Origin: a virus
Lineage: Duplodnaviria > Heunggongvirae > Uroviricota > Caudoviricetes
Direction: 5' to 3' (one strand)
Virus record (IMG/VR): IMGVR_UViG_3300002834_000024
Coordinates: 160,001 to 224,000 of that record
DNA length: 64,000 nucleotides
Positions 1 through 64,000 of this stretch are shown piece after piece (within the stretch, counting starts at the first letter, position 1; each line of letters opens with the position of its first letter). The translations under genes and the position numbers were made by a program. The notes beneath the pieces were generated by a model. That model saw only the letters and a list, made by a program, of their open reading frames with translations. It did no database searches and was not told the origin of the DNA.

Positions 1-1
1 G

Positions 2-3000
2 TCATGTTGGTGGGGTATTAAACTTTTTGGTAAAAAAATTGGTTTTGACCCATGTAAATTAATTGCAAAATTGTTTTGTGCAATGTACAAATTAATGGGC
101 GGTTATATTTCATTGGGCGATGGTTGGTGTCCTTATTATGAAGTAATAGCAATACCTGGCGGGTGTGCTTGTACTGATGGAAGGAATAACTGTTTAATGG
201 ATATATTACAAGAGAAGTATCCTGGTGAAAACTTAATGTGTAATGCAGAGGAATTATTAGATTGTGTAATTAGTGCATTAGCCGAACAATATGAAATCGT
301 AAAATATGATTTTGGAAATGATTGGATAAATGGTGTAATGTATTTTCCAACATATTATTATAGAGAAGTACGAAAAGTTAGACGTAAATGGCTGGGGTTA
401 TTTGGTCCAAAAAAAGTTTCATTTAAAAGAGAATTTTGTGGTATAATCAATGAAGATGAGAGAGCAGCATCACATAAAACATGGTTTAGACGTGGTGTAT
501 CAACTAATGCTTTATATTATAATTGTTCTGTTGCTTATCAAACAGAGGATAATGAATCTTATGATTATAGTATGGATTTTGAGGCTAATAAAAAACCATC
601 AAGTGTTATTGAAGATTTAAGTCCACAAGATATAGGAGAATTAGTATTTTCTGGTGGCACAAGTATTATTAAAAACATTTTTGATAAAAAGACTTGTAAA
701 AAAGATCAGTGTTATAAACAAAAATCACGTGTTCAATTTGCTAATGGATTAGTAAACTTACATACAGATAAGTATGATGAAGATTGGTTTTATTATAGAC
801 CATATGACAAGAAGAAAAAATTTAGATTATATACAACTGATATAATTTTACTTGGTTCACTTAATGATTGTGATATAGATGGTGTATTTCAATTACATAC
901 ATATTTACCTTTAACTTCATACAACATGCCATCTATCTTAAAAGATATATATGTTGCCGAAGATGAAGATGAAAATACAACTGGAAAACGCCCAGAGGGC
1001 GGTGGGGGTGAAACTACTGCATCTGATAAAGATGAAGATATGGCAACTGAATTTAGTGGACCAATAATTGCTACTGGTGCAAATTGGGGAAAAGGTGCTG
1101 GTAGAAATAACACTACCGATCAAATACTTGGACAAAATAATTATAGTTACACCAGACGAAGTAGTGGATTATTTTTGGGTATTGATTGTATTGAATCAGC
1201 CACTACAAATAAAAGTTGTGTTAATGTTCAGCGTGTATGTGAAGTTGGTGTTGAATTAAATATTACCAGAGAAAAATATTTCACTTGTGATGATTTAATA
1301 AAACGTGGAAAAATTGAGGGTGAAGACCCATTACCAATTGCAGCTGATGGTTATATCAGTAAAGATGAATTGATAGATGGGTTAGAAATTAGACAAATGT
1401 TTGCAACACTAAATCATCATAGGTTAATTAATGATAATATTATTGAATATAAAGGGCATAAAACATATAAATTTGAATACCATTATCCAACAAATTTTGA
1501 TGGTAAGTTAGCTAACAATGATACATTTAATTATCCCAAAGTTACTTATAATGGTAAGATGCACGATTCAAGAGGATGTATTGGTTGTCCTAATCAAAGA
1601 GAAAAAGGAAATCCTGATCCTGATTTTAAAGATAGAATAAATTACAAAGATGAATGGTTTGATAAATATTATCATCAATTCAGGTTTGGTCATTCAAGGA
1701 TTGATCCAGAACATGATTATTATGATACTGAATGGTTAAGGGGGGCAAGACCTGTTAATTCATTTTATTTTTATTTTGGCGTTAAACCTGGTAAAACAGC
1801 AATTGAACAGTTTAGGCAAAAGTTTTGGGGGACATGTGTTAGGGATACAGGAAATGATTTGACAGCACAAGTTACTATTATTAATCATGCAAGTGTTTGT
1901 ACTTGTAATGATGACGATGCCCCAAAAGTTAAGTTTTTAGTCGAAATCAGAAATTTTAGTGGTTCGTATGATTTAGTAATGACTGATGAGTGGGGTAATG
2001 CAATTGAATTGGAAATCGGTCAAAAAGCACAAGAATTAGAAATTGATGAACCAGTTGATTTGACATTAGTCGAACTTTTATTTTCCGAAGAAGATGATAG
2101 TGATGTTCATTTCTACAATGAAATATTTAAAAAGGGGGGTAAATATAATTTAACTGTTACTGATGCAAGTGGGCAACAATTTACTACTGTTATTAATATT
2201 TTAATACAAAACATAATTGATTTTAATTCTGCAATGGCAGAAGAAATTACAGCAGGTTTATCAGATTCAGAATGTGATGGTAAAAAATGTCCAAAGGATG
2301 ATTGTACAAATGATTGTGATTGCGTTTGTTGTAATGATTATTTAAAGAAACCAGAAGATGATAATGTAAATGCTTTAAAAGCAAGAGTACAGTTAAAAGG
2401 TTTTGATAAAATTATAAAAAAGGGTTGTACATTATGTGATTATGAACTTGTAATAAGTAGATATAGAACTATTGGTTTAGCTTTAACCTTTAAAGTAACA
2501 GGTAATAAAACCAATGGTGTAACTGCACTTGAAATTAAAAAATATGATGATGGCGGTAGCGGATGGGAAGTTACTCCGCCACCAGGAACACCTGAATTAA
2601 CATATACAACAAGTAGTGGTTTAACTAAACATAATCCAATGGATTTTATACAAATACCAGGTGGTAATGGCGGTTTAATGAGAATTACAAAAGTTGATAC
2701 TAATGGGACTGTTAGTATGTCTCCATTGGGATTGGAAATTGTTGAACCTGGTACAGATTATAACAATTATGATAGTGTTACAGTAAATCAAGCCAGAGCA
2801 TTACTTAACAGAAAAATATATGATTTAGGTAGTGAAGCTTTTTGGTTTAATTGTGAACAAAAATCTTGTTCAGACTTTGAAAAAGATATGGATAGAGATT
2901 TTGGTATTGATTTATATATGTGTTCAGGTGAATATGAAATTACAATAAGAAATAAAGATAAAGAGGAAGGCTGTATTTTTGATTCTCATACCGAAACAAT

Positions 3001-6000
3001 ATCAGTAACCGAACATGAACCATTATGTTTAACAATGGATTCAGGTACAATTAAAGCCTGTAAAGTTGAAGAACGTGGAGAAGATAGGGAAGAAAAGGAT
3101 TGTTGGTGGTATTGGTTTTATTTGTGGTTAATAAATGATAATTACAAATATGAAATAGATGAAACTAAACCACCAGCTAATGGTTTACCTGATAATGTTC
3201 CATCACCATGTCCTGCTGACCCAAATAATAATGACAATTGGAAAAATGCACCTGAAGAACAGGGTATCATGTTTTGGTATTCTGACAATCTAATGGTTAA
3301 TACTGATGAACTTAGTGTTAGACAATGGAAAGATAAATTAAGGGCTACATTTATTGCACAATGTGATGATAATATGGGAATAACATTAGGTGGAACTGGT
3401 TTTGCACCACCTTATGTAACATTATTATTTGGTGCAAATTATCCAGCAAAAGGAGGACCAGATCCAAGCGACCAAGATTGGTGTGAAGATTGTAATCCAG
3501 GAACTGGCGCTGATGCTAATGACAGTGCAAGTAAATTTAAAAGCATATTAATAGATGCCTCAAATCCAAATAATGAAATGCTTGGGGAATTGGATTGTTC
3601 TAAAATAATTACACTTGGTTGTCAATATAACATACCATATAAAACATCAAAAACATCATTTTCTGGTAATGTTACAAAATTAAAATCTATATGTGAAACT
3701 GTTAATCCTGGCGAACAATTAGTTCCTGATGGTGTTGCATTAACTATAAGTCGAATACCAAAAGAACATCCTTGTGGTGTATGGAAAAATTATGAGGCTG
3801 GTGGATATTATGCTGGTGTTATGGGATTAGCTGGTTTTGGTACTGGTTGGCCAGGTGGTCTTGGTGGCATAATGAAAAAAATTCGTTCAGAAAATGGACA
3901 AACTGCTTGTGAACCAGTTGATCCAAGTATGGTAATTAAGTTTGAACAGGTATGGGATAAATTAGAAAGTATGGGATTTCCGACTGCTGCAAATGATAAT
4001 TTATTTTATTTTCATATTATTGACAAAAGATTAAAAATCTTAAAAGATTATGCAAGAGTTGCAGCATTTAAGGCTGATTATGCACAACCAGAAAAGAAAG
4101 ACCAAGATGTGACAGAATGTCATGTTCGGAACATAAATGGATTTTTTGATATATATTATCAAAACGGTCCAAACATTGATTTAAGACAAGATAAAGAGGG
4201 TACTGATTATGAATTTGTGGTTAGTGGGGTAGATGATTTTGGAATAGATCAAGACTATCATTTATCAACAACTGACAAAACATTACCTGGTGTTAGACAT
4301 ATATATTCAACTGATAACAGCAAGATTGAAGCCGAAGAATATACAATAACATTGGAACATTATCAAATTGAATATAATGCTGATGGAACAGTTTCTGGTT
4401 CAACATTAATTTGTACAGAAGAAGTTGATTACCCATTTGGTACAGCTCTTAATTATGGTTATATAACAGTTGAACCAAAAGTACAATGTCCAATAGGTGA
4501 AGCTGATGTAAATAATCCACATCCGCCTGTAAAAGTGGCAAACAGTTATTGTTATAATTTAATAGTAGATGGTACACCTTATGCAAATATTGGATTAGGT
4601 TGTTTTGATTTCTTTAAAATACGGTATAAATCTGAAGAACCAGCTTTTGGTTGGGGAGCTAAAATTAGTTTCTTTTCCAGTTTTATGAATGGTCATTCAG
4701 TACAAGGTTGGAATCTCGTAAATAGGGGCGGTGCATATCAAAAAGACCAAGTAATTTATGCTTATCCGTCAGAACCAGGTGGTAGTCCTGCATCTTTTAG
4801 AATTACTGATGTTGATCCAAATACAGGGGCGATAACAGGTATAACAATGATGTCACCAGGTGCTGGGTTTAAATGCCCAAATCCAACAGGTGGATTTTTA
4901 CAAATGTGTGTATTTACAAGTATTTCATTATATCCACCACCTGTACCAATTGAAGATAATATACCCGAAAATATATTATATTTTCCATATCCTGATTATT
5001 GGGGTGGTGATATGGGGCATTTTAACAGACCGTTATTTACCTATGATGTTATTAATGATTTACATTTAGATGAGCCAGGTCCAGCACCAAATCAAGACCT
5101 TGATATTGAAACTTGTTCTCCAATTGCTGAATGGAATAGTAAATATATAAAACCTGATTTATTAGAGGCTGAAAATGATCCTAAATGGAATGTTCAATCA
5201 ACCTTAACTGAAATTGCGCCATGGGTTAGAGTTGGTAACGAATGGCAGGAATACATTGATCCAATCACAGGTCAAAATTATAATAAATTTATGTGTGGTG
5301 GATTGCCTGCTGATGGAAGTGCCATGATTACAGATGAAACAGATGAAATTTATTTTACGATTGTACATGATAAATTTACAAATGTAAGAGCATTTTCACA
5401 ACCATTAGATTTTGGTAATTATTTAAGGGTATGTATGATAGAGTGTGATCCAGAGCCATTTGATAATTTAAAAAACTATCAAGGTGATGATACATTTGGA
5501 GGTTCGACTGCAAATACTACTAATGAGGTGACAAAGGCTGCTGGTGCATGTATGTTAAATATGTATTTAGAGGTTGTTGGTAGAAACGCATATCGTTGTT
5601 ATGGTTACACATGGACTATTCAACAGGGAAACTATGAATACAGGGAAGATAAACCAAAAGCTAATGAATTAGGTTGGGAAAATTATTATTGTAAAGATAA
5701 TAATGTTTTATTTGTTAATGACAAATATGAAAACAGTCAAAATTGTTGGATAAAATTTATTCCAACATCTGACCCATACATATATGATAGTGTTAAAATG
5801 AGAGCAAAAGAAGGTCTTGATCCACAAATATATTCTAATGAAAACAATGGTGTATTAGAAGCACCACTCATTGAAATGGATGTTAAGGATAGGGATAAAA
5901 TTGTTCGTATTTCTATGGTGGATGTAACTGGTACAGAATTTTATATGTACACAAGTGTATTTAGATGGATTGATACATGTCCATATGTTACATATTGTAT

Positions 6001-6409
6001 TTACGATTGTAATGAAAGAGATTTTTCATTAGATAATAATGATTGGGGAATAGTTGTAGATTTTGAAATATTTGATAGTACTGGAAGTTGGTTATTTAGA
6101 GATGTAACTAATAACTATTATGCACCTAATAATGGGGCTGGATATAATCAATCTACAAATCAGACAAATAATTTGCCAGATTTTCCACGATATGGCACAA
6201 TTAGTAAATCACCAACTGGGGGTACTCCGATTTTACAACAAGGTAAAAATTGGATAAAAGTTAATCAACCTTTGTCAGATGGTACAATACTTGAAAAGGA
6301 TTACAGAGGCAAACTATTCTTTGGATATGGTGGTGTCTTTGTTGAATTAGATGAAGTAGTTGTAAGTAATTGCAACTTTATATATAAAGCACAAATTAAT
6401 TTAGGATAA
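2..6409 (+). CDS. Very large Cys-rich virion structural protein (tail/baseplate region), 5'-truncated by the window edge
   Basis: Frame is open from base 2 (no stop before the track start at 71); >2100 aa; contains copies of the I-x-I-x-x-x-G-x-G-Y beta module also found in the 3073-aa protein; first gene of a co-oriented giant-ORF operon. Confidence 0.7.
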   Translation, partial: SCWWGIKLFGKKIGFDPCKLIAKLFCAMYKLMGGYISLGDGWCPYYEVIAIPGGCACTDGRNNCLMDILQEKYPGENLMCNAEELLDCVISALAEQYEIVKYDFGNDWINGVMYFPTYYYREVRKVRRKWLGLFGPKKVSFKREFCGIINEDERAASHKTWFRRGVSTNALYYNCSVAYQTEDNESYDYSMDFEANKKPSSVIEDLSPQDIGELVFSGGTSIIKNIFDKKTCKKDQCYKQKSRVQFANGLVNLHTDKYDEDWFYYRPYDKKKKFRLYTTDIILLGSLNDCDIDGVFQLHTYLPLTSYNMPSILKDIYVAEDEDENTTGKRPEGGGGETTASDKDEDMATEFSGPIIATGANWGKGAGRNNTTDQILGQNNYSYTRRSSGLFLGIDCIESATTNKSCVNVQRVCEVGVELNITREKYFTCDDLIKRGKIEGEDPLPIAADGYISKDELIDGLEIRQMFATLNHHRLINDNIIEYKGHKTYKFEYHYPTNFDGKLANNDTFNYPKVTYNGKMHDSRGCIGCPNQREKGNPDPDFKDRINYKDEWFDKYYHQFRFGHSRIDPEHDYYDTEWLRGARPVNSFYFYFGVKPGKTAIEQFRQKFWGTCVRDTGNDLTAQVTIINHASVCTCNDDDAPKVKFLVEIRNFSGSYDLVMTDEWGNAIELEIGQKAQELEIDEPVDLTLVELLFSEEDDSDVHFYNEIFKKGGKYNLTVTDASGQQFTTVINILIQNIIDFNSAMAEEITAGLSDSECDGKKCPKDDCTNDCDCVCCNDYLKKPEDDNVNALKARVQLKGFDKIIKKGCTLCDYELVISRYRTIGLALTFKVTGNKTNGVTALEIKKYDDGGSGWEVTPPPGTPELTYTTSSGLTKHNPMDFIQIPGGNGGLMRITKVDTNGTVSMSPLGLEIVEPGTDYNNYDSVTVNQARALLNRKIYDLGSEAFWFNCEQKSCSDFEKDMDRDFGIDLYMCSGEYEITIRNKDKEEGCIFDSHTETISVTEHEPLCLTMDSGTIKACKVEERGEDREEKDCWWYWFYLWLINDNYKYEIDETKPPANGLPDNVPSPCPADPNNNDNWKNAPEEQGIMFWYSDNLMVNTDELSVRQWKDKLRATFIAQCDDNMGITLGGTGFAPPYVTLLFGANYPAKGGPDPSDQDWCEDCNPGTGADANDSASKFKSILIDASNPNNEMLGELDCSKIITLGCQYNIPYKTSKTSFSGNVTKLKSICETVNPGEQLVPDGVALTISRIPKEHPCGVWKNYEAGGYYAGVMGLAGFGTGWPGGLGGIMKKIRSENGQTACEPVDPSMVIKFEQVWDKLESMGFPTAANDNLFYFHIIDKRLKILKDYARVAAFKADYAQPEKKDQDVTECHVRNINGFFDIYYQNGPNIDLRQDKEGTDYEFVVSGVDDFGIDQDYHLSTTDKTLPGVRHIYSTDNSKIEAEEYTITLEHYQIEYNADGTVSGSTLICTEEVDYPFGTALNYGYITVEPKVQCPIGEADVNNPHPPVKVANSYCYNLIVDGTPYANIGLGCFDFFKIRYKSEEPAFGWGAKISFFSSFMNGHSVQGWNLVNRGGAYQKDQVIYAYPSEPGGSPASFRITDVDPNTGAITGITMMSPGAGFKCPNPTGGFLQMCVFTSISLYPPPVPIEDNIPENILYFPYPDYWGGDMGHFNRPLFTYDVINDLHLDEPGPAPNQDLDIETCSPIAEWNSKYIKPDLLEAENDPKWNVQSTLTEIAPWVRVGNEWQEYIDPITGQNYNKFMCGGLPADGSAMITDETDEIYFTIVHDKFTNVRAFSQPLDFGNYLRVCMIECDPEPFDNLKNYQGDDTFGGSTANTTNEVTKAAGACMLNMYLEVVGRNAYRCYGYTWTIQQGNYEYREDKPKANELGWENYYCKDNNVLFVNDKYENSQNCWIKFIPTSDPYIYDSVKMRAKEGLDPQIYSNENNGVLEAPLIEMDVKDRDKIVRISMVDVTGTEFYMYTSVFRWIDTCPYVTYCIYDCNERDFSLDNNDWGIVVDFEIFDSTGSWLFRDVTNNYYAPNNGAGYNQSTNQTNNLPDFPRYGTISKSPTGGTPILQQGKNWIKVNQPLSDGTILEKDYRGKLFFGYGGVFVELDEVVVSNCNFIYKAQINLG

Positions 6410-6411
6410 TC

Positions 6412-8064
6412 ATGCCAGCTTGGACAGGTAATTATAAAGAATATGCAAGTAATCAAGATAGTAAATATGCAATAGGTTTTGCACAAGCTGACCTTAATTG
6501 TGTAAAGGGTGTTAGAATTTGGCCCAATGGAAGTTCAAAAATGTGCGGTTATGATGAAGTAGATTTAAGTGGAAAAATCGTAATCGAATATACTGATTAT
6601 TGTTATCAGAATCCAAGAGGGGAAATTGATCCAGGACCTTATAATCAGGTTTCATCAAATCCTGATAAATACTTATATCCAGATCCATTTTATTATATAA
6701 AAGGTGATCCAGCCCCAATATGTCCAACTGTATCACCATTTTCTGACCCAACAGGTATTAATCATGCACCTAAAAAGGTATACATTACAGGTAAAGAATA
6801 TGCAGCATTAGGTTGCTGTAAAGTTCTCGAAGATTTACCAACATGTTTGTCAGTTGAAATGAGGGTAGATATATTTCCATCTGTTGATGCCATTGGAATA
6901 CCAGATGATCAAGTAATAAGACCTGATTGTCCATCACCAATTTCATATAATGGTGAATGTAGACAGTATGAAGCAAAAGTATTTGCAGGTGATGAACCCG
7001 CACAGGCTGTTACATGGTCAGTAGAAGGTGGAACATCAACTAAAAACAAAATATCATCTATTGATCCTGGTGGGGATTTAACATTTTATAAAGCACAACT
7101 TTGTATTGCTAATGATGAAAAGGCTGAAAAAGTTAGAGTACAAGCATGTTCAACATTTGATAATAGTGTTTGTGGATATAGCGATGTTAGATTAAAACCA
7201 AGAATAATTATAAAAGTTCCAGAAGGAATTGATGGATTTACTCCATGCCAAGTTATTGATTTGGATGCGTGGATATTTGGTGGTGGAAATAATCAAAATC
7301 TTACTGTAACAGTAAGTGGACAAACTAATGCTGGTACACAAGTAATTAGAAATAATGATGGCAAGTTTCAACTCCAAGTTAGTTGTAATGAATCAAATGG
7401 TGCTACTGGTGCTGTTGCACCATTAAGAATAACAGCATGTGATGCAACAGGATTTAATTTTATTCCACAATTAGAACCAGCTGGTAATGGCGGATGTGCA
7501 TGGTTTGAATTACCTAAAAAATGGTTAAGTGTTGAGGGCGTAAATCCAAATAGTGTTGGTTGTGCGACATGTGGAAGCTCAACAAGTCCTGGATATACTC
7601 CTTGTGGAAACTGTACAACATATCAAGCATGGATGAATTGGGGGCAACCATGTCCAAGACGAGAAAATGTAACTGATAAGGTGGCTTGGACAATTGAAGG
7701 TGCTGTTAATTCAAATACTAAAATAAGTGTTTCTGGTACTGGAGCTGCTGCTGTTGCTACATATTGTAGAGGTGGTAATATATACAGTAGAGAACAAGTT
7801 GTTACTAATGTTGTTACTAATTGTACAGATATATATACTTATATGTGTGATGTATGTACAGGTACAGGATATATTTATACACCTGATGGTACTTATTCAT
7901 ATACTTATAGTTACGCATGTAACTGTCGTAATGTAAGAACAGGTCAAACTTGTACAACAACTCAAACAAGACAATATGTTTTAGTTGAAGCATGTGAACC
8001 AGGTCCAGTAACAATTGTTGCTACATCTAATGAGCAAATTAGAGGAACTAATCCAGCTACATAA
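6412..8064 (+). CDS. Ig-like-domain virion protein, Cys-rich (550 aa)
   Basis: Three Big_2-like units (AVTWSVEG, LTVTVSG, VAWTIEG, each followed by a V/L-x-V/I-x-A-C/T strand). Confidence 0.65.
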   Translation: MPAWTGNYKEYASNQDSKYAIGFAQADLNCVKGVRIWPNGSSKMCGYDEVDLSGKIVIEYTDYCYQNPRGEIDPGPYNQVSSNPDKYLYPDPFYYIKGDPAPICPTVSPFSDPTGINHAPKKVYITGKEYAALGCCKVLEDLPTCLSVEMRVDIFPSVDAIGIPDDQVIRPDCPSPISYNGECRQYEAKVFAGDEPAQAVTWSVEGGTSTKNKISSIDPGGDLTFYKAQLCIANDEKAEKVRVQACSTFDNSVCGYSDVRLKPRIIIKVPEGIDGFTPCQVIDLDAWIFGGGNNQNLTVTVSGQTNAGTQVIRNNDGKFQLQVSCNESNGATGAVAPLRITACDATGFNFIPQLEPAGNGGCAWFELPKKWLSVEGVNPNSVGCATCGSSTSPGYTPCGNCTTYQAWMNWGQPCPRRENVTDKVAWTIEGAVNSNTKISVSGTGAAAVATYCRGGNIYSREQVVTNVVTNCTDIYTYMCDVCTGTGYIYTPDGTYSYTYSYACNCRNVRTGQTCTTTQTRQYVLVEACEPGPVTIVATSNEQIRGTNPAT

Positions 8065-8091
8065 TTTATATAAAAATTCTATTTATTTACG

Positions 8092-10869
8092 ATGGAAGAT
8101 ACATATAAAATAATGATGGCTGGTGCCAAATCCAAACAGGCTGTACCAGCTGGTACAAAACTGAATATTGGAGTTGAAAGAGATTTTCATTTACTTGAAA
8201 ATATTGATTATAAAGGGACTGTTGATACATATCAAGTATATCTTGATGAACGTGATGCTTGTACTCTTTACCGATTAATTGTTACGATTGATCCTGTTTG
8301 TACTAATGTTCTTTTTAATCCATGTTCAATTATTGTAGATAAAGATTATACAAGAATTTTTAATGAAGATGAATCATCAACACCAGCTACAGCATTAATC
8401 TATGAACCTGATAAGGGAAAAGATAAAAACCCACCTATCACATATTTTTGTGGATATGATATTTTTGATAATGTACAATTCAGAACAACAAGATTTCAAA
8501 GAGCAAAAAAGTTAGATTCATTAGTACCATTAAAACCAGACCCAGATGTTTTACCATTGGAAGATGATGAAGAAAATGAACCACTTATTCATGTTTATAC
8601 ATTAGATGATATTACTGATGTTCATACAGCAGCTAATAATTATTTAGTTGAGTATGATGGATGGATTTCATTTAAAAATCCAAATAAATTAACAATATAT
8701 CAGTTAAAATTTAATGACAAAACTGATTATGAATATGATAAAATAGCCATTGATAAAGAAGATCCAGATGATAGATTGGAAAAAGAAAGATATTTTTTAC
8801 CATTTGCATCTGAACATGCAAATTGTGATACAATAGATATGTTTCCTAAAAGAGAAATGTTTTCTTTTAACCCAATGGTTGAATATAATGTAAATCCCGA
8901 AACTTTTAAATATGAAAGATGTCAATTTTTAAAAGAAGAAAATTGGCGATATTTTATAACATATCCTTACCGAAATGATTTTGAACACTGGTTAGTTACT
9001 GGTGAAGATGGGGAAAATGGTATTCCAATTATTTTTGGAAAAAAACTGGAAGCAGATGATAAAGAAAATATTAAATTTAATGTTCCAGTTGGAAAATTTA
9101 CGACAGCATACCCACATAATTTACAAAGGTCTGATAGAATTTATTTAACAAGTGATCAAAAAGAATATACCGTATTAGATATTGAAGATAAACGTACAGC
9201 ATATTTGTGGATTGAGGGTGTAAATACATCAGATCCAGTATGGGATAATGCAAGAATAAGAAGGATTGTTAATAATACTAAATCAGATTATTATATAAGA
9301 GTATTTAGAAAATTACCTAATTGGAAATTTGAAGAAGAAGAAATTACACCTAAAAATTTTGAAGATAGATTAGAAGTAAACAATACTGAATTTACTAATT
9401 CAAAACAAGCATTATCTTATGCTACAACAATATTTACAGATAGTATAAGTCAAATTGTTTTTACAGATAGTATTAATATTAATTTATTAACAGATAATCG
9501 TTGTCGACCATTAACAGAAATGTATTTAACAATTTTGAAAAATAATGAAGGTGATAAACAGTGGACAAGTGGTTCATGGGGTTCGTATGAAACTAAATAC
9601 CAAAGATTTTGGTCTAAAAATACAGTCGGATTTGAATTAACAAATCTTAAAGAAAAAGATATGGTACAACCAACTCTTAATGATAAAAGTACCTATGAAA
9701 CAAATTATCCTTCTGTATTTTATCTACATAATCTACAAGAAGCACCTGGTGGTGAATGGCAAGAAGGTGAAGCGGGTCCACCACAGAAAATAGAAATTAT
9801 TGATAAACAAGTTGAACCAGCACAGGAACAACCTGGATACACGAAAAATATTGAATTTGTTTATTCTCCAAAAAGTTTACAAACATCTGAAAATTTAGGG
9901 GATGTTGATGATGAAGAAACAGTTGAATTTTATGGCGATATTGCTGAATGGTCGCCTGGTGATTTTCAAGAAACAGTATTAGCACCTGTTTGTTACAGAT
10001 TTAACACCACAAGTAGAGAATCATTTGAATGGGCTGATAAAATGATGGTATTTCACCAAATTTGGCAAGATGATGAAGATAGAGGGTATGATCCAGATAC
10101 AGGTGCAACTCTATTAACTGATGAATATGATCCAGAAACAGGTGATGAATCAGAGGGGCCAGATTATGAAATCCCTGAAACATTAGATGATTGTAATGAT
10201 TTGTATAGCAATGGGACAAAATTTGTTTACAGAGGTTATATGAACATTGGACCAAGACCAGAGGGATATTATCATCGAGCTCATCATAAAATACCTTTTA
10301 AATGGTATTCAAATAAATTAAGACAAAAAACAGGAAAAGAAATAAAAGTAAAAATTATGCAACCAGAAAATTGTGTTGATGAACCAATGATTGCTTTTAT
10401 TACTTATACAAAACATAGTTTAATGTCAAGAGATGTAATTAGAATACATATCAATGATAAAGAACCAAATGATCCACCATGTGATAAATTATTTAGAGTT
10501 ACTTGTCCTGCAATTGACAGAGCAAAGTTTTTAATTCCGATGGATGATGAGATTATGGCAGCTGGTAAAGATGGTATTACTATTACCCATTATCTTGAAG
10601 AAATACCAACATGGGCGCAAAAATTAGAAGATGGTAGTTATGTATGGAGAAATATATTATTAAATGATGAACAAGATAGTACACATGCAGAAGACCAACA
10701 TGAAGAATTTCCATTTACAAATGGTCATTTTTACGTTCACAATTTGATTAAATTTTATTTAAGACGACAAGGCAGAGCATTATATTATAAACCATATCTG
10801 AATGATATTGCAATGGATCCATATCACCCAGATATACATGATGAAGAACCACCAAAAGATATTTGTTAA
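8092..10869 (+). CDS. Putative structural protein (925 aa)
   Basis: Long ORF within the structural operon; TATTTAT motif at 8080. Confidence 0.6.
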   Translation: MEDTYKIMMAGAKSKQAVPAGTKLNIGVERDFHLLENIDYKGTVDTYQVYLDERDACTLYRLIVTIDPVCTNVLFNPCSIIVDKDYTRIFNEDESSTPATALIYEPDKGKDKNPPITYFCGYDIFDNVQFRTTRFQRAKKLDSLVPLKPDPDVLPLEDDEENEPLIHVYTLDDITDVHTAANNYLVEYDGWISFKNPNKLTIYQLKFNDKTDYEYDKIAIDKEDPDDRLEKERYFLPFASEHANCDTIDMFPKREMFSFNPMVEYNVNPETFKYERCQFLKEENWRYFITYPYRNDFEHWLVTGEDGENGIPIIFGKKLEADDKENIKFNVPVGKFTTAYPHNLQRSDRIYLTSDQKEYTVLDIEDKRTAYLWIEGVNTSDPVWDNARIRRIVNNTKSDYYIRVFRKLPNWKFEEEEITPKNFEDRLEVNNTEFTNSKQALSYATTIFTDSISQIVFTDSININLLTDNRCRPLTEMYLTILKNNEGDKQWTSGSWGSYETKYQRFWSKNTVGFELTNLKEKDMVQPTLNDKSTYETNYPSVFYLHNLQEAPGGEWQEGEAGPPQKIEIIDKQVEPAQEQPGYTKNIEFVYSPKSLQTSENLGDVDDEETVEFYGDIAEWSPGDFQETVLAPVCYRFNTTSRESFEWADKMMVFHQIWQDDEDRGYDPDTGATLLTDEYDPETGDESEGPDYEIPETLDDCNDLYSNGTKFVYRGYMNIGPRPEGYYHRAHHKIPFKWYSNKLRQKTGKEIKVKIMQPENCVDEPMIAFITYTKHSLMSRDVIRIHINDKEPNDPPCDKLFRVTCPAIDRAKFLIPMDDEIMAAGKDGITITHYLEEIPTWAQKLEDGSYVWRNILLNDEQDSTHAEDQHEEFPFTNGHFYVHNLIKFYLRRQGRALYYKPYLNDIAMDPYHPDIHDEEPPKDIC

Positions 10870-10882
10870 AAAATTTTAGATT

Positions 10883-12997
10883 ATGATTTTAAACCGTTAT
10901 CAAGCAAATAATAAAAATATAGTATCAAAAATACAGAATTTCAAAATTGTTCAAGCGTTTGACAATGTTGATGCTGGATTTTTTGAATTTTATTTTGATA
11001 AACCACATATGTTAAATGATGGTTCAATGCTTAATATCAGTGATCCTGAAAATTATGATTATAAAATGGATTTATATCCAAATGTACTTAGAGGAAATGC
11101 TATTATCAGATTAAGACCACAAGTTCGGATTGGAATAACAGCAACTATGAAATACAAATGGAGATATGCAGATAATTCCAATGATTGGGTTTTAATGGGT
11201 GGTGGAGGCGCATTGCAAGGTACAGTTGATATTCCTATACCTGGTGGAATGGTTGAACAAGAATTTGTAACTTATAAAGATTCATTAAATCACGTTGGTA
11301 TTGGAGAACCATTTGTTATTCAAATTGGTAGTTTAAATGGTATGATTGCAGTAAAAGAACAACATTCATCAGAGTGGCAACCACTAATAAACCCATCAGA
11401 TTTACCTGATTGCGGTGTTTGGTCAGATCATTCGATAGTTGCTTCTGTTGTAATAAATGATACTTATTTACGAGTAAATAGATTCGATTTATGTAAAAAA
11501 ATTAACATAAAAAGACGTGGGTATGATGATTGTGGAAAATATTATTTTTTCACAGATTATGGTTGGAATCAAACTAAAAATAAATGGTTTGATCACTTAT
11601 ATACATCACCTTGTGAATGTCAAGAAATATGTGCTGTAATAGATAATATGCCATGGTGGGAAGTTTTTGGTGGGTTATTACATAGTAATGAAAGTGGAAC
11701 TGCTTCTTGTCCAGTTGATCCACCACAATCAAATCCAGATGGTATATATGGTGGGGGCGCAATTCAACAAAAACCGAAAGCACCTGAACAATGCGAAATA
11801 GTTTCAATTCAAGTATATAAACATTGTGATGATTTATATGAACCAATTTGTGCAAACAAAGCAAATATTTTAAAACCTGGTTCATCAAATATAGATTACT
11901 CTTTTTCTATTTTAAATGATATTGAATTTGAAAATGTAAGAGAAATTAGAAAATGTTTAGCATTGAATTGTTTAAAATTTTGGCGAGATGTTACAGGTTT
12001 TCAATGTGAAATAGGTTTAGATATGAATTTTGATGTTTCATTAGGAAGAAATGACAAATGGAATACAAAATTTATTGAAGATGAAAAAAAGAAAACAATT
12101 AACCCAATTCTTGATAATGAACGAGTAAGATTTGAACCATATTGGAAAAATGGTGATGATGATTTTACTATGATTAATCATATAAAATTTCAATTAGTTT
12201 TCTTGGATGAAGAAAATAAACCTGATACATGGACAGATGAAAAAACACCAATACCAGAGGATCCAACTTGTTGGAAAACATTAGGATTTATTGATGATGA
12301 TGTCAAATATCAAAAAATGAAATTGAAAAAGTGTTTCCTAAGATTATCATTTTATGATAATAACAATCCAAGTCAATATCTTTTAGAACATTGGAATACT
12401 GTATTTGTTGACATTAATATGATGTTTTCTGATTTTATATATGGAATTAATTCAATATCAGGATTTAATTACAATACAATTCCAATTTCAAAATTCAAAG
12501 ACCCATATACAGGTGAGGATACAGAGGGATTTAGAACAACTTTTCATGTATATAATCCTTATATAAAGAATATTGAAAGAACACCACATCCTGATGATGA
12601 TGAAGCATATCGAAAAGACGGTCCGTTTAATATGAATTATTCCAATACTTCCGATGGTTATTATATTTATTTATATGATCCAGCATTGGATTGTAAATGT
12701 AATCCACATAATGGATATTGGGATCAAATACCAAATGCTTTGTATATGAAATTAGAATTTAATAATGCTAAGACAGGTAAAAGACATTTATTCTTTCATG
12801 GAAAAAATAAGAGTGGTTATGACATGGATCAAGTCTTTTTTGGTGAACAAGCAATTTGGACAAAGATATGGGTTGAATATAATAAAAAATTAAATAAATT
12901 TATTTGGTATCCTGATCCTGAAAGTTCAAATGTTGAACAAGATGAAAAGTGTAAAGATACAATGATATTTAGATTTTGGGAAGCATATGTTAAGTAA
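10883..12997 (+). CDS. Putative structural protein (704 aa)
   Basis: Long ORF tightly packed in the structural operon. Confidence 0.6.
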   Translation: MILNRYQANNKNIVSKIQNFKIVQAFDNVDAGFFEFYFDKPHMLNDGSMLNISDPENYDYKMDLYPNVLRGNAIIRLRPQVRIGITATMKYKWRYADNSNDWVLMGGGGALQGTVDIPIPGGMVEQEFVTYKDSLNHVGIGEPFVIQIGSLNGMIAVKEQHSSEWQPLINPSDLPDCGVWSDHSIVASVVINDTYLRVNRFDLCKKINIKRRGYDDCGKYYFFTDYGWNQTKNKWFDHLYTSPCECQEICAVIDNMPWWEVFGGLLHSNESGTASCPVDPPQSNPDGIYGGGAIQQKPKAPEQCEIVSIQVYKHCDDLYEPICANKANILKPGSSNIDYSFSILNDIEFENVREIRKCLALNCLKFWRDVTGFQCEIGLDMNFDVSLGRNDKWNTKFIEDEKKKTINPILDNERVRFEPYWKNGDDDFTMINHIKFQLVFLDEENKPDTWTDEKTPIPEDPTCWKTLGFIDDDVKYQKMKLKKCFLRLSFYDNNNPSQYLLEHWNTVFVDINMMFSDFIYGINSISGFNYNTIPISKFKDPYTGEDTEGFRTTFHVYNPYIKNIERTPHPDDDEAYRKDGPFNMNYSNTSDGYYIYLYDPALDCKCNPHNGYWDQIPNALYMKLEFNNAKTGKRHLFFHGKNKSGYDMDQVFFGEQAIWTKIWVEYNKKLNKFIWYPDPESSNVEQDEKCKDTMIFRFWEAYVK

Positions 12998-13020
12998 GAA
13001 ATATAAAAAAACAAATAATT

Positions 13021-13953
13021 ATGTTACATGAAGGGGTATTTTATCGAAAATCAAAAACTATACCATTTATTGGTGAATATGTTGCATTAATACGAAATAG
13101 TAATAGGTTTGCATATAGTAATGATGCTGTTACATGGTATGATGATTTTTTACCAACCATAGAAGATTGGTCATCTATATGTTATGGTGATAATAAATTT
13201 GTGGCTGTTGCACGAAATACTGATACCATGATTTATACAAGTAGTAGTACTGGTTGGTCAATAGGTACAATGCCAACTGTTGCTGATTGGGTGTTAGTTA
13301 GATATGGAAATGGAAATTTTATTGCTGTTGCTGATGATGGACAAACAGCACTTTCTGTGGATGGTGTTAATTGGGTATCAGGTGGAAATCTTGGTTATTC
13401 AGGAACACGTGTATTATTATATCTTAATGGTGTTGGATTAGATAGTTTTGTAACTTGGAGTGTACAAAGTGGTAGAATAATGAGAACAAATAATGCTGGT
13501 GTAACATGGTCTGGGGTTGGAAATTCTCAAGCAGGGACTTCCTATGTTAATTGTGGGGCTGATATTGCACCATATAGTCGTTATACTTTTGTTAGACCAA
13601 ATTATGTTAATACTGGTGGAATTGCTTATTTTTCTTATACTGGTAGTATGGGTTCTGGAAATTTTAATGCTTCTTCTATTGATATGGTTTTTGTCAACCC
13701 AACAGCAGTTATGATATGTACTAATGGTAATGTTTATCATTCAACTACTGGTACTTCTTTTAGTCTTGTTGGTACTTTACCATTGACAAGTAATGATTGG
13801 AAAGCATTAATATATGGTGTTAATAGTGCTAAATATGTTGCAATAGCAAAAGATAACACAAATGTTGCCGCATATTCAAGTGATGGATTGAACTGGACAC
13901 AAACCCAAATGCCATTTAATGGTGAGTGGTTTGTGATTGCAGCAAAAACTTAA
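13021..13953 (+). CDS. Beta-propeller (Asp-box/BNR-like repeat) protein, candidate receptor-binding or tail accessory
   Basis: Repeated S-x-D-G-x-x-W motifs (YSNDAVTW, LSVDGVNW, RTNNAGVTW, YSSDGLNW) and YG-x-x-x-F-V/I-A blades. Confidence 0.65.
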   Translation: MLHEGVFYRKSKTIPFIGEYVALIRNSNRFAYSNDAVTWYDDFLPTIEDWSSICYGDNKFVAVARNTDTMIYTSSSTGWSIGTMPTVADWVLVRYGNGNFIAVADDGQTALSVDGVNWVSGGNLGYSGTRVLLYLNGVGLDSFVTWSVQSGRIMRTNNAGVTWSGVGNSQAGTSYVNCGADIAPYSRYTFVRPNYVNTGGIAYFSYTGSMGSGNFNASSIDMVFVNPTAVMICTNGNVYHSTTGTSFSLVGTLPLTSNDWKALIYGVNSAKYVAIAKDNTNVAAYSSDGLNWTQTQMPFNGEWFVIAAKT

Positions 13954-13970
13954 TTAATTTTTTATTGGTA

Positions 13971-15698
13971 ATGGAATTTTATAGTCGAACATTCAACATA
14001 CATAACTTTATATGTCATTCCGTAAATCCAAATATTAGGGTTTTCGTTAATGGATCATGGGTACAAAATAAAACCACAGGTGAATATTATGGTGCTGTTA
14101 TTTCTGATGTTACAAAACCAGGATTAAATCAATCCTATAACCCATATAAAACAATTAGTGTTTTATCATATAAAGATGTTTTAATAATATATAGAAAATT
14201 AGCAAAATTTCAAAAATTTGTTAGATACCTTTGTTTAAGATGTACATTACCAACAAATGCTATTATTGATAAGTATATTGATTTGGCTGATGATTGGATG
14301 ATATATGAAGGAAATACTTTATATCCATTTACATATTATTTAACATCACAAAATATTGATTTTGATACAAATCAAGTAAGACCTGGTACTTATTATCCAA
14401 CAAGTGGAACAACACCATTTATTACTATGGTTATGAATAAATATGGCGGATTAGATACTGTTGTTTGGAAAGGTGAAACACCCGATCCAAATGATAAACG
14501 TGTTGATTTATTTATGCAAGATTATATTGATAATCCAGGTAAACTTGGAAAATTAATTACTGCTGTTTATGAATATAGAGTAACAACCATTAATACCAAT
14601 TCTTCATCATGTGATATAGCATCTGATTTGTTTGAACAAATTTCAGATGATATATTGGGAATGGCTTATAGTTTTCATAATTCCAATCATAATTGTGTGC
14701 CAAAACCAATACCAAATCCTGGTAGTTCTCCAACAAACAGTGCAAATTATAAAATGGATATATTATTATCTAATAATATTGATGATTTGGGAATATTTTT
14801 TGTACCAGCAAATGTATGGAAATGTGGAAAAAGATATGAACCTGGTGATTGTGTAACAATGAATGGGGTTGTATATACACCTTCAAGTAGTTTTGCTGGT
14901 TGGTATAATGAAAAAGCTAATAAAATCTATTTTGATGAATGTGAATTGGATGATAATGGATTTCCGACAGGTGTACTGATAATGAATGGTCATAATTATA
15001 CTAATTTTCAAGCCACAACGATGGATACAGCAACAGCTGTTACATTACAAGCAAGATGGGATGGTCAATTAGCAGGGTTAAGAGCATATCGAAAAGGTGC
15101 AACCAACTGGTTTGATGAAGAAGGTTTTTATAAAGTTGGCGTTAAATTTCATGAAGAAGCTGTTGATGAAAGTGGAAGTATAAAATACGAAAGTTTTATA
15201 ACTAATATTCAACAATCATCACCCGAAGTTGGACATGATATTATAACATATACATATATTATTGACCAATTAAGTACAAATCCTTATCCACAAACAGGTG
15301 TACAATTTAAAGATGAATATCATAGATATAAAATTGGTTCAAGTGATTTTTATTATGATTTTGGTCAAAAATCATACATTGTTTATCAAGCAAAAACATT
15401 AGGAAATTATACAACTGTATATAAAGGTAATAGTGGTATTTTTCCATTTGGTGATCCTGACAGATTTGACTATTTTCCATTATCCAAAATGGATTATTAT
15501 GAGGGATTGGCATTTGAACCAGTTATATATAAAGATGTCAATATTGACAGACAAATCAACAGAGCATGGGACAGACATTTTGCTTTGGGTGAATGTCGAA
15601 CATTTTATCAAGTTCTAAATTATCGGAATGGCGGATTTTTTGTTATCAAAGATTTAACTGATACCAATAATAAGAATGAGATAACACAAAGAAGTTAA
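13971..15698 (+). CDS. Putative structural protein; likely start ATG 13971
   Basis: Long ORF in operon; ATG 13971 follows the preceding stop; short carbohydrate-binding-like motif (WKCGKRYEPGDCVTMNGVVY). Confidence 0.6.
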   Translation: MEFYSRTFNIHNFICHSVNPNIRVFVNGSWVQNKTTGEYYGAVISDVTKPGLNQSYNPYKTISVLSYKDVLIIYRKLAKFQKFVRYLCLRCTLPTNAIIDKYIDLADDWMIYEGNTLYPFTYYLTSQNIDFDTNQVRPGTYYPTSGTTPFITMVMNKYGGLDTVVWKGETPDPNDKRVDLFMQDYIDNPGKLGKLITAVYEYRVTTINTNSSSCDIASDLFEQISDDILGMAYSFHNSNHNCVPKPIPNPGSSPTNSANYKMDILLSNNIDDLGIFFVPANVWKCGKRYEPGDCVTMNGVVYTPSSSFAGWYNEKANKIYFDECELDDNGFPTGVLIMNGHNYTNFQATTMDTATAVTLQARWDGQLAGLRAYRKGATNWFDEEGFYKVGVKFHEEAVDESGSIKYESFITNIQQSSPEVGHDIITYTYIIDQLSTNPYPQTGVQFKDEYHRYKIGSSDFYYDFGQKSYIVYQAKTLGNYTTVYKGNSGIFPFGDPDRFDYFPLSKMDYYEGLAFEPVIYKDVNIDRQINRAWDRHFALGECRTFYQVLNYRNGGFFVIKDLTDTNNKNEITQRS

Positions 15699-15786
15699 AA
15701 AAACATTTTTTAATCTAATTATAGGGTAGTAGAAATCTTTAAAAAAATATAATTTTTACTACATTATTATATAATTAAATTAAAAG

Positions 15787-16728
15787 GTGTCAAGAAGATT
15801 AACAATAAATGAAGTTATTGAAAAAGCCATGAAAATTCATGGTGATAGATATTGTTATGATCTTGTTGAATATAAAAATAATAAAACAAAAGTTTGTATA
15901 ACTTGTAGAGAACATGGTATTTTTTGGCAAACCCCCCACAATCATATAGATATAAAAAGGGGGTGTCCGAAGTGTAATGGCGGTGTAAGATTAACACAAG
16001 ATGAAGCAAACAATAACATTATTTTTAGATTGAAAAATGATATTATTTTAAGTAAACCTTATATTCATAAAAATAACAGAAGTAGATTATATTTAAAATG
16101 TTTAAAAGATGGTTATGAATGGAATACTATATATAATAATTTTGTAAATACTGAAACTGGATGCCCAAAGTGTAGTAATGTAGCAACACTAACACAAGAA
16201 GAAGTAGAAGAAAATATTAAAAAAAGATGTTTAGAAGAAGATTGTATTTTATATAAACCACTCAAATATAATATAATTCAAAAAACAAGATTACATTTAT
16301 TATGTAATAAAGATAAACATAAATGGAGTACAAGTTATAATAATTTTGTGAATTGTAAAACTGGATGTTCAGTTTGTAAACAATCTCATCTTGAAAAAGA
16401 TATATTTTTATTTTTATTAAAAGATAATATAATCTTTGAACAACAAAAAAGATTCAAATGGTTAGGTAGAAAAAGTTTGGATTTTTATTTACCTGATTAT
16501 AATATTGCAATTGAGTGCCAAGGTGGGCAACATTTTAATTCACATAAACGATATGGAGGAGAAATTGGTTTAAACACAATTATGAAACGTGATAAAGAAA
16601 AATTTGAACTATGTAAACAGAATAATATAAATTTAATATATTATTCATATAAAAAACTTTTACCAAAAGAGTATCATTCATTCATTTTTACAAATGTTGA
16701 AAAAATAAAAGAAATTATAAATATTTAA
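15787..16728 (+). CDS. Free-standing homing-type endonuclease (DUF723-like Zn-ribbon repeats plus Vsr/DUF559-like nuclease domain)
   Basis: Three C-x-x-H/D...GCPKC/GCSVC repeats; C-terminal LDFYLPDYNIAIECQGGQH; interrupts the structural operon. Confidence 0.8.
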   Translation: MSRRLTINEVIEKAMKIHGDRYCYDLVEYKNNKTKVCITCREHGIFWQTPHNHIDIKRGCPKCNGGVRLTQDEANNNIIFRLKNDIILSKPYIHKNNRSRLYLKCLKDGYEWNTIYNNFVNTETGCPKCSNVATLTQEEVEENIKKRCLEEDCILYKPLKYNIIQKTRLHLLCNKDKHKWSTSYNNFVNCKTGCSVCKQSHLEKDIFLFLLKDNIIFEQQKRFKWLGRKSLDFYLPDYNIAIECQGGQHFNSHKRYGGEIGLNTIMKRDKEKFELCKQNNINLIYYSYKKLLPKEYHSFIFTNVEKIKEIINI

Positions 16729-16732
16729 TATT

Positions 16733-17653
16733 ATGGCAATTGGCGTGTATGGAATTAACAAGGTAGCTAATGTAGATCCATCAAAGGATGTTGAATTATA
16801 TTATCATTTTAGACCAACAAGAAATTCGTCTGATCCTGAATTTGGTGATAAATTTAAGTTACATTCAAACCCATCAGAATTTTTAATTCAAGCTAAGTAT
16901 CAGAAAACAGGTCAACCTGTTTCTGACAATTTGACAGGTATGTTCACATTAAATTTACCATTATCAGTTTTCAATAAAAAAGGAATTTATACAATTCTTA
17001 TTACACCAAAAAGATGTTTTACCACAATTGCTGATGCACCTGCGGTATTATCAGCCTTTCCTGATGTTAGGGGTGTTATTATTGATTCAAGTAAGGTAAA
17101 AGATTTGACTCCAGCACAAATGGATAATGGACAACTTGTTGGATGGAGAATAGATTATTATGACAGTTCGGGGAATTTACAAGATAATTTTAAAATTATT
17201 ACATCAAACAATTTTGCAGAGGCAATGATGGATAATTTGTCAAATGCAAGTATGAAATCAATATCATACCGATATAATGATTCATCTAATTTAATATTTT
17301 GTACAGTTAGTCCAGGTGCAGCACCTTCACAAAAGGCATCTGCATTACCATACATTGGAGAAACAGGACAACAAATAGCATTAGTTAATACTAAATTTAA
17401 TTCACAAGTTATTGAGATAGAATTTGTTGAAAATGATGCTGACACATTGGCAGCATTAACAATGGGTAGTCAGGCATTAAATCTTGACAAGGGATTATTA
17501 ACAACATATACTGATGATGGTGAAATACTATCACAAGTTGAAATTCTTCAAGTTAAATCGGCATATACAAATAAGGCTGGATATAATTTGAGAATTAAGA
17601 AAGATGGTATTATAGATAGAGCTGAAACATTTGACAATGTTATGCCAGGATAA
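16733..17653 (+). CDS. Putative baseplate-region structural protein (306 aa)
   Basis: Operon position directly before the wedge-like giant gene. Confidence 0.55.
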   Translation: MAIGVYGINKVANVDPSKDVELYYHFRPTRNSSDPEFGDKFKLHSNPSEFLIQAKYQKTGQPVSDNLTGMFTLNLPLSVFNKKGIYTILITPKRCFTTIADAPAVLSAFPDVRGVIIDSSKVKDLTPAQMDNGQLVGWRIDYYDSSGNLQDNFKIITSNNFAEAMMDNLSNASMKSISYRYNDSSNLIFCTVSPGAAPSQKASALPYIGETGQQIALVNTKFNSQVIEIEFVENDADTLAALTMGSQALNLDKGLLTTYTDDGEILSQVEILQVKSAYTNKAGYNLRIKKDGIIDRAETFDNVMPG

Positions 17654-17672
17654 TTCAAATAACATAAGATAA

Positions 17673-20600
17673 ATGGCAGTATATTCAGACTTAAATAAGG
17701 TTATTGGAAGAACAATGTATTCCAAGAGAGAGCGACACCAAACATTGGGCGGTAGTGCTTTATCTGTTATTTATGATACAAACTGGTCGACCGTACAAAA
17801 TTCAGCAATATTTAATGAATATGGCTCTGGTGTTCAAGCTGGAAATTTTCAAATATTGTTTAATAATGATGGAAATACCGGAAAACAGTATAATAATGGC
17901 GATTGGATACGAAATAAAAATGGCGATGGTGCAACTTATAACATATCAGTAAATGCTTATGGACATATTCTATCAGCCACTCCAAATAATAATGGAACAG
18001 ATTACAGGGTTGGTGATAGATTTAGTGTAATTGCTGGTGGTGGTATTGAGGGTCTTGTAGAAATCAGTTCAATTGGACCAAATGGTAGTGTTATAGGTTT
18101 AATTGTAATTGAACCAGGTAGAGGTTATCCAACTTCAACAGCATTGCCATTAAATGATGATTTTTGGTCATTTAATGAACTTGTTTCAGACAGAGTATCA
18201 GAGGATACATTAGCAAAAAATGATGATTGGAAATTAAAATTAGATTTTAAAAACTTAAATAGTTTTGCATTATATGGTTCATTGAGTGAATTAATTAGAG
18301 CAAGTTTTGAAGATATTGTTTTAAAATATCCCGCATCATTGTGGATGATACCAACCAATTTGTCAACTGGGTTAAATTATGAATTACAAAACCCATTTAA
18401 CATAGATGTTTTTACAGAAAGTATGGTTTCAGATAACATAAGAATTTTTATTCCAAATTATCATAAGTATGAAATTGTACAAACACATTGGGTTGAATGT
18501 CATAATTTATGTGATAATCCAACACAATATTCAAAAAATGTTTTAAGTGATTGTATTACTGATATATCAAAAATTGATCCTTCATATAGATATGTTTATG
18601 TAAAAAAACCAGCATATCACAATAATCCACCAAATCCAAATGATCCATTTATCAATGGTTTTATTGGAGTTATTAATGACCCAGTATATGCGGATCCACC
18701 TGGTGGTTTTACTGTGAAAAATAATGAATTAATTGTTACATCGAAAGAAAATTTACTGTTAAATTCATTAAACGCATATTATTATCCTGTCAAATTATTA
18801 GACAGGATTGATATTGAAACAATATTAAGAAATGATTCACCAGCGTTTGCTACTGCATATCCATGTGCAACATGTGATGGACAACCAACAGTAACAGGTT
18901 CTGGTAGTGGTGCAACTGCAACAGTTACAGTTTCAAATGGCGGTATATTGTCAATACAAGTTGTCAATCCTGGTTCAAATTATGATCCAGTAACCACACA
19001 AATAATTATCAATGATCCAACAGGTAGTGGTGCAACTGCTGATCCAATTATTGATAGTAATGGTTCAATAACATCTATTCAACTAACAGCATCAGGTTCA
19101 GGTTATACAAATCCAACTGTAACTATTGTTGATAATACCAATCATAGAGAAGGATATGCGGTTGCTGTTATGGATGATGGTGTAAATGTTATTAATATAA
19201 TTAATGGTGGTTCTGGATATACGGATCCACAAGTTACAATTACAGGGGATGGTACAGGTGCAACAGCTGAAGCAAGAATAAACAGAGGTATTCAATCAAT
19301 TACTGTTACCAATGGCGGTGATGGTTATACTTCTCCAGTTGTTAGTATTACAGATTCAACAGGAACTGGTGCAAGAGGTCAAGCCATATTAGGAAATGGT
19401 AGAATAACACAAGTTATTTTAACAAATCCTGGTGTAAATTATTCAAATAGCCCAATTATAACTATTACAGATCCAACAGGTGTTGGTGCAGTTCTTCAAG
19501 CAAATGTAGATAGGAATATACAATCAATAACAGTAACTAATAATGGAACTGGTTATACTTCACCAACAGTTGTAATAACAGATGGTAGTGGAAGTGGTGC
19601 AACTGCAATTGCGAATCTGGATTGCCGAATTGATACAATATCAATAGTAAATCCTGGTTCTGGGTATATTAATCCACAAGTAGTAATTGATGATGTAAAT
19701 GGTTCTGGTGCGGTTGCGACTGCAATAGCAAATCGTGATATTACTGCAATAAATGTAACAAATCAAGGTCAAAATTATAGAAATCCAAGTGTAGTTATAA
19801 CAGATTCAAATGGATTGGGTGCAACAGCCAATGCTATATTGGGTGGTGATGGTAGCATAACAAGTGTAACAATAGATAATCCTGGTACTGGTTATACTAA
19901 TCCAGTTGCCACAATTCAAGATCCAACAGGTAGTGGCGCTATTATTACAGTTGGTGCAAGTAGGGGTATTGATAGAATAATAGTTACAAATGGTGGCGAT
20001 GATTATACATTACCAACAGTTGTAATCACTGATCCAACAGGTACAGGTGCAACAGCCACGGCTGAAATTGATGATACAATTACAATAATAGAAGTTGTTA
20101 ATCAAGGTTCTGGATATACAAATCCACAAGTGGTTATTACTGATCCAACAGGAACAGGTGCAACAGCTATTGCTGTATCTGATTGGGGATTAGATACAAT
20201 AACATTAACAAATTCAGGTACAAGTTACATAAATCCACAAGTAGTTATTACTGATCCAACAGGAACAGGTGCAACAGCCACAGCAATATCTAATACATTA
20301 GCAACTGTTACTGTTACAAATGGAGGTACTGGTTATATAAACCCAACAGTATCATTGACAGATTCAACTGGTTCTGGTGGAGTTATAACACCAATAATTA
20401 CAGGTGGGGTTATAACAGGATTTACAGTGATTAATCAAGGACAAAATTATACATCGCCAACTATTACAATTGAAGAATCAAGAATTGATAGTATTAGTGT
20501 AACAAATGGTACTGGAAATTATTCTAATCCAAGAGTAAGTATTTCTGATCCAACAGGAACTGGGGCAACTGCAATAGCAATATTTGATGGTGTTTTAAAT

Positions 20601-23600
20601 ACTATTTCAACAATTACTGTTACAAATGGGGGTACTGGATATGTAAATCCAAGAATTATTATTACTGATCCAACAGGAACTGGGGCAAGAGCAAGTGCTG
20701 TTATAACAGCTGGTGTAATTACCTCAATAAATGTGGATAGAATTGGAAATGGATATACTGCACCAACAGTAACCATTGTTGATGAACATATAGATACAAT
20801 TACCATTACAAATGGCGGTTTTGGATATGTAAATCCTTATGTAACTATTACTGACACAACAGGTACAGGCGCAAGAATTACACCAGTTATAACAGGTGGA
20901 GTAATAACAGATTTAACAATTGATGATGGTGGTAGTGGTTATACATTACCAACAATTAATATAATAGAAAATAGAATTGATAGTATTACCATTACAAATG
21001 GTGGTAGTGGATATAGCAGACCAACAGTTGTAATTACTGATATAACAGGTACAGGCGCAACAGCCACAGCATCTCAAACAACTGGTGTTATAGATAACAT
21101 AACATTAACAAATTCAGGTAGTGGTTATACATCCCCAACAATATCGTTTGGTGATGAGATTTCTTCCTTAACTATTGTGAATGGTGGTAATGGATATATT
21201 GCACCTGTTTTAAATATCTCTGATCCAACAGGAACAGGTGCAACTGCAATAGCAACGGTTGATGGGGTAGTTGGTGCAATTTCAACAATTACTGTTACAA
21301 ATGGGGGTAATAATTATGTTGCACCATTAGTTAGATTTATTGATCCAACGGGAACAGGTGCATCAGCAAGTGTTACACAAGTTGGTGGTGTTATCACTTC
21401 AATCACAGTTAATACAAGAGGACAAGGATATACAAGCCCAAGTATAGTAATAACTGATAGATTATCATCAATCAATTTAACAAACGGTGGTAGTGGATAT
21501 GTTTCACCTACTGTAACTATAACAGATCCAGGTGGTATTGGTACAGGTGCGACTGCCACAGCAACAATAGATGGTCAACCAGGTCAAATAGCATCAATTA
21601 CATTAACAAATGGTGGTAGTGGATATAGCAGACCAACTGTTATGATAAGTGATCCAACAGGCACAGGGGCTATTGCAACAGCAATGGTATCTGGTGGTGT
21701 TATACAATCAATAAATGTTACAAACAAAGGAAATGGTTATACTTCGCCAACCATTACAATTGGCGATAGTATTTCAGCAATAAATGTTACAAATCAAGGT
21801 AATAATTATTCAAGCACAGCAAGAGTTACCATAACAGATTCAACTGGTTCTGGTAGTGGTGCTGTTGGTGTTGTAAATGTTGTTGCAGGGAAAGTCATTG
21901 GGGTTTCTGTATCAAGTAGAGGACAAAATTATATAAATCCTGTTGTAACCATCGTAGATAACATGGGAGCTGGAACTGGGGCAACAGCAGTTGCTGTGGT
22001 TGGAACTGGGGCAACAGCCACAGCAACAATAGCAACAGGTGCAATACAAACAATAACATTAAATGCACCAGGTTTAAATTATTCAAATCCACTTGTAACA
22101 ATAAATGATACAAATGGTTCTGGCGCGACAGCAACAGCTGTAATAGGAACTGGTGCTATCTTTACAATTACAACAACAAGTGGTATAATTAATACCGCAA
22201 ACATTAATAATAGAGGGGTAAATTATACATCTCCCACAATTACAATTGGTGATAGATTATCAAGTATTACAATTACAAATGGTGGTTCTGGATATACATC
22301 CCCAACTGTAACTATAACAGATCCAACTGGACGACAATCTGTTTGTGTTGCAACCCAAGTCGCTGGTGTTATAACAGAAATAAGAGTTGTTAATGGTGGA
22401 AATAATTTTACATCTCCGACTGTAACCATTAATGATCCAACAGGAACAGGTGCAACTGCCACAGTAATAGTTGCTGGAACTGGTGGTATAATCAATGCTG
22501 TAATTGGTACAGGTGCAACTGCCACACTTGTTATTGGCGGTACAGGTGCAACTGCCACAGCAACAGTTGCTGGAACTGGTGGAACTGCAACCCCAACACT
22601 TGGAACTGGTACAATAACATCTATTGTTGTTACAAATGGTGGTTTTGGATATACTGCACCAATTGTAACTATTATGGATCCAACAGGCACAGGGGCTATT
22701 GCAACAGCAACAATTACAGGTATAGGTGCGACAGCAACAGCAAGTGTAAATTATGGAGTACAATCTATAACTTTAATCAATGCAGGTAAAGGATATACAA
22801 ATCCAAAAGTATCTATCATAGGTCAAATTGGTACAGGTGCGACAGCCACAGCAACGGTTAATACAGGTATTACAGAAATAATTGTTACAAATCCTGGTAG
22901 CAGTTATACAAATCCAACAGTAACAGTTACAGACCCAACAGGAAGTGGTGTTGTTCTCAATATTATCAGGGGTATTATATCTATAACAGTTACAAATCCT
23001 GGTAGCGGTTATACAAATCCACAAGTTGTTATTACCGATCCAACAGGTTTTGGTGCAACAGCCACAGCAATAATCAATTCTGGTATTGATTCTGTATCAT
23101 TTACACCAGGATTGGGATATTCAAATCCTACTATTGTTGTATCTGATCCAAACGGTTCTGGTGCAACCTTTATTGTTGAAATTAATAGATTTATACAAGC
23201 AATTAATGTTACAAATGGTGGTTCTGGTTATCTTAATCCAATTGTAACAATAAACGACACAAATGGCTCTGGTGCAACAGCCGAAGCTGTTGTTGATACA
23301 ACATTATCATCTATTACAGTTTTGAATGGTGGTTCTGGTTATACATCACCAACAATAACAATAGTTGAAGATTATATTTCAGAAATACTTATTGTAACAG
23401 GGGGTAGTGGTTATACAAACCCACAAGTGGTTATTACTGACCCAACAGGAACGGGTGCAACAGCTAATGCTACAATTGGTGTTTCTGGTGATATAGAAAC
23501 AATTACTGTTACAAATGGTGGTTTTGGCTATATATCACCGACAATAACAATTACTGATCCAACAGGTTTTGGTGCATTAACTATTGCATCAATAGATGGA

Positions 23601-26600
23601 ATAGGTGCAACAGTTAGTTATACTACTACATGTATAATTTCATCAATAACAGTTACAAATGGTGGTTCAAATTATTCAAACAATCCGACAATAACAATTA
23701 CTGATCCAACAGGTTCAGATGCAACAGCTACAGCAACAGTTAATACAGGTATTTCTTCAATAACAATATTAAGTTCTGGAAATGGTTATACTTCGCCAAG
23801 TATTTCAATTTCAGATTCAACAGGAACGGGTGCAAGAGCGCAGTTAAGAACATCATTTAGTATTATAGCAGTAAATGTATTAGCACCTGGTAATAATTAT
23901 ACATCACCAACAGTAATAATCACCGATCCAACAGGAACAGGTGCAACAGCCACAGCAACGGTTAATACATCAATATCATCTATTGTTATAACTAATCCTG
24001 GTTCTGGCTATACCAATGCAACAGTAACAATCACTGATCCAACAGGTACAGGTGCAATTGCAGAAGCATTAGTTGGTAACAGTGTTTCTAAAATAATTGT
24101 TATGGATGGTGGAAGTGGGTACTCAAATCCTCAAATAGTTATTACAGATCCAACTGGTTCTGGTGCAACAGCCGAAGCAGTATTAGGTAATAATGGCACA
24201 ATTACAAGCATATTTGTAAGAAATCATGGTATTGGTTATTCAAACCCAATAGTAGAAATTGTTGAACTTGATCCATACAACAGAGCATCAGCAATTGCAA
24301 CAGCTGATAGTAGTATTGAATCAATTACATTAACAAATGGTGGTTCAAGTTATATTAATCCTATTGTAATAATCAAAGATACTTGTGGAGGTGGTGGTGT
24401 TGGCGCAGTAGCTGAATATGAATTATCTAATGGTGTCATTACAAATTTAATTTTGGTATCTGGTGGTTCTGGATATAGAACTGGTTGTGTTGTAGTTGAA
24501 ATAAAAGATGAAGTTGTTTGTCAAGCACATACATTTACAATAAATTATCTTTATAATGATCATAATGGGGAACCTTGTGATTTAATTAAAACAGAAGTAG
24601 AAGTTGATGGTGGAACAATGTTTTCGGAAGGGACTTTAACCAATCCAAGCATTTCATTTCATATAAGACCAAAACTTTATTATGTTGAAGATTTTTTTAA
24701 TAACTTAAATGATTTTCAAAGAGTAATATTAAATAGATATACAATACCTATTTACACATCAATATTTCGTGTACCTATTCCAAATGAAATGGGTGATTAT
24801 GTTGGTATTTGGGGGGAACTTAAATATAGCTGGCCAATGCCTGATGGATGGAATTTAGATATTCAAACAAATGCCTTTAATGATTATGTTTCTAATTTAT
24901 CTAATATTTCTCAATATCTTGATAATAATGGTGGTAGATGTGATAATTTGTATCGGATGCTTACACATGAATCTTTAAAAAATCTTGACTGGTCATTCCA
25001 AAGAATTGAAGATGATAAATTAGCCGAAGCACACATGCTTGGTGAAAGTAAATTTAAAAAGATGATGCGTGTTTATGGTCGTCAATATGATGAAGTTAAA
25101 AAATATATTCATGGTATTGAATTAATGAACAATTTATCATATAATGAAAGGGATAATTATCCAGATGCAATGTTGAAAACGAATGTTGAATACTTTGGAT
25201 GGAAAGCATTATCACTTGAAAATAAACATAACATAGGAAATTCAAGTGGTCAATTATATTATGGGTGGACGGAAGATTATAATTCACATAATTTAGAATT
25301 GGAGTTTTATAGACGTTTATTATTAAATTCTGCTCATTTATCCAAATGGAAAGGAACCAAACATGGTTTAGAAATGATTATGAACTTATTTGGAATTGAC
25401 CGTAGAAATTGGGAAATTAAAGAATATGTTTATGTTGCTACTGGTAGTAATTTTATGTCCACAGATAAAAACTATATGTTTAGTAACAACAGACCAGCAA
25501 CAACAGTATTAGATGGGTATTTTTATAGGGTTGCCACTGGAGTAGTAACTTATAATGGTAGAACATATTATCCTGGACAAGGGTTTTCTGGCTGTCCAAA
25601 TGGTGGTGCAGCCACAGGGGGAACATTTTATATTGATGAGGTTGAAAGTATTGCTTATCTAAATTCAAAACGTGAATATACATTGAGGGGAGAAATTTTC
25701 TTTCATGGGGAATTAACACAAGAAAATGAGAATGAATATAATGACCCAGATGATTTACATGATTTGTGTATTGAACGATGGTATTATGGAGATTTTAAAG
25801 TTTGTCCAATTTGTGGACCTTATAATCCAGCAACAGGATTAGGTGGTGGTATTATTTCATCAGCTGGTTCTGGTAGAACAATTTGTCCTCGTTGTCATGG
25901 GACAGGTCAAGTTAGGGATTTTGTAGGTGTTCCTGCATTTAAAGGAAATACAAATATACTTTATTATCAACAAAAAGGAGGATGGTATCAAGATACAATG
26001 ACAACTATTGGACTTGCAAATACAATGACTGATTTGTTTAGAACAAATAGAAATGATTTACAAGAAGGTATGGTATATTTTGTAAAATCTGATGGAATAA
26101 TAGGTTCAACGCATTATTGGGTATTAGTTGATTTAAACAATTGGTCATCATTAAAAGGTTGGCATCCTGTAACCCAATCAGAAATGGGTGGATTTTCGTT
26201 TGTTGGTGCTGTTTCAAAAGACCATATTAGTGTTAATATTAATTTAATGTTACAAATACAGGATGAAAATTCTGGTAATAACCCACATACAGGTGGTATT
26301 GATGGTTATGATGATGGTTTGTCGTATTTACAAAATATTGGTAGTCGAATTAAAGATTGTACAGGTACTAATGTAGTATGTCGTTATAATCCTCCTCGTT
26401 CAGCAGTTCTTAATTGTCAAGGATTATTCAAATATGTTTTGGATAATTCACCTGAATGTATATGGTCAGAAACACAGTATTCAAATCTCGAAAATATTGG
26501 ATTTATCATTAATTGTGAATTAGATACCAAAAAATGTTGGGGTGTGTATTCAAATAATGATGATAAATTACATACAGATAATACTTATAACATTTTAGAA

Positions 26601-26894
26601 AAACATAGAAAGGATTTATGGTGTATTCCTACTTGGGATGATGATAATGATCCATCAACTCCTGATAAATGTGATTTTAGATGGTATTCTGAATTAAATA
26701 CAAGAAAAGTTAATTATTCAGTTCAAAATCCTGAACATTATAAAATAATTAATGTTAAAAATATTACATTATCATATTATCTAAATAGTAATCCCAATTA
26801 TTTTGATTATGATGAACAAGAGTTTATCAATTACATATTACCATATATTGAAGATATGATTCCAAGTAATACAATTATTGACCTTCAATACTAA
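17673..26894 (+). CDS. Giant baseplate wedge-like protein (3073 aa) with a long internal beta-repeat array
   Basis: C-terminal FYRRLLLNSAHLSKWKGTKHGLEMIMNLFG resembles the KGT-x-x-G-L motif of P2 gpI/T4 gp7-like wedge proteins; ends YIEDMIPSNT; about 1850 aa of repeats. Confidence 0.7.
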   Translation: MAVYSDLNKVIGRTMYSKRERHQTLGGSALSVIYDTNWSTVQNSAIFNEYGSGVQAGNFQILFNNDGNTGKQYNNGDWIRNKNGDGATYNISVNAYGHILSATPNNNGTDYRVGDRFSVIAGGGIEGLVEISSIGPNGSVIGLIVIEPGRGYPTSTALPLNDDFWSFNELVSDRVSEDTLAKNDDWKLKLDFKNLNSFALYGSLSELIRASFEDIVLKYPASLWMIPTNLSTGLNYELQNPFNIDVFTESMVSDNIRIFIPNYHKYEIVQTHWVECHNLCDNPTQYSKNVLSDCITDISKIDPSYRYVYVKKPAYHNNPPNPNDPFINGFIGVINDPVYADPPGGFTVKNNELIVTSKENLLLNSLNAYYYPVKLLDRIDIETILRNDSPAFATAYPCATCDGQPTVTGSGSGATATVTVSNGGILSIQVVNPGSNYDPVTTQIIINDPTGSGATADPIIDSNGSITSIQLTASGSGYTNPTVTIVDNTNHREGYAVAVMDDGVNVINIINGGSGYTDPQVTITGDGTGATAEARINRGIQSITVTNGGDGYTSPVVSITDSTGTGARGQAILGNGRITQVILTNPGVNYSNSPIITITDPTGVGAVLQANVDRNIQSITVTNNGTGYTSPTVVITDGSGSGATAIANLDCRIDTISIVNPGSGYINPQVVIDDVNGSGAVATAIANRDITAINVTNQGQNYRNPSVVITDSNGLGATANAILGGDGSITSVTIDNPGTGYTNPVATIQDPTGSGAIITVGASRGIDRIIVTNGGDDYTLPTVVITDPTGTGATATAEIDDTITIIEVVNQGSGYTNPQVVITDPTGTGATAIAVSDWGLDTITLTNSGTSYINPQVVITDPTGTGATATAISNTLATVTVTNGGTGYINPTVSLTDSTGSGGVITPIITGGVITGFTVINQGQNYTSPTITIEESRIDSISVTNGTGNYSNPRVSISDPTGTGATAIAIFDGVLNTISTITVTNGGTGYVNPRIIITDPTGTGARASAVITAGVITSINVDRIGNGYTAPTVTIVDEHIDTITITNGGFGYVNPYVTITDTTGTGARITPVITGGVITDLTIDDGGSGYTLPTINIIENRIDSITITNGGSGYSRPTVVITDITGTGATATASQTTGVIDNITLTNSGSGYTSPTISFGDEISSLTIVNGGNGYIAPVLNISDPTGTGATAIATVDGVVGAISTITVTNGGNNYVAPLVRFIDPTGTGASASVTQVGGVITSITVNTRGQGYTSPSIVITDRLSSINLTNGGSGYVSPTVTITDPGGIGTGATATATIDGQPGQIASITLTNGGSGYSRPTVMISDPTGTGAIATAMVSGGVIQSINVTNKGNGYTSPTITIGDSISAINVTNQGNNYSSTARVTITDSTGSGSGAVGVVNVVAGKVIGVSVSSRGQNYINPVVTIVDNMGAGTGATAVAVVGTGATATATIATGAIQTITLNAPGLNYSNPLVTINDTNGSGATATAVIGTGAIFTITTTSGIINTANINNRGVNYTSPTITIGDRLSSITITNGGSGYTSPTVTITDPTGRQSVCVATQVAGVITEIRVVNGGNNFTSPTVTINDPTGTGATATVIVAGTGGIINAVIGTGATATLVIGGTGATATATVAGTGGTATPTLGTGTITSIVVTNGGFGYTAPIVTIMDPTGTGAIATATITGIGATATASVNYGVQSITLINAGKGYTNPKVSIIGQIGTGATATATVNTGITEIIVTNPGSSYTNPTVTVTDPTGSGVVLNIIRGIISITVTNPGSGYTNPQVVITDPTGFGATATAIINSGIDSVSFTPGLGYSNPTIVVSDPNGSGATFIVEINRFIQAINVTNGGSGYLNPIVTINDTNGSGATAEAVVDTTLSSITVLNGGSGYTSPTITIVEDYISEILIVTGGSGYTNPQVVITDPTGTGATANATIGVSGDIETITVTNGGFGYISPTITITDPTGFGALTIASIDGIGATVSYTTTCIISSITVTNGGSNYSNNPTITITDPTGSDATATATVNTGISSITILSSGNGYTSPSISISDSTGTGARAQLRTSFSIIAVNVLAPGNNYTSPTVIITDPTGTGATATATVNTSISSIVITNPGSGYTNATVTITDPTGTGAIAEALVGNSVSKIIVMDGGSGYSNPQIVITDPTGSGATAEAVLGNNGTITSIFVRNHGIGYSNPIVEIVELDPYNRASAIATADSSIESITLTNGGSSYINPIVIIKDTCGGGGVGAVAEYELSNGVITNLILVSGGSGYRTGCVVVEIKDEVVCQAHTFTINYLYNDHNGEPCDLIKTEVEVDGGTMFSEGTLTNPSISFHIRPKLYYVEDFFNNLNDFQRVILNRYTIPIYTSIFRVPIPNEMGDYVGIWGELKYSWPMPDGWNLDIQTNAFNDYVSNLSNISQYLDNNGGRCDNLYRMLTHESLKNLDWSFQRIEDDKLAEAHMLGESKFKKMMRVYGRQYDEVKKYIHGIELMNNLSYNERDNYPDAMLKTNVEYFGWKALSLENKHNIGNSSGQLYYGWTEDYNSHNLELEFYRRLLLNSAHLSKWKGTKHGLEMIMNLFGIDRRNWEIKEYVYVATGSNFMSTDKNYMFSNNRPATTVLDGYFYRVATGVVTYNGRTYYPGQGFSGCPNGGAATGGTFYIDEVESIAYLNSKREYTLRGEIFFHGELTQENENEYNDPDDLHDLCIERWYYGDFKVCPICGPYNPATGLGGGIISSAGSGRTICPRCHGTGQVRDFVGVPAFKGNTNILYYQQKGGWYQDTMTTIGLANTMTDLFRTNRNDLQEGMVYFVKSDGIIGSTHYWVLVDLNNWSSLKGWHPVTQSEMGGFSFVGAVSKDHISVNINLMLQIQDENSGNNPHTGGIDGYDDGLSYLQNIGSRIKDCTGTNVVCRYNPPRSAVLNCQGLFKYVLDNSPECIWSETQYSNLENIGFIINCELDTKKCWGVYSNNDDKLHTDNTYNILEKHRKDLWCIPTWDDDNDPSTPDKCDFRWYSELNTRKVNYSVQNPEHYKIINVKNITLSYYLNSNPNYFDYDEQEFINYILPYIEDMIPSNTIIDLQY
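18891..24480 (+). repeat. Array of 50 degenerate ~37-aa half-repeats (consensus ITSITVTNGGSGYTNPTVTITDPTGTGATATA)
   Basis: Counted directly in the translation; DNA motif gatccaacagg(a/t)acaggtgcaac recurs. Confidence 0.9.
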
Positions 26895-26927
26895 TAATTA
26901 AAGATATTTATAAGAAAAATTAAAGAA

Positions 26928-27488
26928 ATGGAAGTAACAAAAAATCAATTATATTTCCTGATTAAAGAATGTATTCAAGAGGAAATTTTGAAATCTATTG
27001 GAAATAGATTAAATGAAATAGATGCAACTAATTTTTCACAAGGGACACCAAATGTAGAACCAAATGGTTATCAAGTAGGAAATACTTTACTTATGGATGA
27101 TCATTTTAAATTACTTATTATTAGAATACAGGATGGAAAAGTTATTGTTAGAGATAAGAGAGATGATGTATCTGGTTATTCAACACAAGAAATTAATAAT
27201 GATATAGCAACTGGTTTCATTAAAGTATTAGGTGAAAGTAAACAAAGGAAAATAACCGAAAATTTTGATAATTTTAGACCGCAAGGTTATGTTACAATAT
27301 CAAATACAGGAGGGATTGAAGTTGAGGTTGATAACAGGGGCGATGGAGTAAGATATAGATGGGTATTTAGCGATAGTGATGAACAACCTGTTGAAGAATC
27401 TGAAATATTATATGATCCAGACAGTGGTGAACCATATTTTCGTGTTGGTGATATGGAAATTGAACTTGGTGAAGTTATGAAAATATAA
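26928..27488 (+). CDS. Hypothetical protein with L-x-x-L/I-I-K-E N-terminus (putative head-packaged protein)
   Basis: TATTTATAAGAAAA at 26905; N-terminus QLYFLIKECIQEEI. Confidence 0.6.
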   Translation: MEVTKNQLYFLIKECIQEEILKSIGNRLNEIDATNFSQGTPNVEPNGYQVGNTLLMDDHFKLLIIRIQDGKVIVRDKRDDVSGYSTQEINNDIATGFIKVLGESKQRKITENFDNFRPQGYVTISNTGGIEVEVDNRGDGVRYRWVFSDSDEQPVEESEILYDPDSGEPYFRVGDMEIELGEVMKI

Positions 27489-27516
27489 AAATAGTTACAA
27501 ATCTTTAAAAATATAT

Positions 27517-27554
27517 AATATCCTTTATCTTAATGGTAAAGGATATTTTTTTTT
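27517..27554 (+). terminator. Intrinsic terminator ending the structural operon
   Basis: AATATCCTTTA/TAAAGGATATT stem followed by a T run. Confidence 0.75.
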
Positions 27555-27555
27555 A

Positions 27556-27891
27556 ATGTTAGGTTATGTTTATTTAGTGGTTGAATGGGATAAAATTGAA
27601 AAAGACAATAACCCAGTAAAGATTGGGGTTACAACTGGTTCCATTGAAAAGAGAATTAAAAAATTACAAACAGGTAATTCATCAGAATTATATGTTTTGA
27701 AATATTTTAAAAGTATTAAACCATTTACTCTTGAAAAAATGCTACACTTACACTATTTTAAATATAAAGGTATTGGCGAATGGTTTAATTTAACTGATGA
27801 AGAAGTAATGAAATTTGAAAATATCTGTAAAGAAAAAGAAGAAATAATAAAAATACTAAAAGAGAATGAGTATTATGACACAAGATTTTAA
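27556..27891 (+). CDS. GIY-YIG nuclease (T5orf172/Mug113-like)
   Basis: GYVYLV...VKIGVT...IEKRIKKLQTGN...LEKMLH...GEWF. Confidence 0.85.
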   Translation: MLGYVYLVVEWDKIEKDNNPVKIGVTTGSIEKRIKKLQTGNSSELYVLKYFKSIKPFTLEKMLHLHYFKYKGIGEWFNLTDEEVMKFENICKEKEEIIKILKENEYYDTRF

Positions 27892-28666
27892 AATTTATTT
27901 AGGATTAGATATATCAACTACAACAATTGGGATTGCTGTTATAAAACATGTAGATGGTAATCCAAATACAGAATGTGAAATAGTTTTATTAGAAGGATTG
28001 GTTCTTAAAAGCAAAGAATTAAACAAAATTAAAGGAATTGAATCATTGTTTCTAAAGAACAAAATGTTTCGTGAAAAATTACTTCATATTAAAGCAATCA
28101 TTTATCAAACATATCAAAAAGAAATTGATAAAGTAATAATTGAAGAACCTCTATATGGTTCAAACAATATATTAACAGTTGGTATTTTGATGAAATTTAA
28201 TGGAATTATAAGTAATACAGTTTATGAAGAAACTGGTTTGGTTCCAGAATACATATCTTCTTATGACAGTCGAAGTTTTGCATTTCCACAATTACTTGAA
28301 GTTCATGTTTTCAATAAGAAAAATGAAAGACGTGATATAAAAGAAGTAAGAAAAGCACTTAAAAACAATAATCTTGTTTTATTTGGTGGTTATCCATTTC
28401 AAATTGATAAGAAAACTGTTATACACGAATTAATATCAGAGAAATTTCCAAACATAGAATGGTTGTATAACAAAAAGGGTGATTTGGATAAATCCTCTTT
28501 TGATAGTACTGATGCTTTAGCTTGTTTACTTGGTTATATAAACAAAACGCAACATAATGAAACAAAACCTATAATAGTTGATGTGGTTGATACAGGAAAA
28601 GAGATTAAGTACACAACAGCTTTTACTGATAATGACGAAAAATTTATCCACAAGATAACTTTTTAA
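27866..28666 (+). CDS. ruvC: RuvC-like Holliday junction resolvase
   Basis: LGLDISTTTIG, VIIEEP and D-x-x-DA catalytic motifs. Confidence 0.8.
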   Translation: MSIMTQDFKIYLGLDISTTTIGIAVIKHVDGNPNTECEIVLLEGLVLKSKELNKIKGIESLFLKNKMFREKLLHIKAIIYQTYQKEIDKVIIEEPLYGSNNILTVGILMKFNGIISNTVYEETGLVPEYISSYDSRSFAFPQLLEVHVFNKKNERRDIKEVRKALKNNNLVLFGGYPFQIDKKTVIHELISEKFPNIEWLYNKKGDLDKSSFDSTDALACLLGYINKTQHNETKPIIVDVVDTGKEIKYTTAFTDNDEKFIHKITF

Positions 28667-28692
28667 TGTACATGATTTTATTTTTTTTTTTG

Positions 28693-28738
28693 ATGAAATG
28701 TCCGAAATTAAACATATTTTTCGGACATTTTCATTTTT
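28693..28738 (+). terminator. Intrinsic terminator
   Basis: ATGAAATGTCCGAAA/TTTCGGACATTTTCAT stem plus T run. Confidence 0.75.
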
Positions 28739-28781
28739 AACATCCAGTTTTATAGTTTTCTAAATTTTTTTTATATCTTTG
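28737..28781 (+). promoter_or_regulatory. Bipartite promoter TTAACATCCAG-N26-TATCTTTG
   Basis: One of six copies with 26-27 nt spacing; TAnnTTTG is the Bacteroidota -7 box. Confidence 0.75.
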
Positions 28782-28809
28782 TATTTTGAAATTAAATAAT
28801 ATAAGATAT

Positions 28810-29439
28810 ATGAATAAAGATTGGTCTGGAGATACAAATAGTGTTTATAAAATATTAGGTGCTTCTAATCATACTGATAAAGAACGGCAAAATGAAGATT
28901 TTTATGCTACTGAACCAAAAGCATCTGAATTACTTTTAGAAATTGAAGATTTTTCTCAAATTAAAACTATTTGGGATAACAGTTGCGGATCTGGGCATTT
29001 AATGGAAGCATTTGAAAAGAACGGTTTTAATGTTATAGCAACTGATTTGATTGATAGGGGATATGGTCAAGGTAATATTGATTTTCTTAAATTAACACAT
29101 GAAGATGTTAAAAATTGGAATTTTGATGCTATTGTTATGAATCCCCCATATAAGTTTGCTAAAGAATTTGTTGAACATTCAATAAAATTATTACCCGAAC
29201 ATGGAAAGTTATTTGCATTTTTAAAATTAACATTTCTTGAAGGTAAATCACGTAAAAAACTGTTTGAAAAATATCCGCCAAAAAGAATATGGGTTTCTTC
29301 AAGCAGATTGTTATGTGCAAAAAATGCACAATTTCATGATGAGGGGAGTGCTGTTTGTTATTGTTGGATGGTATTTCATTCAAAATCATATTATAGTAGA
29401 ACATCACAATTTAGAACTGAACTTTCTTGGTTTAATTAA
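28810..29439 (+). CDS. DNA N6-adenine methyltransferase
   Basis: EDFYATE, WDNSCGSG (SAM-binding) and MNPPY motifs; ATG 28810 follows the promoter. Confidence 0.85.
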   Translation: MNKDWSGDTNSVYKILGASNHTDKERQNEDFYATEPKASELLLEIEDFSQIKTIWDNSCGSGHLMEAFEKNGFNVIATDLIDRGYGQGNIDFLKLTHEDVKNWNFDAIVMNPPYKFAKEFVEHSIKLLPEHGKLFAFLKLTFLEGKSRKKLFEKYPPKRIWVSSSRLLCAKNAQFHDEGSAVCYCWMVFHSKSYYSRTSQFRTELSWFN

Positions 29440-30404
29440 TGTACGATAAATTATTACATATTTTTGAGGCATTTTTAGGAAATAGTCCAAGGGGTGTATC
29501 TGATCATGGTCAAGTTCAATTCAATTGTCCGTTTTGTGATTCAGGTAAGCCAAATATGGAATGTAATTTCCAAAAAGGTGTTTATAAATCTTGGTGTTGC
29601 CCAGATGAGAGTGGAAAACTATCTAAACTCATAAGAAAATTTGGTAATGAAACATTATTTCAAGAATATGTTAATGAGATTAAGTATATTAGAGAAAGTA
29701 GATTATATCAAATTTTAAATAAAGACAGTTTTCTAGATGAAGATTTTGGTGAAAACTTTTTAACATTACCAAATTGTTGTTCCAAATTAAAATTAAATAA
29801 TTTTAAACATAAATCAGCATTTGATTATTGTAAATCTCGTGGAATAACTGAAAATATAATAAACAAATACAATATTCATTGTACAGATTCTTATTGTAAT
29901 GATTGGAAATACAAAAACCGAATTATTATACCTTCTTATGATAGGTGGAATAATTTGAATTATTGGGTTGGACGAATTTATAAAAAGAATTTATATCAAA
30001 CAAAATATCTAAACCCAACAGACATAAGTAAGAAAAATATTATATTTAATGAAAACTTAATTCAATGGGATGGCGATGTTAGATTGTTAGAAGGTCCATT
30101 CGATCATATTGTAGTGCCAAATTCAACACCAACACTTGGAAAAGTATTAGACACAACATTTTATTTGTATGAGATGTTGATGAAAAAGGCTGTGTCAGTA
30201 ACACTTGTTCCTGATATGGATGCGTTTGATGATTGGTTACAGATTGGTTATATTCTCAACAATGGAAGATTAAAAGGTAAAATAAAAATCTGTATAGGAA
30301 ACATATACAATAAAGATTTGGAAATTACTGATCCATCAAGTGTTTTTGAAAAATTAAATTATAAAGGTATATTTCAACTATTAAATGATACAATAACGTT
30401 ATGA
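29439..30404 (+). CDS. DNA primase (Zn finger plus TOPRIM)
   Basis: CPFC zinc finger, RIIIP, KYLNP, LEGPFD and PDMDA motifs. Confidence 0.85.
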   Translation: MYDKLLHIFEAFLGNSPRGVSDHGQVQFNCPFCDSGKPNMECNFQKGVYKSWCCPDESGKLSKLIRKFGNETLFQEYVNEIKYIRESRLYQILNKDSFLDEDFGENFLTLPNCCSKLKLNNFKHKSAFDYCKSRGITENIINKYNIHCTDSYCNDWKYKNRIIIPSYDRWNNLNYWVGRIYKKNLYQTKYLNPTDISKKNIIFNENLIQWDGDVRLLEGPFDHIVVPNSTPTLGKVLDTTFYLYEMLMKKAVSVTLVPDMDAFDDWLQIGYILNNGRLKGKIKICIGNIYNKDLEITDPSSVFEKLNYKGIFQLLNDTITL

Positions 30405-30844
30405 CAGCAATAAAGCAAGTTAAAGAAGCGTTCAAAGTGATGAAAGAAAGAAATTGGGAAAAGGTTTATTTTTTGTTTGATATTCATGGAACAATAATAA
30501 AACCATCTTATAAAAATCTTTCTGATAATAAGGAAATAGAATTTTATCCATATGCACAAGAAGCATTGGAATTAATTACAAATGATCGTGAAATTGTTAA
30601 TATTTTATGGTCATGTTCACATGATGATGAACTTGATATATACAATCAATTTTTTCACAAACTTAACATAAATTTTAAATACATTAATCATAATCCTGAA
30701 GTCAATAATACCAAATTATCATGTTTTGATAGTAAAATGTATTATTCCGCAGGATTTGACGACAAATTTGGGTTTGATCCATTGACAGATTGGGAAGATA
30801 TGTATAATTACTTTTTTAACAGACAAATTGGTAAAAATTTATGA
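30401..30844 (+). CDS. HAD-superfamily hydrolase
   Basis: FDIHGTI (motif I), LWSCS, K...FDDK motifs. Confidence 0.7.
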   Translation: MTAIKQVKEAFKVMKERNWEKVYFLFDIHGTIIKPSYKNLSDNKEIEFYPYAQEALELITNDREIVNILWSCSHDDELDIYNQFFHKLNINFKYINHNPEVNNTKLSCFDSKMYYSAGFDDKFGFDPLTDWEDMYNYFFNRQIGKNL

Positions 30845-31071
30845 AAAAACTATTTGGTATATTATTAGTATTAGTGTTATTTTCATCATGTGATAGAAAC
30901 TATCAAGAAAAAGAAAAAAAAATAATTTATTCAGGTCATAGATGGGATATAATTAAAATGAACGATTCAATTTATGTTGCATTACCTGGTTTAAATGGTG
31001 ATAAAAAATCAATACCAGTAATTTTTAATATAAACAAGATAGAAGATAATGCAAATATCATTATACAATAA
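30841..31071 (+). CDS. Small lipoprotein
   Basis: MKK plus hydrophobic core and LFSSC lipobox. Confidence 0.65.
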   Translation: MKKLFGILLVLVLFSSCDRNYQEKEKKIIYSGHRWDIIKMNDSIYVALPGLNGDKKSIPVIFNINKIEDNANIIIQ

Positions 31072-32017
31072 AGATTGTTTAGAACAAATGGATTTACTGA
31101 TACATGATGGTGTTATCGTAGATTCAATATTGGTAGATTTACCTTATGGTTCTACATCACAAGTATGGGATGTTATTATTCCGTTTGATGATATGTGGAA
31201 AAGGATTAGACAAATATTAAAACCGAAAGGTGTTGTTTGTATATTTGGTTCAGAACCATTTGCATCATTATTAAGGTATAGTAATCTTGAATGGTTTAAA
31301 TATGATTGGATATGGGAAAAAAATAATGCTGGAAACTTTCAGTTAGTCAATTATCAACCATTAAAAATACATGAAATAATATGTGTGTTTTATAATGATA
31401 CCCCAAATATGGAATTTGCTGATATAATGAAATATCATATGGAAAGATTAAATCTTAAACAAATTGATATTTCACGATTGGAGTTATCACGAAATGGTGG
31501 ATTAACTGGATGGGTAACAAATAAACTTAATGGCTCCCAACTTCCAACAGAACAACAATGGAAAAAAATTTGTAATTTATTCCAAATTGAAAATGAATAC
31601 CATAAAATATTATCTAATGTTAAATCTGTTACATACAATTTAAAATTAGATAATACTCATTTAAGATTATCTAACAAAAATAAAGGGGGTACTCTTGGTC
31701 ATATGTCAAGTGAAAGTAAAAGAGATACCTATATACAAAACAAAACAGGTTATCCAAAGTCAATCCTTAAATTTGATAGGGAAGTTAAATTTCATCCAAC
31801 TCAAAAACCATTAAAATTAATGGAATTTTTAGTTAAAACTTATACAAATGAAAATGATACTGTATTGGATTTTTGTATGGGTTCTGGAACAACAGGTATT
31901 GCTTGTAAAAAACTAAACAGAAATTTTATTGGAATTGAAAATAATTTCAATTATTTTAGAATAGCTGAAAATAGGATTACAGAATATTCGGTATCTGATC
32001 TTCAAAACCAGGTTTAA
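31049..32017 (+). CDS. Beta-class DNA N4/N6 methyltransferase with an inserted HTH-like segment
   Basis: DLPYG, WIWEK, HPTQKP, DFCMGSGTTG motifs. Confidence 0.9.
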   Translation: MQISLYNKDCLEQMDLLIHDGVIVDSILVDLPYGSTSQVWDVIIPFDDMWKRIRQILKPKGVVCIFGSEPFASLLRYSNLEWFKYDWIWEKNNAGNFQLVNYQPLKIHEIICVFYNDTPNMEFADIMKYHMERLNLKQIDISRLELSRNGGLTGWVTNKLNGSQLPTEQQWKKICNLFQIENEYHKILSNVKSVTYNLKLDNTHLRLSNKNKGGTLGHMSSESKRDTYIQNKTGYPKSILKFDREVKFHPTQKPLKLMEFLVKTYTNENDTVLDFCMGSGTTGIACKKLNRNFIGIENNFNYFRIAENRITEYSVSDLQNQV

Positions 32018-33749
32018 ATTGTACTTTCCAAATATTACTTGAATTAAGTCTTTCAAGGGTTAATTTACCAGGTTCTAATCTATCAAAATATTCTGTTATT
32101 TCATATAACAATTCTAATCTATCTTGTTGGCTAATTTCATTATATTCATCTTTCCAAACACAGCCAGGATCTGTATAAGTTTGGCATGGTGTTCTATCAT
32201 TAATCACCCTATATATTTGCCAGCGTAATTCTTTCCATTCGCATTGAATATTAAATTTAATATATCTAATGGTTGGATGAAGTATTGCAATTCTATTTAG
32301 ATATATTTTATAAATTTCATCAAAATTTTGTTTGAATTTGTGTATTCCATTTGTACAAAATAAATTATAAACATCTCTATCTATACCCCATAAACGACAC
32401 ATATTTACATCATAATACTCCGCACATGTATCTAAATCCAAATCTGTTTGTGCATTTGTATAAAATCTAATAAGATACATAGCATCTCTCATATCTAAAC
32501 ATGTTCCATCTGGTTGTTTATCTATACATTCATCTCCATCAATAGTTGGTTCTGGAATACCAGGTAATTGTGGCCAGGCTGGTCGCCATGTTCCATGAAC
32601 AAATTTTGGAAATACACAATCTAATCTTCTTTGTTGTTTGCTTTGATCATCAATCCATGTACTATCAGGATTATTAATGAATGGTGGGTTTTGGCAACTG
32701 GAATGTTGTCCCCTAAATAATATACAAGATTCATATCTATCATCTTCCTTTTTGATTTTAATAGATAATCTTTCATGTACATATAAGTGAAAATATGGGC
32801 ATGTATAAACATCAAATTCCTCATCATCTCTTTTTAATGAAAACCAACTAACATTTGTTGTTTCTACACTTCTAACCAACATATCTTCATCTAATCTGAA
32901 TTTTGCAGTTGGCTTACTTCCAATAGCAAATGAAACCCTCAAATCTATTCCCTCACACTTATCATCTTCTTCTATAGTAACACATGGTTTGTATTTTCTT
33001 TCTGTATCAAGTGCGATTAATGTTCTTGTTTGTAATCTTACTCGTCTAAAATCATCTTCTTTTAAAAGATAACCCTTTACTAATATTTTATATGATTGTG
33101 AGTAAAATCGTCTTGCCTCCAAATCATATTTACTTTCATCAGTAATACTTTTTAATTCCATTGACATAAATTGTCCTTGAACTCGAATGTAATCTTCAAG
33201 CGATTTAAAGCGATTTAAGACTATTGTAGCAAAATTGTTAATGTTATCTAGCTTTGTTGAGAAAATGCTTACAGTGTAGTTTAAATCAACGCACATGGGT
33301 TGTTTCATCTCAATCCTATCCACGCTTTCAATTCCATTTTCAATAACTGGAATATATCCAACTGGCCAATATTGGTTATCTTGGGGAATATTAAAACCAC
33401 CAACACCTTGTTGTGTTCCTTGTTGTGGGTTTAATTCCCTACTTATTGTTTTGAAATTTAACAATAAACCACCCTCCGAATCGTTGATTTTCCACATTTT
33501 AGAAAATTCAGAAAGTCGTTGACTACTTAGCAAAAAATGAGTGGATAATAGATTACCATCATAAGAACATTCAAGTGCAGTTTCGACCCACTCATTAAAA
33601 GCTGCATCTATATCTTTTAATGATATAGTTTTCGGTATGTATCCCTGCCCAACAAAACTTTCCAACGCAAGTTTTATTCTTCGGTCTAGTCCATAACTGG
33701 GTTCGGTTAATTGTGTGTAATTTATATTGTTTTTCCCTGAATTTATCAT
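31977..33749 (-). CDS. Putative structural (tail completion-like) protein, 590 aa
   Basis: Long ORF; TATTTAT motifs upstream on the minus strand; function inferred only. Confidence 0.5.
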   Translation of the reverse strand: MINSGKNNINYTQLTEPSYGLDRRIKLALESFVGQGYIPKTISLKDIDAAFNEWVETALECSYDGNLLSTHFLLSSQRLSEFSKMWKINDSEGGLLLNFKTISRELNPQQGTQQGVGGFNIPQDNQYWPVGYIPVIENGIESVDRIEMKQPMCVDLNYTVSIFSTKLDNINNFATIVLNRFKSLEDYIRVQGQFMSMELKSITDESKYDLEARRFYSQSYKILVKGYLLKEDDFRRVRLQTRTLIALDTERKYKPCVTIEEDDKCEGIDLRVSFAIGSKPTAKFRLDEDMLVRSVETTNVSWFSLKRDDEEFDVYTCPYFHLYVHERLSIKIKKEDDRYESCILFRGQHSSCQNPPFINNPDSTWIDDQSKQQRRLDCVFPKFVHGTWRPAWPQLPGIPEPTIDGDECIDKQPDGTCLDMRDAMYLIRFYTNAQTDLDLDTCAEYYDVNMCRLWGIDRDVYNLFCTNGIHKFKQNFDEIYKIYLNRIAILHPTIRYIKFNIQCEWKELRWQIYRVINDRTPCQTYTDPGCVWKDEYNEISQQDRLELLYEITEYFDRLEPGKLTLERLNSSNIWKVQFKPGFEDQIPNIL

Positions 33750-33943
33750 TTTTTAATTATTTTATTTAATATTGTATATATTTTTTCCTCAATATTTTCA
33801 TTATATTTTATGTAATATAATTTAACATTGTTTTCCATACATAAATAGTTTTTTAAGGTGTCATTATTTTTGGTATATAGTAATTTTTTATCACCCCCAA
33901 ATCCAATTATTTCTTCAAAATGTTGAACACCTTGACATTCAAT
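33746..33943 (-). pseudogene. C-terminal remnant of a Vsr/DUF559-type homing endonuclease
   Basis: Translates IECQGVQHFEEIIGFGGDKK...NDTLKNYLCMENNVKLYYIKY, matching the C-terminus of 15787..16728; no start codon at the 5' end, in-frame stop immediately upstream. Confidence 0.8.
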
Positions 33944-34052
33944 TTATAAATATAAATACAACGTTTAACAGAATTAAGAAAAATATATTATTATTGGTAA
34001 TGTTAAAACATTTTTTTTTTATATCTATTTATGATTGAAAAAGAATAAAATT

Positions 34053-34844
34053 ATGCTTTATAATACCATTTTTATATCTAGAAAATTTAATTTTGATGGA
34101 ATGTTATGGATGCGATTAACTAATAATACAGGTAGCCCATTTAATGCTATATCTGGATATTCATTTGATCATTTATTTAATGTGGCATATAGTTCTGGAT
34201 CTCCAAAATTAACATCTGCTGTTGTTGAACGTTCTGGTGGAACTGTTACTAATGTTAAAGGTACAGGTAATTCTATACTTGGTTTTTCGGTTGCAAATGG
34301 TGAAAGTTGTGTAATTAGGTTTTCATGGGTTGATGGGTTATTTGTTTTATATGGTTCTGATACAACAAATCATTATAGAAATATTGTTACAAGTGCTGGG
34401 TGTAAAATATATGGTAATTATGATATACCAACATGGTTTATGTATAATTTGTTTAAAGATTGTGTAAATTATGTTCAAGACCCAAATGATATATTCGATA
34501 CATCCCAATTACGTCCCAATAATATAGGTAATTATGTTTTTCAAAGAACATTCAGTGGTTGTACACGTTTAACAAATGCTGTTATGCCAGATGCAACAAA
34601 TTGGACACCAGGAAGTATTGGAGCTCCGTTTATTATTGATACATTTACTGGATCATTTCCATCTCTAGCATCAACCTTAACATTAAAAGGTGTTTTGTGG
34701 GTTACAACAGTATTTAATACAAATAGTATGGGTATTGATAATAATCGAATTACCAATATAAAAGTTGATCCAGGATTGGTAGGATTATATCAAGCAAGTC
34801 CTAACTGGTCAAATATTTCAGATAGTAAATTTATAACTTGGTAA
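34053..34844 (+). CDS. BspA/LRR_5-like repeat protein
   Basis: MYNLFKDC, GNYVFQRTFSGCTRLT and C-terminal IKV...LYQASPNWS cap. Confidence 0.55.
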   Translation: MLYNTIFISRKFNFDGMLWMRLTNNTGSPFNAISGYSFDHLFNVAYSSGSPKLTSAVVERSGGTVTNVKGTGNSILGFSVANGESCVIRFSWVDGLFVLYGSDTTNHYRNIVTSAGCKIYGNYDIPTWFMYNLFKDCVNYVQDPNDIFDTSQLRPNNIGNYVFQRTFSGCTRLTNAVMPDATNWTPGSIGAPFIIDTFTGSFPSLASTLTLKGVLWVTTVFNTNSMGIDNNRITNIKVDPGLVGLYQASPNWSNISDSKFITW

Positions 34845-34845
34845 T

Positions 34846-35295
34846 ATGAAAAAAATATTTTTAATAGTATGGCAGTTACCACAATATTTAATTGGTTATC
34901 TTGTATTGTTGTGGTTTAAGTTATTTTATAAAAACAGATTGACAAATATTGGCGGGGTAAGATGTGATGATTATAAAAACATTGTACCAGTTATGTACAC
35001 TTATCGTGCAAAATGGATGGGTGGTAAATATATGGCATTTTCACTTGGTCCACACATGTTCCTTATTTATGATGATTTATATAGTGATGTTACAAAGATG
35101 CGAAATAAATTGATAACAGCAATATCACATGAATATGGTCATTCCGTACAATCTATGTATTTAGGTTGGTTATATCTTATTATTATAGGTATTCCATCAT
35201 TTATTACTGCTCCAGTAACAAGGAAAATCTATACAGAAGAATGGGCTGAATCTATTGTCTTCAATAAAGAAGTTCGTGCTTCAAATTATATATAA
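34846..35295 (+). CDS. Membrane-associated HExxH metallopeptidase-like protein
   Basis: HEYGH, downstream E-x-W-A, hydrophobic helices. Confidence 0.65.
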   Translation: MKKIFLIVWQLPQYLIGYLVLLWFKLFYKNRLTNIGGVRCDDYKNIVPVMYTYRAKWMGGKYMAFSLGPHMFLIYDDLYSDVTKMRNKLITAISHEYGHSVQSMYLGWLYLIIIGIPSFITAPVTRKIYTEEWAESIVFNKEVRASNYI

Positions 35296-35309
35296 AAAAA
35301 TGTAAACAA

Positions 35310-35612
35310 ATGAAAATAAAATTAAACGAATTAAAAAATATTATTAAAGAAATGGTTATTAATGAACTTGAAAGAATTAATGACATTCTTGAAGATAATA
35401 ACTTTTATAGTATTGAGTATGGAAATGGTAAATACCATATTACAATAAAAAACAAAGCATTGTATTTAGGTCTTTTAATAAAATATCCATCAGTCAAAAT
35501 GAAAAAAGATAATCAGGGATTATATCACATTGATTTTTTGTATGAGGATATGACTAATTATCAAGAATTAATAGATTTTTTGAAAAGATATTATGTAAGA
35601 TATTCAAAATAA
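35310..35612 (+). CDS. Hypothetical protein with ELKNIIKE N-terminus
   Basis: ORF; shared N-terminal motif. Confidence 0.6.
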   Translation: MKIKLNELKNIIKEMVINELERINDILEDNNFYSIEYGNGKYHITIKNKALYLGLLIKYPSVKMKKDNQGLYHIDFLYEDMTNYQELIDFLKRYYVRYSK

Positions 35613-35623
35613 AATATAACAAA

Positions 35624-35926
35624 ATGAAAATAAGATTAAGTGAATTAAGAATTATTATTGATGAAACTGTTAAAGAAGTAATTAAGGAAAGTCAACCAGA
35701 AGATTTTTATCGTGCGATTGGGGCTACCCATCTAAATTATCATACTATAAATGATGTATTGGAAGATTATCTTGATGGTGTCATTGATGATTATACAGCA
35801 GCACAAGCATTAGCTTATGGAATAGATGTTCCAATGGATTGGGATGATGCTATGATACTTCTTGATGAATGGGATGCAGGTGTATATGACGAAATTCCAA
35901 TTCTTGATAAATATCCCGATTCTTAA
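35624..35926 (+). CDS. Hypothetical acidic protein with ELRIIIDE N-terminus
   Basis: ORF; shared N-terminal motif. Confidence 0.6.
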   Translation: MKIRLSELRIIIDETVKEVIKESQPEDFYRAIGATHLNYHTINDVLEDYLDGVIDDYTAAQALAYGIDVPMDWDDAMILLDEWDAGVYDEIPILDKYPDS

Positions 35927-36447
35927 TTAGTTTTTGTATAAAATCTATCTTTTAATTCCCTTAAAACATCTTTTGGGTTATTGATAATATCATATTCCTT
36001 AAACCTGATTAATACAAAGTTATTATAAGCAGCCCACTCATTTTTTGCTTTATCTTTTTGTATTTGTCTTTTTTGATTTTCATAAATTGGTTCTGGATAT
36101 ATTCTTGGATCAGAGTGCCAAAATTGTCCATCTATCTCCAGTAGGGCATCAATTTGCCCACCATCTTGTGTTAATATGGCAAAATCATAAACAAATTTAG
36201 CTGGTGTAAAAAATTGATGAATATATTTTATTCCTAACTTATCCAAAAAATTTCGCATAAAAGTATATTCCAGTTTTGAACTGGTAACTCTACTTTTTAA
36301 CATTTCATCCATATCTTCTTTGGATATGGAATTTTTTTTATTTATCCAAAAATCAATACTTTTAGGTATTGGTTGTTTAATAGTCTTTACCTTTTTAGTA
36401 GGTATTGGTTTTGGAAAACAAACATCAACTTTTTTTGGAAGTTTCAT
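35923..36447 (-). CDS. DUF559/Vsr-like endonuclease
   Basis: SKLE, YDFAI, LEIDGQFWH, KD-x-x-KN, LIRFKE motifs. Confidence 0.8.
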   Translation of the reverse strand: MKLPKKVDVCFPKPIPTKKVKTIKQPIPKSIDFWINKKNSISKEDMDEMLKSRVTSSKLEYTFMRNFLDKLGIKYIHQFFTPAKFVYDFAILTQDGGQIDALLEIDGQFWHSDPRIYPEPIYENQKRQIQKDKAKNEWAAYNNFVLIRFKEYDIINNPKDVLRELKDRFYTKTN

Positions 36448-36482
36448 CTAATTAGGTACATTTACAAATAAATATAATTAAT

Positions 36483-36665
36483 ATGGAAAAGGTTTTTGTG
36501 GTTTTAAGTAAAAATGGTATTTTTTTAGGTGTAGATTCTAATAAGAAAGGTGCGCTGAAATTAAAGAAAACATTTTGTGAGATACATCCAGAATGTATTG
36601 GTGGTATTACAGTTAAGGAAATACAAATTAAAGAAATGTATTTTGGAACTATAAGAATAATGTAA
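36483..36665 (+). CDS. Hypothetical protein
   Basis: Short ORF heading a co-oriented run. Confidence 0.45.
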   Translation: MEKVFVVLSKNGIFLGVDSNKKGALKLKKTFCEIHPECIGGITVKEIQIKEMYFGTIRIM

Positions 36666-36668
36666 AAC

Positions 36669-37157
36669 ATGACTGTTGAAATTAAAAAGAAGATAGAAAA
36701 GCAAATTCAAATGTATTGTAATCTCAATAATTTGGATATTAATGACTATGTTAATGATTTGATACAGAAACTTGTTACAGCAGACATATATGGGCAAGTA
36801 CCTGATTTTGTGAAATTGACCGAAATGAAACAAGAAGTAAAGGAAGAAAAAAAATCACAAAAAGAGGTAGAAACACTTAAAACAGAGTTAAATGAAAAGA
36901 ATAATAGAATAGATGAATTAAATATTCTGGTAGAAGAATTAAAAAATAAAAAGCCAATTGAAATAATAAAAGAAGTTTTTGTTGAAAAAGAATCCACAAA
37001 AGTTTCTGAAACTACTATAACAACAGAAAATACAGTAGTTAAACCTGAAAAACCGCCTATAACATATGATTTTTCACAGTTTAATTCAACAACAACTGTA
37101 TATGAAGAAGAAATTGAGGAAAAGAAATCAACTAAACCTAAAAAAAGAAAATTATGA
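36669..37157 (+). CDS. Hypothetical coiled-coil protein
   Basis: ORF, Glu/Lys-rich. Confidence 0.6.
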   Translation: MTVEIKKKIEKQIQMYCNLNNLDINDYVNDLIQKLVTADIYGQVPDFVKLTEMKQEVKEEKKSQKEVETLKTELNEKNNRIDELNILVEELKNKKPIEIIKEVFVEKESTKVSETTITTENTVVKPEKPPITYDFSQFNSTTTVYEEEIEEKKSTKPKKRKL

Positions 37158-37381
37158 TAAAACCGAAACAATACAAAGGATATAGTGTTGAAACTAATAA
37201 CCTGTTGATTGGATATTATGTTGAACTGCGGAAATGTGGTGGTAAAGATTGTAAATTATACCCCTATATAATTAAACCAGGTATGTATGTTCTTAATATG
37301 ACATATTGGGGTTTACGTGATTATCAAATAAATCCAGATACATTAGAAGAATATGTTGGTGATATAATTAACGAAAATTAA
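37154..37381 (+). CDS. Hypothetical protein (YopX N-terminus-like)
   Basis: KG...GYYV...INPDTL pattern; ATGA overlap. Confidence 0.5.
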   Translation: MIKPKQYKGYSVETNNLLIGYYVELRKCGGKDCKLYPYIIKPGMYVLNMTYWGLRDYQINPDTLEEYVGDIINEN

Positions 37382-37388
37382 AATAGAT

Positions 37389-39794
37389 ATGACAGAATTT
37401 TCAAGACAAGGAAAGTATATAATTCGATGGAATACATTTGCATGGGATTATTCACGTGAAAATGAGAAAAAGATAATTGATGCTTTTTCCAAAAAGTATA
37501 ATATACCTAAATCACAAATAAAGGTAGAACCAAATACTATTGTTGTTGATGATAATGGTAAAGAAATATCAATAAAAAGCGAAGTTATTGATAACATTCA
37601 AGACAAAACATTTCAGCAGAAATTATTTCAAGATTATATCAAAATGAACAATATTGAAAATATTAATTTTGATGAAATTTTGAAATTTGATAATGAGGTT
37701 AATGATCAAATAGATTATACACAATATGAAAAATTATCTAAAATTAATGTGAAATGGATTGAATTTAAAAATTTCCTTTCATTTGGTTCTGAATTACAAA
37801 GATTAGAGTTTACTACATTGAATGGAATTGTTTTAATCAATAGCACACCAGTTAATCAAGCTGGTAAAACAACAATCTCATTAGAACTCACAAGATTTTT
37901 ACTCTATGGAAAAACATCTAAATCAAAAACACTTGATAAAATTTTTAACAGATTTTTGAAAAATGAAACCGAATTAATTGTTCGTGGTTGTGTTTCAATA
38001 AATGGTGATGATTTTATAATTGAACGTATTATTACAAGACCTAAAAAACGAAGTGAAAAATCAAAAGCAAGCGGTATTGTAAAATATTATAAAGTGATTG
38101 ATAAGACATGGAATCCTGATGAACCACTATTAGATTATGATCCATTAACTTTTGATGATAAATCGGGAGATGTTAATGCAACCAACAAGATTATTAAAGA
38201 ATCATTGATGAAAGAAAGCGATTTTGAATTAATAAGTATTGCTGATTCAAAATCATTAGATGCTTTAATTGATACAGGTGAGGCAAATTTATCAAAGATT
38301 TTCAGTAGATTTTTGGGAATTAATATATTAGAAGATAAAGAAATAATTGCTAAAAATATTTGGAAAGAAAAATCATCAAAACTTTTATCTAATCAATACA
38401 GTACAGATAAATTGGTAGAAGAAAACATTGAACACAAACAAAACATTGAAACCAATAATAATGAAATAACATTAAAGAAAGACAAAGTATCTATTTGTGA
38501 TGAAAATTTAAAAAGATATGATAGTGAAAAAAATAACATATTTGCCACCAAGGGAAAAGTTGATGAATCTCTTGTTAAATTGGATATTCAAACACAAGAA
38601 CAATCAAGAAGTTTTTTAATTGAACAAGGAAGGGGTTTACGTGCCGAACAAAAGACATATACGGATAAAATTAATGAATTGGTAAATATAAATGTTGATA
38701 AAAATTTAGTTGAAAATAATAGAAGATTTATTTTAAATTTAACATCTGATATTGCAACAATTAAAACCGAAATAAAAAATTTACAAAACGCAAATTCACA
38801 ACTTGAAAATTCAAAGGTATGTCCAACCTGTAAAAGAGATTATGATAAACAAACAATCTCACAGATTGAAGGATGTATTTTTGAAAATAGTCAAACAGTA
38901 GATAAATTAATACAACAAGGAATTGAAAAAAACAATCAGAAGCAAAATATTGAAAATCAAAATACAAATCTTGAAGAACAACTTAAAAAGGTTGATGAAA
39001 GAAACAAATACGAATTAAAGTTAGCACAAGTAAATGTAAATATTGCTAATACAACAAACCAGTATTTACAGGTTGATCAACTGATTAATAATTATCAAGC
39101 AAATAGAGATGCTATTGCACGAAATAATCAGATTGATATTTCCATCAATAACATCAATATCAAGATTAAGACAGAAAATGATTTACGAGATACCTTATTG
39201 AGAGAGATTGCACAATTAGATAATATTAATGTACAATTATCAAATAACATTCAAAAAAATGATGATATAATAGGAAAATTATATATCGAAAATGAATTTA
39301 TAAGACATTATAAACTTTTCTTAACACTTTTAAGTAAGGATGGTATCAAAAAAATCATATTGAGAAATGTATTACCAATTATTAATAGTTCAGTAAGTAA
39401 CTTATTGGGTGATTTAGTAAATTTTGGTGTCGAAGTAACAATAAGTGATAAAAATGATATTGGATTTTCAATCATAAAAGAAAATGAAAGTGGTGAAAGT
39501 GAATATGGTGATTTAACAAGTGCTTCTGGTTTTGAACGTACAATGTCAGCATTAGCATTAAGATCTGTTCTTGCCAAATATTCTTCTATACCATCACTTA
39601 ATTTTGCATGTATGGATGAAATTACAGCAAGGACTGGATCTGAAAACTTTGGTGTTCTTTTTGAAATGTTTCAAAGAATTGAATCCGCATATCAGTTCAT
39701 ATTTGTTATATCACATTCAACTGAATTTAATCAATATTTTGATAATATAATAACAGTTATTAATGAAAAAAATATAAGTAGAATAAAGTCATGA
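37389..39794 (+). CDS. Rad50/SbcC/gp46-like recombination ATPase
   Basis: FKNFLSFG, Walker A NQAGKTT, zinc hook CPTC, signature ASGFE, Walker B CMDE, ISH. Confidence 0.92.
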   Translation: MTEFSRQGKYIIRWNTFAWDYSRENEKKIIDAFSKKYNIPKSQIKVEPNTIVVDDNGKEISIKSEVIDNIQDKTFQQKLFQDYIKMNNIENINFDEILKFDNEVNDQIDYTQYEKLSKINVKWIEFKNFLSFGSELQRLEFTTLNGIVLINSTPVNQAGKTTISLELTRFLLYGKTSKSKTLDKIFNRFLKNETELIVRGCVSINGDDFIIERIITRPKKRSEKSKASGIVKYYKVIDKTWNPDEPLLDYDPLTFDDKSGDVNATNKIIKESLMKESDFELISIADSKSLDALIDTGEANLSKIFSRFLGINILEDKEIIAKNIWKEKSSKLLSNQYSTDKLVEENIEHKQNIETNNNEITLKKDKVSICDENLKRYDSEKNNIFATKGKVDESLVKLDIQTQEQSRSFLIEQGRGLRAEQKTYTDKINELVNINVDKNLVENNRRFILNLTSDIATIKTEIKNLQNANSQLENSKVCPTCKRDYDKQTISQIEGCIFENSQTVDKLIQQGIEKNNQKQNIENQNTNLEEQLKKVDERNKYELKLAQVNVNIANTTNQYLQVDQLINNYQANRDAIARNNQIDISINNINIKIKTENDLRDTLLREIAQLDNINVQLSNNIQKNDDIIGKLYIENEFIRHYKLFLTLLSKDGIKKIILRNVLPIINSSVSNLLGDLVNFGVEVTISDKNDIGFSIIKENESGESEYGDLTSASGFERTMSALALRSVLAKYSSIPSLNFACMDEITARTGSENFGVLFEMFQRIESAYQFIFVISHSTEFNQYFDNIITVINEKNISRIKS

Positions 39795-40138
39795 AAACAC
39801 AAAAACGATTTTTAACAGCATTAAACCCAACTAAAAGCAAATTGAATTTAGTAACCAATTATGGTTATAATTTTATAGGTATATTAGATAGTCAAGATCG
39901 TAAAATTATAACACCTGACAAAATTATTAATAATATCCCTTCAAGGTTAAATAAGTATTTTGAAGAAGATTATACATATTGGTGGTTTGTTAATACATAT
40001 GATACAATAGAAGAAGCAAAAATTGGATATAATGAAAGACTTGATTATTTGATACGATACGCTCAAGAAAGTCAGATACATCCATTAAAAAAACAATTAG
40101 CGGAAGAAAATATGTCTAAACATAAATTTATAATATAA
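39791..40138 (+). CDS. Hypothetical protein
   Basis: ORF with ATGA overlap. Confidence 0.55.
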   Translation: MKTQKRFLTALNPTKSKLNLVTNYGYNFIGILDSQDRKIITPDKIINNIPSRLNKYFEEDYTYWWFVNTYDTIEEAKIGYNERLDYLIRYAQESQIHPLKKQLAEENMSKHKFII

Positions 40139-40139
40139 A

Positions 40140-40964
40140 ATGAAATTTTTAATACACATAGCGGATATACATATAAAACAGAACCGCTTACATACAGAAT
40201 ATAAAGAAATTCTTACTAACTTCATTAATGATATTAAACCATTTGTTGAAGCAAATAAAGATGATGTTGCTATTCTTATAGCAGGTGATTTAGTAGATAA
40301 TTTTACAAACATTACAAATGAATTAGAAATTCTTTTGGCATGGTTTTTAAAATCATTGGATAACATTTGTCCTGTTATGATAATTGCCGGAAATCACGAT
40401 TTAACAAGGAGTAATTTAACCAAAATGGATACTTTAACTCCATTATTCACATTGATAGATTTTAAACAGACTACATATTTGGATATGGTGACTGAATATA
40501 AATCTGGGTGTATTGAACTTGATGATAATATTGTATTAGCATTATATTCAATATTTGACAATTACAAAAGACCAAATATTGAACAAGTAAATGGATCTGG
40601 TAAAAAAATCATTGGTTTATGTCATGGACCTGTTATCGGGACTAAAACTGATATAGGATTTACGATGGATAAGGGGATTAAATCAGATATATTTACAGGT
40701 TGTGATATGGTTTTACTTGGGGATATTCATAAACAACAGTTATTTTATAATAATGACAATGTACCAATGTATTATCCAGGTTCATTAATTCAACAAACAT
40801 CAGGCGAAACTACAAATAAACATGGATGGTCAAGTATAAACTTATCTAATTTAGAAATCGAACACCACGAGGTTGAAAACCCATATAAAACATATAAGTT
40901 TGAGATTAGTAGCATTGATGATCTTGATAACAATTTAGAGGCTTGGAAAAACAAGGGGGTATGA
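40140..40964 (+). CDS. Mre11/SbcD/gp47-like metallophosphoesterase nuclease
   Basis: ADIH, AGDL, GNHD, CHG, LGDIH, YPGS motifs. Confidence 0.92.
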   Translation: MKFLIHIADIHIKQNRLHTEYKEILTNFINDIKPFVEANKDDVAILIAGDLVDNFTNITNELEILLAWFLKSLDNICPVMIIAGNHDLTRSNLTKMDTLTPLFTLIDFKQTTYLDMVTEYKSGCIELDDNIVLALYSIFDNYKRPNIEQVNGSGKKIIGLCHGPVIGTKTDIGFTMDKGIKSDIFTGCDMVLLGDIHKQQLFYNNDNVPMYYPGSLIQQTSGETTNKHGWSSINLSNLEIEHHEVENPYKTYKFEISSIDDLDNNLEAWKNKGV

Positions 40965-41146
40965 CAAAAAGATATTATCAAAGGTGGATTGATTCTGTTA
41001 AGGAATTTCAACTTCTTCCAACAGTCGAAAAAAATAGATGGTGCAGTTATTGTGGGTGTACTGGCGGTTGTAATATGTGTGAAGATTTAACAAAATTGGA
41101 TTTATCAAATCCCATAACTTATGAAGAAGAAAGTAAATATTTTTGA
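40961..41146 (+). CDS. Small Cys-motif protein
   Basis: CSYCGCTGGCNMC; ATGA overlap at 40961. Confidence 0.55.
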   Translation: MTKRYYQRWIDSVKEFQLLPTVEKNRWCSYCGCTGGCNMCEDLTKLDLSNPITYEEESKYF

Positions 41147-41400
41147 CGGTTATACTATATATAATTGGAAAAAATATTTATGAAATGATAGATTGTAAGG
41201 TGAATAATATATTCAAAGTATTACTTTTAGATGATTTTAGAATTGAATTACCAATCAATATTGAATTTGAAATTGATGACAATATTTCGTTAAATGGAAA
41301 AATATATAGAATAATTAGAATATCTCATTTTTTTGAAATTGTTTCAAATGGAGATGGGGTTATTTTAAATAAAATATATCACACAAGAAATGGTATCTAA
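41143..41400 (+). CDS. Hypothetical protein (possible start ATG 41185)
   Basis: ORF filling an operon gap. Confidence 0.45.
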   Translation: MTVILYIIGKNIYEMIDCKVNNIFKVLLLDDFRIELPINIEFEIDDNISLNGKIYRIIRISHFFEIVSNGDGVILNKIYHTRNGI

Positions 41401-42133
41401 TAAAGGAAAAAAGTTATGTATAATGATAAGTGAATATGATGAAAATGTAAAAAGGTATTTTGATAGTATAGCAAAATATAAACCATTAACACTGAAAGAA
41501 GAAAAAAAAATATTTAAAAGTTTCAAGGAAACTGGGGATGTTAATTTACGAAATAAACTTGTTCAATCCAATTTAAAATGGGTTGTTGAAGTGGCAAATA
41601 AATACAAAAACAAAGGTGTTGATTTTGGAGAATTGATATGTGAAGGAAATGATGGTTTGATGATTGCTATTGAAAAATATGATCCAGTTAATTTTGACAA
41701 TAAATTTTTTACTTATGCTAACAGTTGGATTAAGTACAAGATAACTGATAGAATAAAAAGAGAATCATTTTTGAGTGAAAACGTTGATAGAGATTTTCTT
41801 ATTAATGTTAAAAATCTTGAAGATAAAGAAGATGATAATAAAACTGTTACATTAGATGATTGGATAAATAATATTCCTGATTTTGTTTATGAAGATAATA
41901 TTAGGCGAGAACACAGTTATAAGAAAACAGTAAATGATTTATTTTCAGAACTGGAAACATTAGAGGTTGATATTCTGAATATGTCTTATGGAACCAATGA
42001 CAGTGATATTTATACTCTCAAAGAAATAAGTGATAAATATTCTATTAGTCAAGAGCGAGTTCGTCAAATAAGAGATAAAGCATTTATGAAAATGCAATCA
42101 ATGGCATTAGAAAAAAATATTACAATGGATTAA
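41390..42133 (+). CDS. Phage sigma70-family RNA polymerase sigma factor (likely start 41423)
   Basis: Region 1.2 YFDSIAKYKPLT, region 2 LVQSNLKWVVEVANKY...EGNDGLMIAIEKYD...FFTYA-x-x-WI, region 4 TLKEI...SQERVRQI. Confidence 0.9.
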   Translation: MVSNKGKKLCIMISEYDENVKRYFDSIAKYKPLTLKEEKKIFKSFKETGDVNLRNKLVQSNLKWVVEVANKYKNKGVDFGELICEGNDGLMIAIEKYDPVNFDNKFFTYANSWIKYKITDRIKRESFLSENVDRDFLINVKNLEDKEDDNKTVTLDDWINNIPDFVYEDNIRREHSYKKTVNDLFSELETLEVDILNMSYGTNDSDIYTLKEISDKYSISQERVRQIRDKAFMKMQSMALEKNITMD

Positions 42134-42158
42134 TTATGAATAATAAATTTTAAAATAT

Positions 42159-42518
42159 ATGTTAGATAAATTAAAAGGTTGGTTTGCGGAAAATTATTTT
42201 TGGATAATTACAATTTTTATTGCAATTCTCTGGATGAATGGATGCAATCAGACAAACAAACAAATTAAAATTAATGACAAGTTAGTTAAACATAATATTG
42301 AGTTGGTACAAACATTGGATTCATTAAAAAATCTTATTCCAACACAAGAAAAAATTCAATTAATGATGGAGATTAGTAGTTATGAAACATCAGAAAATAT
42401 GTTGAATGATTATAATGACTTTGCAAGGTCAAAAGCAAGCCCTACTGAAAGATCGAGATATTATCAAAGTAAGAAAAATGCAGCAACCGAGAAGTTAAAA
42501 AATTTGAATAAAGAATGA
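42159..42518 (+). CDS. Membrane-anchored hypothetical protein
   Basis: N-terminal transmembrane helix followed by Cys. Confidence 0.55.
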   Translation: MLDKLKGWFAENYFWIITIFIAILWMNGCNQTNKQIKINDKLVKHNIELVQTLDSLKNLIPTQEKIQLMMEISSYETSENMLNDYNDFARSKASPTERSRYYQSKKNAATEKLKNLNKE

Positions 42519-43468
42519 AAAAGTTTTTAAGTTGGCTTAAAAAAAATCAGGATGTTGTACTTCGCATGGTGTACAGCATCCCTGTTATTTTAGCAGTTAT
42601 CGTATCAATTAACCATGCAATAACATGGTTTGATATTTCAAATCCAAACTATTGGAGTGTTTTTTTATCTATATCGGTTGAAATTGTTGCCTTAACAACA
42701 CTTGTTGCGCTGATTTTAGGGAAGAACACATTTTCTGTGGTTACAACATTTATTATAATAACATTAGTACAAATATTAGGTAATATTTTCTTTTCATTTA
42801 ATTTTATAGATGAGAGTGGCAATTTATTTCAATCATGGGTTAAATTTGTTGATATTATTTTTACAGATAGTGAATTGACAATGGATAAACATAAATTTTG
42901 GTTGGCTACAATTCAAGGTAGTGTTGTACCATTATTATCGCTTCTTTCAATTCATCTAATTTATAGTCTGAAACTGAAAGAAGATAAAGATACTAAAAAG
43001 TTAAGTGAGGAAATAAAACCAATCCAAATTCAGAAAGAGGTAGAAGTAATTCCTGAAAAGGTTTTTAAAAAACCAACTAATTTTGAACCAATAGAAGAAG
43101 ATTTTAATGAAATAGAAGAATATTTACCTGATTTTCCAATTATTGATGAACCAAATATAGATGAAGAAGAAATTCCAGAAATTCTTGAAGAAGTTACAAT
43201 GCCTGTAATAAACGAACAGGTTGAACCGATTAAAAGGGTAAAGATACCAAAACGAATACACAAACCAGATGTAGTTGAAATATCTAATGGCGAATTTGTT
43301 CCTATTAAAGAAGATGAGACTAAATCTGATGTGGAAGAAATAATTGTTCAGGATGAAGAACCAGAACAACTGTATTATGAAGATATGGGACAACCAGCAT
43401 CAAGGGTAATCAATAAACAAAAACGTCAATCATTTTTACCAAGAGTTAAAATAAATAACAGAAAGTAA
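42515..43468 (+). CDS. Multi-pass membrane protein with acidic C-terminal tail
   Basis: About four hydrophobic helices, then a Glu/Pro-rich region. Confidence 0.6.
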   Translation: MKKFLSWLKKNQDVVLRMVYSIPVILAVIVSINHAITWFDISNPNYWSVFLSISVEIVALTTLVALILGKNTFSVVTTFIIITLVQILGNIFFSFNFIDESGNLFQSWVKFVDIIFTDSELTMDKHKFWLATIQGSVVPLLSLLSIHLIYSLKLKEDKDTKKLSEEIKPIQIQKEVEVIPEKVFKKPTNFEPIEEDFNEIEEYLPDFPIIDEPNIDEEEIPEILEEVTMPVINEQVEPIKRVKIPKRIHKPDVVEISNGEFVPIKEDETKSDVEEIIVQDEEPEQLYYEDMGQPASRVINKQKRQSFLPRVKINNRK

Positions 43469-43501
43469 CAGACAAAACTATTTATAAGAAAATTATATAA
43501 G

Positions 43502-43963
43502 ATGTCTAGAAATGATGATAAATATACACGATTAATGCTTGAAAGTATTAGGAATTTTCAACATAACCCTAATAAACCTATTCTATTGAATGAAGATACC
43601 AATACTGATTATAATAGTGTTCAAAGTATTACAATAACAAAAGAAAATTTTCCAGATTTATTTGAAGAAATTAAAAGTTCATTAATTCAAAAAATACCAA
43701 ATGTTAGACTTTCTGATGATTATCTACAATTGGATAAACAGAAAAATACTTTAACTCTATCTGGTGTTGTTCAAAACTTAAATAATTTGGAATTTACTAT
43801 TACAACCGATATTAGTAATGATGATGGGCTTTATGTAACAGTTGAAGGTCTTAATCTTACACAAGGAACATTACAAACACTCCAAGTATTACAAGGGTTT
43901 AGTAAAGTATTTATTAATGAGTGGACAATCAATAAAGTTGCTGATACCTTTAAAATGACTTAA
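43502..43963 (+). CDS. Hypothetical late protein
   Basis: TATTTATAAGAAAA at 43479. Confidence 0.6.
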   Translation: MSRNDDKYTRLMLESIRNFQHNPNKPILLNEDTNTDYNSVQSITITKENFPDLFEEIKSSLIQKIPNVRLSDDYLQLDKQKNTLTLSGVVQNLNNLEFTITTDISNDDGLYVTVEGLNLTQGTLQTLQVLQGFSKVFINEWTINKVADTFKMT

Positions 43964-43970
43964 TATCTCT

Positions 43971-44735
43971 ATGCAATATATTAACACCAAAGATTTAATA
44001 AGTAAAATAGTTACTGAATGTCTTTTTGAGATTAGTAAATTAAATAATGAATCACTGATAATAGAAGGATTAAGTGATTTATTATATCATTTTACGGATA
44101 TAAAGGGTATTAATAAAATAGCAGAAACAGATTCATTTGTTGATAATTTGGATAGAACAGGTAATACTGCATTTTTTTCCTTTTCAAGATCAAAAAACGC
44201 AAATATTGGATATGCACGAAGAAAAGGATTATGTGTTAGAATAACATTTGATGGTGTAAAATTGCAACAAAATTTTAAAGGTAGTCAGTTTGATTACTAT
44301 CGAAACAAGGGTGACTATGGGTATCTTAATTTGGGGGATGATATAAGTGGTAAAGAAGCAAGAAGAAATTATGATATACAATATAAACGCACTTTTAATG
44401 ATAAAGAACGTTTTAGTATGTTAAATCAAGAAACGGAATTTGAAGATAGGATTGAAGTAGATAAAAGAAAACCAAATAAACGTGTAGATATTGATAATAA
44501 TAATAAAGTATACATTAAAAATGTTTCAAATTACATAATACGAATTGATGTACTTCCACCAGCTTTTGAAGATGTATATTTTTTATCCCAAAGTAAGTTG
44601 GCTCAAATAACATATGTTTATTTAGATCAAAATTCATATGCGCTACAACTTAATAGAGATGTGCTTCGATTAACTGATATGGGTAAAAATCCAGCAAATT
44701 TTTCATTTAATACAAATCAGGTATATAGAGTTTAA
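43971..44735 (+). CDS. Putative ADP-ribosyltransferase-fold protein (paralog 1)
   Basis: LYHFT / FSFSR / ETEFE motif triad; paralogous to 44921..45910. Confidence 0.5.
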   Translation: MQYINTKDLISKIVTECLFEISKLNNESLIIEGLSDLLYHFTDIKGINKIAETDSFVDNLDRTGNTAFFSFSRSKNANIGYARRKGLCVRITFDGVKLQQNFKGSQFDYYRNKGDYGYLNLGDDISGKEARRNYDIQYKRTFNDKERFSMLNQETEFEDRIEVDKRKPNKRVDIDNNNKVYIKNVSNYIIRIDVLPPAFEDVYFLSQSKLAQITYVYLDQNSYALQLNRDVLRLTDMGKNPANFSFNTNQVYRV

Positions 44736-44754
44736 TTATAAAAGACAAATAACT

Positions 44755-44919
44755 ATGACACAACAAGAACTTGAAAAAGAAATCGAAAAAAGACTTGACA
44801 AAATAATGAAAAGTCGGGACTTTGAAAAGACAGTAAAAAAGATAATTTCTGATTGTTTTGTCGAGTTCAATAGAGTTATGTGGGCAAATAGACACTTTTT
44901 AAAAAATCAAATAGGATAA
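44755..44919 (+). CDS. Small hypothetical protein (54 aa, not in ORF track)
   Basis: MTQQELEKEIEKRLDKIMKSRDFEKTVKKIISDCFVEFNRVMWANRHFLKNQIG fills the gap exactly. Confidence 0.6.
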   Translation: MTQQELEKEIEKRLDKIMKSRDFEKTVKKIISDCFVEFNRVMWANRHFLKNQIG

Positions 44920-44920
44920 G

Positions 44921-45910
44921 ATGTTAAATGAAGAAAAAGATGAAGTTACTTTTTATCAGTTTCTTTCTGAATTGAAAAGTTTTTTACGTGATTTACTCCA
45001 ACACCCAGTTAAATCCGAATTGGATGATTTTTTTAAATCCAGGGGATTTAGTAAGAGTAAATTAATTGAATATCTAATCAAGACTGAAATGATTAAAAAA
45101 ACCGAAAAAGTTAATAGTGATGATCCAGAAAATGTAACACTTGAAGTTTCTTATCTTATTCCCAAGAAAGGGTTTGAAAGGAAAGTTCAAAAAATGTTTA
45201 TAAAACTATTTGAAATAAGAGAAGATATTGATAAATCATGTTTAATAGAGGGGTTAAGTGATGTATTATATCATTTTACACGTTTTGACAGACTTCTTGA
45301 TATATTAGATTCAGATGAAATGAAAGATAATGTAGATCAAGATAAGGCTAATTTTTATTTTTCATTTTCACGAGTAAAAAATGCAAGTATTGGTTATGCA
45401 AGAAATGAAAAGTCACATGTTAGAATAACCTTTGATGGAAGAATGTTATCTTATAATTTTAAAGGAAATCCCTTTGATTATTATAAAAAGAGTCAGCATA
45501 CATGGGAACGAGATTCAGATTTAAGTGGAAAAGAAAGAAGAAGACAACAAGATAATGAATTTAGGATTAATTTCAATGATGAAAAAAGTTCCCTGAATAC
45601 TGAAACTGAATTTGAAGATAGAATTGAAGTACCCTCTAACAAATTTAATAAAAATGTTAAAAGAGTTGATTCTGGTATTGTGATTAAAAATATATCAAGA
45701 TATATAAGACGAATTGATGTTTATGTTAGTGAAAAAGAATTAGATATATGGTGGATAATCAATAGACTTGTGAGGTTACATGAAAATAAACTTTCAAATA
45801 TTATATTTATTTATACTGACAAAAAGGACTTTGATTTACAAACTAATAATACAATGAAAGTAACAGATTTTATAGAAAAAAATTTTAAAGGAGAATACGG
45901 ACCGCTATGA
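44921..45910 (+). CDS. Putative ADP-ribosyltransferase-fold protein (paralog 2) with an extra N-terminal domain
   Basis: LIEGLSDVLYHFT / FSFSR / ETEFEDRIEV. Confidence 0.5.
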   Translation: MLNEEKDEVTFYQFLSELKSFLRDLLQHPVKSELDDFFKSRGFSKSKLIEYLIKTEMIKKTEKVNSDDPENVTLEVSYLIPKKGFERKVQKMFIKLFEIREDIDKSCLIEGLSDVLYHFTRFDRLLDILDSDEMKDNVDQDKANFYFSFSRVKNASIGYARNEKSHVRITFDGRMLSYNFKGNPFDYYKKSQHTWERDSDLSGKERRRQQDNEFRINFNDEKSSLNTETEFEDRIEVPSNKFNKNVKRVDSGIVIKNISRYIRRIDVYVSEKELDIWWIINRLVRLHENKLSNIIFIYTDKKDFDLQTNNTMKVTDFIEKNFKGEYGPL

Positions 45911-46239
45911 GAGAAATATCTAAATTTAAACCTAATATGAGTGATGAAATTGCACCAGTTGTATCAGTGAAATTTGAACAATCACCAAATAAAGAAGTTA
46001 TTAAAGAACATGAGAATAAACAGATAAGTTATGCTAAAACTTATCAAGATATTCAAAATGAGAATTATCAAAAAGCATTGAAAACTAAACAACAACTTGA
46101 AGAAGCATATAAGGGTGATGAAAATGGTATTATTGATTATGATAAGATTACAGAATTAAACTATCAGCTCTTATGTCAGGGAATGTGGTTGTCCAATATC
46201 CATAAAAGCGAGTATAACAGATATAATCCATTAATTTAA
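45907..46239 (+). CDS. Hypothetical protein
   Basis: ORF with ATGA overlap. Confidence 0.55.
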   Translation: MREISKFKPNMSDEIAPVVSVKFEQSPNKEVIKEHENKQISYAKTYQDIQNENYQKALKTKQQLEEAYKGDENGIIDYDKITELNYQLLCQGMWLSNIHKSEYNRYNPLI

Positions 46240-46264
46240 TTAATAAACTATTTATTATAAAAAA

Positions 46265-47647
46265 ATGAGTAAGACGATGAAATGGTCGGAAATACAACAG
46301 ATAATTAAAGAGGAAATCAATACCGAGATACAAAGAAATCCAACGATGTCTAAATCTGCTTTTCCTGAAACTGAAAAAACTTCAAATCAAGTATATAAAG
46401 ATGCGGAGTCTAAAAGGGTTGAAACTGATACTAAAAAAGCACCTGGGGCTTTACAAGCCAAAGATACCCCTATGCAACCTTATACTGGTTTTGATAGAGA
46501 TAATAATAAAGGGTTGGAACGTATTAAGTATGATAATATTGATGATAAATTTCAGAAACGAGTAAATGCTCTTGCAATGGGAAAAGATAGTCCATTACAA
46601 AAAGATATTGATGAGTCTGAACAAGGGGTATCAACTAGCGGTAATGAGAAATTTGTAAATAGATCAAAAGAAGCAAATCAATATGATAATGATACAAATG
46701 GGTTTGGTAAAGATAATAAAGCAGGAATATTGTTTGGTAGTGATATAGAAGTTTTAGATGGTGATAAACCAGCACATCAAGATTCAGCATTTGAAAATAC
46801 AAATAATAACACAAAAAATCAAATGAACGAGGAAAAAACATTGGAAAATAAAATACAAAAGGGCGAAATTTTTATTGAATCTAAAAGAGGTTTATCTTTG
46901 AAAGTAATTGGATTATCAGAAGATAAAAAAAGTATTAAATTTATAGATGAAAGTACAAATAAACAATATAGTTTATTAAAAGAAAATTTCAAAAGGTCTA
47001 TTGAAAACAATACCTTATTAAGAGAAAATGTTTTTAATGCGTATAGAGAGTGGGCATTAGCAGTTAGAAATTTTGATTTAGACCGTTCTAAACAACTTTC
47101 AGATAGTTTTAATCAAAAATATGGTATGCACCCAGTTAATACTGAATCTTTTGAGAAAGATAAAAAAACACAAGAAGCATTAGATCAAATGGCTAAAATG
47201 AACGAAGATATTGCTGCCCCTAATGCTCAATATGATGCTGATGGAAAAATAGATTCAATTTCAGAACCATTTAAAAAAGTAGTTAAAGAACCAGTTACAG
47301 GTCAAGTACCTACACCTCAACATGGTACTCTTAAAGAACAAAAATCAAGATTAATATTTAACAAGACAAAGTTCCTTTGTGAATCTCATGTGTTTTCATT
47401 AATACCTGAACATTTTAAAGTTGATGGTAAGCAATTCAAAATGATTGATAATACTGGTAATGAATATTTAATTGAATGGAACCAAAAAGCAGAAATACTT
47501 GAACATAAAAATGAAAATGCTGTTCAGGAACAAATGAAACGTATGAAGCAATTATGGGAACATAAACCAGAAAATACTGATAGAAAAATACAAGAAAATA
47601 CATGTATCTTGGATGAAGTTAGAAAAAATATTCAAAAAGAAGAATAA
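46265..47647 (+). CDS. Hypothetical late/head-associated protein (460 aa)
   Basis: TATTTAT at 46249; EIQQIIKEEI N-terminus; many L/I/M-x-E motifs. Confidence 0.6.
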   Translation: MSKTMKWSEIQQIIKEEINTEIQRNPTMSKSAFPETEKTSNQVYKDAESKRVETDTKKAPGALQAKDTPMQPYTGFDRDNNKGLERIKYDNIDDKFQKRVNALAMGKDSPLQKDIDESEQGVSTSGNEKFVNRSKEANQYDNDTNGFGKDNKAGILFGSDIEVLDGDKPAHQDSAFENTNNNTKNQMNEEKTLENKIQKGEIFIESKRGLSLKVIGLSEDKKSIKFIDESTNKQYSLLKENFKRSIENNTLLRENVFNAYREWALAVRNFDLDRSKQLSDSFNQKYGMHPVNTESFEKDKKTQEALDQMAKMNEDIAAPNAQYDADGKIDSISEPFKKVVKEPVTGQVPTPQHGTLKEQKSRLIFNKTKFLCESHVFSLIPEHFKVDGKQFKMIDNTGNEYLIEWNQKAEILEHKNENAVQEQMKRMKQLWEHKPENTDRKIQENTCILDEVRKNIQKEE

Positions 47648-47661
47648 TTAAAATAAAAGTT

Positions 47662-47829
47662 ATGTTTTCATTTATAAAAAAATTTTTTGTTAAACCTGTT
47701 GAATATAAAACATTTTCAGCAGATGAAAGATTACTTGAAAGAGAAAAAATATATGAATTAATAAAAAATGCTAAGAAAGAGATATGGATAGTTGCAGACG
47801 AACCAGATCCTTTTGTCATAACCGAATAA
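47662..47829 (+). CDS. Small hypothetical protein (55 aa, not in ORF track)
   Basis: MFSFIKKFFVKPVEYKTFSADERLLERE...; AT-rich leader. Confidence 0.45.
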   Translation: MFSFIKKFFVKPVEYKTFSADERLLEREKIYELIKNAKKEIWIVADEPDPFVITE

Positions 47830-47920
47830 AAAAAAGTATTACAACCAAAATTTTTCACCAACAATCATTGAATTGTTGGTTTTTTTTTATATATTAATCT
47901 GTATAATACATTTAATTTAT

Positions 47921-48322
47921 ATGGATGAAAAATATTATTTAATATATGTTAATCAAAGTGGATTGTCTGTTGATGGATTTAATTCATATGATTTTCTTTT
48001 TGCAAAAGATCCAACAATTGTTTATGGCGAAGGGTGGAATGTAATGCCATCAGGAATTTGTAGTCCAGAAGAAAAATTACCCCATGAATCAACTTATGAT
48101 TTACAAAAACGTGTTACAACTCAATTAAAACTTGGATTGGCACAAAATAACAATTGTTTTGCTATGCAAGATTGTATGGATGGGGTAATATGTTTAGCAT
48201 ATGAAGATATATCCGAATATGAAGAATATCCTGTAAATCGTCTTATTCTTAATTTTGGTGAAACATATGAAAATGTTGATAGAAAATTAGATGAAAAATG
48301 TTTAACACTTAAAGATATTTGA
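47921..48322 (+). CDS. Hypothetical protein
   Basis: ORF, ATG 47921. Confidence 0.6.
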   Translation: MDEKYYLIYVNQSGLSVDGFNSYDFLFAKDPTIVYGEGWNVMPSGICSPEEKLPHESTYDLQKRVTTQLKLGLAQNNNCFAMQDCMDGVICLAYEDISEYEEYPVNRLILNFGETYENVDRKLDEKCLTLKDI

Positions 48323-48324
48323 TT

Positions 48325-48528
48325 ATGGAAAAATTAATTTTATTTTTTTTCGTTTTATCATGTCTGTTTATTGTAAGAGAAATATATCTGTTTACTCAAT
48401 CTATATTGAAAAACAGAACATTAATAGATACTGATATTTTACCATATTCTGTTCCAATATTAAGACTTATTGGTATATGGATTAGTAGTGGATATATTAT
48501 AACAACATTAATTTGTGGGTTTAAATGA
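48325..48528 (+). CDS. Small two-helix membrane protein
   Basis: Two hydrophobic stretches. Confidence 0.5.
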   Translation: MEKLILFFFVLSCLFIVREIYLFTQSILKNRTLIDTDILPYSVPILRLIGIWISSGYIITTLICGFK

Positions 48529-49109
48529 CACTTGATGAAGGCATAAAACTATTGGGTGGAAGATTTCTTGGAATGAATAAAGAATCTATTCAACATGACC
48601 AAAATGGCAAAAATAAATATTTGTCAAGAATAGAAGTTAATTTTGGATCTAATGTAAAGAAACATCAATGGAGTGTTTTTGGTCATCCTATTAATATGGA
48701 TGAAGAACAACAACAGATACGAATTGTTAAAAAACGTTCCGATGATTCTGTTTTTTATTTATTTTCAATAGATGAAAATATTGATTTTGTAGATTTAATA
48801 TCACATGCAATTACTATTGTTAATGTTAATTCCGAAATGGAAAAGAAAATGATATTAATGCAAGAAAAAATAAACGAACTTGGCGAACTTTTTCAAAATT
48901 TAACATATAACGAATTAACAACACTTAAATTTGTTTATAAAGCACCCAAGAATAAAAAACAAAAATCTCCAATTAAAAATACACAAACCAATAATATTGA
49001 TGTTCACCCAGAAAATGTTGTTGAGGAACAATTTGAATACATATCACAGCCAAATGGTAAGTTTAGGGTTGATGAAACACCAGATAATGTTATTCCAGAA
49101 GATTTATAA
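48525..49109 (+). CDS. Hypothetical protein
   Basis: ORF in operon. Confidence 0.6.
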   Translation: MTLDEGIKLLGGRFLGMNKESIQHDQNGKNKYLSRIEVNFGSNVKKHQWSVFGHPINMDEEQQQIRIVKKRSDDSVFYLFSIDENIDFVDLISHAITIVNVNSEMEKKMILMQEKINELGELFQNLTYNELTTLKFVYKAPKNKKQKSPIKNTQTNNIDVHPENVVEEQFEYISQPNGKFRVDETPDNVIPEDL

Positions 49110-49130
49110 TTTAAAAACAATTTATATAAT

Positions 49131-49508
49131 ATGAACATACTTTTATTTTTTTTAGTAGTATATACCCTATCATTTGCAGTGGTATATAAAAGACCTGCAA
49201 TATTTAAACCAGTTGAATGGACATTTGAAAAGATTGGATTAGGTCCTGCATTGGATTGTATGTTGTGTATGCCAATGTATATTGGGGCTGCATTATCAAC
49301 ATTTAGTTTAATCTTTTTACCAAAGTTAATCTTTTCCCCATCATTATATTTATTTGGAACACCCGAAAGTTGGTATTATATTGTAGCCTATGTTTTCATT
49401 GATATGTTAAGTGCATCTGGAATGATTTATTTAATTGATCAAATACAGGTATATTTGGAAAACAATTATAGAGGTTTTACAAATAATACACAAATGTTGA
49501 ATGACTGA
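49131..49508 (+). CDS. Membrane protein with CxxC (DUF1360-like)
   Basis: Three hydrophobic helices; CMLC motif. Confidence 0.5.
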   Translation: MNILLFFLVVYTLSFAVVYKRPAIFKPVEWTFEKIGLGPALDCMLCMPMYIGAALSTFSLIFLPKLIFSPSLYLFGTPESWYYIVAYVFIDMLSASGMIYLIDQIQVYLENNYRGFTNNTQMLND

Positions 49509-49737
49509 TGATAATACATTATATGATTTCAAAATAACTTGGATACCAACACAAATATTAGATGATTTAATTCAGAATAAGTATTTGGACGATGTAGAAT
49601 GTCCATATTGTTTTAAAACAAACAGACAAGTATTTTCAAATGGGGATGTTTTTGATGTTACAAGTAATGGGTGTGAATTAAAATGCCCTGATTGTGAAGA
49701 AATGTTTTATCTTTCATGGGAGGGTGAACCATTATGA
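49501..49737 (+). CDS. Zn-ribbon protein
   Basis: CPYC...CPDC. Confidence 0.6.
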   Translation: MTDDNTLYDFKITWIPTQILDDLIQNKYLDDVECPYCFKTNRQVFSNGDVFDVTSNGCELKCPDCEEMFYLSWEGEPL

Positions 49738-50132
49738 TGAAAGTTAGATTAAAATATGATTATCAATTCCGTGGGGCTGAAACTTTAAAAGCTGGTACTG
49801 AATATTATATTGATGGTTATTTTTATTCCAATGAAATAATATCACAATTTATATCATCTTTGTATGCAGTTCTGATTAAAATTGATTATGATTATAGATT
49901 TGGATGTGCATTTACCTATTGTCCAGTAGAATATTTGGAAATTATTGAACTAAATAATGTAACAAATAACCTATTTATCAATAATTCAAATAAATTAAGA
50001 TTGGATTCATTTCCAACCAATTCAGTTTCAAGTAGCGAAATAGAAATAGTTGAAGAATTGGATAATTTAACTGAAATTAAAATTAATAAAGACCCTGTTT
50101 ACTATGAAGATATGGGGTTACAAGATTATTAA
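49734..50132 (+). CDS. Hypothetical protein
   Basis: ORF in operon. Confidence 0.55.
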   Translation: MMKVRLKYDYQFRGAETLKAGTEYYIDGYFYSNEIISQFISSLYAVLIKIDYDYRFGCAFTYCPVEYLEIIELNNVTNNLFINNSNKLRLDSFPTNSVSSSEIEIVEELDNLTEIKINKDPVYYEDMGLQDY

Positions 50133-50134
50133 TT

Positions 50135-50356
50135 ATGGGAGAATATAATACCGATATAGAGAATTTAGATAAAGCAATTATTTTGTGTAATAAACAAATG
50201 GAAATTGATAAGACCACCTTGATACTTAATCTTGAACAAGGTTTAGGTGATGAAATTATTAATCATTTGAATAAACAACAAAAAATAACATGGTTTAACA
50301 GATTTAAACAATCATTTGGGTATTATATAAGAATGTTTTTTAGAATGTTTGGATAA
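50135..50356 (+). CDS. Hypothetical protein
   Basis: ORF in operon. Confidence 0.55.
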   Translation: MGEYNTDIENLDKAIILCNKQMEIDKTTLILNLEQGLGDEIINHLNKQQKITWFNRFKQSFGYYIRMFFRMFG

Positions 50357-50357
50357 T

Positions 50358-50651
50358 ATGAAGAAGATAAGAAGTGAACAGGATTTGATGAGGATTATGG
50401 AAATAATATCATCTGAATATGAATGTGATGGGATGTGGATTAAGATACCAATGCCATCATATAATTTGCGAAGATTAGATGAATATTTGTTTCAAAAGTT
50501 TAATCTAAATCAAAAATATAATAATGTAAAAGTCCCAAATGAAGAAGTATATGTTAAAATGGGGAATATACAATTTCAATTAGTTGGAGATGGTAATTAT
50601 GAAAGACCAATAAAAAAAGATGAAGTTGATCAAGAATATTTTGATGATTAA
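50358..50651 (+). CDS. Hypothetical protein
   Basis: ORF, ATG 50358. Confidence 0.55.
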   Translation: MKKIRSEQDLMRIMEIISSEYECDGMWIKIPMPSYNLRRLDEYLFQKFNLNQKYNNVKVPNEEVYVKMGNIQFQLVGDGNYERPIKKDEVDQEYFDD

Positions 50652-50699
50652 TAAAAAAAGATTATTTCCAACACAAGATACAGCAGAATTTAAAAATTT

Positions 50700-51005
50700 T
50701 TAATCTTTCATAGGTGGAATTTTTTGATATTTTTGATTGAGTTTAATTAATACTTCACGATGATTTAGTTCGTCACCAATAATTTCTTGTATTTTCTTAA
50801 TATCTTCTTTATCTGTAATATTTTTTAAAATATTCAAATAAATTTCAATAGCATCACTTTCTGATTTAATTGCGCCTTCAATGCTGGCAGCAACTTCAAG
50901 ATTTGGCATTGGATATAATTTACCATCTTGATAGTATTCATTTTCTTCTTTTAATCTTTTTAAAACATCTTTAACAATGTTTTCAATTACAAATTTATCT
51001 TTCAT
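50700..51005 (-). CDS. Ferritin/rubrerythrin-like two-helix protein
   Basis: AIKSESDAIEIY...IIGDELNH (E...ExxH). Confidence 0.6.
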   Translation of the reverse strand: MKDKFVIENIVKDVLKRLKEENEYYQDGKLYPMPNLEVAASIEGAIKSESDAIEIYLNILKNITDKEDIKKIQEIIGDELNHREVLIKLNQKYQKIPPMKD

Positions 51006-52216
51006 AGTTCATCTATATTAAAATATTTATTATCATCTGATAAAGATTTTCTTTTTTCATCTATTTCATTATCAAAATTTTCTTTATCTAAATTGTATTG
51101 TATTCCATCATATAAAGACATAAGTTCAATACTACCCTTTTTTGTATCAGCAAAAACATTAATTAATAAATCATTAAATTTTTCTACTGGTTTGGTAACT
51201 ATTTCATAAAACAGATATGGAATTACATCAACCCTTAAATTTTTGGGTAATTGGTTTTCGATTTTATACCATAATGGTATTCCAAAACGTTCATCCCATT
51301 TGCTGGCAAGTCTAAAATCTGATTTTTTAATAATATATGTTGCTTTACTCTTATCTTCTGGTAATCCATTGAATGAAATTAAGTCCAAGATAGCACGAAT
51401 GGTTTCATATAATAATGATAGAAAATTAATCCCTTTTACATTAACAACAGACTTATCATAGGTTTTAACAATAACTTCTGATATGCTGCCATTAGTTACT
51501 TCATTTTCATTTAAAATATTAGCATCTTCAAGATATAATATATATTCATTCAATGCAAGAATTTTTTTATATAGTGGTAATAACTCATCACTAATTTTAA
51601 AAATATCTTTTATATAATATTCATTAAGATTAATAATACGATTGGCTATTCCTTGCATAATACAATTTATCATTCGTCTTTTATAAATTTCATCATTTAC
51701 ACCACGAATGTCCTCAATTCCATTGAAAACAACATCTTCAACACTTTCTGGTTTTAATGGTGTCTTTAAATCAACATTTTGTATTTTATCAACCATTTCA
51801 ATGGTCAAATCAACATCATTTTTGTCAATATCAAACATTTTTTTAATAATGTTCATAACAATAAATTCTAATTGATTTTTTAATGGATTTTCTATTTCAT
51901 AACACCTTTTTAATAATTCAGATAATGTTTTTTTTAATAATGTTTCATCATTTATATCAATATCAGGAAAATTCTTTATCAAGTTGTTTTTAATCCAAGA
52001 ATAACTATTTAACAATAATCGAATAACAAATTTGTTTTCATCATCGGGTGGAAATGCAGGATGATTACCAAGTGATGTTTTATCAAGTTGAATAGCAGTA
52101 ATAATGTGTTTTGGTAGAGTTGGTTCACCAGGACCATAGTCTTCCATCAATAATCTTTTATTTTCTTTAATCACATTCAATTGATTTTGTGTTATTTTTA
52201 TTTTTTTTAGATTCAT
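51002..52216 (-). CDS. Hypothetical late protein (404 aa)
   Basis: TATTTATAAGA on the minus strand at about 52235-52245; ITQNQLNVIKE N-terminus. Confidence 0.65.
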   Translation of the reverse strand: MNLKKIKITQNQLNVIKENKRLLMEDYGPGEPTLPKHIITAIQLDKTSLGNHPAFPPDDENKFVIRLLLNSYSWIKNNLIKNFPDIDINDETLLKKTLSELLKRCYEIENPLKNQLEFIVMNIIKKMFDIDKNDVDLTIEMVDKIQNVDLKTPLKPESVEDVVFNGIEDIRGVNDEIYKRRMINCIMQGIANRIINLNEYYIKDIFKISDELLPLYKKILALNEYILYLEDANILNENEVTNGSISEVIVKTYDKSVVNVKGINFLSLLYETIRAILDLISFNGLPEDKSKATYIIKKSDFRLASKWDERFGIPLWYKIENQLPKNLRVDVIPYLFYEIVTKPVEKFNDLLINVFADTKKGSIELMSLYDGIQYNLDKENFDNEIDEKRKSLSDDNKYFNIDEL

Positions 52217-53306
52217 TATTTCGCTCTAATTCCATCTTATAAATAGTATCAAGTTTGTTTGTAATCACTTCATCATAAATCTCACATAGTTTTAATGAAG
52301 TATCAACTGGTCCCATAAATGTTATATTATTGTATTTCTTTTTTTTACAAAAACCTTGAAGAAATTTGTACAATTCTATAATGATATTAACATGTGGGGC
52401 ATATATTAATTCAGTTTCGTTTGTACTGTATTTCAATATTAGGTAACAATCATATATAAATATATGTATAGGTCTGTCATCAAATATTAGATTATCTAAA
52501 ATGTACTTTACTTCTTTATCTCTATACTTGGCAAGTGTATTATCTGATCCAAACGATTTGAATAATTTTACAGTAGAAACACCAACATGATGAAATTTAT
52601 CTTCAACATTCCATTTATGTTTATTAATGATAACCCAATTACTTTTAGAATCAACAATATTATCAATCAATTTTCCATAGTCATTTGGAAATTGTGATGG
52701 TTCAGTATCATCTTCCAGTTTTAATAACAACAATTCATCATTAGCTTTATGTAATTCTCGATTGAGATAAAAATATTTTCGTGGTAATAGAATGTTTTTA
52801 TTTTCATTTAATAAATTTTCAACACCATCAAATGCTTCTTCTTGGGTAATATATTTATCAAATGATTTTTTTTGAATGTATTTATCAGTAATTACAATTT
52901 GATATACAAATTTAGCCTTTTCATCTTTTTCTTGTGCAAGTTTAAGTTTTCTTCTTTCCAACCCTAATTGCATGAAGGCTTTTCCAGCACATTCTTGTGA
53001 ACAGTATTGCCAATTATAATCTTTGCCCCTTAGTCTTGGTTTTTTCTTAAATTCACTTCCGCACCAATCACATATCCACCATATAGGTTTTTTAATTACA
53101 TAGTTTTTTATATAACCAAGTTTTTTTCGGTATCCTTCTTTGCCTTTTGTTTTATACCATTCTTTATAGAATTTCTTTTTTTGAGCTGCTAAATGAGTAG
53201 CCCATTGAGCATCAGTATAATCTTTTTTTCTTTTTCTTGTTTTTATACCTTTTGCTTCACGTTCTTCAATAGCATTTTTTCTATATTCTGGTATTTTTTT
53301 TGGCAT
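52167..53306 (-). CDS. Basic protein with CxxC...YCSxxC zinc finger
   Basis: CDWC...YCSQEC; Lys/Arg-rich N-terminus. Confidence 0.6.
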   Translation of the reverse strand: MPKKIPEYRKNAIEEREAKGIKTRKRKKDYTDAQWATHLAAQKKKFYKEWYKTKGKEGYRKKLGYIKNYVIKKPIWWICDWCGSEFKKKPRLRGKDYNWQYCSQECAGKAFMQLGLERRKLKLAQEKDEKAKFVYQIVITDKYIQKKSFDKYITQEEAFDGVENLLNENKNILLPRKYFYLNRELHKANDELLLLKLEDDTEPSQFPNDYGKLIDNIVDSKSNWVIINKHKWNVEDKFHHVGVSTVKLFKSFGSDNTLAKYRDKEVKYILDNLIFDDRPIHIFIYDCYLILKYSTNETELIYAPHVNIIIELYKFLQGFCKKKKYNNITFMGPVDTSLKLCEIYDEVITNKLDTIYKMELERNNESKKNKNNTKSIECD

Positions 53307-53383
53307 TTTATTTGGTTTTATACTTTTTTTGGAATATTATTGCATTACTTTTAATATAATATAATTATCAAAATTTTAAATAC

Positions 53384-53827
53384 ATGGCAGCAAGTAAATT
53401 TTTTCCAATGAGTGAGGATATTGTAGATTTAATCCTTGATGTAATGAAAGATGATACACCCTATCTGGCGACATTAGGTCTTGATTTTACTTATCTTGGA
53501 GTTGCAAAACAACCATCAATAATTAAAGTATCAAAGATTGCACCAATAGCTGAATATCTTATTGAAAAGGAAACAATTGTAATAACAATTTATGAACAAG
53601 CATTTGAAATGCTAACACCAGAATATAAGAAGATGGTTATAGCACATGCGTTAAATTCAATTGAATATGATTCAGATAAAGATAAATTGAATATTCGTGG
53701 AAATGGTGGAACAGCCATTGATGAAGGGATATACAACAAATATAAAGAAACATCTGTACTGGCAGTATTTGCTGGCGAACATGCAATCAGACAAATCGAA
53801 GAAGATAAGAAAAAAGATAAACAATAA
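53384..53827 (+). CDS. Phage metallopeptidase-like protein with a degenerate HExxH
   Basis: W/F-x-x-L-x-x-x-x-K-x-x-V-I-x-H pattern, but HALNS in place of HExxH. Confidence 0.45.
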   Translation: MAASKFFPMSEDIVDLILDVMKDDTPYLATLGLDFTYLGVAKQPSIIKVSKIAPIAEYLIEKETIVITIYEQAFEMLTPEYKKMVIAHALNSIEYDSDKDKLNIRGNGGTAIDEGIYNKYKETSVLAVFAGEHAIRQIEEDKKKDKQ

Positions 53828-54150
53828 TGGACAAAATTGAAATTAGAGTTGGTATTGGTTTGGATAGTATAACTTTTGCTATATTACCATCCAGAAGACA
53901 ATATATAAATAATTGTTATCCAGATACAATTCAAGCAAACTATGTTACCATTAACTATGATATTAATAAGTGTGAAAATGTTGAAAACTTTATTTTGAAG
54001 TATAAACATAATATTTCCACAATCTTATTTGGAATAGATAGTCAAATTGTTTTATCTGATGATAAAGTTAGAGAAATACAATTTGTGTATTCCAAAGACG
54101 AAAAAATATTATATACCTATACAATGTCAGATCATTGTAGAAAAATATAA
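53827..54150 (+). CDS. Hypothetical protein
   Basis: ORF with TAATG overlap. Confidence 0.55.
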   Translation: MDKIEIRVGIGLDSITFAILPSRRQYINNCYPDTIQANYVTINYDINKCENVENFILKYKHNISTILFGIDSQIVLSDDKVREIQFVYSKDEKILYTYTMSDHCRKI

Positions 54151-54154
54151 TATA

Positions 54155-54304
54155 TTATTTAGTTCTGATAATAGCACGTCTTGTATTCACTCTTGGAGTA
54201 ACCCCACCATAGTTACCATTAGGTTTAACCCCAATATTTCTTGGTGCTTGTTTTTGAACCTGTGTTTTAACAGCTGGTACAGCTCTTTTTGAACAATTGC
54301 ACAT
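54155..54304 (-). CDS. Small basic protein (49 aa, not in ORF track)
   Basis: MCNCSKRAVPAVKTQVQKQAPRNIGVKPNGNYGGVTPRVNTRRAIIRTK; TATTTATA on the minus strand at 54322-54329. Confidence 0.6.
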   Translation of the reverse strand: MCNCSKRAVPAVKTQVQKQAPRNIGVKPNGNYGGVTPRVNTRRAIIRTK

Positions 54305-54419
54305 AATATTAATTATTTTAATATAAATATGATTAAAACTTGGAATATTGAAATATTTATACTATATTTATAAATGAAATTACAGAGGTAATTCAAGAAA
54401 AAAGAAAATAACAAGGTAA

Positions 54420-54515
54420 AGGAAATTCACAGCAATTTTTTAAAAATTAACAATTATTCAATTCAAAGACCGTAGGGTTGATCTATCGGGATCAACAAAC
54501 AAAAACAAATTTCCT
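54420..54515 (+). ncRNA. ACAGCAA stem RNA, unit 1
   Basis: AGGAAATT/AATTTCCT closing stem, ACAGCAA, internal GTTGATC/GATCAAC hairpin, 3' T run. Confidence 0.55.
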
Positions 54516-54527
54516 GTCTTTTTTAAA

Positions 54528-54586
54528 GGAAAACTAACAGCAATTTTTAAACATACAAATTTTAGGCGTGTATTAAAGAGTTTTCC
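54528..54586 (+). ncRNA. ACAGCAA stem RNA, unit 2
   Basis: GGAAAACT/AGTTTTCC closing stem, ACAGCAA, ATACA/TGTAT hairpin, 3' T run. Confidence 0.55.
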
Positions 54587-54645
54587 GTTTTTTTTTTGAA
54601 AATTTAGAAATAATCAATATATTTATATTTGATTAAAAATTATAT

Positions 54646-54717
54646 CGTGGGATGGAGAAGTGGTATCTCGTGGGGCCCATAACCCCAAGATCGCAGGATC
54701 GTAACCTGCTCCCGCAA
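54646..54717 (+). tRNA. tRNA-fMet (CAT), initiator type
   Basis: C1:A72 mismatch, A11:U24, GGG/CCC anticodon stem; atypical C33 and T-loop ATCGTAA. Confidence 0.9.
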
Positions 54718-54727
54718 CAAACTTATA

Positions 54728-54792
54728 GGAAAACTAACAGCAATGTTTAAAAACCATCATTCTGAATCAATGACGACATTAAAATGTTTTCC
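54728..54792 (+). ncRNA. ACAGCAA stem RNA, unit 3
   Basis: GGAAAAC/GTTTTCC closing stem, ACAGCAA, TCATT-CTGAATC-AATGA hairpin, 3' T-rich run. Confidence 0.55.
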
Positions 54793-54813
54793 GTTATTTT
54801 TTAAAAATTGAAC

Positions 54814-54821
54814 TATTTATA
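54814..54821 (+). promoter_or_regulatory. Putative late promoter TATTTATA driving leader 1
   Basis: Same motif precedes many late-type genes and leader 2. Confidence 0.5.
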
Positions 54822-54842
54822 ATTCTAAAAGAAATTAAAAAA

Positions 54843-54977
54843 ATGTTTTTAGTAACAATGACATCTTATATTCAAAATTCTATCAATTTACGTGGTGGAA
54901 ATAAGAATAATAAACCCTTTGGTGATGATGAACAACCAAAAGGGCAAGACCTGTTATTGCAAAAATTTGAAACATAA
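54843..54977 (+). CDS. Attenuator leader peptide 1 (44 aa) for tRNA operon 1
   Basis: MFLVTMTSYIQNSINLRGGNKNNKPFGDDEQPKGQDLLLQKFET; core residues match the downstream tRNA set. Confidence 0.75.
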   Translation: MFLVTMTSYIQNSINLRGGNKNNKPFGDDEQPKGQDLLLQKFET

Positions 54978-55006
54978 ATGAAGATATAAGTTTCCATAGT
55001 TTTTCA

Positions 55007-55065
55007 GAGAACTCTCAATAACAAGGTCAAGAATAGGGCAAGTTATTGGGAGTTTTCATTTTTTT
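55007..55065 (+). terminator. Attenuator terminator 1 (competes with antiterminator 54948-54959 : 55016-55028)
   Basis: 16-bp stem GAGAACTCTCAATAAC/GTTATTGGGAGTTTTC plus T7. Confidence 0.8.
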
Positions 55066-55108
55066 AACATCCAGTTCAAAAGAGTTTGAATAATTTGGAT
55101 TACTTTTG
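55064..55108 (+). promoter_or_regulatory. Bipartite promoter TTAACATCCAG-N26-TACTTTTG just upstream of tRNA-Glu
   Basis: Conserved motif and spacing. Confidence 0.7.
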
Positions 55109-55118
55109 TAAAAAATAT

Positions 55119-55193
55119 GGCGGTATCGTATAACGGTTAGTACGACTGACTTTCGCTCAGTAAATAGGGGTTCGATTCCCCTTACCGCTACCA
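55119..55193 (+). tRNA. tRNA-Glu (TTC)
   Basis: Cloverleaf; ACTGA-CTTTCGC-TCAGT; encoded CCA. Confidence 0.92.
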
Positions 55194-55198
55194 AGAAA

Positions 55199-55210
55199 GT
55201 TCTTTGAAAT
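55199..55210 (+). promoter_or_regulatory. boxA-like antitermination element
   Basis: GTTCTTTGAAAT resembles rrn boxA. Confidence 0.45.
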
Positions 55211-55217
55211 ATAAAAT

Positions 55218-55289
55218 TCCCCTGTAGCTCCAATGTAGAGCGACAGACTGTTAATCTGTGGGTTCGTGGTTCAAGTCCACGCAGGGGAG
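55218..55289 (+). tRNA. tRNA-Asn (GTT)
   Basis: Cloverleaf; ACAGA-CTGTTAA-TCTGT; G73. Confidence 0.92.
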
Positions 55290-55297
55290 CTAAAAAA

Positions 55298-55374
55298 CGA
55301 AAGGTAGAGGAGTCTGGTTCCCTCGTCATCTGATGTGCAGGTGGAGTACAATGGTTCAAATCCATTACTTTCGA
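55298..55374 (+). tRNA. Atypical tRNA-like gene with a Pro-type body and an abnormal anticodon arm
   Basis: C1:G72, A73, D-loop AGTCTGGT, T-arm AATGG-TTCAAAT-CCATT; anticodon arm TCATCTG-ATGTG-CAGGTGG. Confidence 0.6.
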
Positions 55375-55381
55375 CTAATAT

Positions 55382-55457
55382 CTAGATGTATAGGAGTCTG
55401 GTTTATCTAGCTCGCCCTGGAAGCGAGATCACGTTGGTTCAAATCCAACCATCTAGA
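55382..55457 (+). tRNA. tRNA-Pro (TGG), atypical C33/A37
   Basis: CTCGC-CCTGGAA-GCGAG; C1:G72, A73. Confidence 0.85.
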
Positions 55458-55464
55458 CACAAAT

Positions 55465-55538
55465 GCAGGTGTCGTATAACGGTATTATTATATCTGGCTT
55501 CCAACCAGAGGACGTGGGTTCGATTCCTATCACCTGCT
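55465..55538 (+). tRNA. tRNA-Gly (TCC)
   Basis: TCTGG-CTTCCAA-CCAGA; U73. Confidence 0.92.
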
Positions 55539-55548
55539 CAACAAATAT

Positions 55549-55621
55549 GGGATTTGTGGTGTAATGGCTAGCATATAACACTGTCACTGTTAAGGTTGGG
55601 GTTCGAGTCCCCCAGATCCCG
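55549..55621 (+). tRNA. tRNA-Asp (GTC), apparent 8/4 acceptor/T-stem fold
   Basis: TAACA-CTGTCAC-TGTTA; GGGATTTG/CAGATCCC; G73. Confidence 0.88.
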
Positions 55622-55629
55622 CAAAAAAA

Positions 55630-55702
55630 CGAGTAGTCGCACAGTTGGTAGTGCGCTTGGTTTGGGACCAAGAGGTCGGGAGTTCGAGTCTCTCCTATTC
55701 GA
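55630..55702 (+). tRNA. tRNA-Pro (TGG), canonical
   Basis: CTTGG-TTTGGGA-CCAAG. Confidence 0.93.
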
Positions 55703-55718
55703 CATAAAAATAGAAATT

Positions 55719-55766
55719 ATGAAGAAGATTTTTAAAATAAAACGAAAACATATGCAGTCCCCATAG
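55719..55766 (+). CDS. Mini leader peptide 3 (MKKIFKIKRKHMQSP) before tRNA-Lys/Arg/Gln
   Basis: AT-rich leader; five Lys codons, then Arg and Gln; stop codon inside hairpin 55759-55784. Confidence 0.55.
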   Translation: MKKIFKIKRKHMQSP

Positions 55767-55799
55767 TCACTATCGGCTATGGGGTCGCTATCAGGCTAT

Positions 55800-55870
55800 T
55801 TCCTCATAGTTCAATGGTAGAACTCTACACTTTTAATGTAGATATTCAGGTTCGATTCCTGATGGGGAAA
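55800..55870 (+). tRNA. tRNA-Lys (TTT)
   Basis: CTACA-CTTTTAA-TGTAG. Confidence 0.92.
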
Positions 55871-55902
55871 CAAAAAAAAAATAGATATATGATAATTAAT
55901 AT

Positions 55903-55974
55903 GGTTTCATAGTTCAACGGATAGAATATTTGACTACGGATCAAAAGATGAGGGTTCAAATCCTTCTGAAATCA
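55903..55974 (+). tRNA. tRNA-Arg (ACG)
   Basis: TTTGA-CTACGGA-TCAAA. Confidence 0.92.
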
Positions 55975-55985
55975 CAAGCATATAT

Positions 55986-56057
55986 TGTCCTATGGTGTAG
56001 TTGGAAACACACATCCCTTTGACGGATGTATCTTTTGTTCGAGGCAAAATGGGACAA
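55986..56057 (+). tRNA. tRNA-Gln (TTG)
   Basis: CATCC-CTTTGAC-GGATG; U1:A72. Confidence 0.9.
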
Positions 56058-56076
56058 CAAATTAAAATATAATGTT

Positions 56077-56379
56077 ATGGATAAAATAATGATGTTTGAT
56101 AAAGAACATGAAGTTCTTGTTAGTAATGATACTAATGGATTAGTATGTGAAACTGAAATGATGAATATGATTGGGAAATCAACAATTCCAGTTTTTATGA
56201 ATAGAAAGCAAAAATTAGAAGAACATGCAAGTTTGTTGTTAAATGATTTAGATGTTGAAATTATTCAATCACATCCAGTTGAACCATCTAAAATTCATGT
56301 AAAAGTAAAATCATTTGAGGATTGGAAAGAATCTATAAAAGATATACCGCCAATTGGAGTAGTAACCATACCTAATTGA
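56077..56379 (+). CDS. Hypothetical protein
   Basis: ATG 56077 lies downstream of tRNA-Gln. Confidence 0.55.
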   Translation: MDKIMMFDKEHEVLVSNDTNGLVCETEMMNMIGKSTIPVFMNRKQKLEEHASLLLNDLDVEIIQSHPVEPSKIHVKVKSFEDWKESIKDIPPIGVVTIPN

Positions 56380-56393
56380 TAATACCATCTAAT

Positions 56394-56438
56394 TTAACAT
56401 CCAGTAAAATTTATTTTTATATAAGTTTATTATTTTTG
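56394..56438 (+). promoter_or_regulatory. Bipartite promoter TTAACATCCAG-N26-TATTTTTG
   Basis: Conserved motif and spacing. Confidence 0.75.
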
Positions 56439-56471
56439 TATCATTATTAACACAAATAATTTAAAAAAGTT

Positions 56472-56819
56472 ATGAGAATTGCATTTAGGCTTTGTGATAA
56501 TACAAAACAGTTAAAAACAACTGATAAAAATGCACATGTTTTTGAAAGAGTAGATGATACATTCATAATTCCAAGAAAAGGTGATGTAGTTGTTTTTTTT
56601 GGTATAAAATATGAGGTAATTTCAGTAGAATTTACCTATAAAGAAATATCATTATTAAATATGTATCATGATGAAGCAAAGAAGATTTATCCATTTATTG
56701 TGGGACAAGATGATAAAATAACAGATACGGTAACTGTTCATTTATTTGAATATAGTCCAAAAATAAAGAAAAAGGGGTTTATTCGCACACTTCTTTCACA
56801 TGGGTTTACTAATTTTTAA
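56472..56819 (+). CDS. Hypothetical protein
   Basis: ORF after promoter; IPRKGDVV motif. Confidence 0.6.
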   Translation: MRIAFRLCDNTKQLKTTDKNAHVFERVDDTFIIPRKGDVVVFFGIKYEVISVEFTYKEISLLNMYHDEAKKIYPFIVGQDDKITDTVTVHLFEYSPKIKKKGFIRTLLSHGFTNF

Positions 56820-56848
56820 AATTCATATTTATAAGAAAATATGTTTTT

Positions 56849-57088
56849 ATGGAAAAAATTGAAAATATTATAAAAGAAACTATAACTGAATATGTTTTGC
56901 AACCAGAGGGGTTGGATCAAAAGATTAGAAATAAATTAACACCAATATATAATCTCATTGAAGTATTAAAAATGTATGATAAAGATCCAGATCCAAAAAT
57001 ATGGGCGTTTATTATGAAAGAAAACAGTATGGTTGAAAAATCTATTCAAGAGATATTGGAATTAACAAAAGATTATCAACACACTTAA
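56849..57088 (+). CDS. Hypothetical late protein (IENIIKETITE N-terminus)
   Basis: TATTTATAAGAAAA at 56826. Confidence 0.6.
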   Translation: MEKIENIIKETITEYVLQPEGLDQKIRNKLTPIYNLIEVLKMYDKDPDPKIWAFIMKENSMVEKSIQEILELTKDYQHT

Positions 57089-57102
57089 AATCATATAATG
57101 TT

Positions 57103-57315
57103 ATGACAGAAAAACAGAAACAAAAAATTTGGAATTTCAAGGATACCAATCTTCAACAATGGCAACATGAAAGAACTATTGTTGAAAATGAATTATCTAA
57201 TAATCAATCCATGTTTTGTGTTTGTGGTAAATTAGCCACAGGATTTCATGAAATGAATTGTAGAAAATTCAATGATAAAGTGGATATAGAAACTCTTAAA
57301 AGATTAAAATTATAA
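57103..57315 (+). CDS. Small Zn-binding protein
   Basis: CVCG...H-x-x-x-C. Confidence 0.55.
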   Translation: MTEKQKQKIWNFKDTNLQQWQHERTIVENELSNNQSMFCVCGKLATGFHEMNCRKFNDKVDIETLKRLKL

Positions 57316-57317
57316 AA

Positions 57318-57362
57318 TTAACATCCAGAACACTTTTTATTAATATGTTATGTTTATCTTTG
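57318..57362 (+). promoter_or_regulatory. Bipartite promoter TTAACATCCAG-N26-TATCTTTG
   Basis: Conserved motif and spacing. Confidence 0.7.
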
Positions 57363-57415
57363 AGTAATTTTTAGAGATAAAAGGATATTTATTTAGTAGA
57401 AAAGATAAAAATAAT

Positions 57416-58147
57416 ATGATTATGAACAAAGATAAAAAAGACTTGATAGTTGAGAGTTATAAGAACAAATTTTCCTTTTTACTTGGATATGATCCAGAAA
57501 TTGGGGGCGAATTGATAGAAGCAAACCACCATAATTTTATGTCAGAAATTATGGGACAAGATTCATTCAATAAACAACCAATGCAAAGATTAGATGAAAT
57601 AACAACTGACAGATTGTTAGGAAAACATTATGAAAATGGATTTGTTATTCTGTCAGCATCAAGGAGTGAATTATCCGATGCAGAAAATGTAACACGAAAT
57701 CAAAAACTTTTAAATATTTTACAAAGTAGTAGTAATGTTTTTTCATTTTTACCAGTCTATGGTGGATATATCGAAAATAAGGGTACAGAAAACGAACAAC
57801 GTGTTTTTGAAAGAAGTTTTGTAATCTTGAATTTTGATAAAAATGGTAATGTTGGAGATTTTGATGATTTAATGAGTTTTTCACAAGAACTTTCTAATCG
57901 TTTTCATCAAGAAACATATCTTATCAAAAAACCAGGTAATGCACCACCATATTATATTCGTACAAAAAGTGGCAAGGTAGATTGGGAATTTACTGGTGAA
58001 ATCAAAATAGATGATTTAACACAAAAATATTTTACCCGATTAAGACAACTTGGAAAACAATTTACATTTGAAGGTGTTTATATTAATCCAAAACCAATGT
58101 GTTATAGTGAAAGACATTGTAGATATTTGAAAAATGAAATATTTTAA
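57416..58147 (+). CDS. Putative S-adenosylmethionine lyase (T3 SAMase-like) with N-terminal extension
   Basis: ILSASRSELSDAEN-x-x-R, GGYIE, FERSFVI, F-HQE motifs follow the order I recall for T3 SAMase (VSAFRS-x-L-x-D-x-x-N-x-x-R, GCYRE, EEKTV, WEQD). Confidence 0.6.
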   Translation: MIMNKDKKDLIVESYKNKFSFLLGYDPEIGGELIEANHHNFMSEIMGQDSFNKQPMQRLDEITTDRLLGKHYENGFVILSASRSELSDAENVTRNQKLLNILQSSSNVFSFLPVYGGYIENKGTENEQRVFERSFVILNFDKNGNVGDFDDLMSFSQELSNRFHQETYLIKKPGNAPPYYIRTKSGKVDWEFTGEIKIDDLTQKYFTRLRQLGKQFTFEGVYINPKPMCYSERHCRYLKNEIF

Positions 58148-58189
58148 CATCCAGAAGATTGTTTTTTAAAAAAATTGTTTGTACTTTTG
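58144..58189 (+). promoter_or_regulatory. Bipartite promoter TTAACATCCAG-N27-TACTTTTG
   Basis: Conserved motif and spacing. Confidence 0.7.
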
Positions 58190-58195
58190 TATCAC

Positions 58196-58412
58196 ATATA
58201 GAGTAATCTATATTGTTTAAATTTAGTTATGAGGATGTGGACTGAATTGTGTGATGTATGTCATTGCAAAATGCACAATTCAAGGGATACAGCAAGACAG
58301 CTAACAAGGTGAATTAACATCAAAGGGTGAAAATCTCACAAACATAAGGTTGAAAGCCCGTAAAAGAATTTGATGCGTGTTGATTGTGTAGTAATTATTT
58401 TAAACTTTTTTT
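58196..58412 (+). ncRNA. Candidate ~200-nt structured ncRNA
   Basis: Own promoter, GTAA-capped 5' hairpin, closing stem, two internal domains, 3' T run. Confidence 0.45.
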
Positions 58413-58432
58413 TAAAAATTGAATTTATTGAC

Positions 58433-58440
58433 TATTTATA
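58433..58440 (+). promoter_or_regulatory. Putative late promoter TATTTATA driving leader 2
   Basis: Similar context (A/G-ACTATTTATAAT) to that before leader 1. Confidence 0.5.
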
Positions 58441-58463
58441 ATAAAATTAAAAATTTTTTAACA

Positions 58464-58574
58464 ATGAAACGATTTAGTTTACATATTAGTATTACCTTAT
58501 CAGCAATGGCGTATTGCTGGTTGGTGTCTTATTGTACACTTTTTACACATTTTGGTGGAATTGTTTCAAGTTAA
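58464..58574 (+). CDS. Attenuator leader peptide 2 (36 aa) for tRNA operon 2
   Basis: MKRFSLHISITLSAMAYCWLVSYCTLFTHFGGIVSS; residues 4-30 are exclusively the 12 amino acids of the downstream tRNAs. Confidence 0.8.
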   Translation: MKRFSLHISITLSAMAYCWLVSYCTLFTHFGGIVSS

Positions 58575-58605
58575 TATTATATGAAATAAAGATAGGAAAG
58601 ATTAT

Positions 58606-58662
58606 AATCCCCTTGAAACAAATTAGTCAAAAAGTGATGAAAAGTTTTAAGGGGATTTTTTT
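58606..58662 (+). terminator. Attenuator terminator 2 (competes with antiterminator 58561-58570 : 58612-58621)
   Basis: 14-bp stem AATCCCCTTGAAAC/GTTTTAAGGGGATT plus T run, ending 2 nt before the first tRNA. Confidence 0.82.
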
Positions 58663-58664
58663 AT

Positions 58665-58736
58665 TGTGTTATAGTTCAGTGGTAGAACAGGTGTTTCATA
58701 GGCATCAAGTCGGGGGTTCAAATCCCTCTAACGCAA
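58665..58736 (+). tRNA. tRNA-Met (CAT), elongator type (Ile2 not excluded)
   Basis: GGTGT-TTCATAG-GCATC. Confidence 0.85.
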
Positions 58737-58746
58737 CAAATATATT

Positions 58747-58831
58747 GGAGAGTAAACCTGGACATGGGTTAGGGACCGCCTGCTAAGCGGATCGTTCCGC
58801 AAGGAATTTGGATCGAGACCAATGCTCTCCG
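58747..58831 (+). tRNA. tRNA-Ser (GCT), apparent 8/4 fold, T-loop ATCGAGA
   Basis: CCGC-CTGCTAA-GCGG; long variable arm; G73. Confidence 0.85.
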
Positions 58832-58840
58832 CAAAATTTT

Positions 58841-58932
58841 GGAGGTGTAACCCTAATGTGTAAGGGACTGGTCTTGAAAACCAGCAGTAATCATGTAAAA
58901 GTGATGTGTCAGTTCGAGTCTGACCACCTCCG
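58841..58932 (+). tRNA. tRNA-Ser (TGA)
   Basis: CTGGT-CTTGAAA-ACCAG; long variable arm. Confidence 0.9.
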
Positions 58933-58944
58933 CCTTAATAATGA

Positions 58945-58956
58945 GGTCTTTGACAT
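58945..58956 (+). promoter_or_regulatory. boxA-like antitermination element
   Basis: GGTCTTTGACAT resembles rrn boxA. Confidence 0.5.
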
Positions 58957-58972
58957 GTTGGTAAAAATAAAT

Positions 58973-59060
58973 GAGAGTGCGCTAGCGTTGGAGAGCTGGG
59001 ATGGGCTGTAACCCCATTGCCTTTAACAGGGCTTAGTAGGTTCGATTCCTACCACTCTCA
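58973..59060 (+). tRNA. tRNA-Tyr (GTA)
   Basis: ATGGG-CTGTAAC-CCCAT; long variable arm. Confidence 0.9.
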
Positions 59061-59065
59061 CATAT

Positions 59066-59140
59066 GGGAATATCGTATAGGTGGTTATTGTACGCTGGAC
59101 TGAAAATCCAGAGGCTGGGGTTCAACTCCCTGTGTTCCCA
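59066..59140 (+). tRNA. tRNA-Phe (GAA)
   Basis: CTGGA-CTGAAAA-TCCAG. Confidence 0.9.
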
Positions 59141-59150
59141 CAATAAGTGA

Positions 59151-59234
59151 GGGGATGTGGCGAAATTGGTAGTACGCATCGGGTTTAAGCCCCGATTCCC
59201 AAAAGGAGTGTCGGTTCGAGTCCGACCATCCTCA
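59151..59234 (+). tRNA. tRNA-Leu (TAA)
   Basis: TCGGG-TTTAAGC-CCCGA; variable arm. Confidence 0.92.
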
Positions 59235-59242
59235 CAACAAAT

Positions 59243-59327
59243 GGGGATATGGGGGAATTGGCAGACCCGCCTGTTTTAGGAACAGGTGCAGTAATGCGTG
59301 TGAGTTCGAGTCTCACTATCCCTACCA
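59243..59327 (+). tRNA. tRNA-Leu (TAG)
   Basis: CCTGT-TTTAGGA-ACAGG; encoded CCA. Confidence 0.93.
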
Positions 59328-59330
59328 AAT

Positions 59331-59401
59331 GTTCCATTAGCATAATGGTAGTGTACTGGTCTGCAAAACCAGGTGTATCCGTTCAATTCGGATATGGAAC
59401 T
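59331..59401 (+). tRNA. tRNA-Cys (GCA)
   Basis: CTGGT-CTGCAAA-ACCAG; U73. Confidence 0.92.
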
Positions 59402-59415
59402 CAAAAAATATTAAA

Positions 59416-59488
59416 GGGGCTGTCATATAGTTGGCTATTATGATAGATTTGCAATCTATTCACTGGGGTTCGAGACCCCACAGCTCCA
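59416..59488 (+). tRNA. tRNA-Ala (TGC)
   Basis: ATAGA-TTTGCAA-TCTAT; G3:U70. Confidence 0.92.
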
Positions 59489-59494
59489 CAAAAA

Positions 59495-59568
59495 GTTTCT
59501 GTATTTCAGTGGTTTAGAATGTTACTCTTACAAGGTAAAGGTCGTTGGTTCAAATCCAACCAGAAACA
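59495..59568 (+). tRNA. tRNA-Val (TAC)
   Basis: TTACT-CTTACAA-GGTAA. Confidence 0.92.
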
Positions 59569-59578
59569 CTCATAACAT

Positions 59579-59651
59579 TGGCACGTATATCAATGGTCAG
59601 ATTACCACCCTGATAAGGTGGGGGTTACTGGTTCAAGTCCAGTCGTGCCAA
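59579..59651 (+). tRNA. tRNA-Ile (GAT)
   Basis: CCACC-CTGATAA-GGTGG. Confidence 0.92.
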
Positions 59652-59666
59652 CTAAATTTTTTATAT

Positions 59667-59737
59667 AGGTACATGGTGTAATGGTAGCATTTTGGTCTCC
59701 AAAACCAACGATCAGGGTTCAAATCCTTGTGTACCTG
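59667..59737 (+). tRNA. tRNA-Trp (CCA)
   Basis: TTGGT-CTCCAAA-ACCAA; G73. Confidence 0.92.
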
Positions 59738-59743
59738 CTACAT

Positions 59744-59817
59744 GGTATCGCTGGTGTAATGGTTAGCATGGCACATTGTGAGTGTGTAGGTTAGGGGTTC
59801 AAGTCCCCTGCGATACC
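59744..59817 (+). tRNA. tRNA-His (GTG)
   Basis: GCACA-TTGTGAG-TGTGT; G-1:C73. Confidence 0.92.
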
Positions 59818-59823
59818 CAAATA

Positions 59824-59855
59824 TTTGGAAAACAATTTTAAAAACAGTATTTTTG
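59824..59855 (+). promoter_or_regulatory. Canonical Bacteroidota promoter TTTG-N20-TATTTTTG
   Basis: Matches the -33/-7 consensus and spacing, upstream of the lipoprotein gene. Confidence 0.65.
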
Positions 59856-59873
59856 TATTAAAATTTTAAAAAT

Positions 59874-60380
59874 ATGAATAAAAAAATGATTTTATTGTCA
59901 ATATTAATGACAAGTCTGTTTTATGGTTGTGGAAGTATGGGTAGTGTTGCTGTTAAAAATGTAAATTCATGTACATATAAAATTGTTAATACAACTTTTA
60001 TTTATGATTTGTTTGATAGTGATGAAGAATATGAAAATAAATTTAGGTTAATTAAATTAGCAATTTATGATATATTTCCTAATATGGATGGTAACACATT
60101 TTTATTTGATGATGAATTAAAAGTTATTCAAGGAAAAATGATTTATAATGTACATACAGATTCTTTTTTTGGAACAAAATATGAAGGGAGAAGTAATTTC
60201 AAAATTATTAATAATAAGATAACATTTAGTAATCCCGAAATATTTTTTTTACCATCTCGTTATAGTAGTGGTGGGTGGGAGAAAATACCAAATGAGGGAA
60301 CTATATCTGAAAAAACCGCATGTAATACAATAGATGTGTGGGAAAAAATGGTAATAAAACTTTTAGAAAACATAAAATGA
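59874..60380 (+). CDS. Lipoprotein
   Basis: MNKK plus hydrophobic core and LFYGC lipobox. Confidence 0.7.
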   Translation: MNKKMILLSILMTSLFYGCGSMGSVAVKNVNSCTYKIVNTTFIYDLFDSDEEYENKFRLIKLAIYDIFPNMDGNTFLFDDELKVIQGKMIYNVHTDSFFGTKYEGRSNFKIINNKITFSNPEIFFLPSRYSSGGWEKIPNEGTISEKTACNTIDVWEKMVIKLLENIK

Positions 60381-60385
60381 TTAAT

Positions 60386-60457
60386 GCTTCTGTAGTTCAA
60401 TGGCTAGAACATCTGCTTTGTAACCAGAAAATATCAGTTCGATTCTGATCAGAAGCT
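60386..60457 (+). tRNA. tRNA-Thr (TGT)
   Basis: TCTGC-TTTGTAA-CCAGA (31:39 mismatch); acceptor GCTTCTG/CAGAAGC. Confidence 0.88.
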
Positions 60458-60476
60458 CTCAATTTTTACCAACAAA

Positions 60477-60647
60477 ATGTCAAAAGAATTATATAATTGG
60501 TTAGAATTTCGTTTCAGACATGATAATTTAAAAAAATATCATAAATATTTTCAACAATGGGTTGATAATATAACTGAAAATCAAGTTCAAGGTTTTTATA
60601 ATCAATTTACCAGTTTCATAGGTCAAGATATAATTTGGAAACCATAA
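60477..60647 (+). CDS. Small hypothetical protein (56 aa, not in ORF track)
   Basis: MSKELYNWLEFRFRHDNLKKYHKYFQQWVDNITENQ... Confidence 0.6.
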   Translation: MSKELYNWLEFRFRHDNLKKYHKYFQQWVDNITENQVQGFYNQFTSFIGQDIIWKP

Positions 60648-60657
60648 TTTACCAACA

Positions 60658-60981
60658 ATGAAAAATTTCAATAAACTTAGAGAGGAAGAAAAATATATTT
60701 ATGAATCCATTATGGCAGCCAGAAAGGTTCAATCTTTTTTATGGGGCGAATTTGAAGAAACAAGTGCTGACATAGAAGAATTTTGTCGAATGTTTCGGAA
60801 AAGAGTTTCAAAAATTGATGAAATAGATTTTAATAATCCACATTATAAAATTGAATTAAAAAAGAGGGTACTTCAAATTTGTGCTATTGGTATTAATTTT
60901 ATCAATAAATTGGAAAATAATGACTTTCCTGAAAAACCACTATTACCATCTAATCTTTCAAACTATTCATTATCCAATTAA
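60658..60981 (+). CDS. Hypothetical helical protein (possibly MazG-like)
   Basis: LKKRVLQICAI resembles a MazG-type helix. Confidence 0.5.
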   Translation: MKNFNKLREEEKYIYESIMAARKVQSFLWGEFEETSADIEEFCRMFRKRVSKIDEIDFNNPHYKIELKKRVLQICAIGINFINKLENNDFPEKPLLPSNLSNYSLSN

Positions 60982-61032
60982 TTTTGTTAATTAATTTTAT
61001 TTTAAATATTTTTATATAAAATATTAATTTTT

Positions 61033-61500
61033 TTGGAAAAACAGCTTGATTATATATCAATATTTAAAGTACATAGTGTTGAACCCATTAAACCTTCAAA
61101 CTGTGATGGTACTATTCGTTACATTACATTGTGTATTACTTGTGATACCAAACCCAATGATACATCCTTTGATTCATTAAGAGTTCTTACAACCTCTAAA
61201 ATTCCAGATGCTTATCATGAAGGATTTACTACATTTGAGGAATATGAGGAAATACCTTTTAGAGTGATTACTACACTAATTCAATGTAATAAGATTGATG
61301 ACATATTTTATTTGGAACTTGATATGTCAAAACCATCTTGCGATATGGGTATTACAATTGATGGTTACATTGGTATTGATCCAAGAATTGATATTGATGT
61401 AAGTAACTTTTTAATAACTTCTAACCAAGATGTGTTTAATTCAAATACAATTACTTTTAATGAGGATTTTTTTAATAATATAAAAAACATAAAATTTTAA
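61033..61500 (+). CDS. Hypothetical protein ending FNNIKNIKF
   Basis: ORF with TTG start. Confidence 0.55.
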   Translation: MEKQLDYISIFKVHSVEPIKPSNCDGTIRYITLCITCDTKPNDTSFDSLRVLTTSKIPDAYHEGFTTFEEYEEIPFRVITTLIQCNKIDDIFYLELDMSKPSCDMGITIDGYIGIDPRIDIDVSNFLITSNQDVFNSNTITFNEDFFNNIKNIKF

Positions 61501-61898
61501 TGGAAGAACTATCAAATAATAAGATGGAAAAAGTAATGACTGAAACATGGGAAAAGTTTTTTCGTTGTATTTTTCAATCAAAGAAAAAAAGTTATGATAA
61601 TTATTCAGTTTATCAATCTTTATTAAAATTTTATTTTAAAGAATGTGTAGTTAAAAATTATAGTTTAGATTTTTATTTAAGTAACTTTCGGAAAATTAAA
61701 TTCATATATAAAACTTATGATGATATTTTTGATTTCATTGTTGCTGGTACATTGAATGATAGATTGGATTTTACTTTTTTCAAAAAAATTGGTAATATTG
61801 TAAAAGAAAATATTGAAATAGAGATGCAAAATAATAAAATAGAAATTTCAAAATTTGATGAAAATTACTTTAATAATATAAAAAACATAAAATTTTAA
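61500..61898 (+). CDS. Hypothetical protein ending FNNIKNIKF
   Basis: ORF with TAATG overlap. Confidence 0.55.
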   Translation: MEELSNNKMEKVMTETWEKFFRCIFQSKKKSYDNYSVYQSLLKFYFKECVVKNYSLDFYLSNFRKIKFIYKTYDDIFDFIVAGTLNDRLDFTFFKKIGNIVKENIEIEMQNNKIEISKFDENYFNNIKNIKF

Positions 61899-61902
61899 AA
61901 AG

Positions 61903-62295
61903 ATGAAAGACAATAACAAAGAAGCCAAAAAATTTGACTTAACAATTAGAAAATTAAAGGGAATTTTAAATTCCGAAACCATTAGTTTACCCACAAAAGT
62001 TCAGGCAACCGAATTATCAACATTGATTCAAGACTTATTCAAGGAGGAAAATGAAAATAATATAAAGTTATTGAAAGAACAATTGAGGGAACTTTTGAAG
62101 AAACATGTTCAATTAGAAAAGAGTGTTAAAGAAAAGGAAAAAGAATTAATTAAATTGAAAAAGGAAAAACAGGCTGAATTTGTTAAAGCATGTGATGACT
62201 TGTTTAATAAAATATCCGATATTGATACTCTTACTTCTCAATACGAAGATTCACTCAAAAGCGCAATTGTAGAAGAAGTTGATGAAGGATATTAA
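61903..62295 (+). CDS. Hypothetical coiled-coil protein
   Basis: ORF, Glu/Lys/Leu-rich. Confidence 0.6.
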   Translation: MKDNNKEAKKFDLTIRKLKGILNSETISLPTKVQATELSTLIQDLFKEENENNIKLLKEQLRELLKKHVQLEKSVKEKEKELIKLKKEKQAEFVKACDDLFNKISDIDTLTSQYEDSLKSAIVEEVDEGY

Positions 62296-62318
62296 AATCA
62301 AATTATCTAAAAAGTATT

Positions 62319-62360
62319 AAAAGGTTGTGAATAGTCATTTTTATTTCACAACCTTTTTTT
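62319..62360 (+). terminator. Intrinsic terminator
   Basis: AAAAGGTTGTGAA/TTCACAACCTTTT stem plus T run. Confidence 0.8.
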
Positions 62361-62404
62361 AACATCCAGTAAATATCTACCATATAATTTTTATTGTATT
62401 TTTG
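62359..62404 (+). promoter_or_regulatory. Bipartite promoter TTAACATCCAG-N27-TATTTTTG
   Basis: Conserved motif and spacing. Confidence 0.75.
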
Positions 62405-62431
62405 TAATACATTAAAAAAATACAATAAAAA

Positions 62432-62638
62432 ATGACTAATTTTTCAAGTACAACAACAATGTTATTGTTAAATACTGCTGCTGCATCAGCATCTAATAAT
62501 TCTTTGATAAGAACATCCAAAAATTCTAATCAAGATGATGATAACAAGATCACATTAACCAAAGCGATTATTATGATAGTATTAATTATTACTCTTTTTT
62601 CTTTATTTTTATGGATATTTTTAGAATTTATTATATAA
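62432..62638 (+). CDS. Small membrane protein
   Basis: C-terminal transmembrane helix; follows promoter. Confidence 0.55.
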   Translation: MTNFSSTTTMLLLNTAAASASNNSLIRTSKNSNQDDDNKITLTKAIIMIVLIITLFSLFLWIFLEFII

Positions 62639-62639
62639 T

Positions 62640-63068
62640 ATGGAATACATTGACAAAAGAATATTACAAAAAATAGCATATGTTCAAAATGAATTGGACA
62701 AATATGTTTATTTACGAAAAGATGATAAGGGATACTACATTGAGTATGCTTTTGCGGATATAGAAGAAAAATATCCTCATGATAATCGTTGTTTATCATG
62801 GTATGTAAAAAGGGATAATGATCCAACATTTGTATCAATGGAAGTTGATAAAATATATAGATTATCATCTTTTTCATGCTCACCAGATAGTGGTTGTTCA
62901 CCAGGTAATCCAAAATTGAATTGTGCATATTTGGCTGGCAATACAGAAAAATGGTCTTATGATGACCCAAAGAAATGTGCTTGTTGGCATTTAGAAACTC
63001 TTAATTTAGAAAAACATTCTTTTAGGTTAACATTTGAACAAGTAAAACGTTTATTTAACTTAATTTAA
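62640..63068 (+). CDS. Hypothetical protein
   Basis: ORF in operon. Confidence 0.6.
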   Translation: MEYIDKRILQKIAYVQNELDKYVYLRKDDKGYYIEYAFADIEEKYPHDNRCLSWYVKRDNDPTFVSMEVDKIYRLSSFSCSPDSGCSPGNPKLNCAYLAGNTEKWSYDDPKKCACWHLETLNLEKHSFRLTFEQVKRLFNLI

Positions 63069-63084
63069 AAAAATCAGTAATTTT

Positions 63085-63252
63085 ATGGAAAATAAAAAAG
63101 TAAAAATACAACGATTGGATGGACGTTACTATGAAGGTAGAAGTGCATGTGGTTTACAGATGTGGGGATACACAGGTAAAGAGTTCGATGAATCGGAACC
63201 ATTTTTAAAAACATTAAGTGAAAATAAAGAATATAAAATTATAAAGTTATGA
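63085..63252 (+). CDS. Small hypothetical protein (55 aa, not in ORF track)
   Basis: MENKKVKIQRLDGRYYEGRSACG...; ATGA overlap with the next gene. Confidence 0.55.
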   Translation: MENKKVKIQRLDGRYYEGRSACGLQMWGYTGKEFDESEPFLKTLSENKEYKIIKL

Positions 63253-63827
63253 GAAAAATTAGGTCTAATATTTTTGAAACAAACAGTTCTTCATCACATA
63301 GTTTTAGTATAAATACTGAAACTTTTGAATATGAAGGTAAATGGTTGTTAGAAGCCATTGAAAATGGAACTCTTATTTTGAGGGGCGGCGAGTATAGTTG
63401 GGGATATGAATTACTAGCTGAAAGTGTGGAAAAAGCAAATTATTGTGCTGTTGCATTTGAATATAACTGGCTTGAATATGATTACAAAAAAATGTTTAGA
63501 TCATATGAGACTGGCGATGTACGTGAAGTTGTTAAAAATATTTTTGAAGATGTTTTAAAAAGAGAACTGGGATGTACAGATATTAAATATGATTTCAGAA
63601 TAGATAGATGGACCGATAATGATTTGAATAATGAAGATGATGATATTAATTGGGCATACATTGACCATCAATCATGTGATGTTTTGTATCGAGGATTAAG
63701 AGATGCTGGGTGCATTACCAAATACAAAGATAATTTTAAGGTTAATAAAGAAAAGACAGATAAATTTTTTGTTGATCTTATTTTTAACAAAAATTCAACA
63801 ATTGAAGTATATAACGATAATGTTTAA
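63249..63827 (+). CDS. Phage protein with IR-x-x-x-FETNSSS-x-H N-terminal motif
   Basis: MRKIRSNIFETNSSSSHS; YIDHQS. Confidence 0.7.
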   Translation: MRKIRSNIFETNSSSSHSFSINTETFEYEGKWLLEAIENGTLILRGGEYSWGYELLAESVEKANYCAVAFEYNWLEYDYKKMFRSYETGDVREVVKNIFEDVLKRELGCTDIKYDFRIDRWTDNDLNNEDDDINWAYIDHQSCDVLYRGLRDAGCITKYKDNFKVNKEKTDKFFVDLIFNKNSTIEVYNDNV

Positions 63828-63841
63828 TAATTTATAAAGAA

Positions 63842-64000
63842 ATGGCAAAGAAAAAAGGATGCGGTTGTTTCATAGGCGGATTTGGCGTTGGTTCAGTCCT
63901 TGCTATGATATTAAGTTTTATGAAGTGGAACTCAATACTGTGGACATTGTTTCATGGTTGTCTTGGATGGATTTATGTTATTTATTATGTAATCTTTTTA
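63842..64000 (+). CDS. Small membrane protein, 3'-truncated by the window edge
   Basis: MAKKKGCGCFIGGFGVGSVLAMILSFMKWNSILWTLFHGCLGWIYVIYYVIFL. Confidence 0.6.
   Translation, partial: MAKKKGCGCFIGGFGVGSVLAMILSFMKWNSILWTLFHGCLGWIYVIYYVIFL

Follow-up and report, generated by a model that had tools for sequence, protein, structure and literature searches.

The P0001 locus and its repeat array

The analyzed stretch (the window) comprises 64,000 nucleotides, positions 160,001 to 224,000 of the IMG/VR record IMGVR_UViG_3300002834_000024, from the 275-kb genome of a termite-gut phage. It carries a gene for a giant repetitive protein, P0001, with the following features (window positions; aa, residues of P0001).

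17673..26894 (+): open reading frame of the 3073-aa virion-type protein P0001 (PHROGs matches via its repeats only)
17958..18167 (+): two possible divergent half-repeats, aa 96-165, of which the second lacks strand A (weak HMM matches)
18885..18938 (+): C-turn-A hairpin PTVTGSGSGATATVTVSN upstream of unit 1 (12.3 bits to repeat positions 14-34)
18948..24500 (+): repeat array, aa 426-2276, with 50 half-repeats interpreted as 25 barrels of two units each (HMM parse and translation)
24501..26891 (+): Cys-rich C-terminal non-repeat region of ~800 aa (no family matched)

An HMM for the B-loop-C module served to locate the half-repeats (units) of the array, which are ~37 aa each and run in the order strand B, GxGY loop, strand C, tight DPTG turn, strand A. 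All half-repeat and orphan-strand sequences and coordinates were verified by translation. The span originally assigned to the repeats, 18891-24480 (aa 407-2269), covers this array. The hairpin PTVTGSGSGATATVTVSN, at aa 405-422, could close an N-terminal opened unit (see below) or be part of a degenerate unit 0. The assignment of aa 96-165 as two divergent N-terminal half-repeats is speculative; such units are clearer in the ortholog P0002 than in P0001 itself.

No described repeat or Ig-like family in Pfam or NCBIfam matched the P0001 repeats. Searches of both non-repeat ends against Pfam, NCBIfam and PHROGs, and of the C-terminal part against the ESM Atlas, returned no usable match. The label "baseplate protein", attached to this product in the initial annotation, is unsupported: the ends yielded just phrog_17744 (E 0.0021, at aa 73-155, a segment that looks repeat-like) and TIGR02242 (E 0.067), with no Pfam match, and no tail families were found among the neighbouring genes.

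A balanced bracket grammar and its recurrence

Eight of the 50 units (14, 17, 19, 21, 24, 27, 31 and 40) have neither the turn nor strand A. In these opened units, 23-24 aa long, strand C directly joins the following strand B. Eight extra GTG-A strands, or orphans, occur after units 29, 30, 34 and 42 (one each) and after unit 33 (four).

20415..22748 (+): large nest, from opened unit 14 to its closing orphan, aa 915-1692 (bracket parse)
20415..20486 (+): opened unit 14, ending TIEESR-I, strand A missing (translation)
20721..20792 (+): opened unit 17, ending IVDEH-I (translation)
20907..20978 (+): opened unit 19, ending IIENR-I (translation)
21093..21161 (+): opened unit 21, ending FGDE-I (translation)
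21396..21464 (+): opened unit 24, ending ITDR-L (translation)
21705..22145 (+): module modelled with AlphaFold2, aa 1345-1491, consisting of opened unit 27, barrel 28+29, an orphan, a Gly linker and unit 30
22002..22034 (+): orphan GTGATATATIA, closing unit 27 (parse; strand E104-110 of the AlphaFold2 model)
22146..22178 (+): orphan GTGAIFTITTT, closing unit 24 (parse and translation)
22191..22259 (+): opened unit 31, ending IGDR-L (translation)
22476..22601 (+): four orphans in a row, GTGGIINAVI, GTGATATLVIG, GTGATATATVA and GTGGTATPTL (parse and translation)
22719..22748 (+): orphan GIGATATASV, closing unit 14 (parse and translation)
23307..23630 (+): second, simple bracket, aa 1879-1986, with opened unit 40, barrel 41+42 and orphan GIGATVSYTTT (parse)

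The eight C-into-B junctions listed in the initial annotation are identical to those of our independent HMM parse, and its eight later orphan A strands were all recovered and verified by translation. Taken as opening and closing brackets, these elements form the strings 14(15 16 17(18 19(20 21(22 23 24(25 26 27(28 29)30)31(32 33))))34) and 40(41 42), which balance, reach a depth of six and enclose 2, 4, 2, 4, 2, 2, 4 and 2 units of their own. The earlier claim of balanced, six-deep brackets with even contents (2 or 4) was thus reproduced, and among 1,000,000 shuffles of the P0001 tokens 11% were well formed and a fraction of 1.8e-4 were both well formed and even in every bracket. The large nest encloses 20 half-repeats (10 barrels) in six levels, and the run of four orphans closes units 31, 21, 19 and 17, at each step the one most recently opened. 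Cutting is exact: each opened unit stops directly after strand C, orphans start with GTG, a remnant of the turn, and the first and last elements of the inserts are B and A, respectively. In all closed brackets examined, both in P0001 and in independent proteins, the content is even. Pairwise DNA identity between P0001 units does not exceed 77% over 66 nt, which speaks against recent unit duplication and, therefore, for an old and maintained nest. In a direct-coupling analysis of 560-1079 two-unit windows, gaps and subfamily structure accounted for most of the signal, and the C-to-A hairpin showed only weak coupling.

The sole ortholog found, P0002 (63% identity to P0001), has a bracket string that is identical unit for unit; scans of viral and metagenome contigs revealed no close ortholog beyond it. 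At aa 325-408, P0002 carries a B-C-A-B-C-A module inserted in its N-terminal domain and absent at the P0001 counterpart; the barrel is a portable module. The grammar recurs in other arrays, with balanced, even brackets in the ortholog, in sheaths and in further unrelated proteins. P0030 and P0082 contain seven nested brackets (depth 6, all even; 3e-5 among shuffles), the string is 3(4-11) 12(13 14) in P0003, the tail sheath of this phage itself, and 9(10-13) 14(15 16) in the related sheath P0007, and closed brackets are present in P0169, P0211, P0168, P0109 and P0200 as well. The 18 half-repeats of P0003 (aa 346-1030) occupy an internal variable region. Of the two matches of P0003 to phrog_23, the one at aa 14-107 is weak (E 2.6e-5) and the other lies at aa 1545-1827 (E 3.7e-36 for the whole C-terminal query). 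In this tail-sheath protein the barrel sits as an insert within the variable outer region.

A balanced pattern might, in principle, emerge by chance in a low-complexity, fast-evolving repeat, and the composition of the array is indeed simple (G, T, A, I, V). This explanation, already disfavoured, is extremely improbable in view of the rarity of such strings among shuffles, the identical string in an ortholog at 63% identity and the recurrence in unrelated proteins.

With an E limit of 0.001, the repeat profile picks up 16,743 cluster representatives. The family, which is uncurated, spreads over phage sheaths, fibres and wedge-type proteins and over bacterial and archaeal surface proteins. Recurrence is reported here as hand-checked examples only, since automated counting of brackets in 241 family members gave too much noise (where the HMM misses divergent units the result mimics a run of closers, and low-score matches mimic opened units). 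In P0052, P0035, P0042, P0047 and P0083 full and truncated units alternate and the truncated ones are never closed, which implies that a barrel can exist without its sixth strand. The connectors of these unclosed units have 3-8 residues (e.g. SAPGI, PAGNRTV), as opposed to the 1-2-residue junctions of P0001.

Predicted structures of hosts and inserts

The AlphaFold2 model of the bracket 27(28 29)30 (aa 1345-1491) reached a mean pLDDT of 94.3 and a pTM of 0.77, with four of the five models scoring 84 or more; the alignment had only nine rows, all of them natural sequences with this architecture, and regular arrays were kept out of it. The model contains two copies of one barrel, each with six strands by DSSP, and the best structural match of both is domain I of T4 gp18 (PDB 3FO8, 3FOA; Z 6.2-6.8, rmsd 2.4-2.8, 72-74 aligned residues and 16-20% identity over these matches). 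The insert barrel (model residues 24-99) superimposes on gp18 domain I (99-186) with a VIA-align Z of 6.7 and rmsd of 2.6 over 73 residues, and a set spanning model residues 1-147 does so with a Z of 6.2 and rmsd of 2.4 over 72 residues. As the latter count is close to the 71 residues lying outside the insert, we infer that opened unit 27, its distant orphan and unit 30 make up one barrel; the pairing of the orphan with its host follows from where the alignment starts and ends and from how many residues it contains. The next unrelated PDB match scored a Z of 3.6 in a wide search and 2.9 in a second look. Z values to gp18 domain I were 6.7, 6.2 and 5.8 for this model and 6.8, 6.6 and 6.5 for a model of the second bracket, with the whole of domain I covered; VIA-align values below 8 are moderate.

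That second model (aa 1769-2064, bracket 40(41 42)) had a mean pLDDT of 64. Its insert 41+42 (pLDDT 76-90) matches gp18 domain I at Z 6.5-6.8, and the host was left unresolved, with pLDDT of 33-38 for opened unit 40 and 39-65 for the orphan strand. The alignment used (13 rows) combined two kinds of host, opened in either the first or the second half; such a mixture of bracket architectures gave a poor model, and the homogeneous alignment gave a pLDDT of 94. Foldseek against the PDB found nothing at E 0.001 or better for the low-confidence model. At the sequence level, a profile of 40 two-unit domains did not match gp18 among PDB sequences at E up to 10, and PF16190 (E1_FCCH) was absent from the barrel matches at the same E limit.

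The initial annotation had proposed a two-half-repeat beta domain as the folding unit, with whole domains inserted in loops of others. The former agrees with the two gp18 domain I-like barrels of the confident model and with the even-number rule, and the latter is supported by the one host-plus-insert module modelled with confidence (1 of 8 brackets), where a host is interrupted by a complete domain and completed afterwards. The prediction that modelled orphan strands would complete their hosts was supported for 27(28 29)30 but not for 40(41 42), owing to the low pLDDT of its host. The remaining seven brackets probably work in the same way, judging from their parse, which gives six levels of hosts within inserts, the structural model spanning one level.

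Two other folds have to be considered for the same sequence. The alternating Thr/Val/Ile strands look like fibre repeats, and in the low-confidence model strand A continues into strand B of the following unit as a single long strand, as would befit a continuous beta-solenoid or a multi-chain fibre in which truncated units and extra strands are register shifts. This is quite improbable, as both models show closed six-stranded barrels (pLDDT 76-97) with a gp18 domain I match and the two-unit module stands isolated as an insert in P0002. The array might otherwise be a linear string of beads, with truncated units forming five-stranded barrels of the P0052 type and the extra A strands acting as spacers that pair locally, either with the barrel before them or among themselves. 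The never-closed units of other family members and the lack of confidence with which AlphaFold2 placed the orphan of unit 40 are consistent with this arrangement. On the other hand, it would leave unexplained the equal numbers, the last-in-first-out order and the even contents (both in P0001 and in P0030); the first and last residues of the confident model share one gp18-like barrel (72 residues aligned) that could not be formed without the orphan; and the connectors of the unclosed units differ from the shorter P0001 junctions. We consider the linear arrangement unlikely, if less so than a solenoid or fibre.

A proposed self-nested barrel and its place among nested proteins

We favor a reading in which two half-repeats form one barrel and barrels are nested in the C-to-A turns of other copies, producing a branched tree (probability of roughly 0.75). 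Two successive half-repeats fold into one six-stranded beta-barrel of ~75 aa of the gp18 domain I kind; its start and end are probably adjacent, and for this reason one or two whole barrels could fit in the C-to-A hairpin turn of another. The host chain would then run B-C, insert, A, leaving a truncated unit and, later on, an orphan A strand. Such insertion would have happened eight times in P0001, inserted barrels in turn hosting others, so that 11 of the 25 barrels would sit in a hairpin loop of a fellow barrel, in as many as six levels, and 14 barrels would stand in series at the top level. Barrel pairs were assigned by unit order within each level; the C-turn-A hairpin upstream of unit 1 makes the pairing register at the top level uncertain, and the linker motifs (Gly-x-Val/Ile) did not decide it. 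By this assignment barrel 13+14 would bear a ten-barrel tree, with (17,34), (18,19), (20,21), (24,31), (27,30) and (28,29) as its host chain and (15,16), (22,23), (25,26) and (32,33) as side barrels, and barrel 39+40 would bear the single barrel (41,42). The tree-like chain of ~25 domains envisaged earlier is, by the parse, indeed branched, but it is mostly linear, a 14-barrel backbone with one ten-barrel tree and one single barrel. Since orphan strands can dock only after their insert has been synthesized, folding would proceed from the inside out.

In T4 gp18, the six-stranded barrel of domain I is inserted in domain II, II in III, and III in IV (PMC3004832). Domain I resembles the P0001 inserts in strand number, size and being inserted, and it faces outward. 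However, gp18 contains a single barrel of this kind, accompanied by a helix and nested among three differently folded domains, whereas P0001 nests a single fold in itself, with 25 copies per chain. Another comparison is with Si3 of the cyanobacterial RNA polymerase beta' subunit (RpoC2), where copies of a small beta domain are likewise recursively inserted in each other: in the crystal structure 4 of 8 motifs are assembled from distant chain segments (PMC10895346), and this six-level, eight-domain nest is the extreme example given in a survey from 2026 that covered 2.7 million classified domains (PMC13114784). The Si3 fold is a sandwich-barrel hybrid motif, apparently unlike the P0001 barrels, which matched gp18 domain I best, the protein and its biology differ, and the Si3 structure 8emb was matched by Foldseek at an E of only 2.2, using the low-confidence model; we regard Si3 as architecturally analogous rather than homologous. 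P0001 differs further in building its barrel from two half-repeats, either of which can host, in a single fixed insertion site (the hairpin turn), in inserts of one or two barrels, and in having 25 domains and 8 insertion events. In the RTX adhesins AhLap and MpIBP an Ig-like domain is interrupted by an inserted domain with adjoining termini that buds off the axis of these long, repetitive surface proteins (PMC12077191), much as we propose for P0001; their inserts are ligand-binding, of another fold and mostly one level deep, whereas in P0001 host and insert are the same domain. By analogy with these split domains, the nest may be a compact, branched, surface-exposed arm of the virion, displaying many copies of decoration or adhesion domains off the chain axis.

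We found no earlier description in the literature of deep self-nesting of this barrel. Deep self-nesting is already known for Si3, and P0001 would be a second case in an apparently unrelated fold, equal to it in depth by the parse, with one stereotyped site and more domains. It is possible, though we hold this tentatively and at somewhat less than even odds, that self-insertion at one turn is a general mode of growth in this repeat family of at least 16,743 clusters. If true, the family would follow a simple context-free grammar (domains composed of two halves, each half reading B-C-[domains]-A) producing rigid branched arms, their shape set by the bracket structure and their hosts finished only after the inserts are made. 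The nest offers a natural system for studying the folding of discontinuous domains and might also serve as a branched scaffold for multivalent display. As the bracket pattern is readable from sequence alone, annotation of branched domain trees could be extended to thousands of giant proteins of phages and cell surfaces, which currently look like plain tandem repeats.

Repeat units and bracket string of P0001

The virion-type protein P0001 (3073 aa) is encoded on the plus strand at window positions 17673-26894, the window covering bases 160001-224000 of a virus record of 274,786 bases in total. An HMM of the B-loop-C module located 50 half-repeats at aa 426-2276, usually 36-42 aa long and consisting, in this order, of strand B (xSITVTN), a GGSGY loop, strand C (PTVTIT), a DPTG turn, GTG with strand A (ATATA) and a short linker; no further copy was detected elsewhere in the window. 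Eight units (14, 17, 19, 21, 24, 27, 31 and 40) are opened: they lack the turn and strand A, measure 23-24 aa each, and have strand C joined directly to the next strand B. Eight extra GTG-A strands (orphan strands) follow units 29, 30, 33 (four consecutively), 34 and 42, so that this HMM parse bears out the eight opened units and eight later orphan strands of the initial annotation.

With an opened unit written as a left bracket and an orphan strand as a right one, the array reads 14(15 16 17(18 19(20 21(22 23 24(25 26 27(28 29)30)31(32 33))))34) and 40(41 42). The string is balanced to a depth of six, and its brackets contain 2, 4, 2, 4, 2, 2, 4 and 2 units of their own. Among one million shuffles of the tokens 11% were well formed, and a fraction of 1.8e-4 were both well formed and even in all brackets. 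The parse and the shuffle test together uphold the claim of balanced brackets, six deep, each with 2 or 4 of its own half-repeats. The G+C content of the array is 0.33-0.37 (about 0.27 in the surroundings), and its minus strand contains two antisense ORFs (155 and 167 aa; window 22223-22763) that are probably by-products of repeat composition.

Just one close relative was found, P0002 (3161 aa), which is 63% identical over the nest and repeats the bracket string unit for unit, down to the four consecutive orphan strands and a diverged version of the last bracket; viral and metagenome scans revealed no ortholog beyond it. No two units of P0001 exceed 77% DNA identity (over 66 nt), so the nest is old and represents neither a recent duplication nor an assembly artefact. 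Opened units show their best resemblance to other opened units. A complete B-C-A-B-C-A two-unit module (P0002 aa 325-408) is present within the N-terminal non-repeat domain of P0002 at a position vacant in P0001, which marks the two-unit piece as a portable module.

Predicted structure of single brackets

The structure prediction of fragments, proposed in the initial annotation, gave a divided outcome. The first AF2 model (aa 1769-2064, 13-row alignment, mean pLDDT 64), covering bracket 40(41 42), resolved the contiguous insert of units 41 and 42 (76-90) but not its host (33-38 for opened unit 40 and 39-65 for its orphan strand); in its alignment, brackets whose opened unit is the first half of a barrel stood together with brackets whose opened unit is the second. 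The second alignment was composed of nine natural sequences from several distinct protein groups, with no regular arrays added, all of one shape (opened first half, two-unit insert, orphan strand, Gly linker, second half). The resulting twelve-stranded model of 27(28 29)30 (aa 1345-1491) reached a mean pLDDT of 94.3 and a pTM of 0.77, with all ten-residue blocks at 90-97 and four of the five models scoring 84 or more.

Its top VIA-align match among 48,161 PDB chains was T4 gp18, the best unrelated match having Z 3.6 (2.9 in the second comparison). Residues 99-186 of gp18 (domain I) aligned with the insert (model 24-99; Z 6.7, rmsd 2.6, 73 aligned) and again with 72 residues spanning model 1-147 (Z 6.2, rmsd 2.4). 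Because the model has 71 residues apart from the insert, this second match must draw on model 1-23 and 100-147. These aligned ranges and counts suggest that opened unit 27, its orphan strand and unit 30 would form one barrel. For this bracket, the model and the gp18 alignments thus support the proposal of a two-half-repeat domain inserted into a loop of another. Shape matches in the ESM Atlas, aligned over 89-114 residues, were all to phage virion proteins, namely sheath proteins and wedge proteins of gp6-like and gp8-like type. Domain I of gp18 is a six-stranded barrel protruding from the sheath, and gp18 is itself nested, with domain I in II, II in III and III in IV (PMC3004832).

The bracket grammar in other proteins

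The repeats belong to a very large family, whose profile matched 16,743 cluster representatives at an E cutoff of 0.001, including fusions to multicopper oxidase, fibronectin type III or T9SS sorting domains; the repeats had no match in Pfam, NCBIfam or PDB sequences. The bracket cases listed here were checked by hand. Parsing other arrays by the same grammar, also suggested in the initial annotation, yielded closed, even brackets in two unrelated proteins, P0030 (4058 aa) and P0082 (2601 aa), which share the string 1(2 3(4(5(6(7(8 9)10(11 12))13)14)15)) plus 17(18 19), of depth 6 (3e-5 in shuffles). Simpler strings are 1(2(3 4)5) in P0169 and 1(2 3) in P0211, P0168, P0109 and P0200, and in P0128 orphan strands occur five to eight in a row.

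Some family members lack bracket balance: in P0052, P0035, P0042, P0047 and P0083 full and truncated units alternate strictly, with connectors of 3-8 residues, and the truncated units are never closed later. An opened unit alone is therefore no proof of a later returning strand. This alternation still fits a two-unit domain, as the truncated unit comes after a full one, and it suggests a five-stranded barrel variant.

The phage's own tail sheath, P0003, belongs to the bracketed cases:

G000:C1:67065-72563 (L029:1566-7064), P0003 gene, outside the window, about 110 kb upstream of P0001

Both ends of this 1832-aa protein match phrog_23 (tail sheath), and its internal region comprises 18 half-repeats with closed brackets 3(4-11) and 12(13 14). 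The sheath of a related phage, P0007, reads 9(10-13) 14(15 16), so the homologous bracket differs by four units in content.

The Si3 region of cyanobacterial RpoC2 is a documented case of a fold inserted recursively into its own copies, with eight motifs on six levels (PMC13114784, PMC10895346). Our literature search found no paper describing such nesting for a gp18 domain I-like barrel or for this repeat family.

Probable domain tree and possible role of P0001

The most likely architecture, obtained by pairing the units of each level in order, has 25 barrels. The top level would consist of fourteen in a row; a ten-barrel tree would branch from the unit 14 hairpin and one barrel from that of unit 40, and three brackets would hold two barrels apiece. 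The tree would be truly branched, because barrel (24,31) would host two inserts, in agreement with the branched chain of about 25 domains originally proposed. An orphan strand closing a first-half unit is always followed by a small-residue Gly-x-Val/Ile linker and a new strand B; one closing a second-half unit leads either into a further orphan strand or into the following top-level barrel. This pattern is a consequence of the even rule and adds no independent evidence. Two features precede unit 1:

aa 405-422, window 18885-18938, C-turn-A hairpin
aa 96-165, window 17958-18167, two divergent half-repeats (weak HMM support, clearer in P0002), one of the 'GxxYxVGD' type and the other without strand A

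Judged by sequence, the N-terminal 240-aa domain may be a ninth insert, with the aa 96-165 units closed by the aa 405-422 hairpin, or a degenerate unit 0 may exist; given these features, the pairing register of the top-level barrels is provisional.

The "baseplate" identity of P0001 proved unsupported: its PHROGs matches arise from the repeats, its non-repeat ends could be assigned to no family, and its gene neighbours (an HNH endonuclease, a RuvC-like protein, a primase and ORFs without family) include no tail families.

Window 15787-16728, HNH or homing-endonuclease-like ORF (phrog_559, E 7e-57), two genes upstream of P0001 among family-less ORFs
Window 24501-26891, C-terminal 800 aa of P0001, Cys-rich, with a CPICGP...CPRCHGTG pair of CxxC motifs

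The CxxC pair gave only weak zinc-ribbon and DnaJ-CXXCXGXG matches (E 0.2-0.4).

Domain I of gp18 is exposed; in the extended sheath it touches the baseplate, and it binds the long tail fibres in their retracted state. The same barrel as in P0001 decorates this phage's own sheath. In RTX adhesins split domains hold their inserts off the protein axis (PMC12077191), as the P0001 inserts may do. By such analogies we infer that the nest would, in the simplest reading, form a branched, compact and exposed arm displaying many barrels.

Follow-up and report, generated by a model that had tools for sequence, protein, structure and literature searches.

The 64,000-nt window analysed here, to whose positions all coordinates refer, belongs to the 274,786 bp (~275 kb) genome of a termite-gut phage with two blocks of tRNA genes, each behind a short leader open reading frame (ORF), and all features described lie on the + strand. 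Array 1 (55119-56058) comprises genes for Glu, Asn, an odd UGU gene, Pro, Gly, Asp, Pro, Lys, Arg(ACG) and Gln. The odd tRNA-like gene (55298-55375; UGU anticodon, A33 in the loop) was called by ARAGORN and not by Rfam, and the first of the two Pro genes (55382-55458) has C33. Array 2 (58665-59818) begins with Met, Ser(GCU), Ser(UGA), Tyr, Phe, Leu(UAA) and Leu(UAG) and continues with Cys, Ala, Val, Ile(GAU), Trp and His; its Ser(GCU) gene (58747-58833), which folds into a cloverleaf, was missed by both ARAGORN and Rfam and is called from reading by eye. A tRNA-Thr(UGU) gene (60386-60458) follows a 168-aa ORF (59874-60380) that separates it from array 2, with which it may possibly be co-transcribed. 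The sequence-only reading had partitioned the amino acids between the two blocks without overlap, and this holds overall, the exceptions being the duplicated Pro and, in array 1, the UGU gene of doubtful status. Its eight amino acids for array 1 were recovered, although the second Pro gene and the UGU gene had been omitted, and its second operon stands from Met to His, with Thr set apart by the 168-aa ORF. A further gene, tRNA-fMet (54646-54718), is of the initiator type, with a C1-A72 mismatch and three G-C pairs adjoining the anticodon loop. Together with a promoter-like TATTTATA motif it forms a unit (54619-54718) that has no leader ORF, and the same arrangement occurs in the related sequences L086, G001 and G007.

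The TATTTATA motif also precedes both leader ORFs, and 35 of its 81 copies lie upstream of ORF starts (12% background). In both leaders the promoter-like motif takes the form CTATTTATAAT (54813-54823 for leader 1, 58432-58442 for leader 2) and stands 19-21 nt ahead of the ATG. Leader ORF 1 (54843-54977) has 44 codons with a core at 54891-54950, and leader ORF 2 (58464-58574) has 36 codons counted from the ATG with a core at 58473-58553. Nineteen of the 20 residues in the leader 1 core belong to the array-1 set, all eight members of which are present, and the 27 residues of the leader 2 core come exclusively from the 12 array-2 amino acids, all 12 being represented. Across the six frames of the whole genome, the leader 1 core is the sole 20-residue window with all eight array-1 amino acids and at most one outsider, and the leader 2 core is the sole pure 27-residue window with all twelve array-2 amino acids. 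The composition claimed by the sequence-only reading is thus borne out, each core being the only window of its kind, and the match of the leader cores to their arrays is real and far from chance. Among the outsiders that persist in the cores is an F or a C within a stem. The correspondence extends to isoacceptors: in leader 2, Ser is spelled with AGY as well as UCN codons and Leu with UUR as well as CUN, in line with two Ser and two Leu tRNAs, and every Arg codon of the leaders and mini-leaders is either CGT or CGA (CGH accounts for 29% genome-wide), Arg(ACG) being encoded in the arrays and Arg(UCU) elsewhere. For the odd UGU gene of array 1, the leader 1 core has no matching Thr codons.

Each leader can be folded into four regions with alternative pairings. 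In leader 1, regions 1 and 2 span 54905-54959: GAATAATA (54905-54912) and an inner hairpin (54915-54922 with 54936-54944) are enclosed by pairing to 54952-54959. This consensus structure is shared by three genomes, and its inner hairpin shows a compensatory change from T-A to G-C. Region 2 (54948-54959) can alternatively pair with 55015-55028, in the 5' arm of a putative terminator (55007-55065) that has a 16-bp stem (55007-55022 with 55042-55057) and a T-run at 55059-55065. The terminator is calculated at -21.8 kcal/mol versus -14.7 kcal/mol for the alternative duplex, and in L086 the alternative pairing is included in the minimum-energy fold. In leader 2, region 1 lies at 58464-58474 and region 2 at 58559-58570, ending 1 nt ahead of the stop codon; the latter can pair with 58612-58624, in the 5' arm of a putative terminator (58606-58662) with a 14-bp stem (58606-58619 with 58644-58657) and a T-run extending to 58662. 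Both leaders fold into much stabler structures than their shuffles (z -4.6 and -5.1 for leaders 1 and 2, respectively), while neither terminator is among the listed hits of a simple terminator scan. In five of five leaders tested, the terminator 5' arm finds its best upstream partner within the final 50 nt of the ORF, in a segment ending 1-17 nt ahead of the stop codon; taken singly, the five antiterminator duplexes outperform shuffles only moderately (p 0.03, <0.002, 0.14, 0.14 and 0.11). The common layout proposed earlier, of motif, short ORF, antiterminator strand, terminator with T-run and then tRNAs, is therefore found at both arrays.

We compared this phage with the related sequences L086, L087, G001 and G007, five genomes in total. 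Homologues of leader 1 have 40 codons in L086, 43 in L087, 43 in G007 and 31 in G001, and the TATTTATA motif is kept before the homologous ORF in L086, L087 and G001. The leader reading frame is open in 5/5 genomes, the indels inside three aligned leader-1 sequences all have lengths divisible by three and the antisense ORF is not conserved. Translation of the leader ORFs is predicted from sequence. A terminator and a competing segment at the 3' end of the ORF are also kept in all four relatives. In the G007 homologue of leader 2 (36 codons), regions 1-4 are conserved while the core has diverged, and the conserved leader regions contain compensatory changes. By eye, no such leaders were seen in the more distant relatives G002-G006.

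Leader codon content in the relatives follows the downstream tRNAs, which is the decisive check that the sequence-only reading had named. In G001, the leader ahead of a Thr-Tyr-Glu-His-Asp-Asn-Gln-Pro-Leu array has 15 of 16 core residues in the set and all nine amino acids present, and in G007 a Gln-Gly-Trp array stands behind a leader with the core GQQGWQQFGQG (11/14 core residues are Q, G or W). Absences match as well: G, R and Q are missing from the leader 1 core of G007, and the tRNAs after that leader include none for Gly, Arg or Gln; M and W do not occur inside leader 2 of G007, and the tRNAs for Met and Trp are located elsewhere. In the same leader 2, CTT is the sole Leu codon and Leu(UAG) the sole Leu tRNA following. 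Outsiders do occur, namely S and C in leader 1 and A and G in leader 2 of G007, and the L087 leader retains Gly codons, although the array of L087, which is broken up by an endonuclease gene, yielded no Gly tRNA. With an objective window, the 20 codons preceding an algorithmically located region 2, the eight leaders of the five genomes contain 18, 16, 13, 13, 16, 18, 16 and 11 own-array residues out of 20 (binomial p from 7e-3 to 2e-6). This window covers the array set completely in six of the eight leaders, and when leaders were crossed with array sets, the own set matched best in 7/8 rows.

Taken together, the leader ORF and alternative-pairing terminator ahead of each tRNA array probably constitute a ribosome-mediated transcription attenuator of the trp/his/ilv type, in agreement with the feedback attenuation first proposed for this DNA and with the tracking of array content by leader composition in relatives. 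A TATTTATA-class promoter would start a short transcript carrying the ORF of 36-44 codons, the middle of which samples codons read by the tRNAs encoded downstream. Region 2, formed by the last codons of the ORF, could pair either with the upstream region 1 or with region 3, which is the 5' arm of the hairpin and U-run terminator (3:4). If all sampled aminoacyl-tRNAs are plentiful, the ribosome would reach the stop codon and cover region 2, allowing the terminator to form and keeping transcription from the leader promoter out of the array. If any of them is scarce, the ribosome would stall in the core and leave region 2 free to pair with region 3, and RNA polymerase would read through into the tRNA genes. 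Without translation, 1:2 pairing would again let the terminator form. Both termination at the leader hairpins and this direction of response to tRNA supply are predictions from sequence. The leaderless initiator tRNA fits attenuation, since stalling during elongation cannot sense an initiator tRNA. In leader 1, on the other hand, the stop codon lies 16 nt past region 2, so a ribosome waiting there would barely cover it.

That each array is gated by its leader, as originally suggested, would apply to array 2 and only in part to array 1. Because tRNA-Met begins 3 nt past the leader-2 T-run, a promoter cannot fit between them, and array 2 of this phage is, on this layout, reachable solely through its predicted attenuator; a promoter of the TTTTAACATCCAG class (58142-58189) lies 270 nt upstream of leader 2. 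In array 1, a promoter of the class TTTTAACATCCAG-N30-TAnnTTTG (55062-55108; 26 genome copies, 19 of them with an ORF start at most 120 nt away) is situated between the leader-1 terminator and tRNA-Glu and bypasses the terminator. It is kept in L086 and L087 and absent at that place in G007. In this phage and in L086 and L087, its two closest relatives, the attenuator would therefore only add transcripts, perhaps at another stage of infection, and would not gate the array exclusively.

The short ORFs might instead sense tRNA supply through translation with a different output, ribosome position governing RNase P/E processing, folding or stability of the precursor, or polymerase pausing. Array 1 contains a Lys-rich mini-ORF of 15 codons (55719-55766; 55719-55784 with its hairpin) just before tRNA-Lys, the stop codon of which sits within a hairpin (55759-55766 with 55777-55784) that has no T-run after it; L086, L087 and G007 retain both the ORF and the hairpin, which covaries. 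The terminator loops are also unusually long (13-22 nt), and the leader-2 T-run ends so close to the first tRNA that the hairpin lies at a 5' processing site. However, the stems of the main leaders are strong and directly trailed by 5-9 T, and in every genome the competing pairing hits the 5' arm of the stem, which termination control needs and processing does not, so we regard this explanation as unlikely.

Two further explanations leave out tRNA sensing by ribosomes. The cassettes could be ordinary small late genes, equipped with a promoter and a terminator apiece, for a membrane and a hydrophilic peptide; they would simply adjoin the tRNA arrays and match them through a polar/non-polar split. 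The leader 2 peptide does resemble a small membrane peptide, starting with MKR and a hydrophobic stretch, the two tRNA sets here are roughly hydrophilic versus hydrophobic, promoter-terminator units are common in this part of the genome, and a separate promoter serves array 1. Yet among the 51 pure set-2 runs of at least 20 residues in the genome, leader 2 alone contains all 12 amino acids, and a polar/non-polar split explains neither the Q/G/W leader ahead of Gln-Gly-Trp nor a mixed leader of T, Y, H, L, D, E, N, Q and P ahead of precisely the tRNAs for these residues. Isoacceptor-level codon matches and conserved competing pairings are likewise unaccounted for, and we consider this scenario, already strongly disfavoured, very improbable. 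It is harder still to credit that the leader RNA senses tRNAs directly, with codon-anticodon contacts stabilising the antiterminator as in a T-box riboswitch. The leaders do display codons of the downstream tRNAs together with terminator and antiterminator alternatives, but a search at E up to 1 matched the region to neither a T-box nor any other Rfam family, the ORF is conserved in start, frame and stop with indels in threes, and a T-box, with its fixed scaffold, reads a single specifier codon and not a succession of 8-12 different ones.

Attenuators of amino-acid operons in enterobacteria include the multivalent ilvGMEDA (Ile/Leu/Val codons) and thr (Thr/Ile) leaders, and also trpL, hisL, leuL and pheL. 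The phage leaders share with them a short ORF rich in regulatory codons, 1:2, 2:3 and 3:4 alternatives, a hairpin with a U-run terminator ahead of the regulated genes and, as inferred here from sequence, sensing of charged-tRNA supply via ribosome position. They differ in that their targets are tRNA genes, the sensed molecule and the product being of the same kind, and in sampling 3 to 12 amino acids, mostly 1-4 times each, whereas amino-acid operon leaders contain runs of 1-3. They are also phage-encoded, and the host is probably a member of the Bacteroidota without Shine-Dalgarno-led initiation. Leader-peptide attenuation of a component of the translation apparatus, as opposed to a biosynthetic pathway, is exemplified by the E. 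coli pheST attenuator (pheM leader); its target is an aminoacyl-tRNA synthetase and it senses a single amino acid, whereas the phage leaders would sense many and control tRNA arrays. T-box riboswitches are likewise transcription attenuators of translation-related genes that answer to tRNA status, but they bind one uncharged tRNA directly through a conserved scaffold and free of ribosomes, whereas the phage leaders conserve an ORF. In agreement with the earlier statement that no described case was known, we found no publication on leader-peptide attenuation of tRNA genes.

During infection, tRNAs encoded by a phage take the place of host tRNAs lost to cleavage or depletion by tRNA-targeting defences (PMC10264068, PMC11464382, PMC11555353); the parts of these papers considered here concern the tRNAs themselves and describe no sensor controlling tRNA-gene transcription. 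Such replacement would give a phage reason to measure tRNA supply, and a link to anticodon-nuclease defence is plausible as a motive that the sequence itself does not show. Since each leader is spelled in the amino acids of its own array and is followed by a switchable stop, the phage probably transcribes a block only when codons are read slowly.

The tRNA genes of this uncultured phage are concentrated in one part of a record that is a single virus sequence of 274,786 bp with 29% G+C and a CheckV completeness of 74%. The window stretch is present in two termite-gut metagenome DNA runs and in no listed RNA run; the contigs from the DNA runs are all identical to it and reveal neither population variation nor transcript ends. 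ARAGORN called 26 tRNA genes in the genome and one more was read by eye; 24 of the ARAGORN calls lie within 54646-60458 of the window, where ARAGORN and Rfam are concordant for most tRNA genes. The region begins with a tRNA of the initiator type at 54646 and continues with array 1 (55119-56058; Glu, Asn, an odd gene, Pro, Gly, Asp, Pro, Lys, Arg(ACG), Gln) and array 2 (58665-59818; Met, Ser(GCU), Ser(UGA), Tyr, Phe, Leu(UAA), Leu(UAG), Cys, Ala, Val, Ile(GAU), Trp, His), while tRNA-Thr(UGU) lies beyond array 2, past a 168-aa ORF. The tRNA-Ser(GCU) gene (58747-58833) folds into a class II cloverleaf and was missed by both ARAGORN and Rfam; comparable unrecognised Ser genes were seen in the related phage genomes G001 (L124, minus strand, about 3590-3410) and G007 (L150:7581-7668). 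The odd gene of array 1 (55298-55375) also adopts a cloverleaf fold, with a UGU anticodon and A at position 33, and received no Rfam score; its homologue in G007 has the anticodon AGU and likewise A33. The first Pro gene of the array (55382-55458) has a UGG anticodon preceded by C33, and its homologue in the related contig L087 carries the normal U33. Changes in the anticodon loop have been proposed as a way for phage tRNAs to escape anticodon nucleases (PMC10264068). The proposal that the two arrays divide the amino acids between them holds overall; the exceptions, both in array 1, are the UGU gene, which is doubtful, and the additional gene for Pro.

Each array is preceded on the same strand by a short leader ORF, leader 1 (54843-54977, 44 codons) upstream of array 1 and leader 2 (58464-58574, 36 codons) upstream of array 2. 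The sequence-only reading had stated that the core, the middle part of each ORF, uses essentially only the amino acids of its own operon, and all of them, and this was borne out by windows that are unique in the genome. When all six frames of the whole genome were considered, the leader-1 core was the sole 20-residue window with all eight array-1 amino acids and at most one outsider, and the leader-2 core was the sole pure 27-residue array-2 window with all twelve amino acids; pure array-2 runs of at least 20 residues occur 51 times, and all twelve amino acids are found together in the leader only. At that rate, the chance that such a window falls within a few hundred bases upstream of the array it matches is <1e-3 per leader, a value that is unadjusted for the post hoc choice of statistic. 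We also counted own-array residues in the 20 codons preceding the computed region 2 (a segment near the 3' end of the ORF) in eight leaders, and found them enriched in all eight (p 7e-3 to 2e-6), with the whole array set covered by six. In a cross table of leaders versus array sets, the own set was the best match in 7/8 rows, the exception being L087, which retains Gly codons; no Gly tRNA was found in the L087 array, which is split by an endonuclease gene. Genome-wide, 60% of Arg codons are AGA and 29% are CGT, CGA or CGC. In the leaders of the phage's lineage and in the mini-leaders, Arg is encoded exclusively by CGT and CGA, and the Arg tRNA present in the arrays is Arg(ACG); the Arg(UCU) tRNA is located far from the arrays and has no leader. 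An antisense ORF at 54872-54997 was rejected as a real gene because it is closed in L087.

Searches of GenBank phages yielded generic tRNA matches only (blastn of 54300-60500) and no useful relatives (tblastn with two neighbouring proteins). Using a 147-aa neighbour gene (53384-53827) as anchor, we obtained the JGI contigs L086 (75% identity) and L087 (72%), and alignment of this anchor led to complete giant-phage genomes in IMG/VR; G001 has a size of 367 kb, and G007 (360 kb) was reached via a 659-aa protein encoded beside the G001 leader. Other handles were less productive: an exact promoter-pattern scan of IMG/VR returned 72 single chance matches and no related genome, and a lipoprotein (59874-60380) had one homologue with no tRNAs nearby. 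The pattern of leader-2 regions 2 and 3 (region 3 being the 5' arm of the terminator stem) was found in G007 only within IMG/VR and gave four chance matches in bacterial genomes, of which two were inspected and both were unrelated. Between both arrays, at 57416-58147, lies a gene for a 243-aa protein that matches an S-adenosylmethionine lyase family (PF23780, E 3.5e-7) and probably has an anti-restriction function; as an anchor it retrieved homologues whose loci are without tRNAs.

Comparison of these relatives shows that leader composition tracks array content, as had been anticipated, with the Gly codons of L087 as the deviation. The leader-1 family comprises ORFs of 31-43 codons that are open in L086, L087, G007 and G001 and share a conserved N/D-N/E-K-P motif. 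Among the closest genomes (the phage itself, L086 and L087) regions 2 and 3 are near-identical, and every indel in the alignment of their leader-1 sequences has a length divisible by three. The phage has a Gln tRNA in array 1 and four Gln codons in leader 1; L086 and L087 are without a Gln tRNA in the array and have one and zero leader Gln codons, respectively. In G007, array 1 reads Glu, Asn, odd gene, Asp, Pro, Pro, then Lys, and the leader-1 core is without Gly, Arg and Gln. The G001 array consists of Thr, Tyr, Glu, His, Asp, Asn, Gln, Pro and Leu(UAG), and 15 of the 16 residues in its leader core come from this set, with all nine members represented and CTA as the first Leu codon. The leader-2 homologue in G007 has 36 codons, nearly identical regions 1-3, a covarying terminator and a different core; it is followed by Ser(GCU), Tyr, then Ser(UGA), Phe, Leu(UAG), Cys, Thr, then Ile and His. 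Its core contains no internal Met and no Trp, both of these tRNAs being located elsewhere in G007, and CTT is its sole Leu codon. G007 also carries a third leader family, in which tRNAs for Gln, Gly and Trp lie downstream of TATTTATA, a 30-codon ORF with the core GQQGWQQFGQG and a 9-bp hairpin with T-run. In the distant genomes G002-G006, whose anchor protein is 30-40% identical, the tRNAs are scattered and no matching leaders were seen by eye; single tRNAs elsewhere in the genomes G000 and G001 directly follow protein genes and are without leaders.

The common upstream layout described in the sequence-only reading (motif, ORF, antiterminator, terminator, tRNAs) is present at both arrays, and the leaders show the classical attenuator arrangement of alternative 1:2, 2:3 and 3:4 pairings. 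The predicted folds of both leaders are much more stable than those of shuffled sequences (z -4.6 and -5.1). The predicted terminators between ORF and tRNAs have 14-16-bp stems (-20.7 and -21.8 kcal/mol) followed by seven T, and are absent from a simple terminator scan because their loops are long. When the best-pairing upstream segment was sought for the terminator 5' arm in five leaders (leaders 1 and 2, L086, L087 and G001), it fell in the final 50 nt of the ORF in every case. The resulting antiterminator duplexes are predicted at -11 to -16 kcal/mol and end 1-17 nt before the stop codon; each single duplex is of only moderate significance, and in L086 the antiterminator is included in the minimum-energy fold. 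Region 1 of leader 2 is the start-codon region, where 58464-58474 pairs with 58559-58570, and G007 retains this 1:2 pairing, with a single compensatory change. In leader 1 the corresponding pairing joins AATAATA and TGTTATT in three genomes and encloses a small hairpin.

Two promoter-like classes were recognised. Class 1 consists of TTTTAACATCCAG followed about 30 nt on by TAnnTTTG, which we take to be the -7 box known from Bacteroidota and which points to a Bacteroidota host for the phage. It occurs in 26 copies in the genome (in the window at 55062, 56392, 57316, 58142 and 62357), with an ORF start within 120 nt at 19/26 copies versus a 12% background and mostly 52-87 nt upstream of the ORF start; in G007 the variant TTAACAT...TAnnTTTG was seen. 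Class 2, TATTTATA, has 81 copies, 35 of them before ORF starts, and precedes leader ORF 1, leader ORF 2 and the initiator tRNA. In the interval from the leader-1 T-run to tRNA-Glu, at 55062-55108, there is a class-1 promoter of the form TTTTAACATCCAG...TACTTTTG, and therefore array 1 is not gated by its leader alone; this position is kept in the two closest relatives, and no promoter was found at the matching site of G007 array 1. At array 2, the T-run and tRNA-Met are separated by 3 nt, so all array-2 transcripts must cross the hairpin. The notion that each operon would be gated solely by its own attenuator fits the layout of array 2 and does not fit that of array 1. The 58196-58435 stretch from the upstream promoter to leader 2 has no significant fold and no Rfam match.

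Taken together, the matched leader/array pairs are confirmed as an observation, and their best reading from sequence is ribosome-mediated transcription attenuation of the tRNA arrays. Quick decoding would bring the ribosome to region 2, and the terminator would form; if the ribosome stalled in the sampler core, region 2 would become available for pairing with region 3 and transcription would continue into the tRNA genes. The initiator tRNA stands behind a bare promoter with no leader in the phage, L086, G001 and G007, which fits attenuation because elongating ribosomes cannot sense the initiator tRNA. Among the alternatives, a T-box riboswitch would likewise be a tRNA-responsive leader, but its conserved scaffold (stem I with specifier loop, T-box sequence in the antiterminator) was not recognised when 53800-61000 was scanned with Rfam (E up to 1), which returned tRNA-related and chance matches only and no T-box. 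Polarity as the source of the match between leader and array cannot account for the Gln-Gly-Trp leader of G007. Attenuation itself has weak points: the terminator loops are long, single duplexes are of modest significance, 16 nt separate region 2 from the stop codon in leader 1, and array 1 has a bypass promoter. With that promoter as a correction, the attenuator interpretation is supported by the comparison of relatives.

Several further elements were observed in and around the arrays. Inside array 1, a Lys-rich mini-ORF with hairpin (55719-55784) is kept in four genomes (L086:11846-11915; L087:14646-14715; L150:5762-5830 in G007); it has 12-15 codons with four or five Lys and Arg as CGA, and its stop lies at the base of a covarying hairpin without T-run, 15-35 nt upstream of tRNA-Lys. 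It may constitute a second, non-terminating control layer within the array. Repeated modules near the initiator tRNA (54424-54526, 54528-54597 and 54728-54805; L086:10800-10860 and 10958-11025; L150:7205-7345) have a conserved GGAAA..ACAGCAAT head and its complement TTTCC with a T-run 30-80 nt downstream; they resemble very-long-loop terminators, though the conserved head suggests another role. A 49-aa basic-rich ORF on the minus strand (54155-54304, start MCNCSKR) is near-identical in L086, versus only about 75% identity for neighbouring genes. In G001, tRNA-Glu and tRNA-Lys flank what appears to be a tmRNA-like gene (L124, minus strand, about 3135-2450) with a GGGGTCGACAGGATTT start and a tag frame ending ALAA; this gene is absent from the ARAGORN calls. 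The tRNA region of relatives has been invaded by mobile genes: L087 carries a TnpB-like gene (Cas12f1-like_TNB) and a DUF559 endonuclease gene within array 1 (L087:10658-11911 and 13314-14438), and in G007 the remnant of an HNH endonuclease separates tRNA-Gln from tRNA-Gly (L150:14005-14110).

The overall layout is shared with trp, his, thr and ilv leaders; those of ilv and thr are precedents for multivalent sampling, and the pheST leader is one for attenuation aimed at the translation apparatus. Unlike all of these, the leaders described here would act on tRNA genes; they sample 3-12 amino acids and are phage-borne. To our knowledge, phage control of their own tRNA genes is essentially uncharted, and why phages carry tRNAs is still debated between codon supply and escape from tRNA-targeting defence. 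Full-text literature searches turned up work presenting phage tRNAs as a response to tRNA-targeting defences, and no publication in which tRNA genes are under attenuation. If true, the attenuator interpretation would describe the first case in which decoding speed feeds back directly on the transcription of tRNA genes; classical attenuation would thereby gain a new output, cover many amino acids together and reach phages and, probably, Bacteroidota hosts. A bolder view, to which we give somewhat less than even weight, is that the cassettes serve as modular surveillance of the tRNA pool, with arrays, and via Lys-type mini-ORFs even single tRNAs, induced separately by slow decoding. The phage would then be able to detect the cleavage or shut-off of host tRNAs, with anticodon nucleases as one example of a cause, and to respond per tRNA set, and leader text would be rewritten in evolution whenever tRNA genes change arrays. 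The rule that leader text equals array content can be read from sequence and surveyed across metagenomic giant phages, and attenuation, if true, would suggest that phage tRNAs are an on-demand replacement set and not a constant supplement.

Follow-up and report, generated by a model that had tools for sequence, protein, structure and literature searches.

The tRNA genes of this phage are sorted into blocks, and the locus raises the question of what controls the first of them, which lies behind a short open reading frame and a terminator. We consider it likely, with good confidence, that this frame is the leader of a multivalent, ribosome-coupled transcription attenuator gating operon 1, which would provide tRNAs on demand late in infection atop a separate early-type promoter. 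The window (the whole stretch of DNA analysed, 64,000 nucleotides) corresponds to positions 160001-224000 of a 274,786-base virus record found in termite-gut metagenomes, and its segment 54759-55676 is present with zero differences in a second sample from another study. No close relative was found among the annotated phages searched, the best capsid matches being those of ~40% to annotated Gp23-type capsids. The phage encodes three sigma-70-like proteins, and promoters carrying the -7 box TAHHTTTG, as in the Bacteroidetes promoter consensus (PMC6847099), point to a Bacteroidetes host.

The genome yields 26 tRNA calls, 24 of them within the window (Table 1). Operon 1 comprises ten tRNA genes if a degenerate element (55298-55375) is counted, and represents eight amino acids only if this element is omitted. 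ARAGORN calls it Thr-TGT, its anticodon loop is non-canonical, its body is Pro-like and it gives no Rfam match at E<=1. A degenerate Ser-like element with a long arm, for which there is no ARAGORN call, lies at 58745-58836. Unusual anticodon loops are also seen in tRNA-Pro(UGG) (55382-55458; C33/A37) and tRNA-Glu (G37), a possible sign of escape from anticodon nucleases or from the need for modification. The tRNA that reads AGA is outside operon 1, 20 kb away. Between the two operons there is a gene of the SAM-lyase family (PF23780, 57416-58147), and the isolated tRNA-Met is flanked by stem-closed units with an unpaired ACAGCAA (54420-54800 and 58280-58295), which L004, one of two orthologous loci, also has. 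A structured non-coding stretch (58195-58400), without an Rfam match, lies 3' of a promoter with the TTAACATCC box and 5' of leader 2.

Table 1. Features of the tRNA region, in coordinates of the window.
Feature	Position	Strand	Details
Isolated tRNA-Met	in window		among the 24 calls
Late-type phage promoter	54812..54823	+	TATTTAT at 54814, 29 nt before the leader-1 ATG
Leader ORF 1	54843..54977	+	44 codons, A-rich start context, no Shine-Dalgarno
Region 1, protector strand CAATGACA	54856..54863	+	pairs with 54952-54959
Control codons	54891..54950	+	19/20 in the operon-1 amino-acid set
Conserved hairpin	54915..54944	+	just 5' of region 2
Region 2, antiterminator strand	54948..54959	+	core CCTGTTATT identical in three orthologues
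Intrinsic terminator	55007..55065	+	16-bp stem 55007-55057, T7 tract 55059-55065
Internal hybrid promoter	55064..55108	+	TTAACATCCAG box, Bacteroidetes -7 box 55101-55108, predicted start ~55113
tRNA operon 1	55119..56058	+	Glu, Asn, degenerate tRNA-like element, Pro, Gly, Asp, Pro, Lys, Arg(ACG), Gln
tRNA-Glu	55119-55193		first tRNA of operon 1
boxA-like element GTTCTTTGA	55199..55207	+	
Internal Lys mini-leader and hairpin	55719..55799	+	15 codons, 5 Lys, ORF end 55766
Sister unit	58433..58663	+	TATTTAT promoter, leader ORF 2 (58464-58574), terminator 58607-58656
tRNA operon 2	58665..59818	+	Met, Ser, Tyr, Phe, Leu, Leu, Cys, Ala, Val, Ile, Trp, His
tRNA-Thr after operon 2	60386		

The initial annotation had proposed that leader 1 samples all eight amino acids of operon 1. 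Our recount of the control codons agrees, provided that the element at 55298-55375 is omitted: R, G, N, K, P, D, E and Q are all present, and the sole Arg codon of the core is CGT, as had been remarked, although the genome prefers AGA (1514 AGA against 390 CGT codons). The first occurrences of the eight amino acids are spread over codons 17-31, and each is represented by 1-4 codons. This set makes up 45.5% of the residues of the proteome; leader 1 alone, out of the genome's 1,092 small ORFs, reaches 19 of 20 with all eight present (the runner-up has 12), and none of 70,647 20-mers of the proteome does so. Since 0 of ~32,000 mono- and dinucleotide shuffles of the core, kept free of stops, attained its score, purine richness is not the cause. 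When the set was drawn at random instead, p was ~3e-4, and 6 of the 75,582 possible sets of eight amino acids fit leader 1 equally well. Three control codons (GGT twice and CCC) demand extended wobble from the phage tRNAs. Codons 2-16 encode Leu, Ser, Ile, Phe, Tyr, Thr and Val, mostly amino acids of operon 2, and the whole frame uses 16 of the 20 amino acids, lacking Ala, Cys, His and Trp. The peptide has no Pfam match and none of the Rfam families covers leader 1, the RNA of which folds with z = -4.5. Its start appears usable, as judged by its context, by its spacing (29 nt 3' of the late-promoter motif) and by the kept frame; the A at -3 agrees with initiation in Bacteroidetes (PMC6847099).

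True orthologues of the locus are three, counting the window, L004 and L005; neighbouring proteins of the latter two are 75% and 72% identical to those of the window, respectively. Both carry a leader ORF, called by gene callers in each, before the same tRNA block, and all indels in these frames are multiples of three. They keep the frame and four helices, three of which (protector, hairpin and terminator) show compensatory changes, and the helices at the RNA level, like the amino-acid set, have outlasted the divergence of the peptide sequence. The Arg codons of the three leaders are CGN (CGT or CGA) in 4 of 4 cases, versus ~30% genome-wide. In L005 a Cas12f1/TnpB-like gene and, after it, a short array of CRISPR-like repeats (10658-12510) lie just 5' of tRNA-Met, and a DUF559 nuclease-like gene (13314-14438) is inserted in operon 1, between Asn and Asp.

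Leaders in more distant phages follow the content of their own blocks. In L092 (genome G001), a distant relative with a capsid 68% identical, the block is Thr, Tyr, Glu, His, Asp, Asn, Gln, Pro and Leu, so that Thr, Tyr, His and Leu replace the Gly, Lys and Arg of operon 1; 14 of the 15 residues of its leader core, including ETYHNDQ, come from this block, with all 9 amino acids present (p 8e-5). The layout and promoter motif are the same, with another antiterminator (TGGGAG with CTCCCA). In a composition-blind search, which considered only the promoter motif, an ATG, the length of the ORF and its distance, eight leaders were obtained that precede blocks of at least five amino acids, and seven of these match their own block at p<0.05, the leader of L105 being the one that does not. 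Four of the seven belong to phages that are non-orthologous at the leader-1 locus, and three (L126, L132 and L148) had first been picked up by a composition filter. When all leaders were scored against all blocks, leaders scored highest on their own or an orthologous block. The cultured phage phiCbK has tRNA blocks with the same predicted layout as operon 1: a Pro/Lys/Leu/Ser block is preceded by an annotated terminator and by the annotated gene gp335, whose 45 codons are rich in Ser, Leu, Ala, Pro, Thr and Lys; before a Phe/Val/Ile/Gln block there is an ORF of 32 codons in which Phe, Val, Ile, Gln and Arg are frequent.

Other searches returned less. A clear matched leader was not found in Flavobacterium phage immuto, and the majority of gut jumbo phages in which tRNA genes are scattered did not pass the multi-amino-acid filter; since ARAGORN splits the blocks and misses degenerate tRNAs there, this does not mean that they lack such leaders. 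Further candidate leaders, rich in Glu/Tyr/Pro/Gly, Arg, Lys or Glu, occur before gene-interrupted tRNA blocks at six loci of gut jumbo phages (L096, L099, L127, L116, L142 and L094). The single-protein and leader-motif scans of IMG/VR gave zero matches, the metagenome scan gave two loci, both without tRNAs, and homologues of the 404-aa neighbour at 50-54% identity have no adjacent tRNAs; the contigs P0003 and P0005 stop short of the leader. Suppressor-type tRNAs with CTA or TTA anticodons, hinting at stop-codon recoding, were seen in the related phages L098, L099, L101, L106, L107, L109 and L130.

A sister unit in the window repeats the arrangement before operon 2. Leader 2 covers all 10 non-Met amino acids of that operon (p ~3e-4 to 6e-4) and has the same switch geometry as leader 1, and the two leaders of this one genome have complementary amino-acid sets.

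The predicted RNA elements of a switch lie around leader 1. The hairpin at 54915-54944 had been described previously, as had the pairing of 54948-54959 with region 3 (55016-55028), the 16-bp terminator stem and the position of the antiterminator strand, and these descriptions stood: the hairpin is present, its role in pausing being presumptive; the 2:3 duplex has 12 bp with one bulged A (-14.7 kcal/mol); the terminator (-21.8), whose 5' arm contains region 3, is followed by its T7 tract; and the antiterminator strand ends 15 nt 5' of the stop codon. A simple terminator scanner overlooks the terminator, which has a loop of more than 8 nt. The protector helix was absent from that description. 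In folding of the three orthologues, it pairs with a probability of 0.89-0.98 before region 3 exists, and in L005 it shows a compensatory change from C-G to A-T with AATGACA sitting in another reading frame; the 5' strand, kept in a different frame, was therefore selected as RNA. The conserved hairpin, which is a candidate RNA polymerase pause hairpin and sits where one would be expected, shows two double-sided changes among the three orthologues (T-A to G-C and T-A to A-T), and the terminator of L005 a compensatory C-G to T-A. The 2:3 duplex is better than that of codon-shuffled leaders (p 0.001-0.002), and helices 1:2, 2:3 and 3:4 are mutually exclusive. Of the six features of a leader-peptide attenuator that can be judged from sequence, five are present, namely the ORF, matched codons, a terminator, an exclusive antiterminator and a protector; the sixth, the geometry, agrees in part, as set out below. 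In L092 a boxA-like element lies directly 3' of the terminator; we take the boxA-like element of operon 1 to have a putative role in antitermination.

According to these data, the attenuator could work as follows. RNA polymerase would start near 54825 and may pause after the hairpin at 54915-54944, awaiting the ribosome. Rapid decoding of the Glu, Asn, Pro, Gly, Asp, Lys, Arg and Gln codons would carry the ribosome past region 2 (codons 33-42) to the stop codon, where it would block the inner helix of the antiterminator; upon its release 1:2 would re-form, 3:4 would fold and transcription would end at ~55065. When any one cognate tRNA is short, the ribosome would stall at or before codons 31-33, 1:2 would be broken and region 2 left free, so that 2:3 could form and polymerase read into operon 1. 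The newly made tRNAs would decode the same control codons, closing the loop. What probably triggers the switch late in infection is a lack of usable tRNA, caused by demand, decay of host tRNAs or tRNA-cleaving defences. As extra tRNA relieves only a tRNA shortage, the signal is presumably such a shortage rather than amino-acid starvation.

Codon-by-codon masking of the ribosome footprint agrees with this scheme in part. The antiterminator is free with the A site up to codon 31, partly free at codons 32-33 and blocked from codon 34, and in the folding model the end of this stall-sensitive stretch (codons 31-33) coincides with the last control amino acid to appear (codon 31). At equilibrium 2:3 outcompetes 1:2 once region 3 is made, so that the off state depends on kinetic trapping or on steric blocking. 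When the footprint counts only as unpaired bases, 2:3 forms again while a ribosome occupies the stop codon, in the window as well as in L005, and the caveat raised in the initial annotation, that masking by a terminating ribosome is less direct in leader 1, is therefore a real one. In the model a stall at the control codons (up to codons 31-33) frees region 2, whereas completed translation blocks it only if there is no pairing across the ribosome or if 1:2 is kinetically trapped. Coverage of the inner helix by the terminating ribosome, and recapture by the protector after release, might as kinetic effects answer this caveat; since the protector is predicted to hold the antiterminator strand without a ribosome, masking at the stop codon would not be needed. 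The attenuator reading itself, also put forward in that annotation, is strengthened by the statistics, by the compensatory changes in two orthologues and by the leaders that track block content elsewhere.

In the folding model, read-through can follow a stall at any of codons 2-31, and this bears on specificity. A long stall in codons 2-16 should also permit read-through, so that specificity rests on the presumed pause, and pausing of polymerase at the hairpin would compensate for brief delays in these codons, not for long stalls. For the same reason Leu or Ser limitation is a weak negative control, as codons 2-16 hold those residues and a long stall there should free the antiterminator. This breadth, the 16 amino acids used in the whole frame and an Asn-Lys-Pro motif retained even in L092, whose block has no tRNA-Lys, are what one would expect if the switch were coupled to translation and sensed general ribosome slowing, or an arrest motif in the nascent peptide (the conserved Asn-Lys-Pro), rather than specific tRNAs. 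Such a switch would leave unexplained both the leader cores that track block content across phages and the complementary sets of leaders 1 and 2, and we find it unlikely.

The attenuator also has to be weighed against the promoters of operon 1. TATTTAT lies 20-29 nt upstream of the start codon in 27 of the 54 ORFs that bear the motif; its distance is 29 nt at leader 1 and 31 nt at leader 2, with the same spacing in L092. The genes it precedes include those that we take, by sequence, to be portal, sheath and terminase, and we infer that it is a late promoter and acts late. The host-type promoter reported earlier at 55064-55108 stands only for its -7 box, the remainder being a phage TTAACATCC box that replaces the canonical -33 box. 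Of the 32 copies of TTAACATCC in the genome, 23 have a -7 box ending 45-46 nt downstream, and promoters of this type precede non-structural genes. In a sigma-70 promoter scan, unsuited to a Bacteroidetes host, matches were at chance level. The suggestion that operon 1 has an unconditional and an attenuated input was right in that both promoters are present, and it can be refined: with a late motif in one and a hybrid early-type promoter in the other, the two inputs are probably separated in time, an early unconditional one and a late attenuated one.

The internal promoter is kept in L004 and L005, overlaps the U tract of the terminator in all three orthologues, has its predicted start ~6 nt 5' of tRNA-Glu and could express operon 1 without read-through. 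One may thus suppose that it makes operon 1 and that an ancestral attenuator is now bypassed, its terminator serving only as insulation from upstream late transcription. This seems very unlikely to us, since a terminator that only insulated could do without an antiterminator, a protector or a matched ORF, all of which are retained, and protector, hairpin and terminator show compensatory changes among phages with neighbour proteins just 72-75% identical; moreover, no promoter of that type was seen between terminator and first tRNA in leader 2, nor was a -7 box or internal promoter found there in L092. That the frame encodes a functional small peptide, or arose by accident as a purine-rich frame in a structured RNA, so that it fits the tRNA set by chance, is hardly credible: the stretch that was scored was chosen after the fact and both the core and the codons of the operon-1 set are rich in A and G, but neither composition-preserving shuffles nor any other small ORF of the genome reach the score, the Pfam-less peptide diverges while helices and amino-acid set persist, and chance is already largely refuted by L092, L132 and L148.

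A further candidate element lies inside operon 1. The hairpin of the Lys mini-leader has no U tract, and its 3' arm is able to pair with the 5' end of tRNA-Lys (55800-55871). Mini-leader and hairpin (55719-55871 with the tRNA) are also observed in L004, L005, L111 and L123-L149 and are widespread in phages. In an IMG/VR pattern search that did not require start, stop or hairpin, 26 of 27 viral loci had such a mini-ORF before tRNA-Lys(UUU). The hairpin starts 0-6 nt from the stop of the mini-ORF in other phages and 10 nt before it in the window, and pairing of the arm with tRNA positions 1-12 is better within a locus than across loci (Wilcoxon p 0.002, n=22). Among 185,579 prokaryote genomes the pattern was found in one contig only, and this exact form is therefore not a common host feature; that contig (L152, 118 kb) is in a Lachnospiraceae MAG and is possibly a mis-binned phage. 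A ribosome on the stop codon of the mini-ORF would open the hairpin, and the freed arm would block folding of tRNA-Lys, while with a stall at the Lys codons the hairpin would stay and folding would not be blocked.

Taken together with the attenuators, this would compose a two-tier, ribosome-read controller of tRNA supply that detects the loss of specific tRNAs, for instance by host anticodon nucleases: two late attenuators would together monitor all 20 amino acids and switch on the matching replacement block, and the Lys mini-leader would separately gate folding and maturation of tRNA-Lys(UUU) by ribosome position. We put this wider reading forward tentatively, as a possibility somewhat short of an even chance. 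If true, the controller would be an inducible counter-defence, and a tRNA autoregulation of a kind not described in cells.

Why phages carry tRNAs is a long-standing question, with codon bias, decay of host tRNAs and escape from tRNA-cleaving immunity as proposed answers. A sensor that switches a tRNA block on when codons are read slowly would make the question directly testable, and could serve as a reporter of which tRNAs run short, when, and under which host defence. The attenuator design also accounts for tRNA genes being sorted into blocks, and its presence in the cultured phiCbK makes it testable in a laboratory host.

Multivalent attenuators are well known from enterobacterial amino-acid operons, as thrL (Thr/Ile) and ilvL of ilvGMEDA (Ile/Val/Leu), alongside the attenuators trpL, hisL and leuL. 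Leader 1 shares with these, and with pheL (PMC3082878), a promoter, a short ORF, control codons, a protector (1:2) and an antiterminator (2:3), and also a terminator (3:4) with a U tract and a candidate pause hairpin. It differs from the enterobacterial attenuators in being phage-borne and placed behind a late-type phage promoter, in having region 2 within the ORF, and in using 1-4 codons for each of eight amino acids instead of long runs of one to three. Moreover, it would control tRNAs and not enzymes, and its product would decode the sensor codons itself, so that the loop should respond to the amount of tRNA and not to amino-acid supply. An attenuator of an amino-acid biosynthetic or synthetase operon in the strict sense was rejected, as the downstream genes are tRNAs, not enzymes that make or charge an amino acid.

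The pheM attenuator acts on the pheST operon of E. coli, which encodes Phe-tRNA synthetase. As proposed for leader 1, the ribosome mediates attenuation there, charged tRNA is sensed and the controlled gene belongs to the translation machinery; unlike leader 1, it has one amino acid, a protein product and a chromosomal location. T-box riboswitches bind uncharged tRNA directly, without translation, and likewise report tRNA status through a terminator/antiterminator switch, but an element of this class, with its Stem I specifier loop and T-box bulge, was rejected, since Rfam at E<=1 shows none in 54000-60600.

Among described ways of controlling a tRNA array, the closest is that of the Anabaena trn operon, with 26 tRNAs, by the TrcR repressor (PMC10272220). 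This array, too, comes on under translational stress, but its control is by a DNA-binding repressor and without codon matching, and the paper mentions neither attenuation nor a leader. Phage tRNAs that counter tRNA-cleaving defences, those of T5 against PARIS (PMC12409363) and a T5-like tRNA-Tyr against retron-Eco7 (PMC11555353), share with operon 1 the likely purpose of replacing host tRNAs lost in infection; their described control differs, being a strong promoter, and the retron-Eco7 work mentions no leader or attenuation. In a literature search that was short on subscription papers, no publication turned up in which tRNA genes are under a leader-peptide attenuator. The proposed switch would carry the textbook attenuator design over to tRNA genes, with eight inputs and a direct feedback loop from the product.

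Follow-up and report, generated by a model that had tools for sequence, protein, structure and literature searches.

The window, that is, the whole stretch of 64,000 nucleotides analysed here, is part of a virus record of 274,786 bases with 29% GC from termite-gut metagenomes, and 24 tRNA genes are arranged in it as two arrays. The record represents a termite-gut jumbo phage of about 275 kb, whose host is inferred to belong to the Bacteroidota because its genes lack Shine-Dalgarno sequences, their starts are A-rich and a promoter-like motif ends in TAnnTTTG. It is generally known that A-rich starts without a Shine-Dalgarno sequence and the TAnnTTTG motif both indicate Bacteroidota. Shine-Dalgarno-like words precede 2% of the genes and 5% of the leaders, and A is found at position -3 in 54% and 60% of them, respectively. 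The standard code applies to this phage; recoding of TAG was ruled out, with a coding density of 0.889 under code 11 against 0.899 under either recoding and with 15 long ORFs ending in TAG.

The two arrays are preceded by ORFs, leader 1 at 54843-54977 and leader 2 at 58464-58574. Leader 1 is accompanied by a hairpin with a T run, which is of the terminator type, and both the leader and a terminator-like hairpin are recognisable in L049 and L050, two termite-gut contigs described below. Nested within the first array, between tRNA-Pro and tRNA-Lys, is a further small leader, and its parts and surroundings are as follows.

55064..55108, + strand: promoter-like motif, an 11-mer followed after 26-27 nt by a Bacteroidota-type TAnnTTTG, 10 nt before tRNA-Glu
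55630..55703, + strand: tRNA-Pro(UGG), ending 15 nt before the leader start; the same neighbour is found in L049, L050 and L061
55704..55718, + strand: A-rich start context without a Shine-Dalgarno sequence, as in the long genes of the phage
55719..55766, + strand: leader mini-ORF of 15 codons, with Lys at codons 2, 3, 6, 8 and 10 and Arg CGA at codon 9
55740..55748, + strand: Lys-Arg-Lys core, kept in L049, L050, G003, G004, G007, G008 and G011
55755..55757, + strand: CAG (Gln), codon 13, at the stop position of the relatives, with read-through to a backup TAG three codons on
55759..55768, + strand: arm A, the protector strand, resembling the 5' strand of tRNA-Lys
55770..55784, + strand: arm B, the anti-tRNA strand, with its core at 55775-55784; 55770-55775 can extend the pairing into the D-loop
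55787..55796, + strand: small linker hairpin, which shortens the loop of the B:tRNA helix
55800..55871, + strand: tRNA-Lys(UUU), 69.4 bits, with its 3' acceptor strand at 55863-55869 and the target of arm B at 55802-55811

The 11-base motif is followed by TAnnTTTG at a fixed offset of 37-38 nt in 25 of its 26 copies in the genome, and TAnnTTTG is what we take to be the Bacteroidota -7 element, hence the promoter role given to the motif. Further copies lie in the window at 28737, 56394, 57318, 58144 and 62359, and similar copies are present in L049 and L050. It is likely that the motif defines a promoter class of the phage and that the copy at 55064 serves as a second transcription start for the tRNA array, although this role is inferred; the copy sits downstream of the leader-1 terminator and would bypass it.

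With tRNA-Pro ending so close upstream, the leader lies within a polycistronic pre-tRNA. A preliminary description, made from the sequence alone, had reported an ORF of 15 codons with five Lys codons, Arg CGA and Gln, a stop within the 5' arm of a hairpin at 55759-55784 lacking a T run, and a 3' arm that can pair instead with 55802-55811 over 10 bp including three G:U pairs; each of these claims held exactly; the position of the stop proved not to be general, since in relatives it lies at the hairpin foot. The Lys codons are AAG, AAG, AAA, AAA and AAA, the Gln codon is CAG, and the stop TAG at 55764-55766 falls within arm A. The hairpin A:B (55759-55768 with 55775-55784) has 10 bp and a free energy of -17.3 kcal/mol alone, with z of -3.2 to -3.9 against shuffles; only 2 T occur in the 8 nt after it, and a terminator scan of the window did not list it. 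From the generally known length of the ribosome footprint, a ribosome with Lys10 in the A site would end at the foot of this hairpin. The segment with which arm B can pair corresponds to positions 3-12 of tRNA-Lys, and another register of the B:tRNA duplex reaches 15 bp and enters the D-loop. The tRNA itself has a cloverleaf with a UUU anticodon and matches RF00005, and thus qualifies as tRNA-Lys. The linker hairpin has counterparts at the same place in L049, L050 and L061, which are unrelated to it and likewise small.

The evidence from the window alone is modest, because the excess of Lys codons is limited (finding at least 5 Lys among 14 codons has a probability of 0.003 given the codon use of the genome and of 0.018 when bases are shuffled) and the G-rich arm B can pair with many tRNA-Lys 5' ends, doing so as well or better with 14 of 32 foreign ones (rank 15 of 33). 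It is the relatives that raise the element far above chance. L049 and L050 were reached through homologues of a flanking metallopeptidase gene without use of the motif, and both carry the ORF, in a version of 12 codons, between tRNA-Pro and tRNA-Lys, followed by a hairpin of different sequence; a third syntenic relative, L061, was found by a DNA pattern. Across the window and these three contigs, pairing is complete (100%) in the A:B helix and the acceptor stem, where 8 pairs show double changes; in the A:B helix alone these occur in 4 of 10 pairs. For the helix B:C, in which C denotes the 5' acceptor and D strand of tRNA-Lys, 36 of 36 cells are paired at tRNA positions 3-11 in the termite clade, with double changes at positions 7 and 9; taken by themselves, these four closest phages give no significant covariation of B:C (51 of 500 shuffles).

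The metallopeptidase alignment also reached jumbo phage records, most of them of 340-412 kb. In G004, G007 and G008, a Lys-rich leader is followed by a hairpin that starts at the stop codon, one arm of which is complementary to the first tRNA-Lys(CUU) in its 5' half, and in G003 and G011 the leader and an intact A:B hairpin are kept before a truncated first tRNA-Lys. In addition, the element is present in LR745206.1 (GenBank, 635 kb), which was found via a tRNA-Lys pattern and carries it at about 343136-343209 with the leader MKTKLKYKR and three Lys tRNAs behind it. The Arg codon of the core is CGA or CGT in all relatives found by synteny, while CGA and CGT make up 26% of the Arg codons of the window genome; the conserved CG-type codon may possibly break runs of A or slow the ribosome, which is only an inference. 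The element is not universal in related jumbo phages, as G002 and G009 have tRNA-Lys without a leader. It was not found in cultured phages, where BLAST of the region matched only tRNA bodies or A-rich noise; the leader is absent before tRNA-Lys of Lak-A2, and the pattern search found no tRNA-Lys in pT24 and DAC16. A generic hairpin pattern was also tried and was rejected, its matches being unrelated terminator-like stems only.

Concerning the truncated genes of G003 and G011, the 3' half of the first tRNA-Lys was lost differently in the two, and a new strand closes a hairpin on the remaining 5' half; the sites are L086 (reversed) 1324-1368 and L083 1325-1370. That the leader and hairpin persist before such a damaged tRNA counts against the folding lock proposed below.

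Most members of the family came from a search whose pattern linked K-R-K codons with a Lys anticodon arm. Both the codons and the anticodon were thus built into the search, and about half of the ATGs lie at a position tolerated by the pattern, so that none of these features counts as evidence; the hairpin and the complementarity to the tRNA were not part of the pattern. Among 40 distinct viral pattern matches with a tRNA-Lys, an in-frame ATG is present in 39 and the ORF ends before the tRNA in 35, nearly all of the ends lying 33-67 nt upstream of it, and in bacterial genomes the same pattern gave such an ORF in one of seven cases. The three syntenic relatives and some 30 loci from more distant phages (33 non-redundant elements), together with LR745206.1, have in common the layout of an A-rich start, a Lys-rich mini-ORF, a stop codon, the hairpin A:B and tRNA-Lys. 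In all 33 the hairpin starts between -7 and +7 nt from the stop, and none shows a U-tract, neither behind the hairpin, where 8 nt contain at most 4 T, nor beyond position 12 of the tRNA. The duplex between the spacer and the first 15 nt of the tRNA has a median of -14.4 kcal/mol, compared with -6.4 when 271 other tRNAs on those contigs are taken (p about 1e-17). Spacer:tRNA pairing with the cognate partner (-10.6) exceeds that with non-cognate partners (-7.6), a difference reached in 0 of 100000 permutations, and the cognate partner is favoured over the swapped one in 16 of 20 disjoint nearest-neighbour pairs (p = 1.7e-4). The pairing lies mainly at tRNA positions 1-12, with a length of 7-18 bp and a median of 12. 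The test proposed in the preliminary description, covariation between the hairpin arm and the 5' end of tRNA-Lys in relatives, is therefore passed at the level of the family, where complementarity is kept and covaries.

Besides the searched K-R-K codons, Lys accounts for 52 of 211 codons across the family, and K-R-K ORFs precede non-Lys tRNAs in only 3 of 267 cases. AAA-AAA is found in none of the eight adjacent Lys-Lys codon pairs, and this absence may, tentatively, reflect avoidance of ribosome sliding. Meanwhile, 17 of 32 copies lie within 40 nt of an upstream tRNA and several stand before unrelated tRNAs, and in L193, at 9740-10070, two tRNA-Lys(UUU) genes lie side by side, with a separate mini-ORF and hairpin before each of them. 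These tandem and mid-array copies suggest that the element acts per gene. It can be seen from the above that the conserved ORF, both helices and their covariation, the fixed distance from stop to hairpin and the absence of a U-tract are shown, and that the element is very likely real, conserved and widespread.

The reading that best fits these observations is a Lys-sensing folding lock on tRNA-Lys that is read by the ribosome; we consider it likely, with a probability of roughly 0.7, and translation of the leader, stalling, the direction in vivo and the fate of the precursor are inferred. Four RNA segments would compete, A and B in the spacer, C in the 5' acceptor and D strand of tRNA-Lys, and D, its 3' acceptor strand. 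When Lys-tRNA is plentiful, the ribosome would run to the stop at the hairpin foot and cover A, and the freed B would pair with C during transcription, about 60 nt before D exists; with B:C formed there would be no cloverleaf and no substrate for RNase P, and the precursor would presumably be degraded. When Lys-tRNA is scarce, through starvation or cleavage by a host anticodon nuclease, the ribosome would stay upstream, A:B would close, C would pair with D and tRNA-Lys would mature; an untranslated leader would give the same outcome as a stall. The net effect would be negative feedback of tRNA-Lys on its own production without involvement of the neighbouring tRNAs, and in its logic the switch would be an attenuator displaced by one segment, in which the acceptor strands of the tRNA act as segments 3 and 4. 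If the promoter at 55064 is used, the lock would be the sole feedback on tRNA-Lys. The core idea of the preliminary description, attenuation at the level of tRNA folding, is thus supported by the conserved ORF and the absence of a terminator, while its mechanism remains inferred.

The mechanism was examined in a folding model (ViennaRNA) in which the ribosome masks 13 nt, counted from the first base of the codon in the A site; toeprints are known to give a footprint of this size. In L049, L050 and L061, the predicted probability of the acceptor stem is 0.82-1.0 with a stall at the last Lys codon and 0.00-0.28 with the ribosome at the stop. Over the 33 elements, the model gives an acceptor-stem probability above 0.5 in 14 with a stall on the second K of K-R-K and in 3 at the stop (p = 9e-5). 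ViennaRNA lacks the tertiary energy of tRNA, and for 20 of the 33 elements it disfavours the acceptor stem even without a ribosome; clean switching is accordingly predicted for only a subset. A referee may ask what makes the OFF state last. Once the ribosome has gone, A:B with the cloverleaf is calculated at -35.6 kcal/mol in the window against -20.8 to -26.4 for the alternative, a difference of 9-15 kcal/mol, and OFF therefore needs repeated ribosome traffic or quick decay. It has been reported that unprocessed precursors are degraded rapidly in E. coli (PMC7897497). Nevertheless, the irreversible OFF step is the weak point of the model, and the responsible nuclease has not been identified. 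RNase P RNA, RtcB and a T4-type RNA ligase were not found in the 74%-complete genome, the last of these searches being without a working control. The support rests on sequence and modelling alone, with no experiment and no RNA data.

The copy in the window differs from those of its relatives. In the alignment, its CAG codon 13 corresponds to a TAG or TAA stop in the three closest relatives, and since it is not a stop, the ORF runs three codons into arm A; the CAG itself has no independent confirmation. The stop inside arm A is a derived state particular to the window phage, and the stop of the relatives at the hairpin foot makes a cleaner switch. In the model, the acceptor-stem probability of the window is 0.67 with the ribosome at Lys10, 0.02 at codon 13 and 0.54 at the stop, so that the model places the maximum of invasion at codons 12-13, with less of it at the actual stop. 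CAG represents 12% of the Gln codons of the phage. It is conceivable that the lock of the window is leakier, or that it depends on slow reading of CAG, but both are inferences.

Several other explanations have to be weighed against the folding lock. The strongest of them, which we still regard as unlikely, keeps the same ribosome-read switch and gives it a transcriptional output: B:C or the unfolded tRNA would cause a pause and Rho-dependent or non-canonical termination, shutting off tRNA-Lys and everything downstream together. This would supply the irreversible step that the folding lock lacks; another tRNA-Lys directly follows in 14 of 32 loci, and G003 and G011 retain the switch together with a new closing strand for C, as if it served downstream genes. 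Against it, the U-tract is absent after the hairpin and after tRNA position 12, unlike in leader 1, locks stand before unrelated tRNAs (Trp, Ile, Met, Asp, Arg), and in L193 each of the two neighbouring Lys genes has a lock of its own. A constitutive aid to processing or folding, in which B:C would either mark the RNA for a nuclease by being double-stranded or act as a short-lived chaperone helix, with the ORF only setting the timing, is compatible with a B:C length of 7-18 bp (median 12) but is very improbable: it predicts many types of tRNA, whereas the element is confined to tRNA-Lys; B:C spans positions 1-12, and cleavage there would destroy the tRNA; and the Lys-rich ORF accompanies the helix at a fixed distance.

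The preliminary description had noted that Lys, Arg and Gln first appear in the leader in the order of the next three tRNAs, which are indeed Lys(UUU), Arg(ACG) and Gln(UUG), and a multivalent K/R/Q leader for this three-tRNA sub-operon, analogous to leaders 1 and 2, would follow from it. The codon order in the window, the Arg CGA or CGT in the core of all relatives found by synteny and the tRNA-Arg(ACG) after tRNA-Lys in L050 and L061 speak for this explanation. However, Gln is a former stop, and a stall there is predicted to block rather than release tRNA-Lys; the Arg codon is constant although the gene that follows tRNA-Lys changes (no tRNA in L049, tRNA-Arg in L050 and L061, and a tRNA for Lys, Trp, Ile, Asp or Met at other loci), so that codons and tRNAs do not track each other across relatives. 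The multivalent leader is thus held to be very unlikely; the order is true of the window and fails as a conserved feature, and the sensor is corrected to a Lys-specific one. A functionless combination of a chance ORF in A-rich DNA with a hairpin derived from a duplicated tRNA 5' end could draw on the resemblance of arm A to the 5' strand of the tRNA, on the ease with which A-rich spacers yield Lys codons (p = 0.018) and on similar hairpin stems being common in unrelated phages, but it is largely ruled out by the maintenance of the frame, the stop position, the hairpin and the cognate complementarity over 33 diverged elements that differ in sequence.

Leader-peptide attenuators such as trpL, hisL, pheL, thrL and pheM of pheST are the best-known systems of a related kind. 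Like the folding lock, they have a short ORF rich in control codons and exclusive helices (1:2, 2:3 and 3:4) set by the position of the ribosome, and starvation switches the downstream product on. The lock differs in having no terminator, in using the acceptor strands of the tRNA as segments 3 and 4, and in placing the control codons upstream of segment 1 with the stop at its foot, so that a stall preserves 1:2 rather than breaking it; moreover, the controlled product is the sensed tRNA itself. Membership of this class is supported by the control-codon ORF (5 Lys in 14 codons) and by exclusive helices at the ORF (A:B versus B:C), and fails because the intrinsic terminator, a hairpin with a U-tract, is missing. 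In translational attenuators, of which the ermC and cat leaders are examples, the ribosome position on a leader ORF likewise refolds downstream RNA without termination. Unlike them, the lock masks a tRNA strand and not a ribosome-binding site, and its signal is codon decoding and not a drug; the masked segment is tRNA positions 1-12 and the next protein gene starts more than 200 nt later, behind two more tRNAs, so that membership is not met. The element is not a T-box, a metabolite riboswitch or another Rfam family either: the spacer in the window gave no credible Rfam match at E up to 5, and for L061 and L327 Rfam gives only tRNAs at the gathering score. A synthetic theophylline-dependent RNase P riboswitch (PMC7897497) is similar in that an upstream structure gates 5' maturation of a tRNA and the unprocessed precursor is lost, but it is engineered and ligand-driven and masks the leader rather than the tRNA body; according to the same report, direct riboswitch control of the cleavage site had not previously been demonstrated. 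In the folding trap of the T4 td intron (PMC3017892), upstream translation also decides how a structured phage RNA folds; there, translation relieves misfolding and no codon-sensing is described, whereas in the lock completed translation is predicted to cause the misfold. Natural leader-peptide control of phage tRNA genes or of tRNA folding was not found in the open-access literature searched.

A bolder reading, toward which we lean by a small margin, is that these elements form a natural and widespread class of ribosome-operated switches with tRNA acceptor strands as output helices and feedback per gene, and that jumbo phages withhold tRNA-Lys until the decoding of Lys codons fails, as may happen once a host anticodon nuclease has fired. 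If true, the folding and maturation of a stable RNA would be a third output of attenuation beside termination and translation initiation. It would also bear on why phages carry tRNAs, as a locked tRNA-Lys would be a replacement supplied on demand, and this agrees better with the tRNA-depletion hypothesis than with constant codon compensation. The preliminary description had pointed to tRNA-Lys as a classic target of anticodon nucleases; it has been reported that PrrC cleaves tRNA-Lys(UUU) (PMC10264068), which is a plausible selective reason for the lock, and the present data link these phages to no particular nuclease. With about 150 nt and many natural compensatory variants, the element could find use as a portable sensor of the Lys-tRNA supply in vivo.

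Several minor observations were made around the arrays. Two odd tRNA-Pro-like genes lie at 55298-55375 and 55382-55458; one has an over-long anticodon arm, is called Thr by ARAGORN and has no Rfam tRNA match, and the other carries C at position 33. By eye, a gene resembling tRNA-Ser(GCU) was recognised at 58744-58835; it is reported by neither ARAGORN nor Rfam. Between the arrays, 57416-58147 encodes a protein of the SAM lyase family (PF23780, E = 3.5e-7), likely an anti-restriction gene; no homologues were located near tRNAs elsewhere. Stem-loop repeats with ACAGCAA lie at 54415-54800 and 58289 of the window; such units surround the initiator tRNA and form further clusters near 21500-24000 of the window and at 69-70 kb of the genome, and similar ones are present in L049. 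In L050, a Cas12f/TnpB-like gene (PF07282) with a short array of CRISPR-like repeats behind it (10658-12510) is inserted just before the initiator tRNA.
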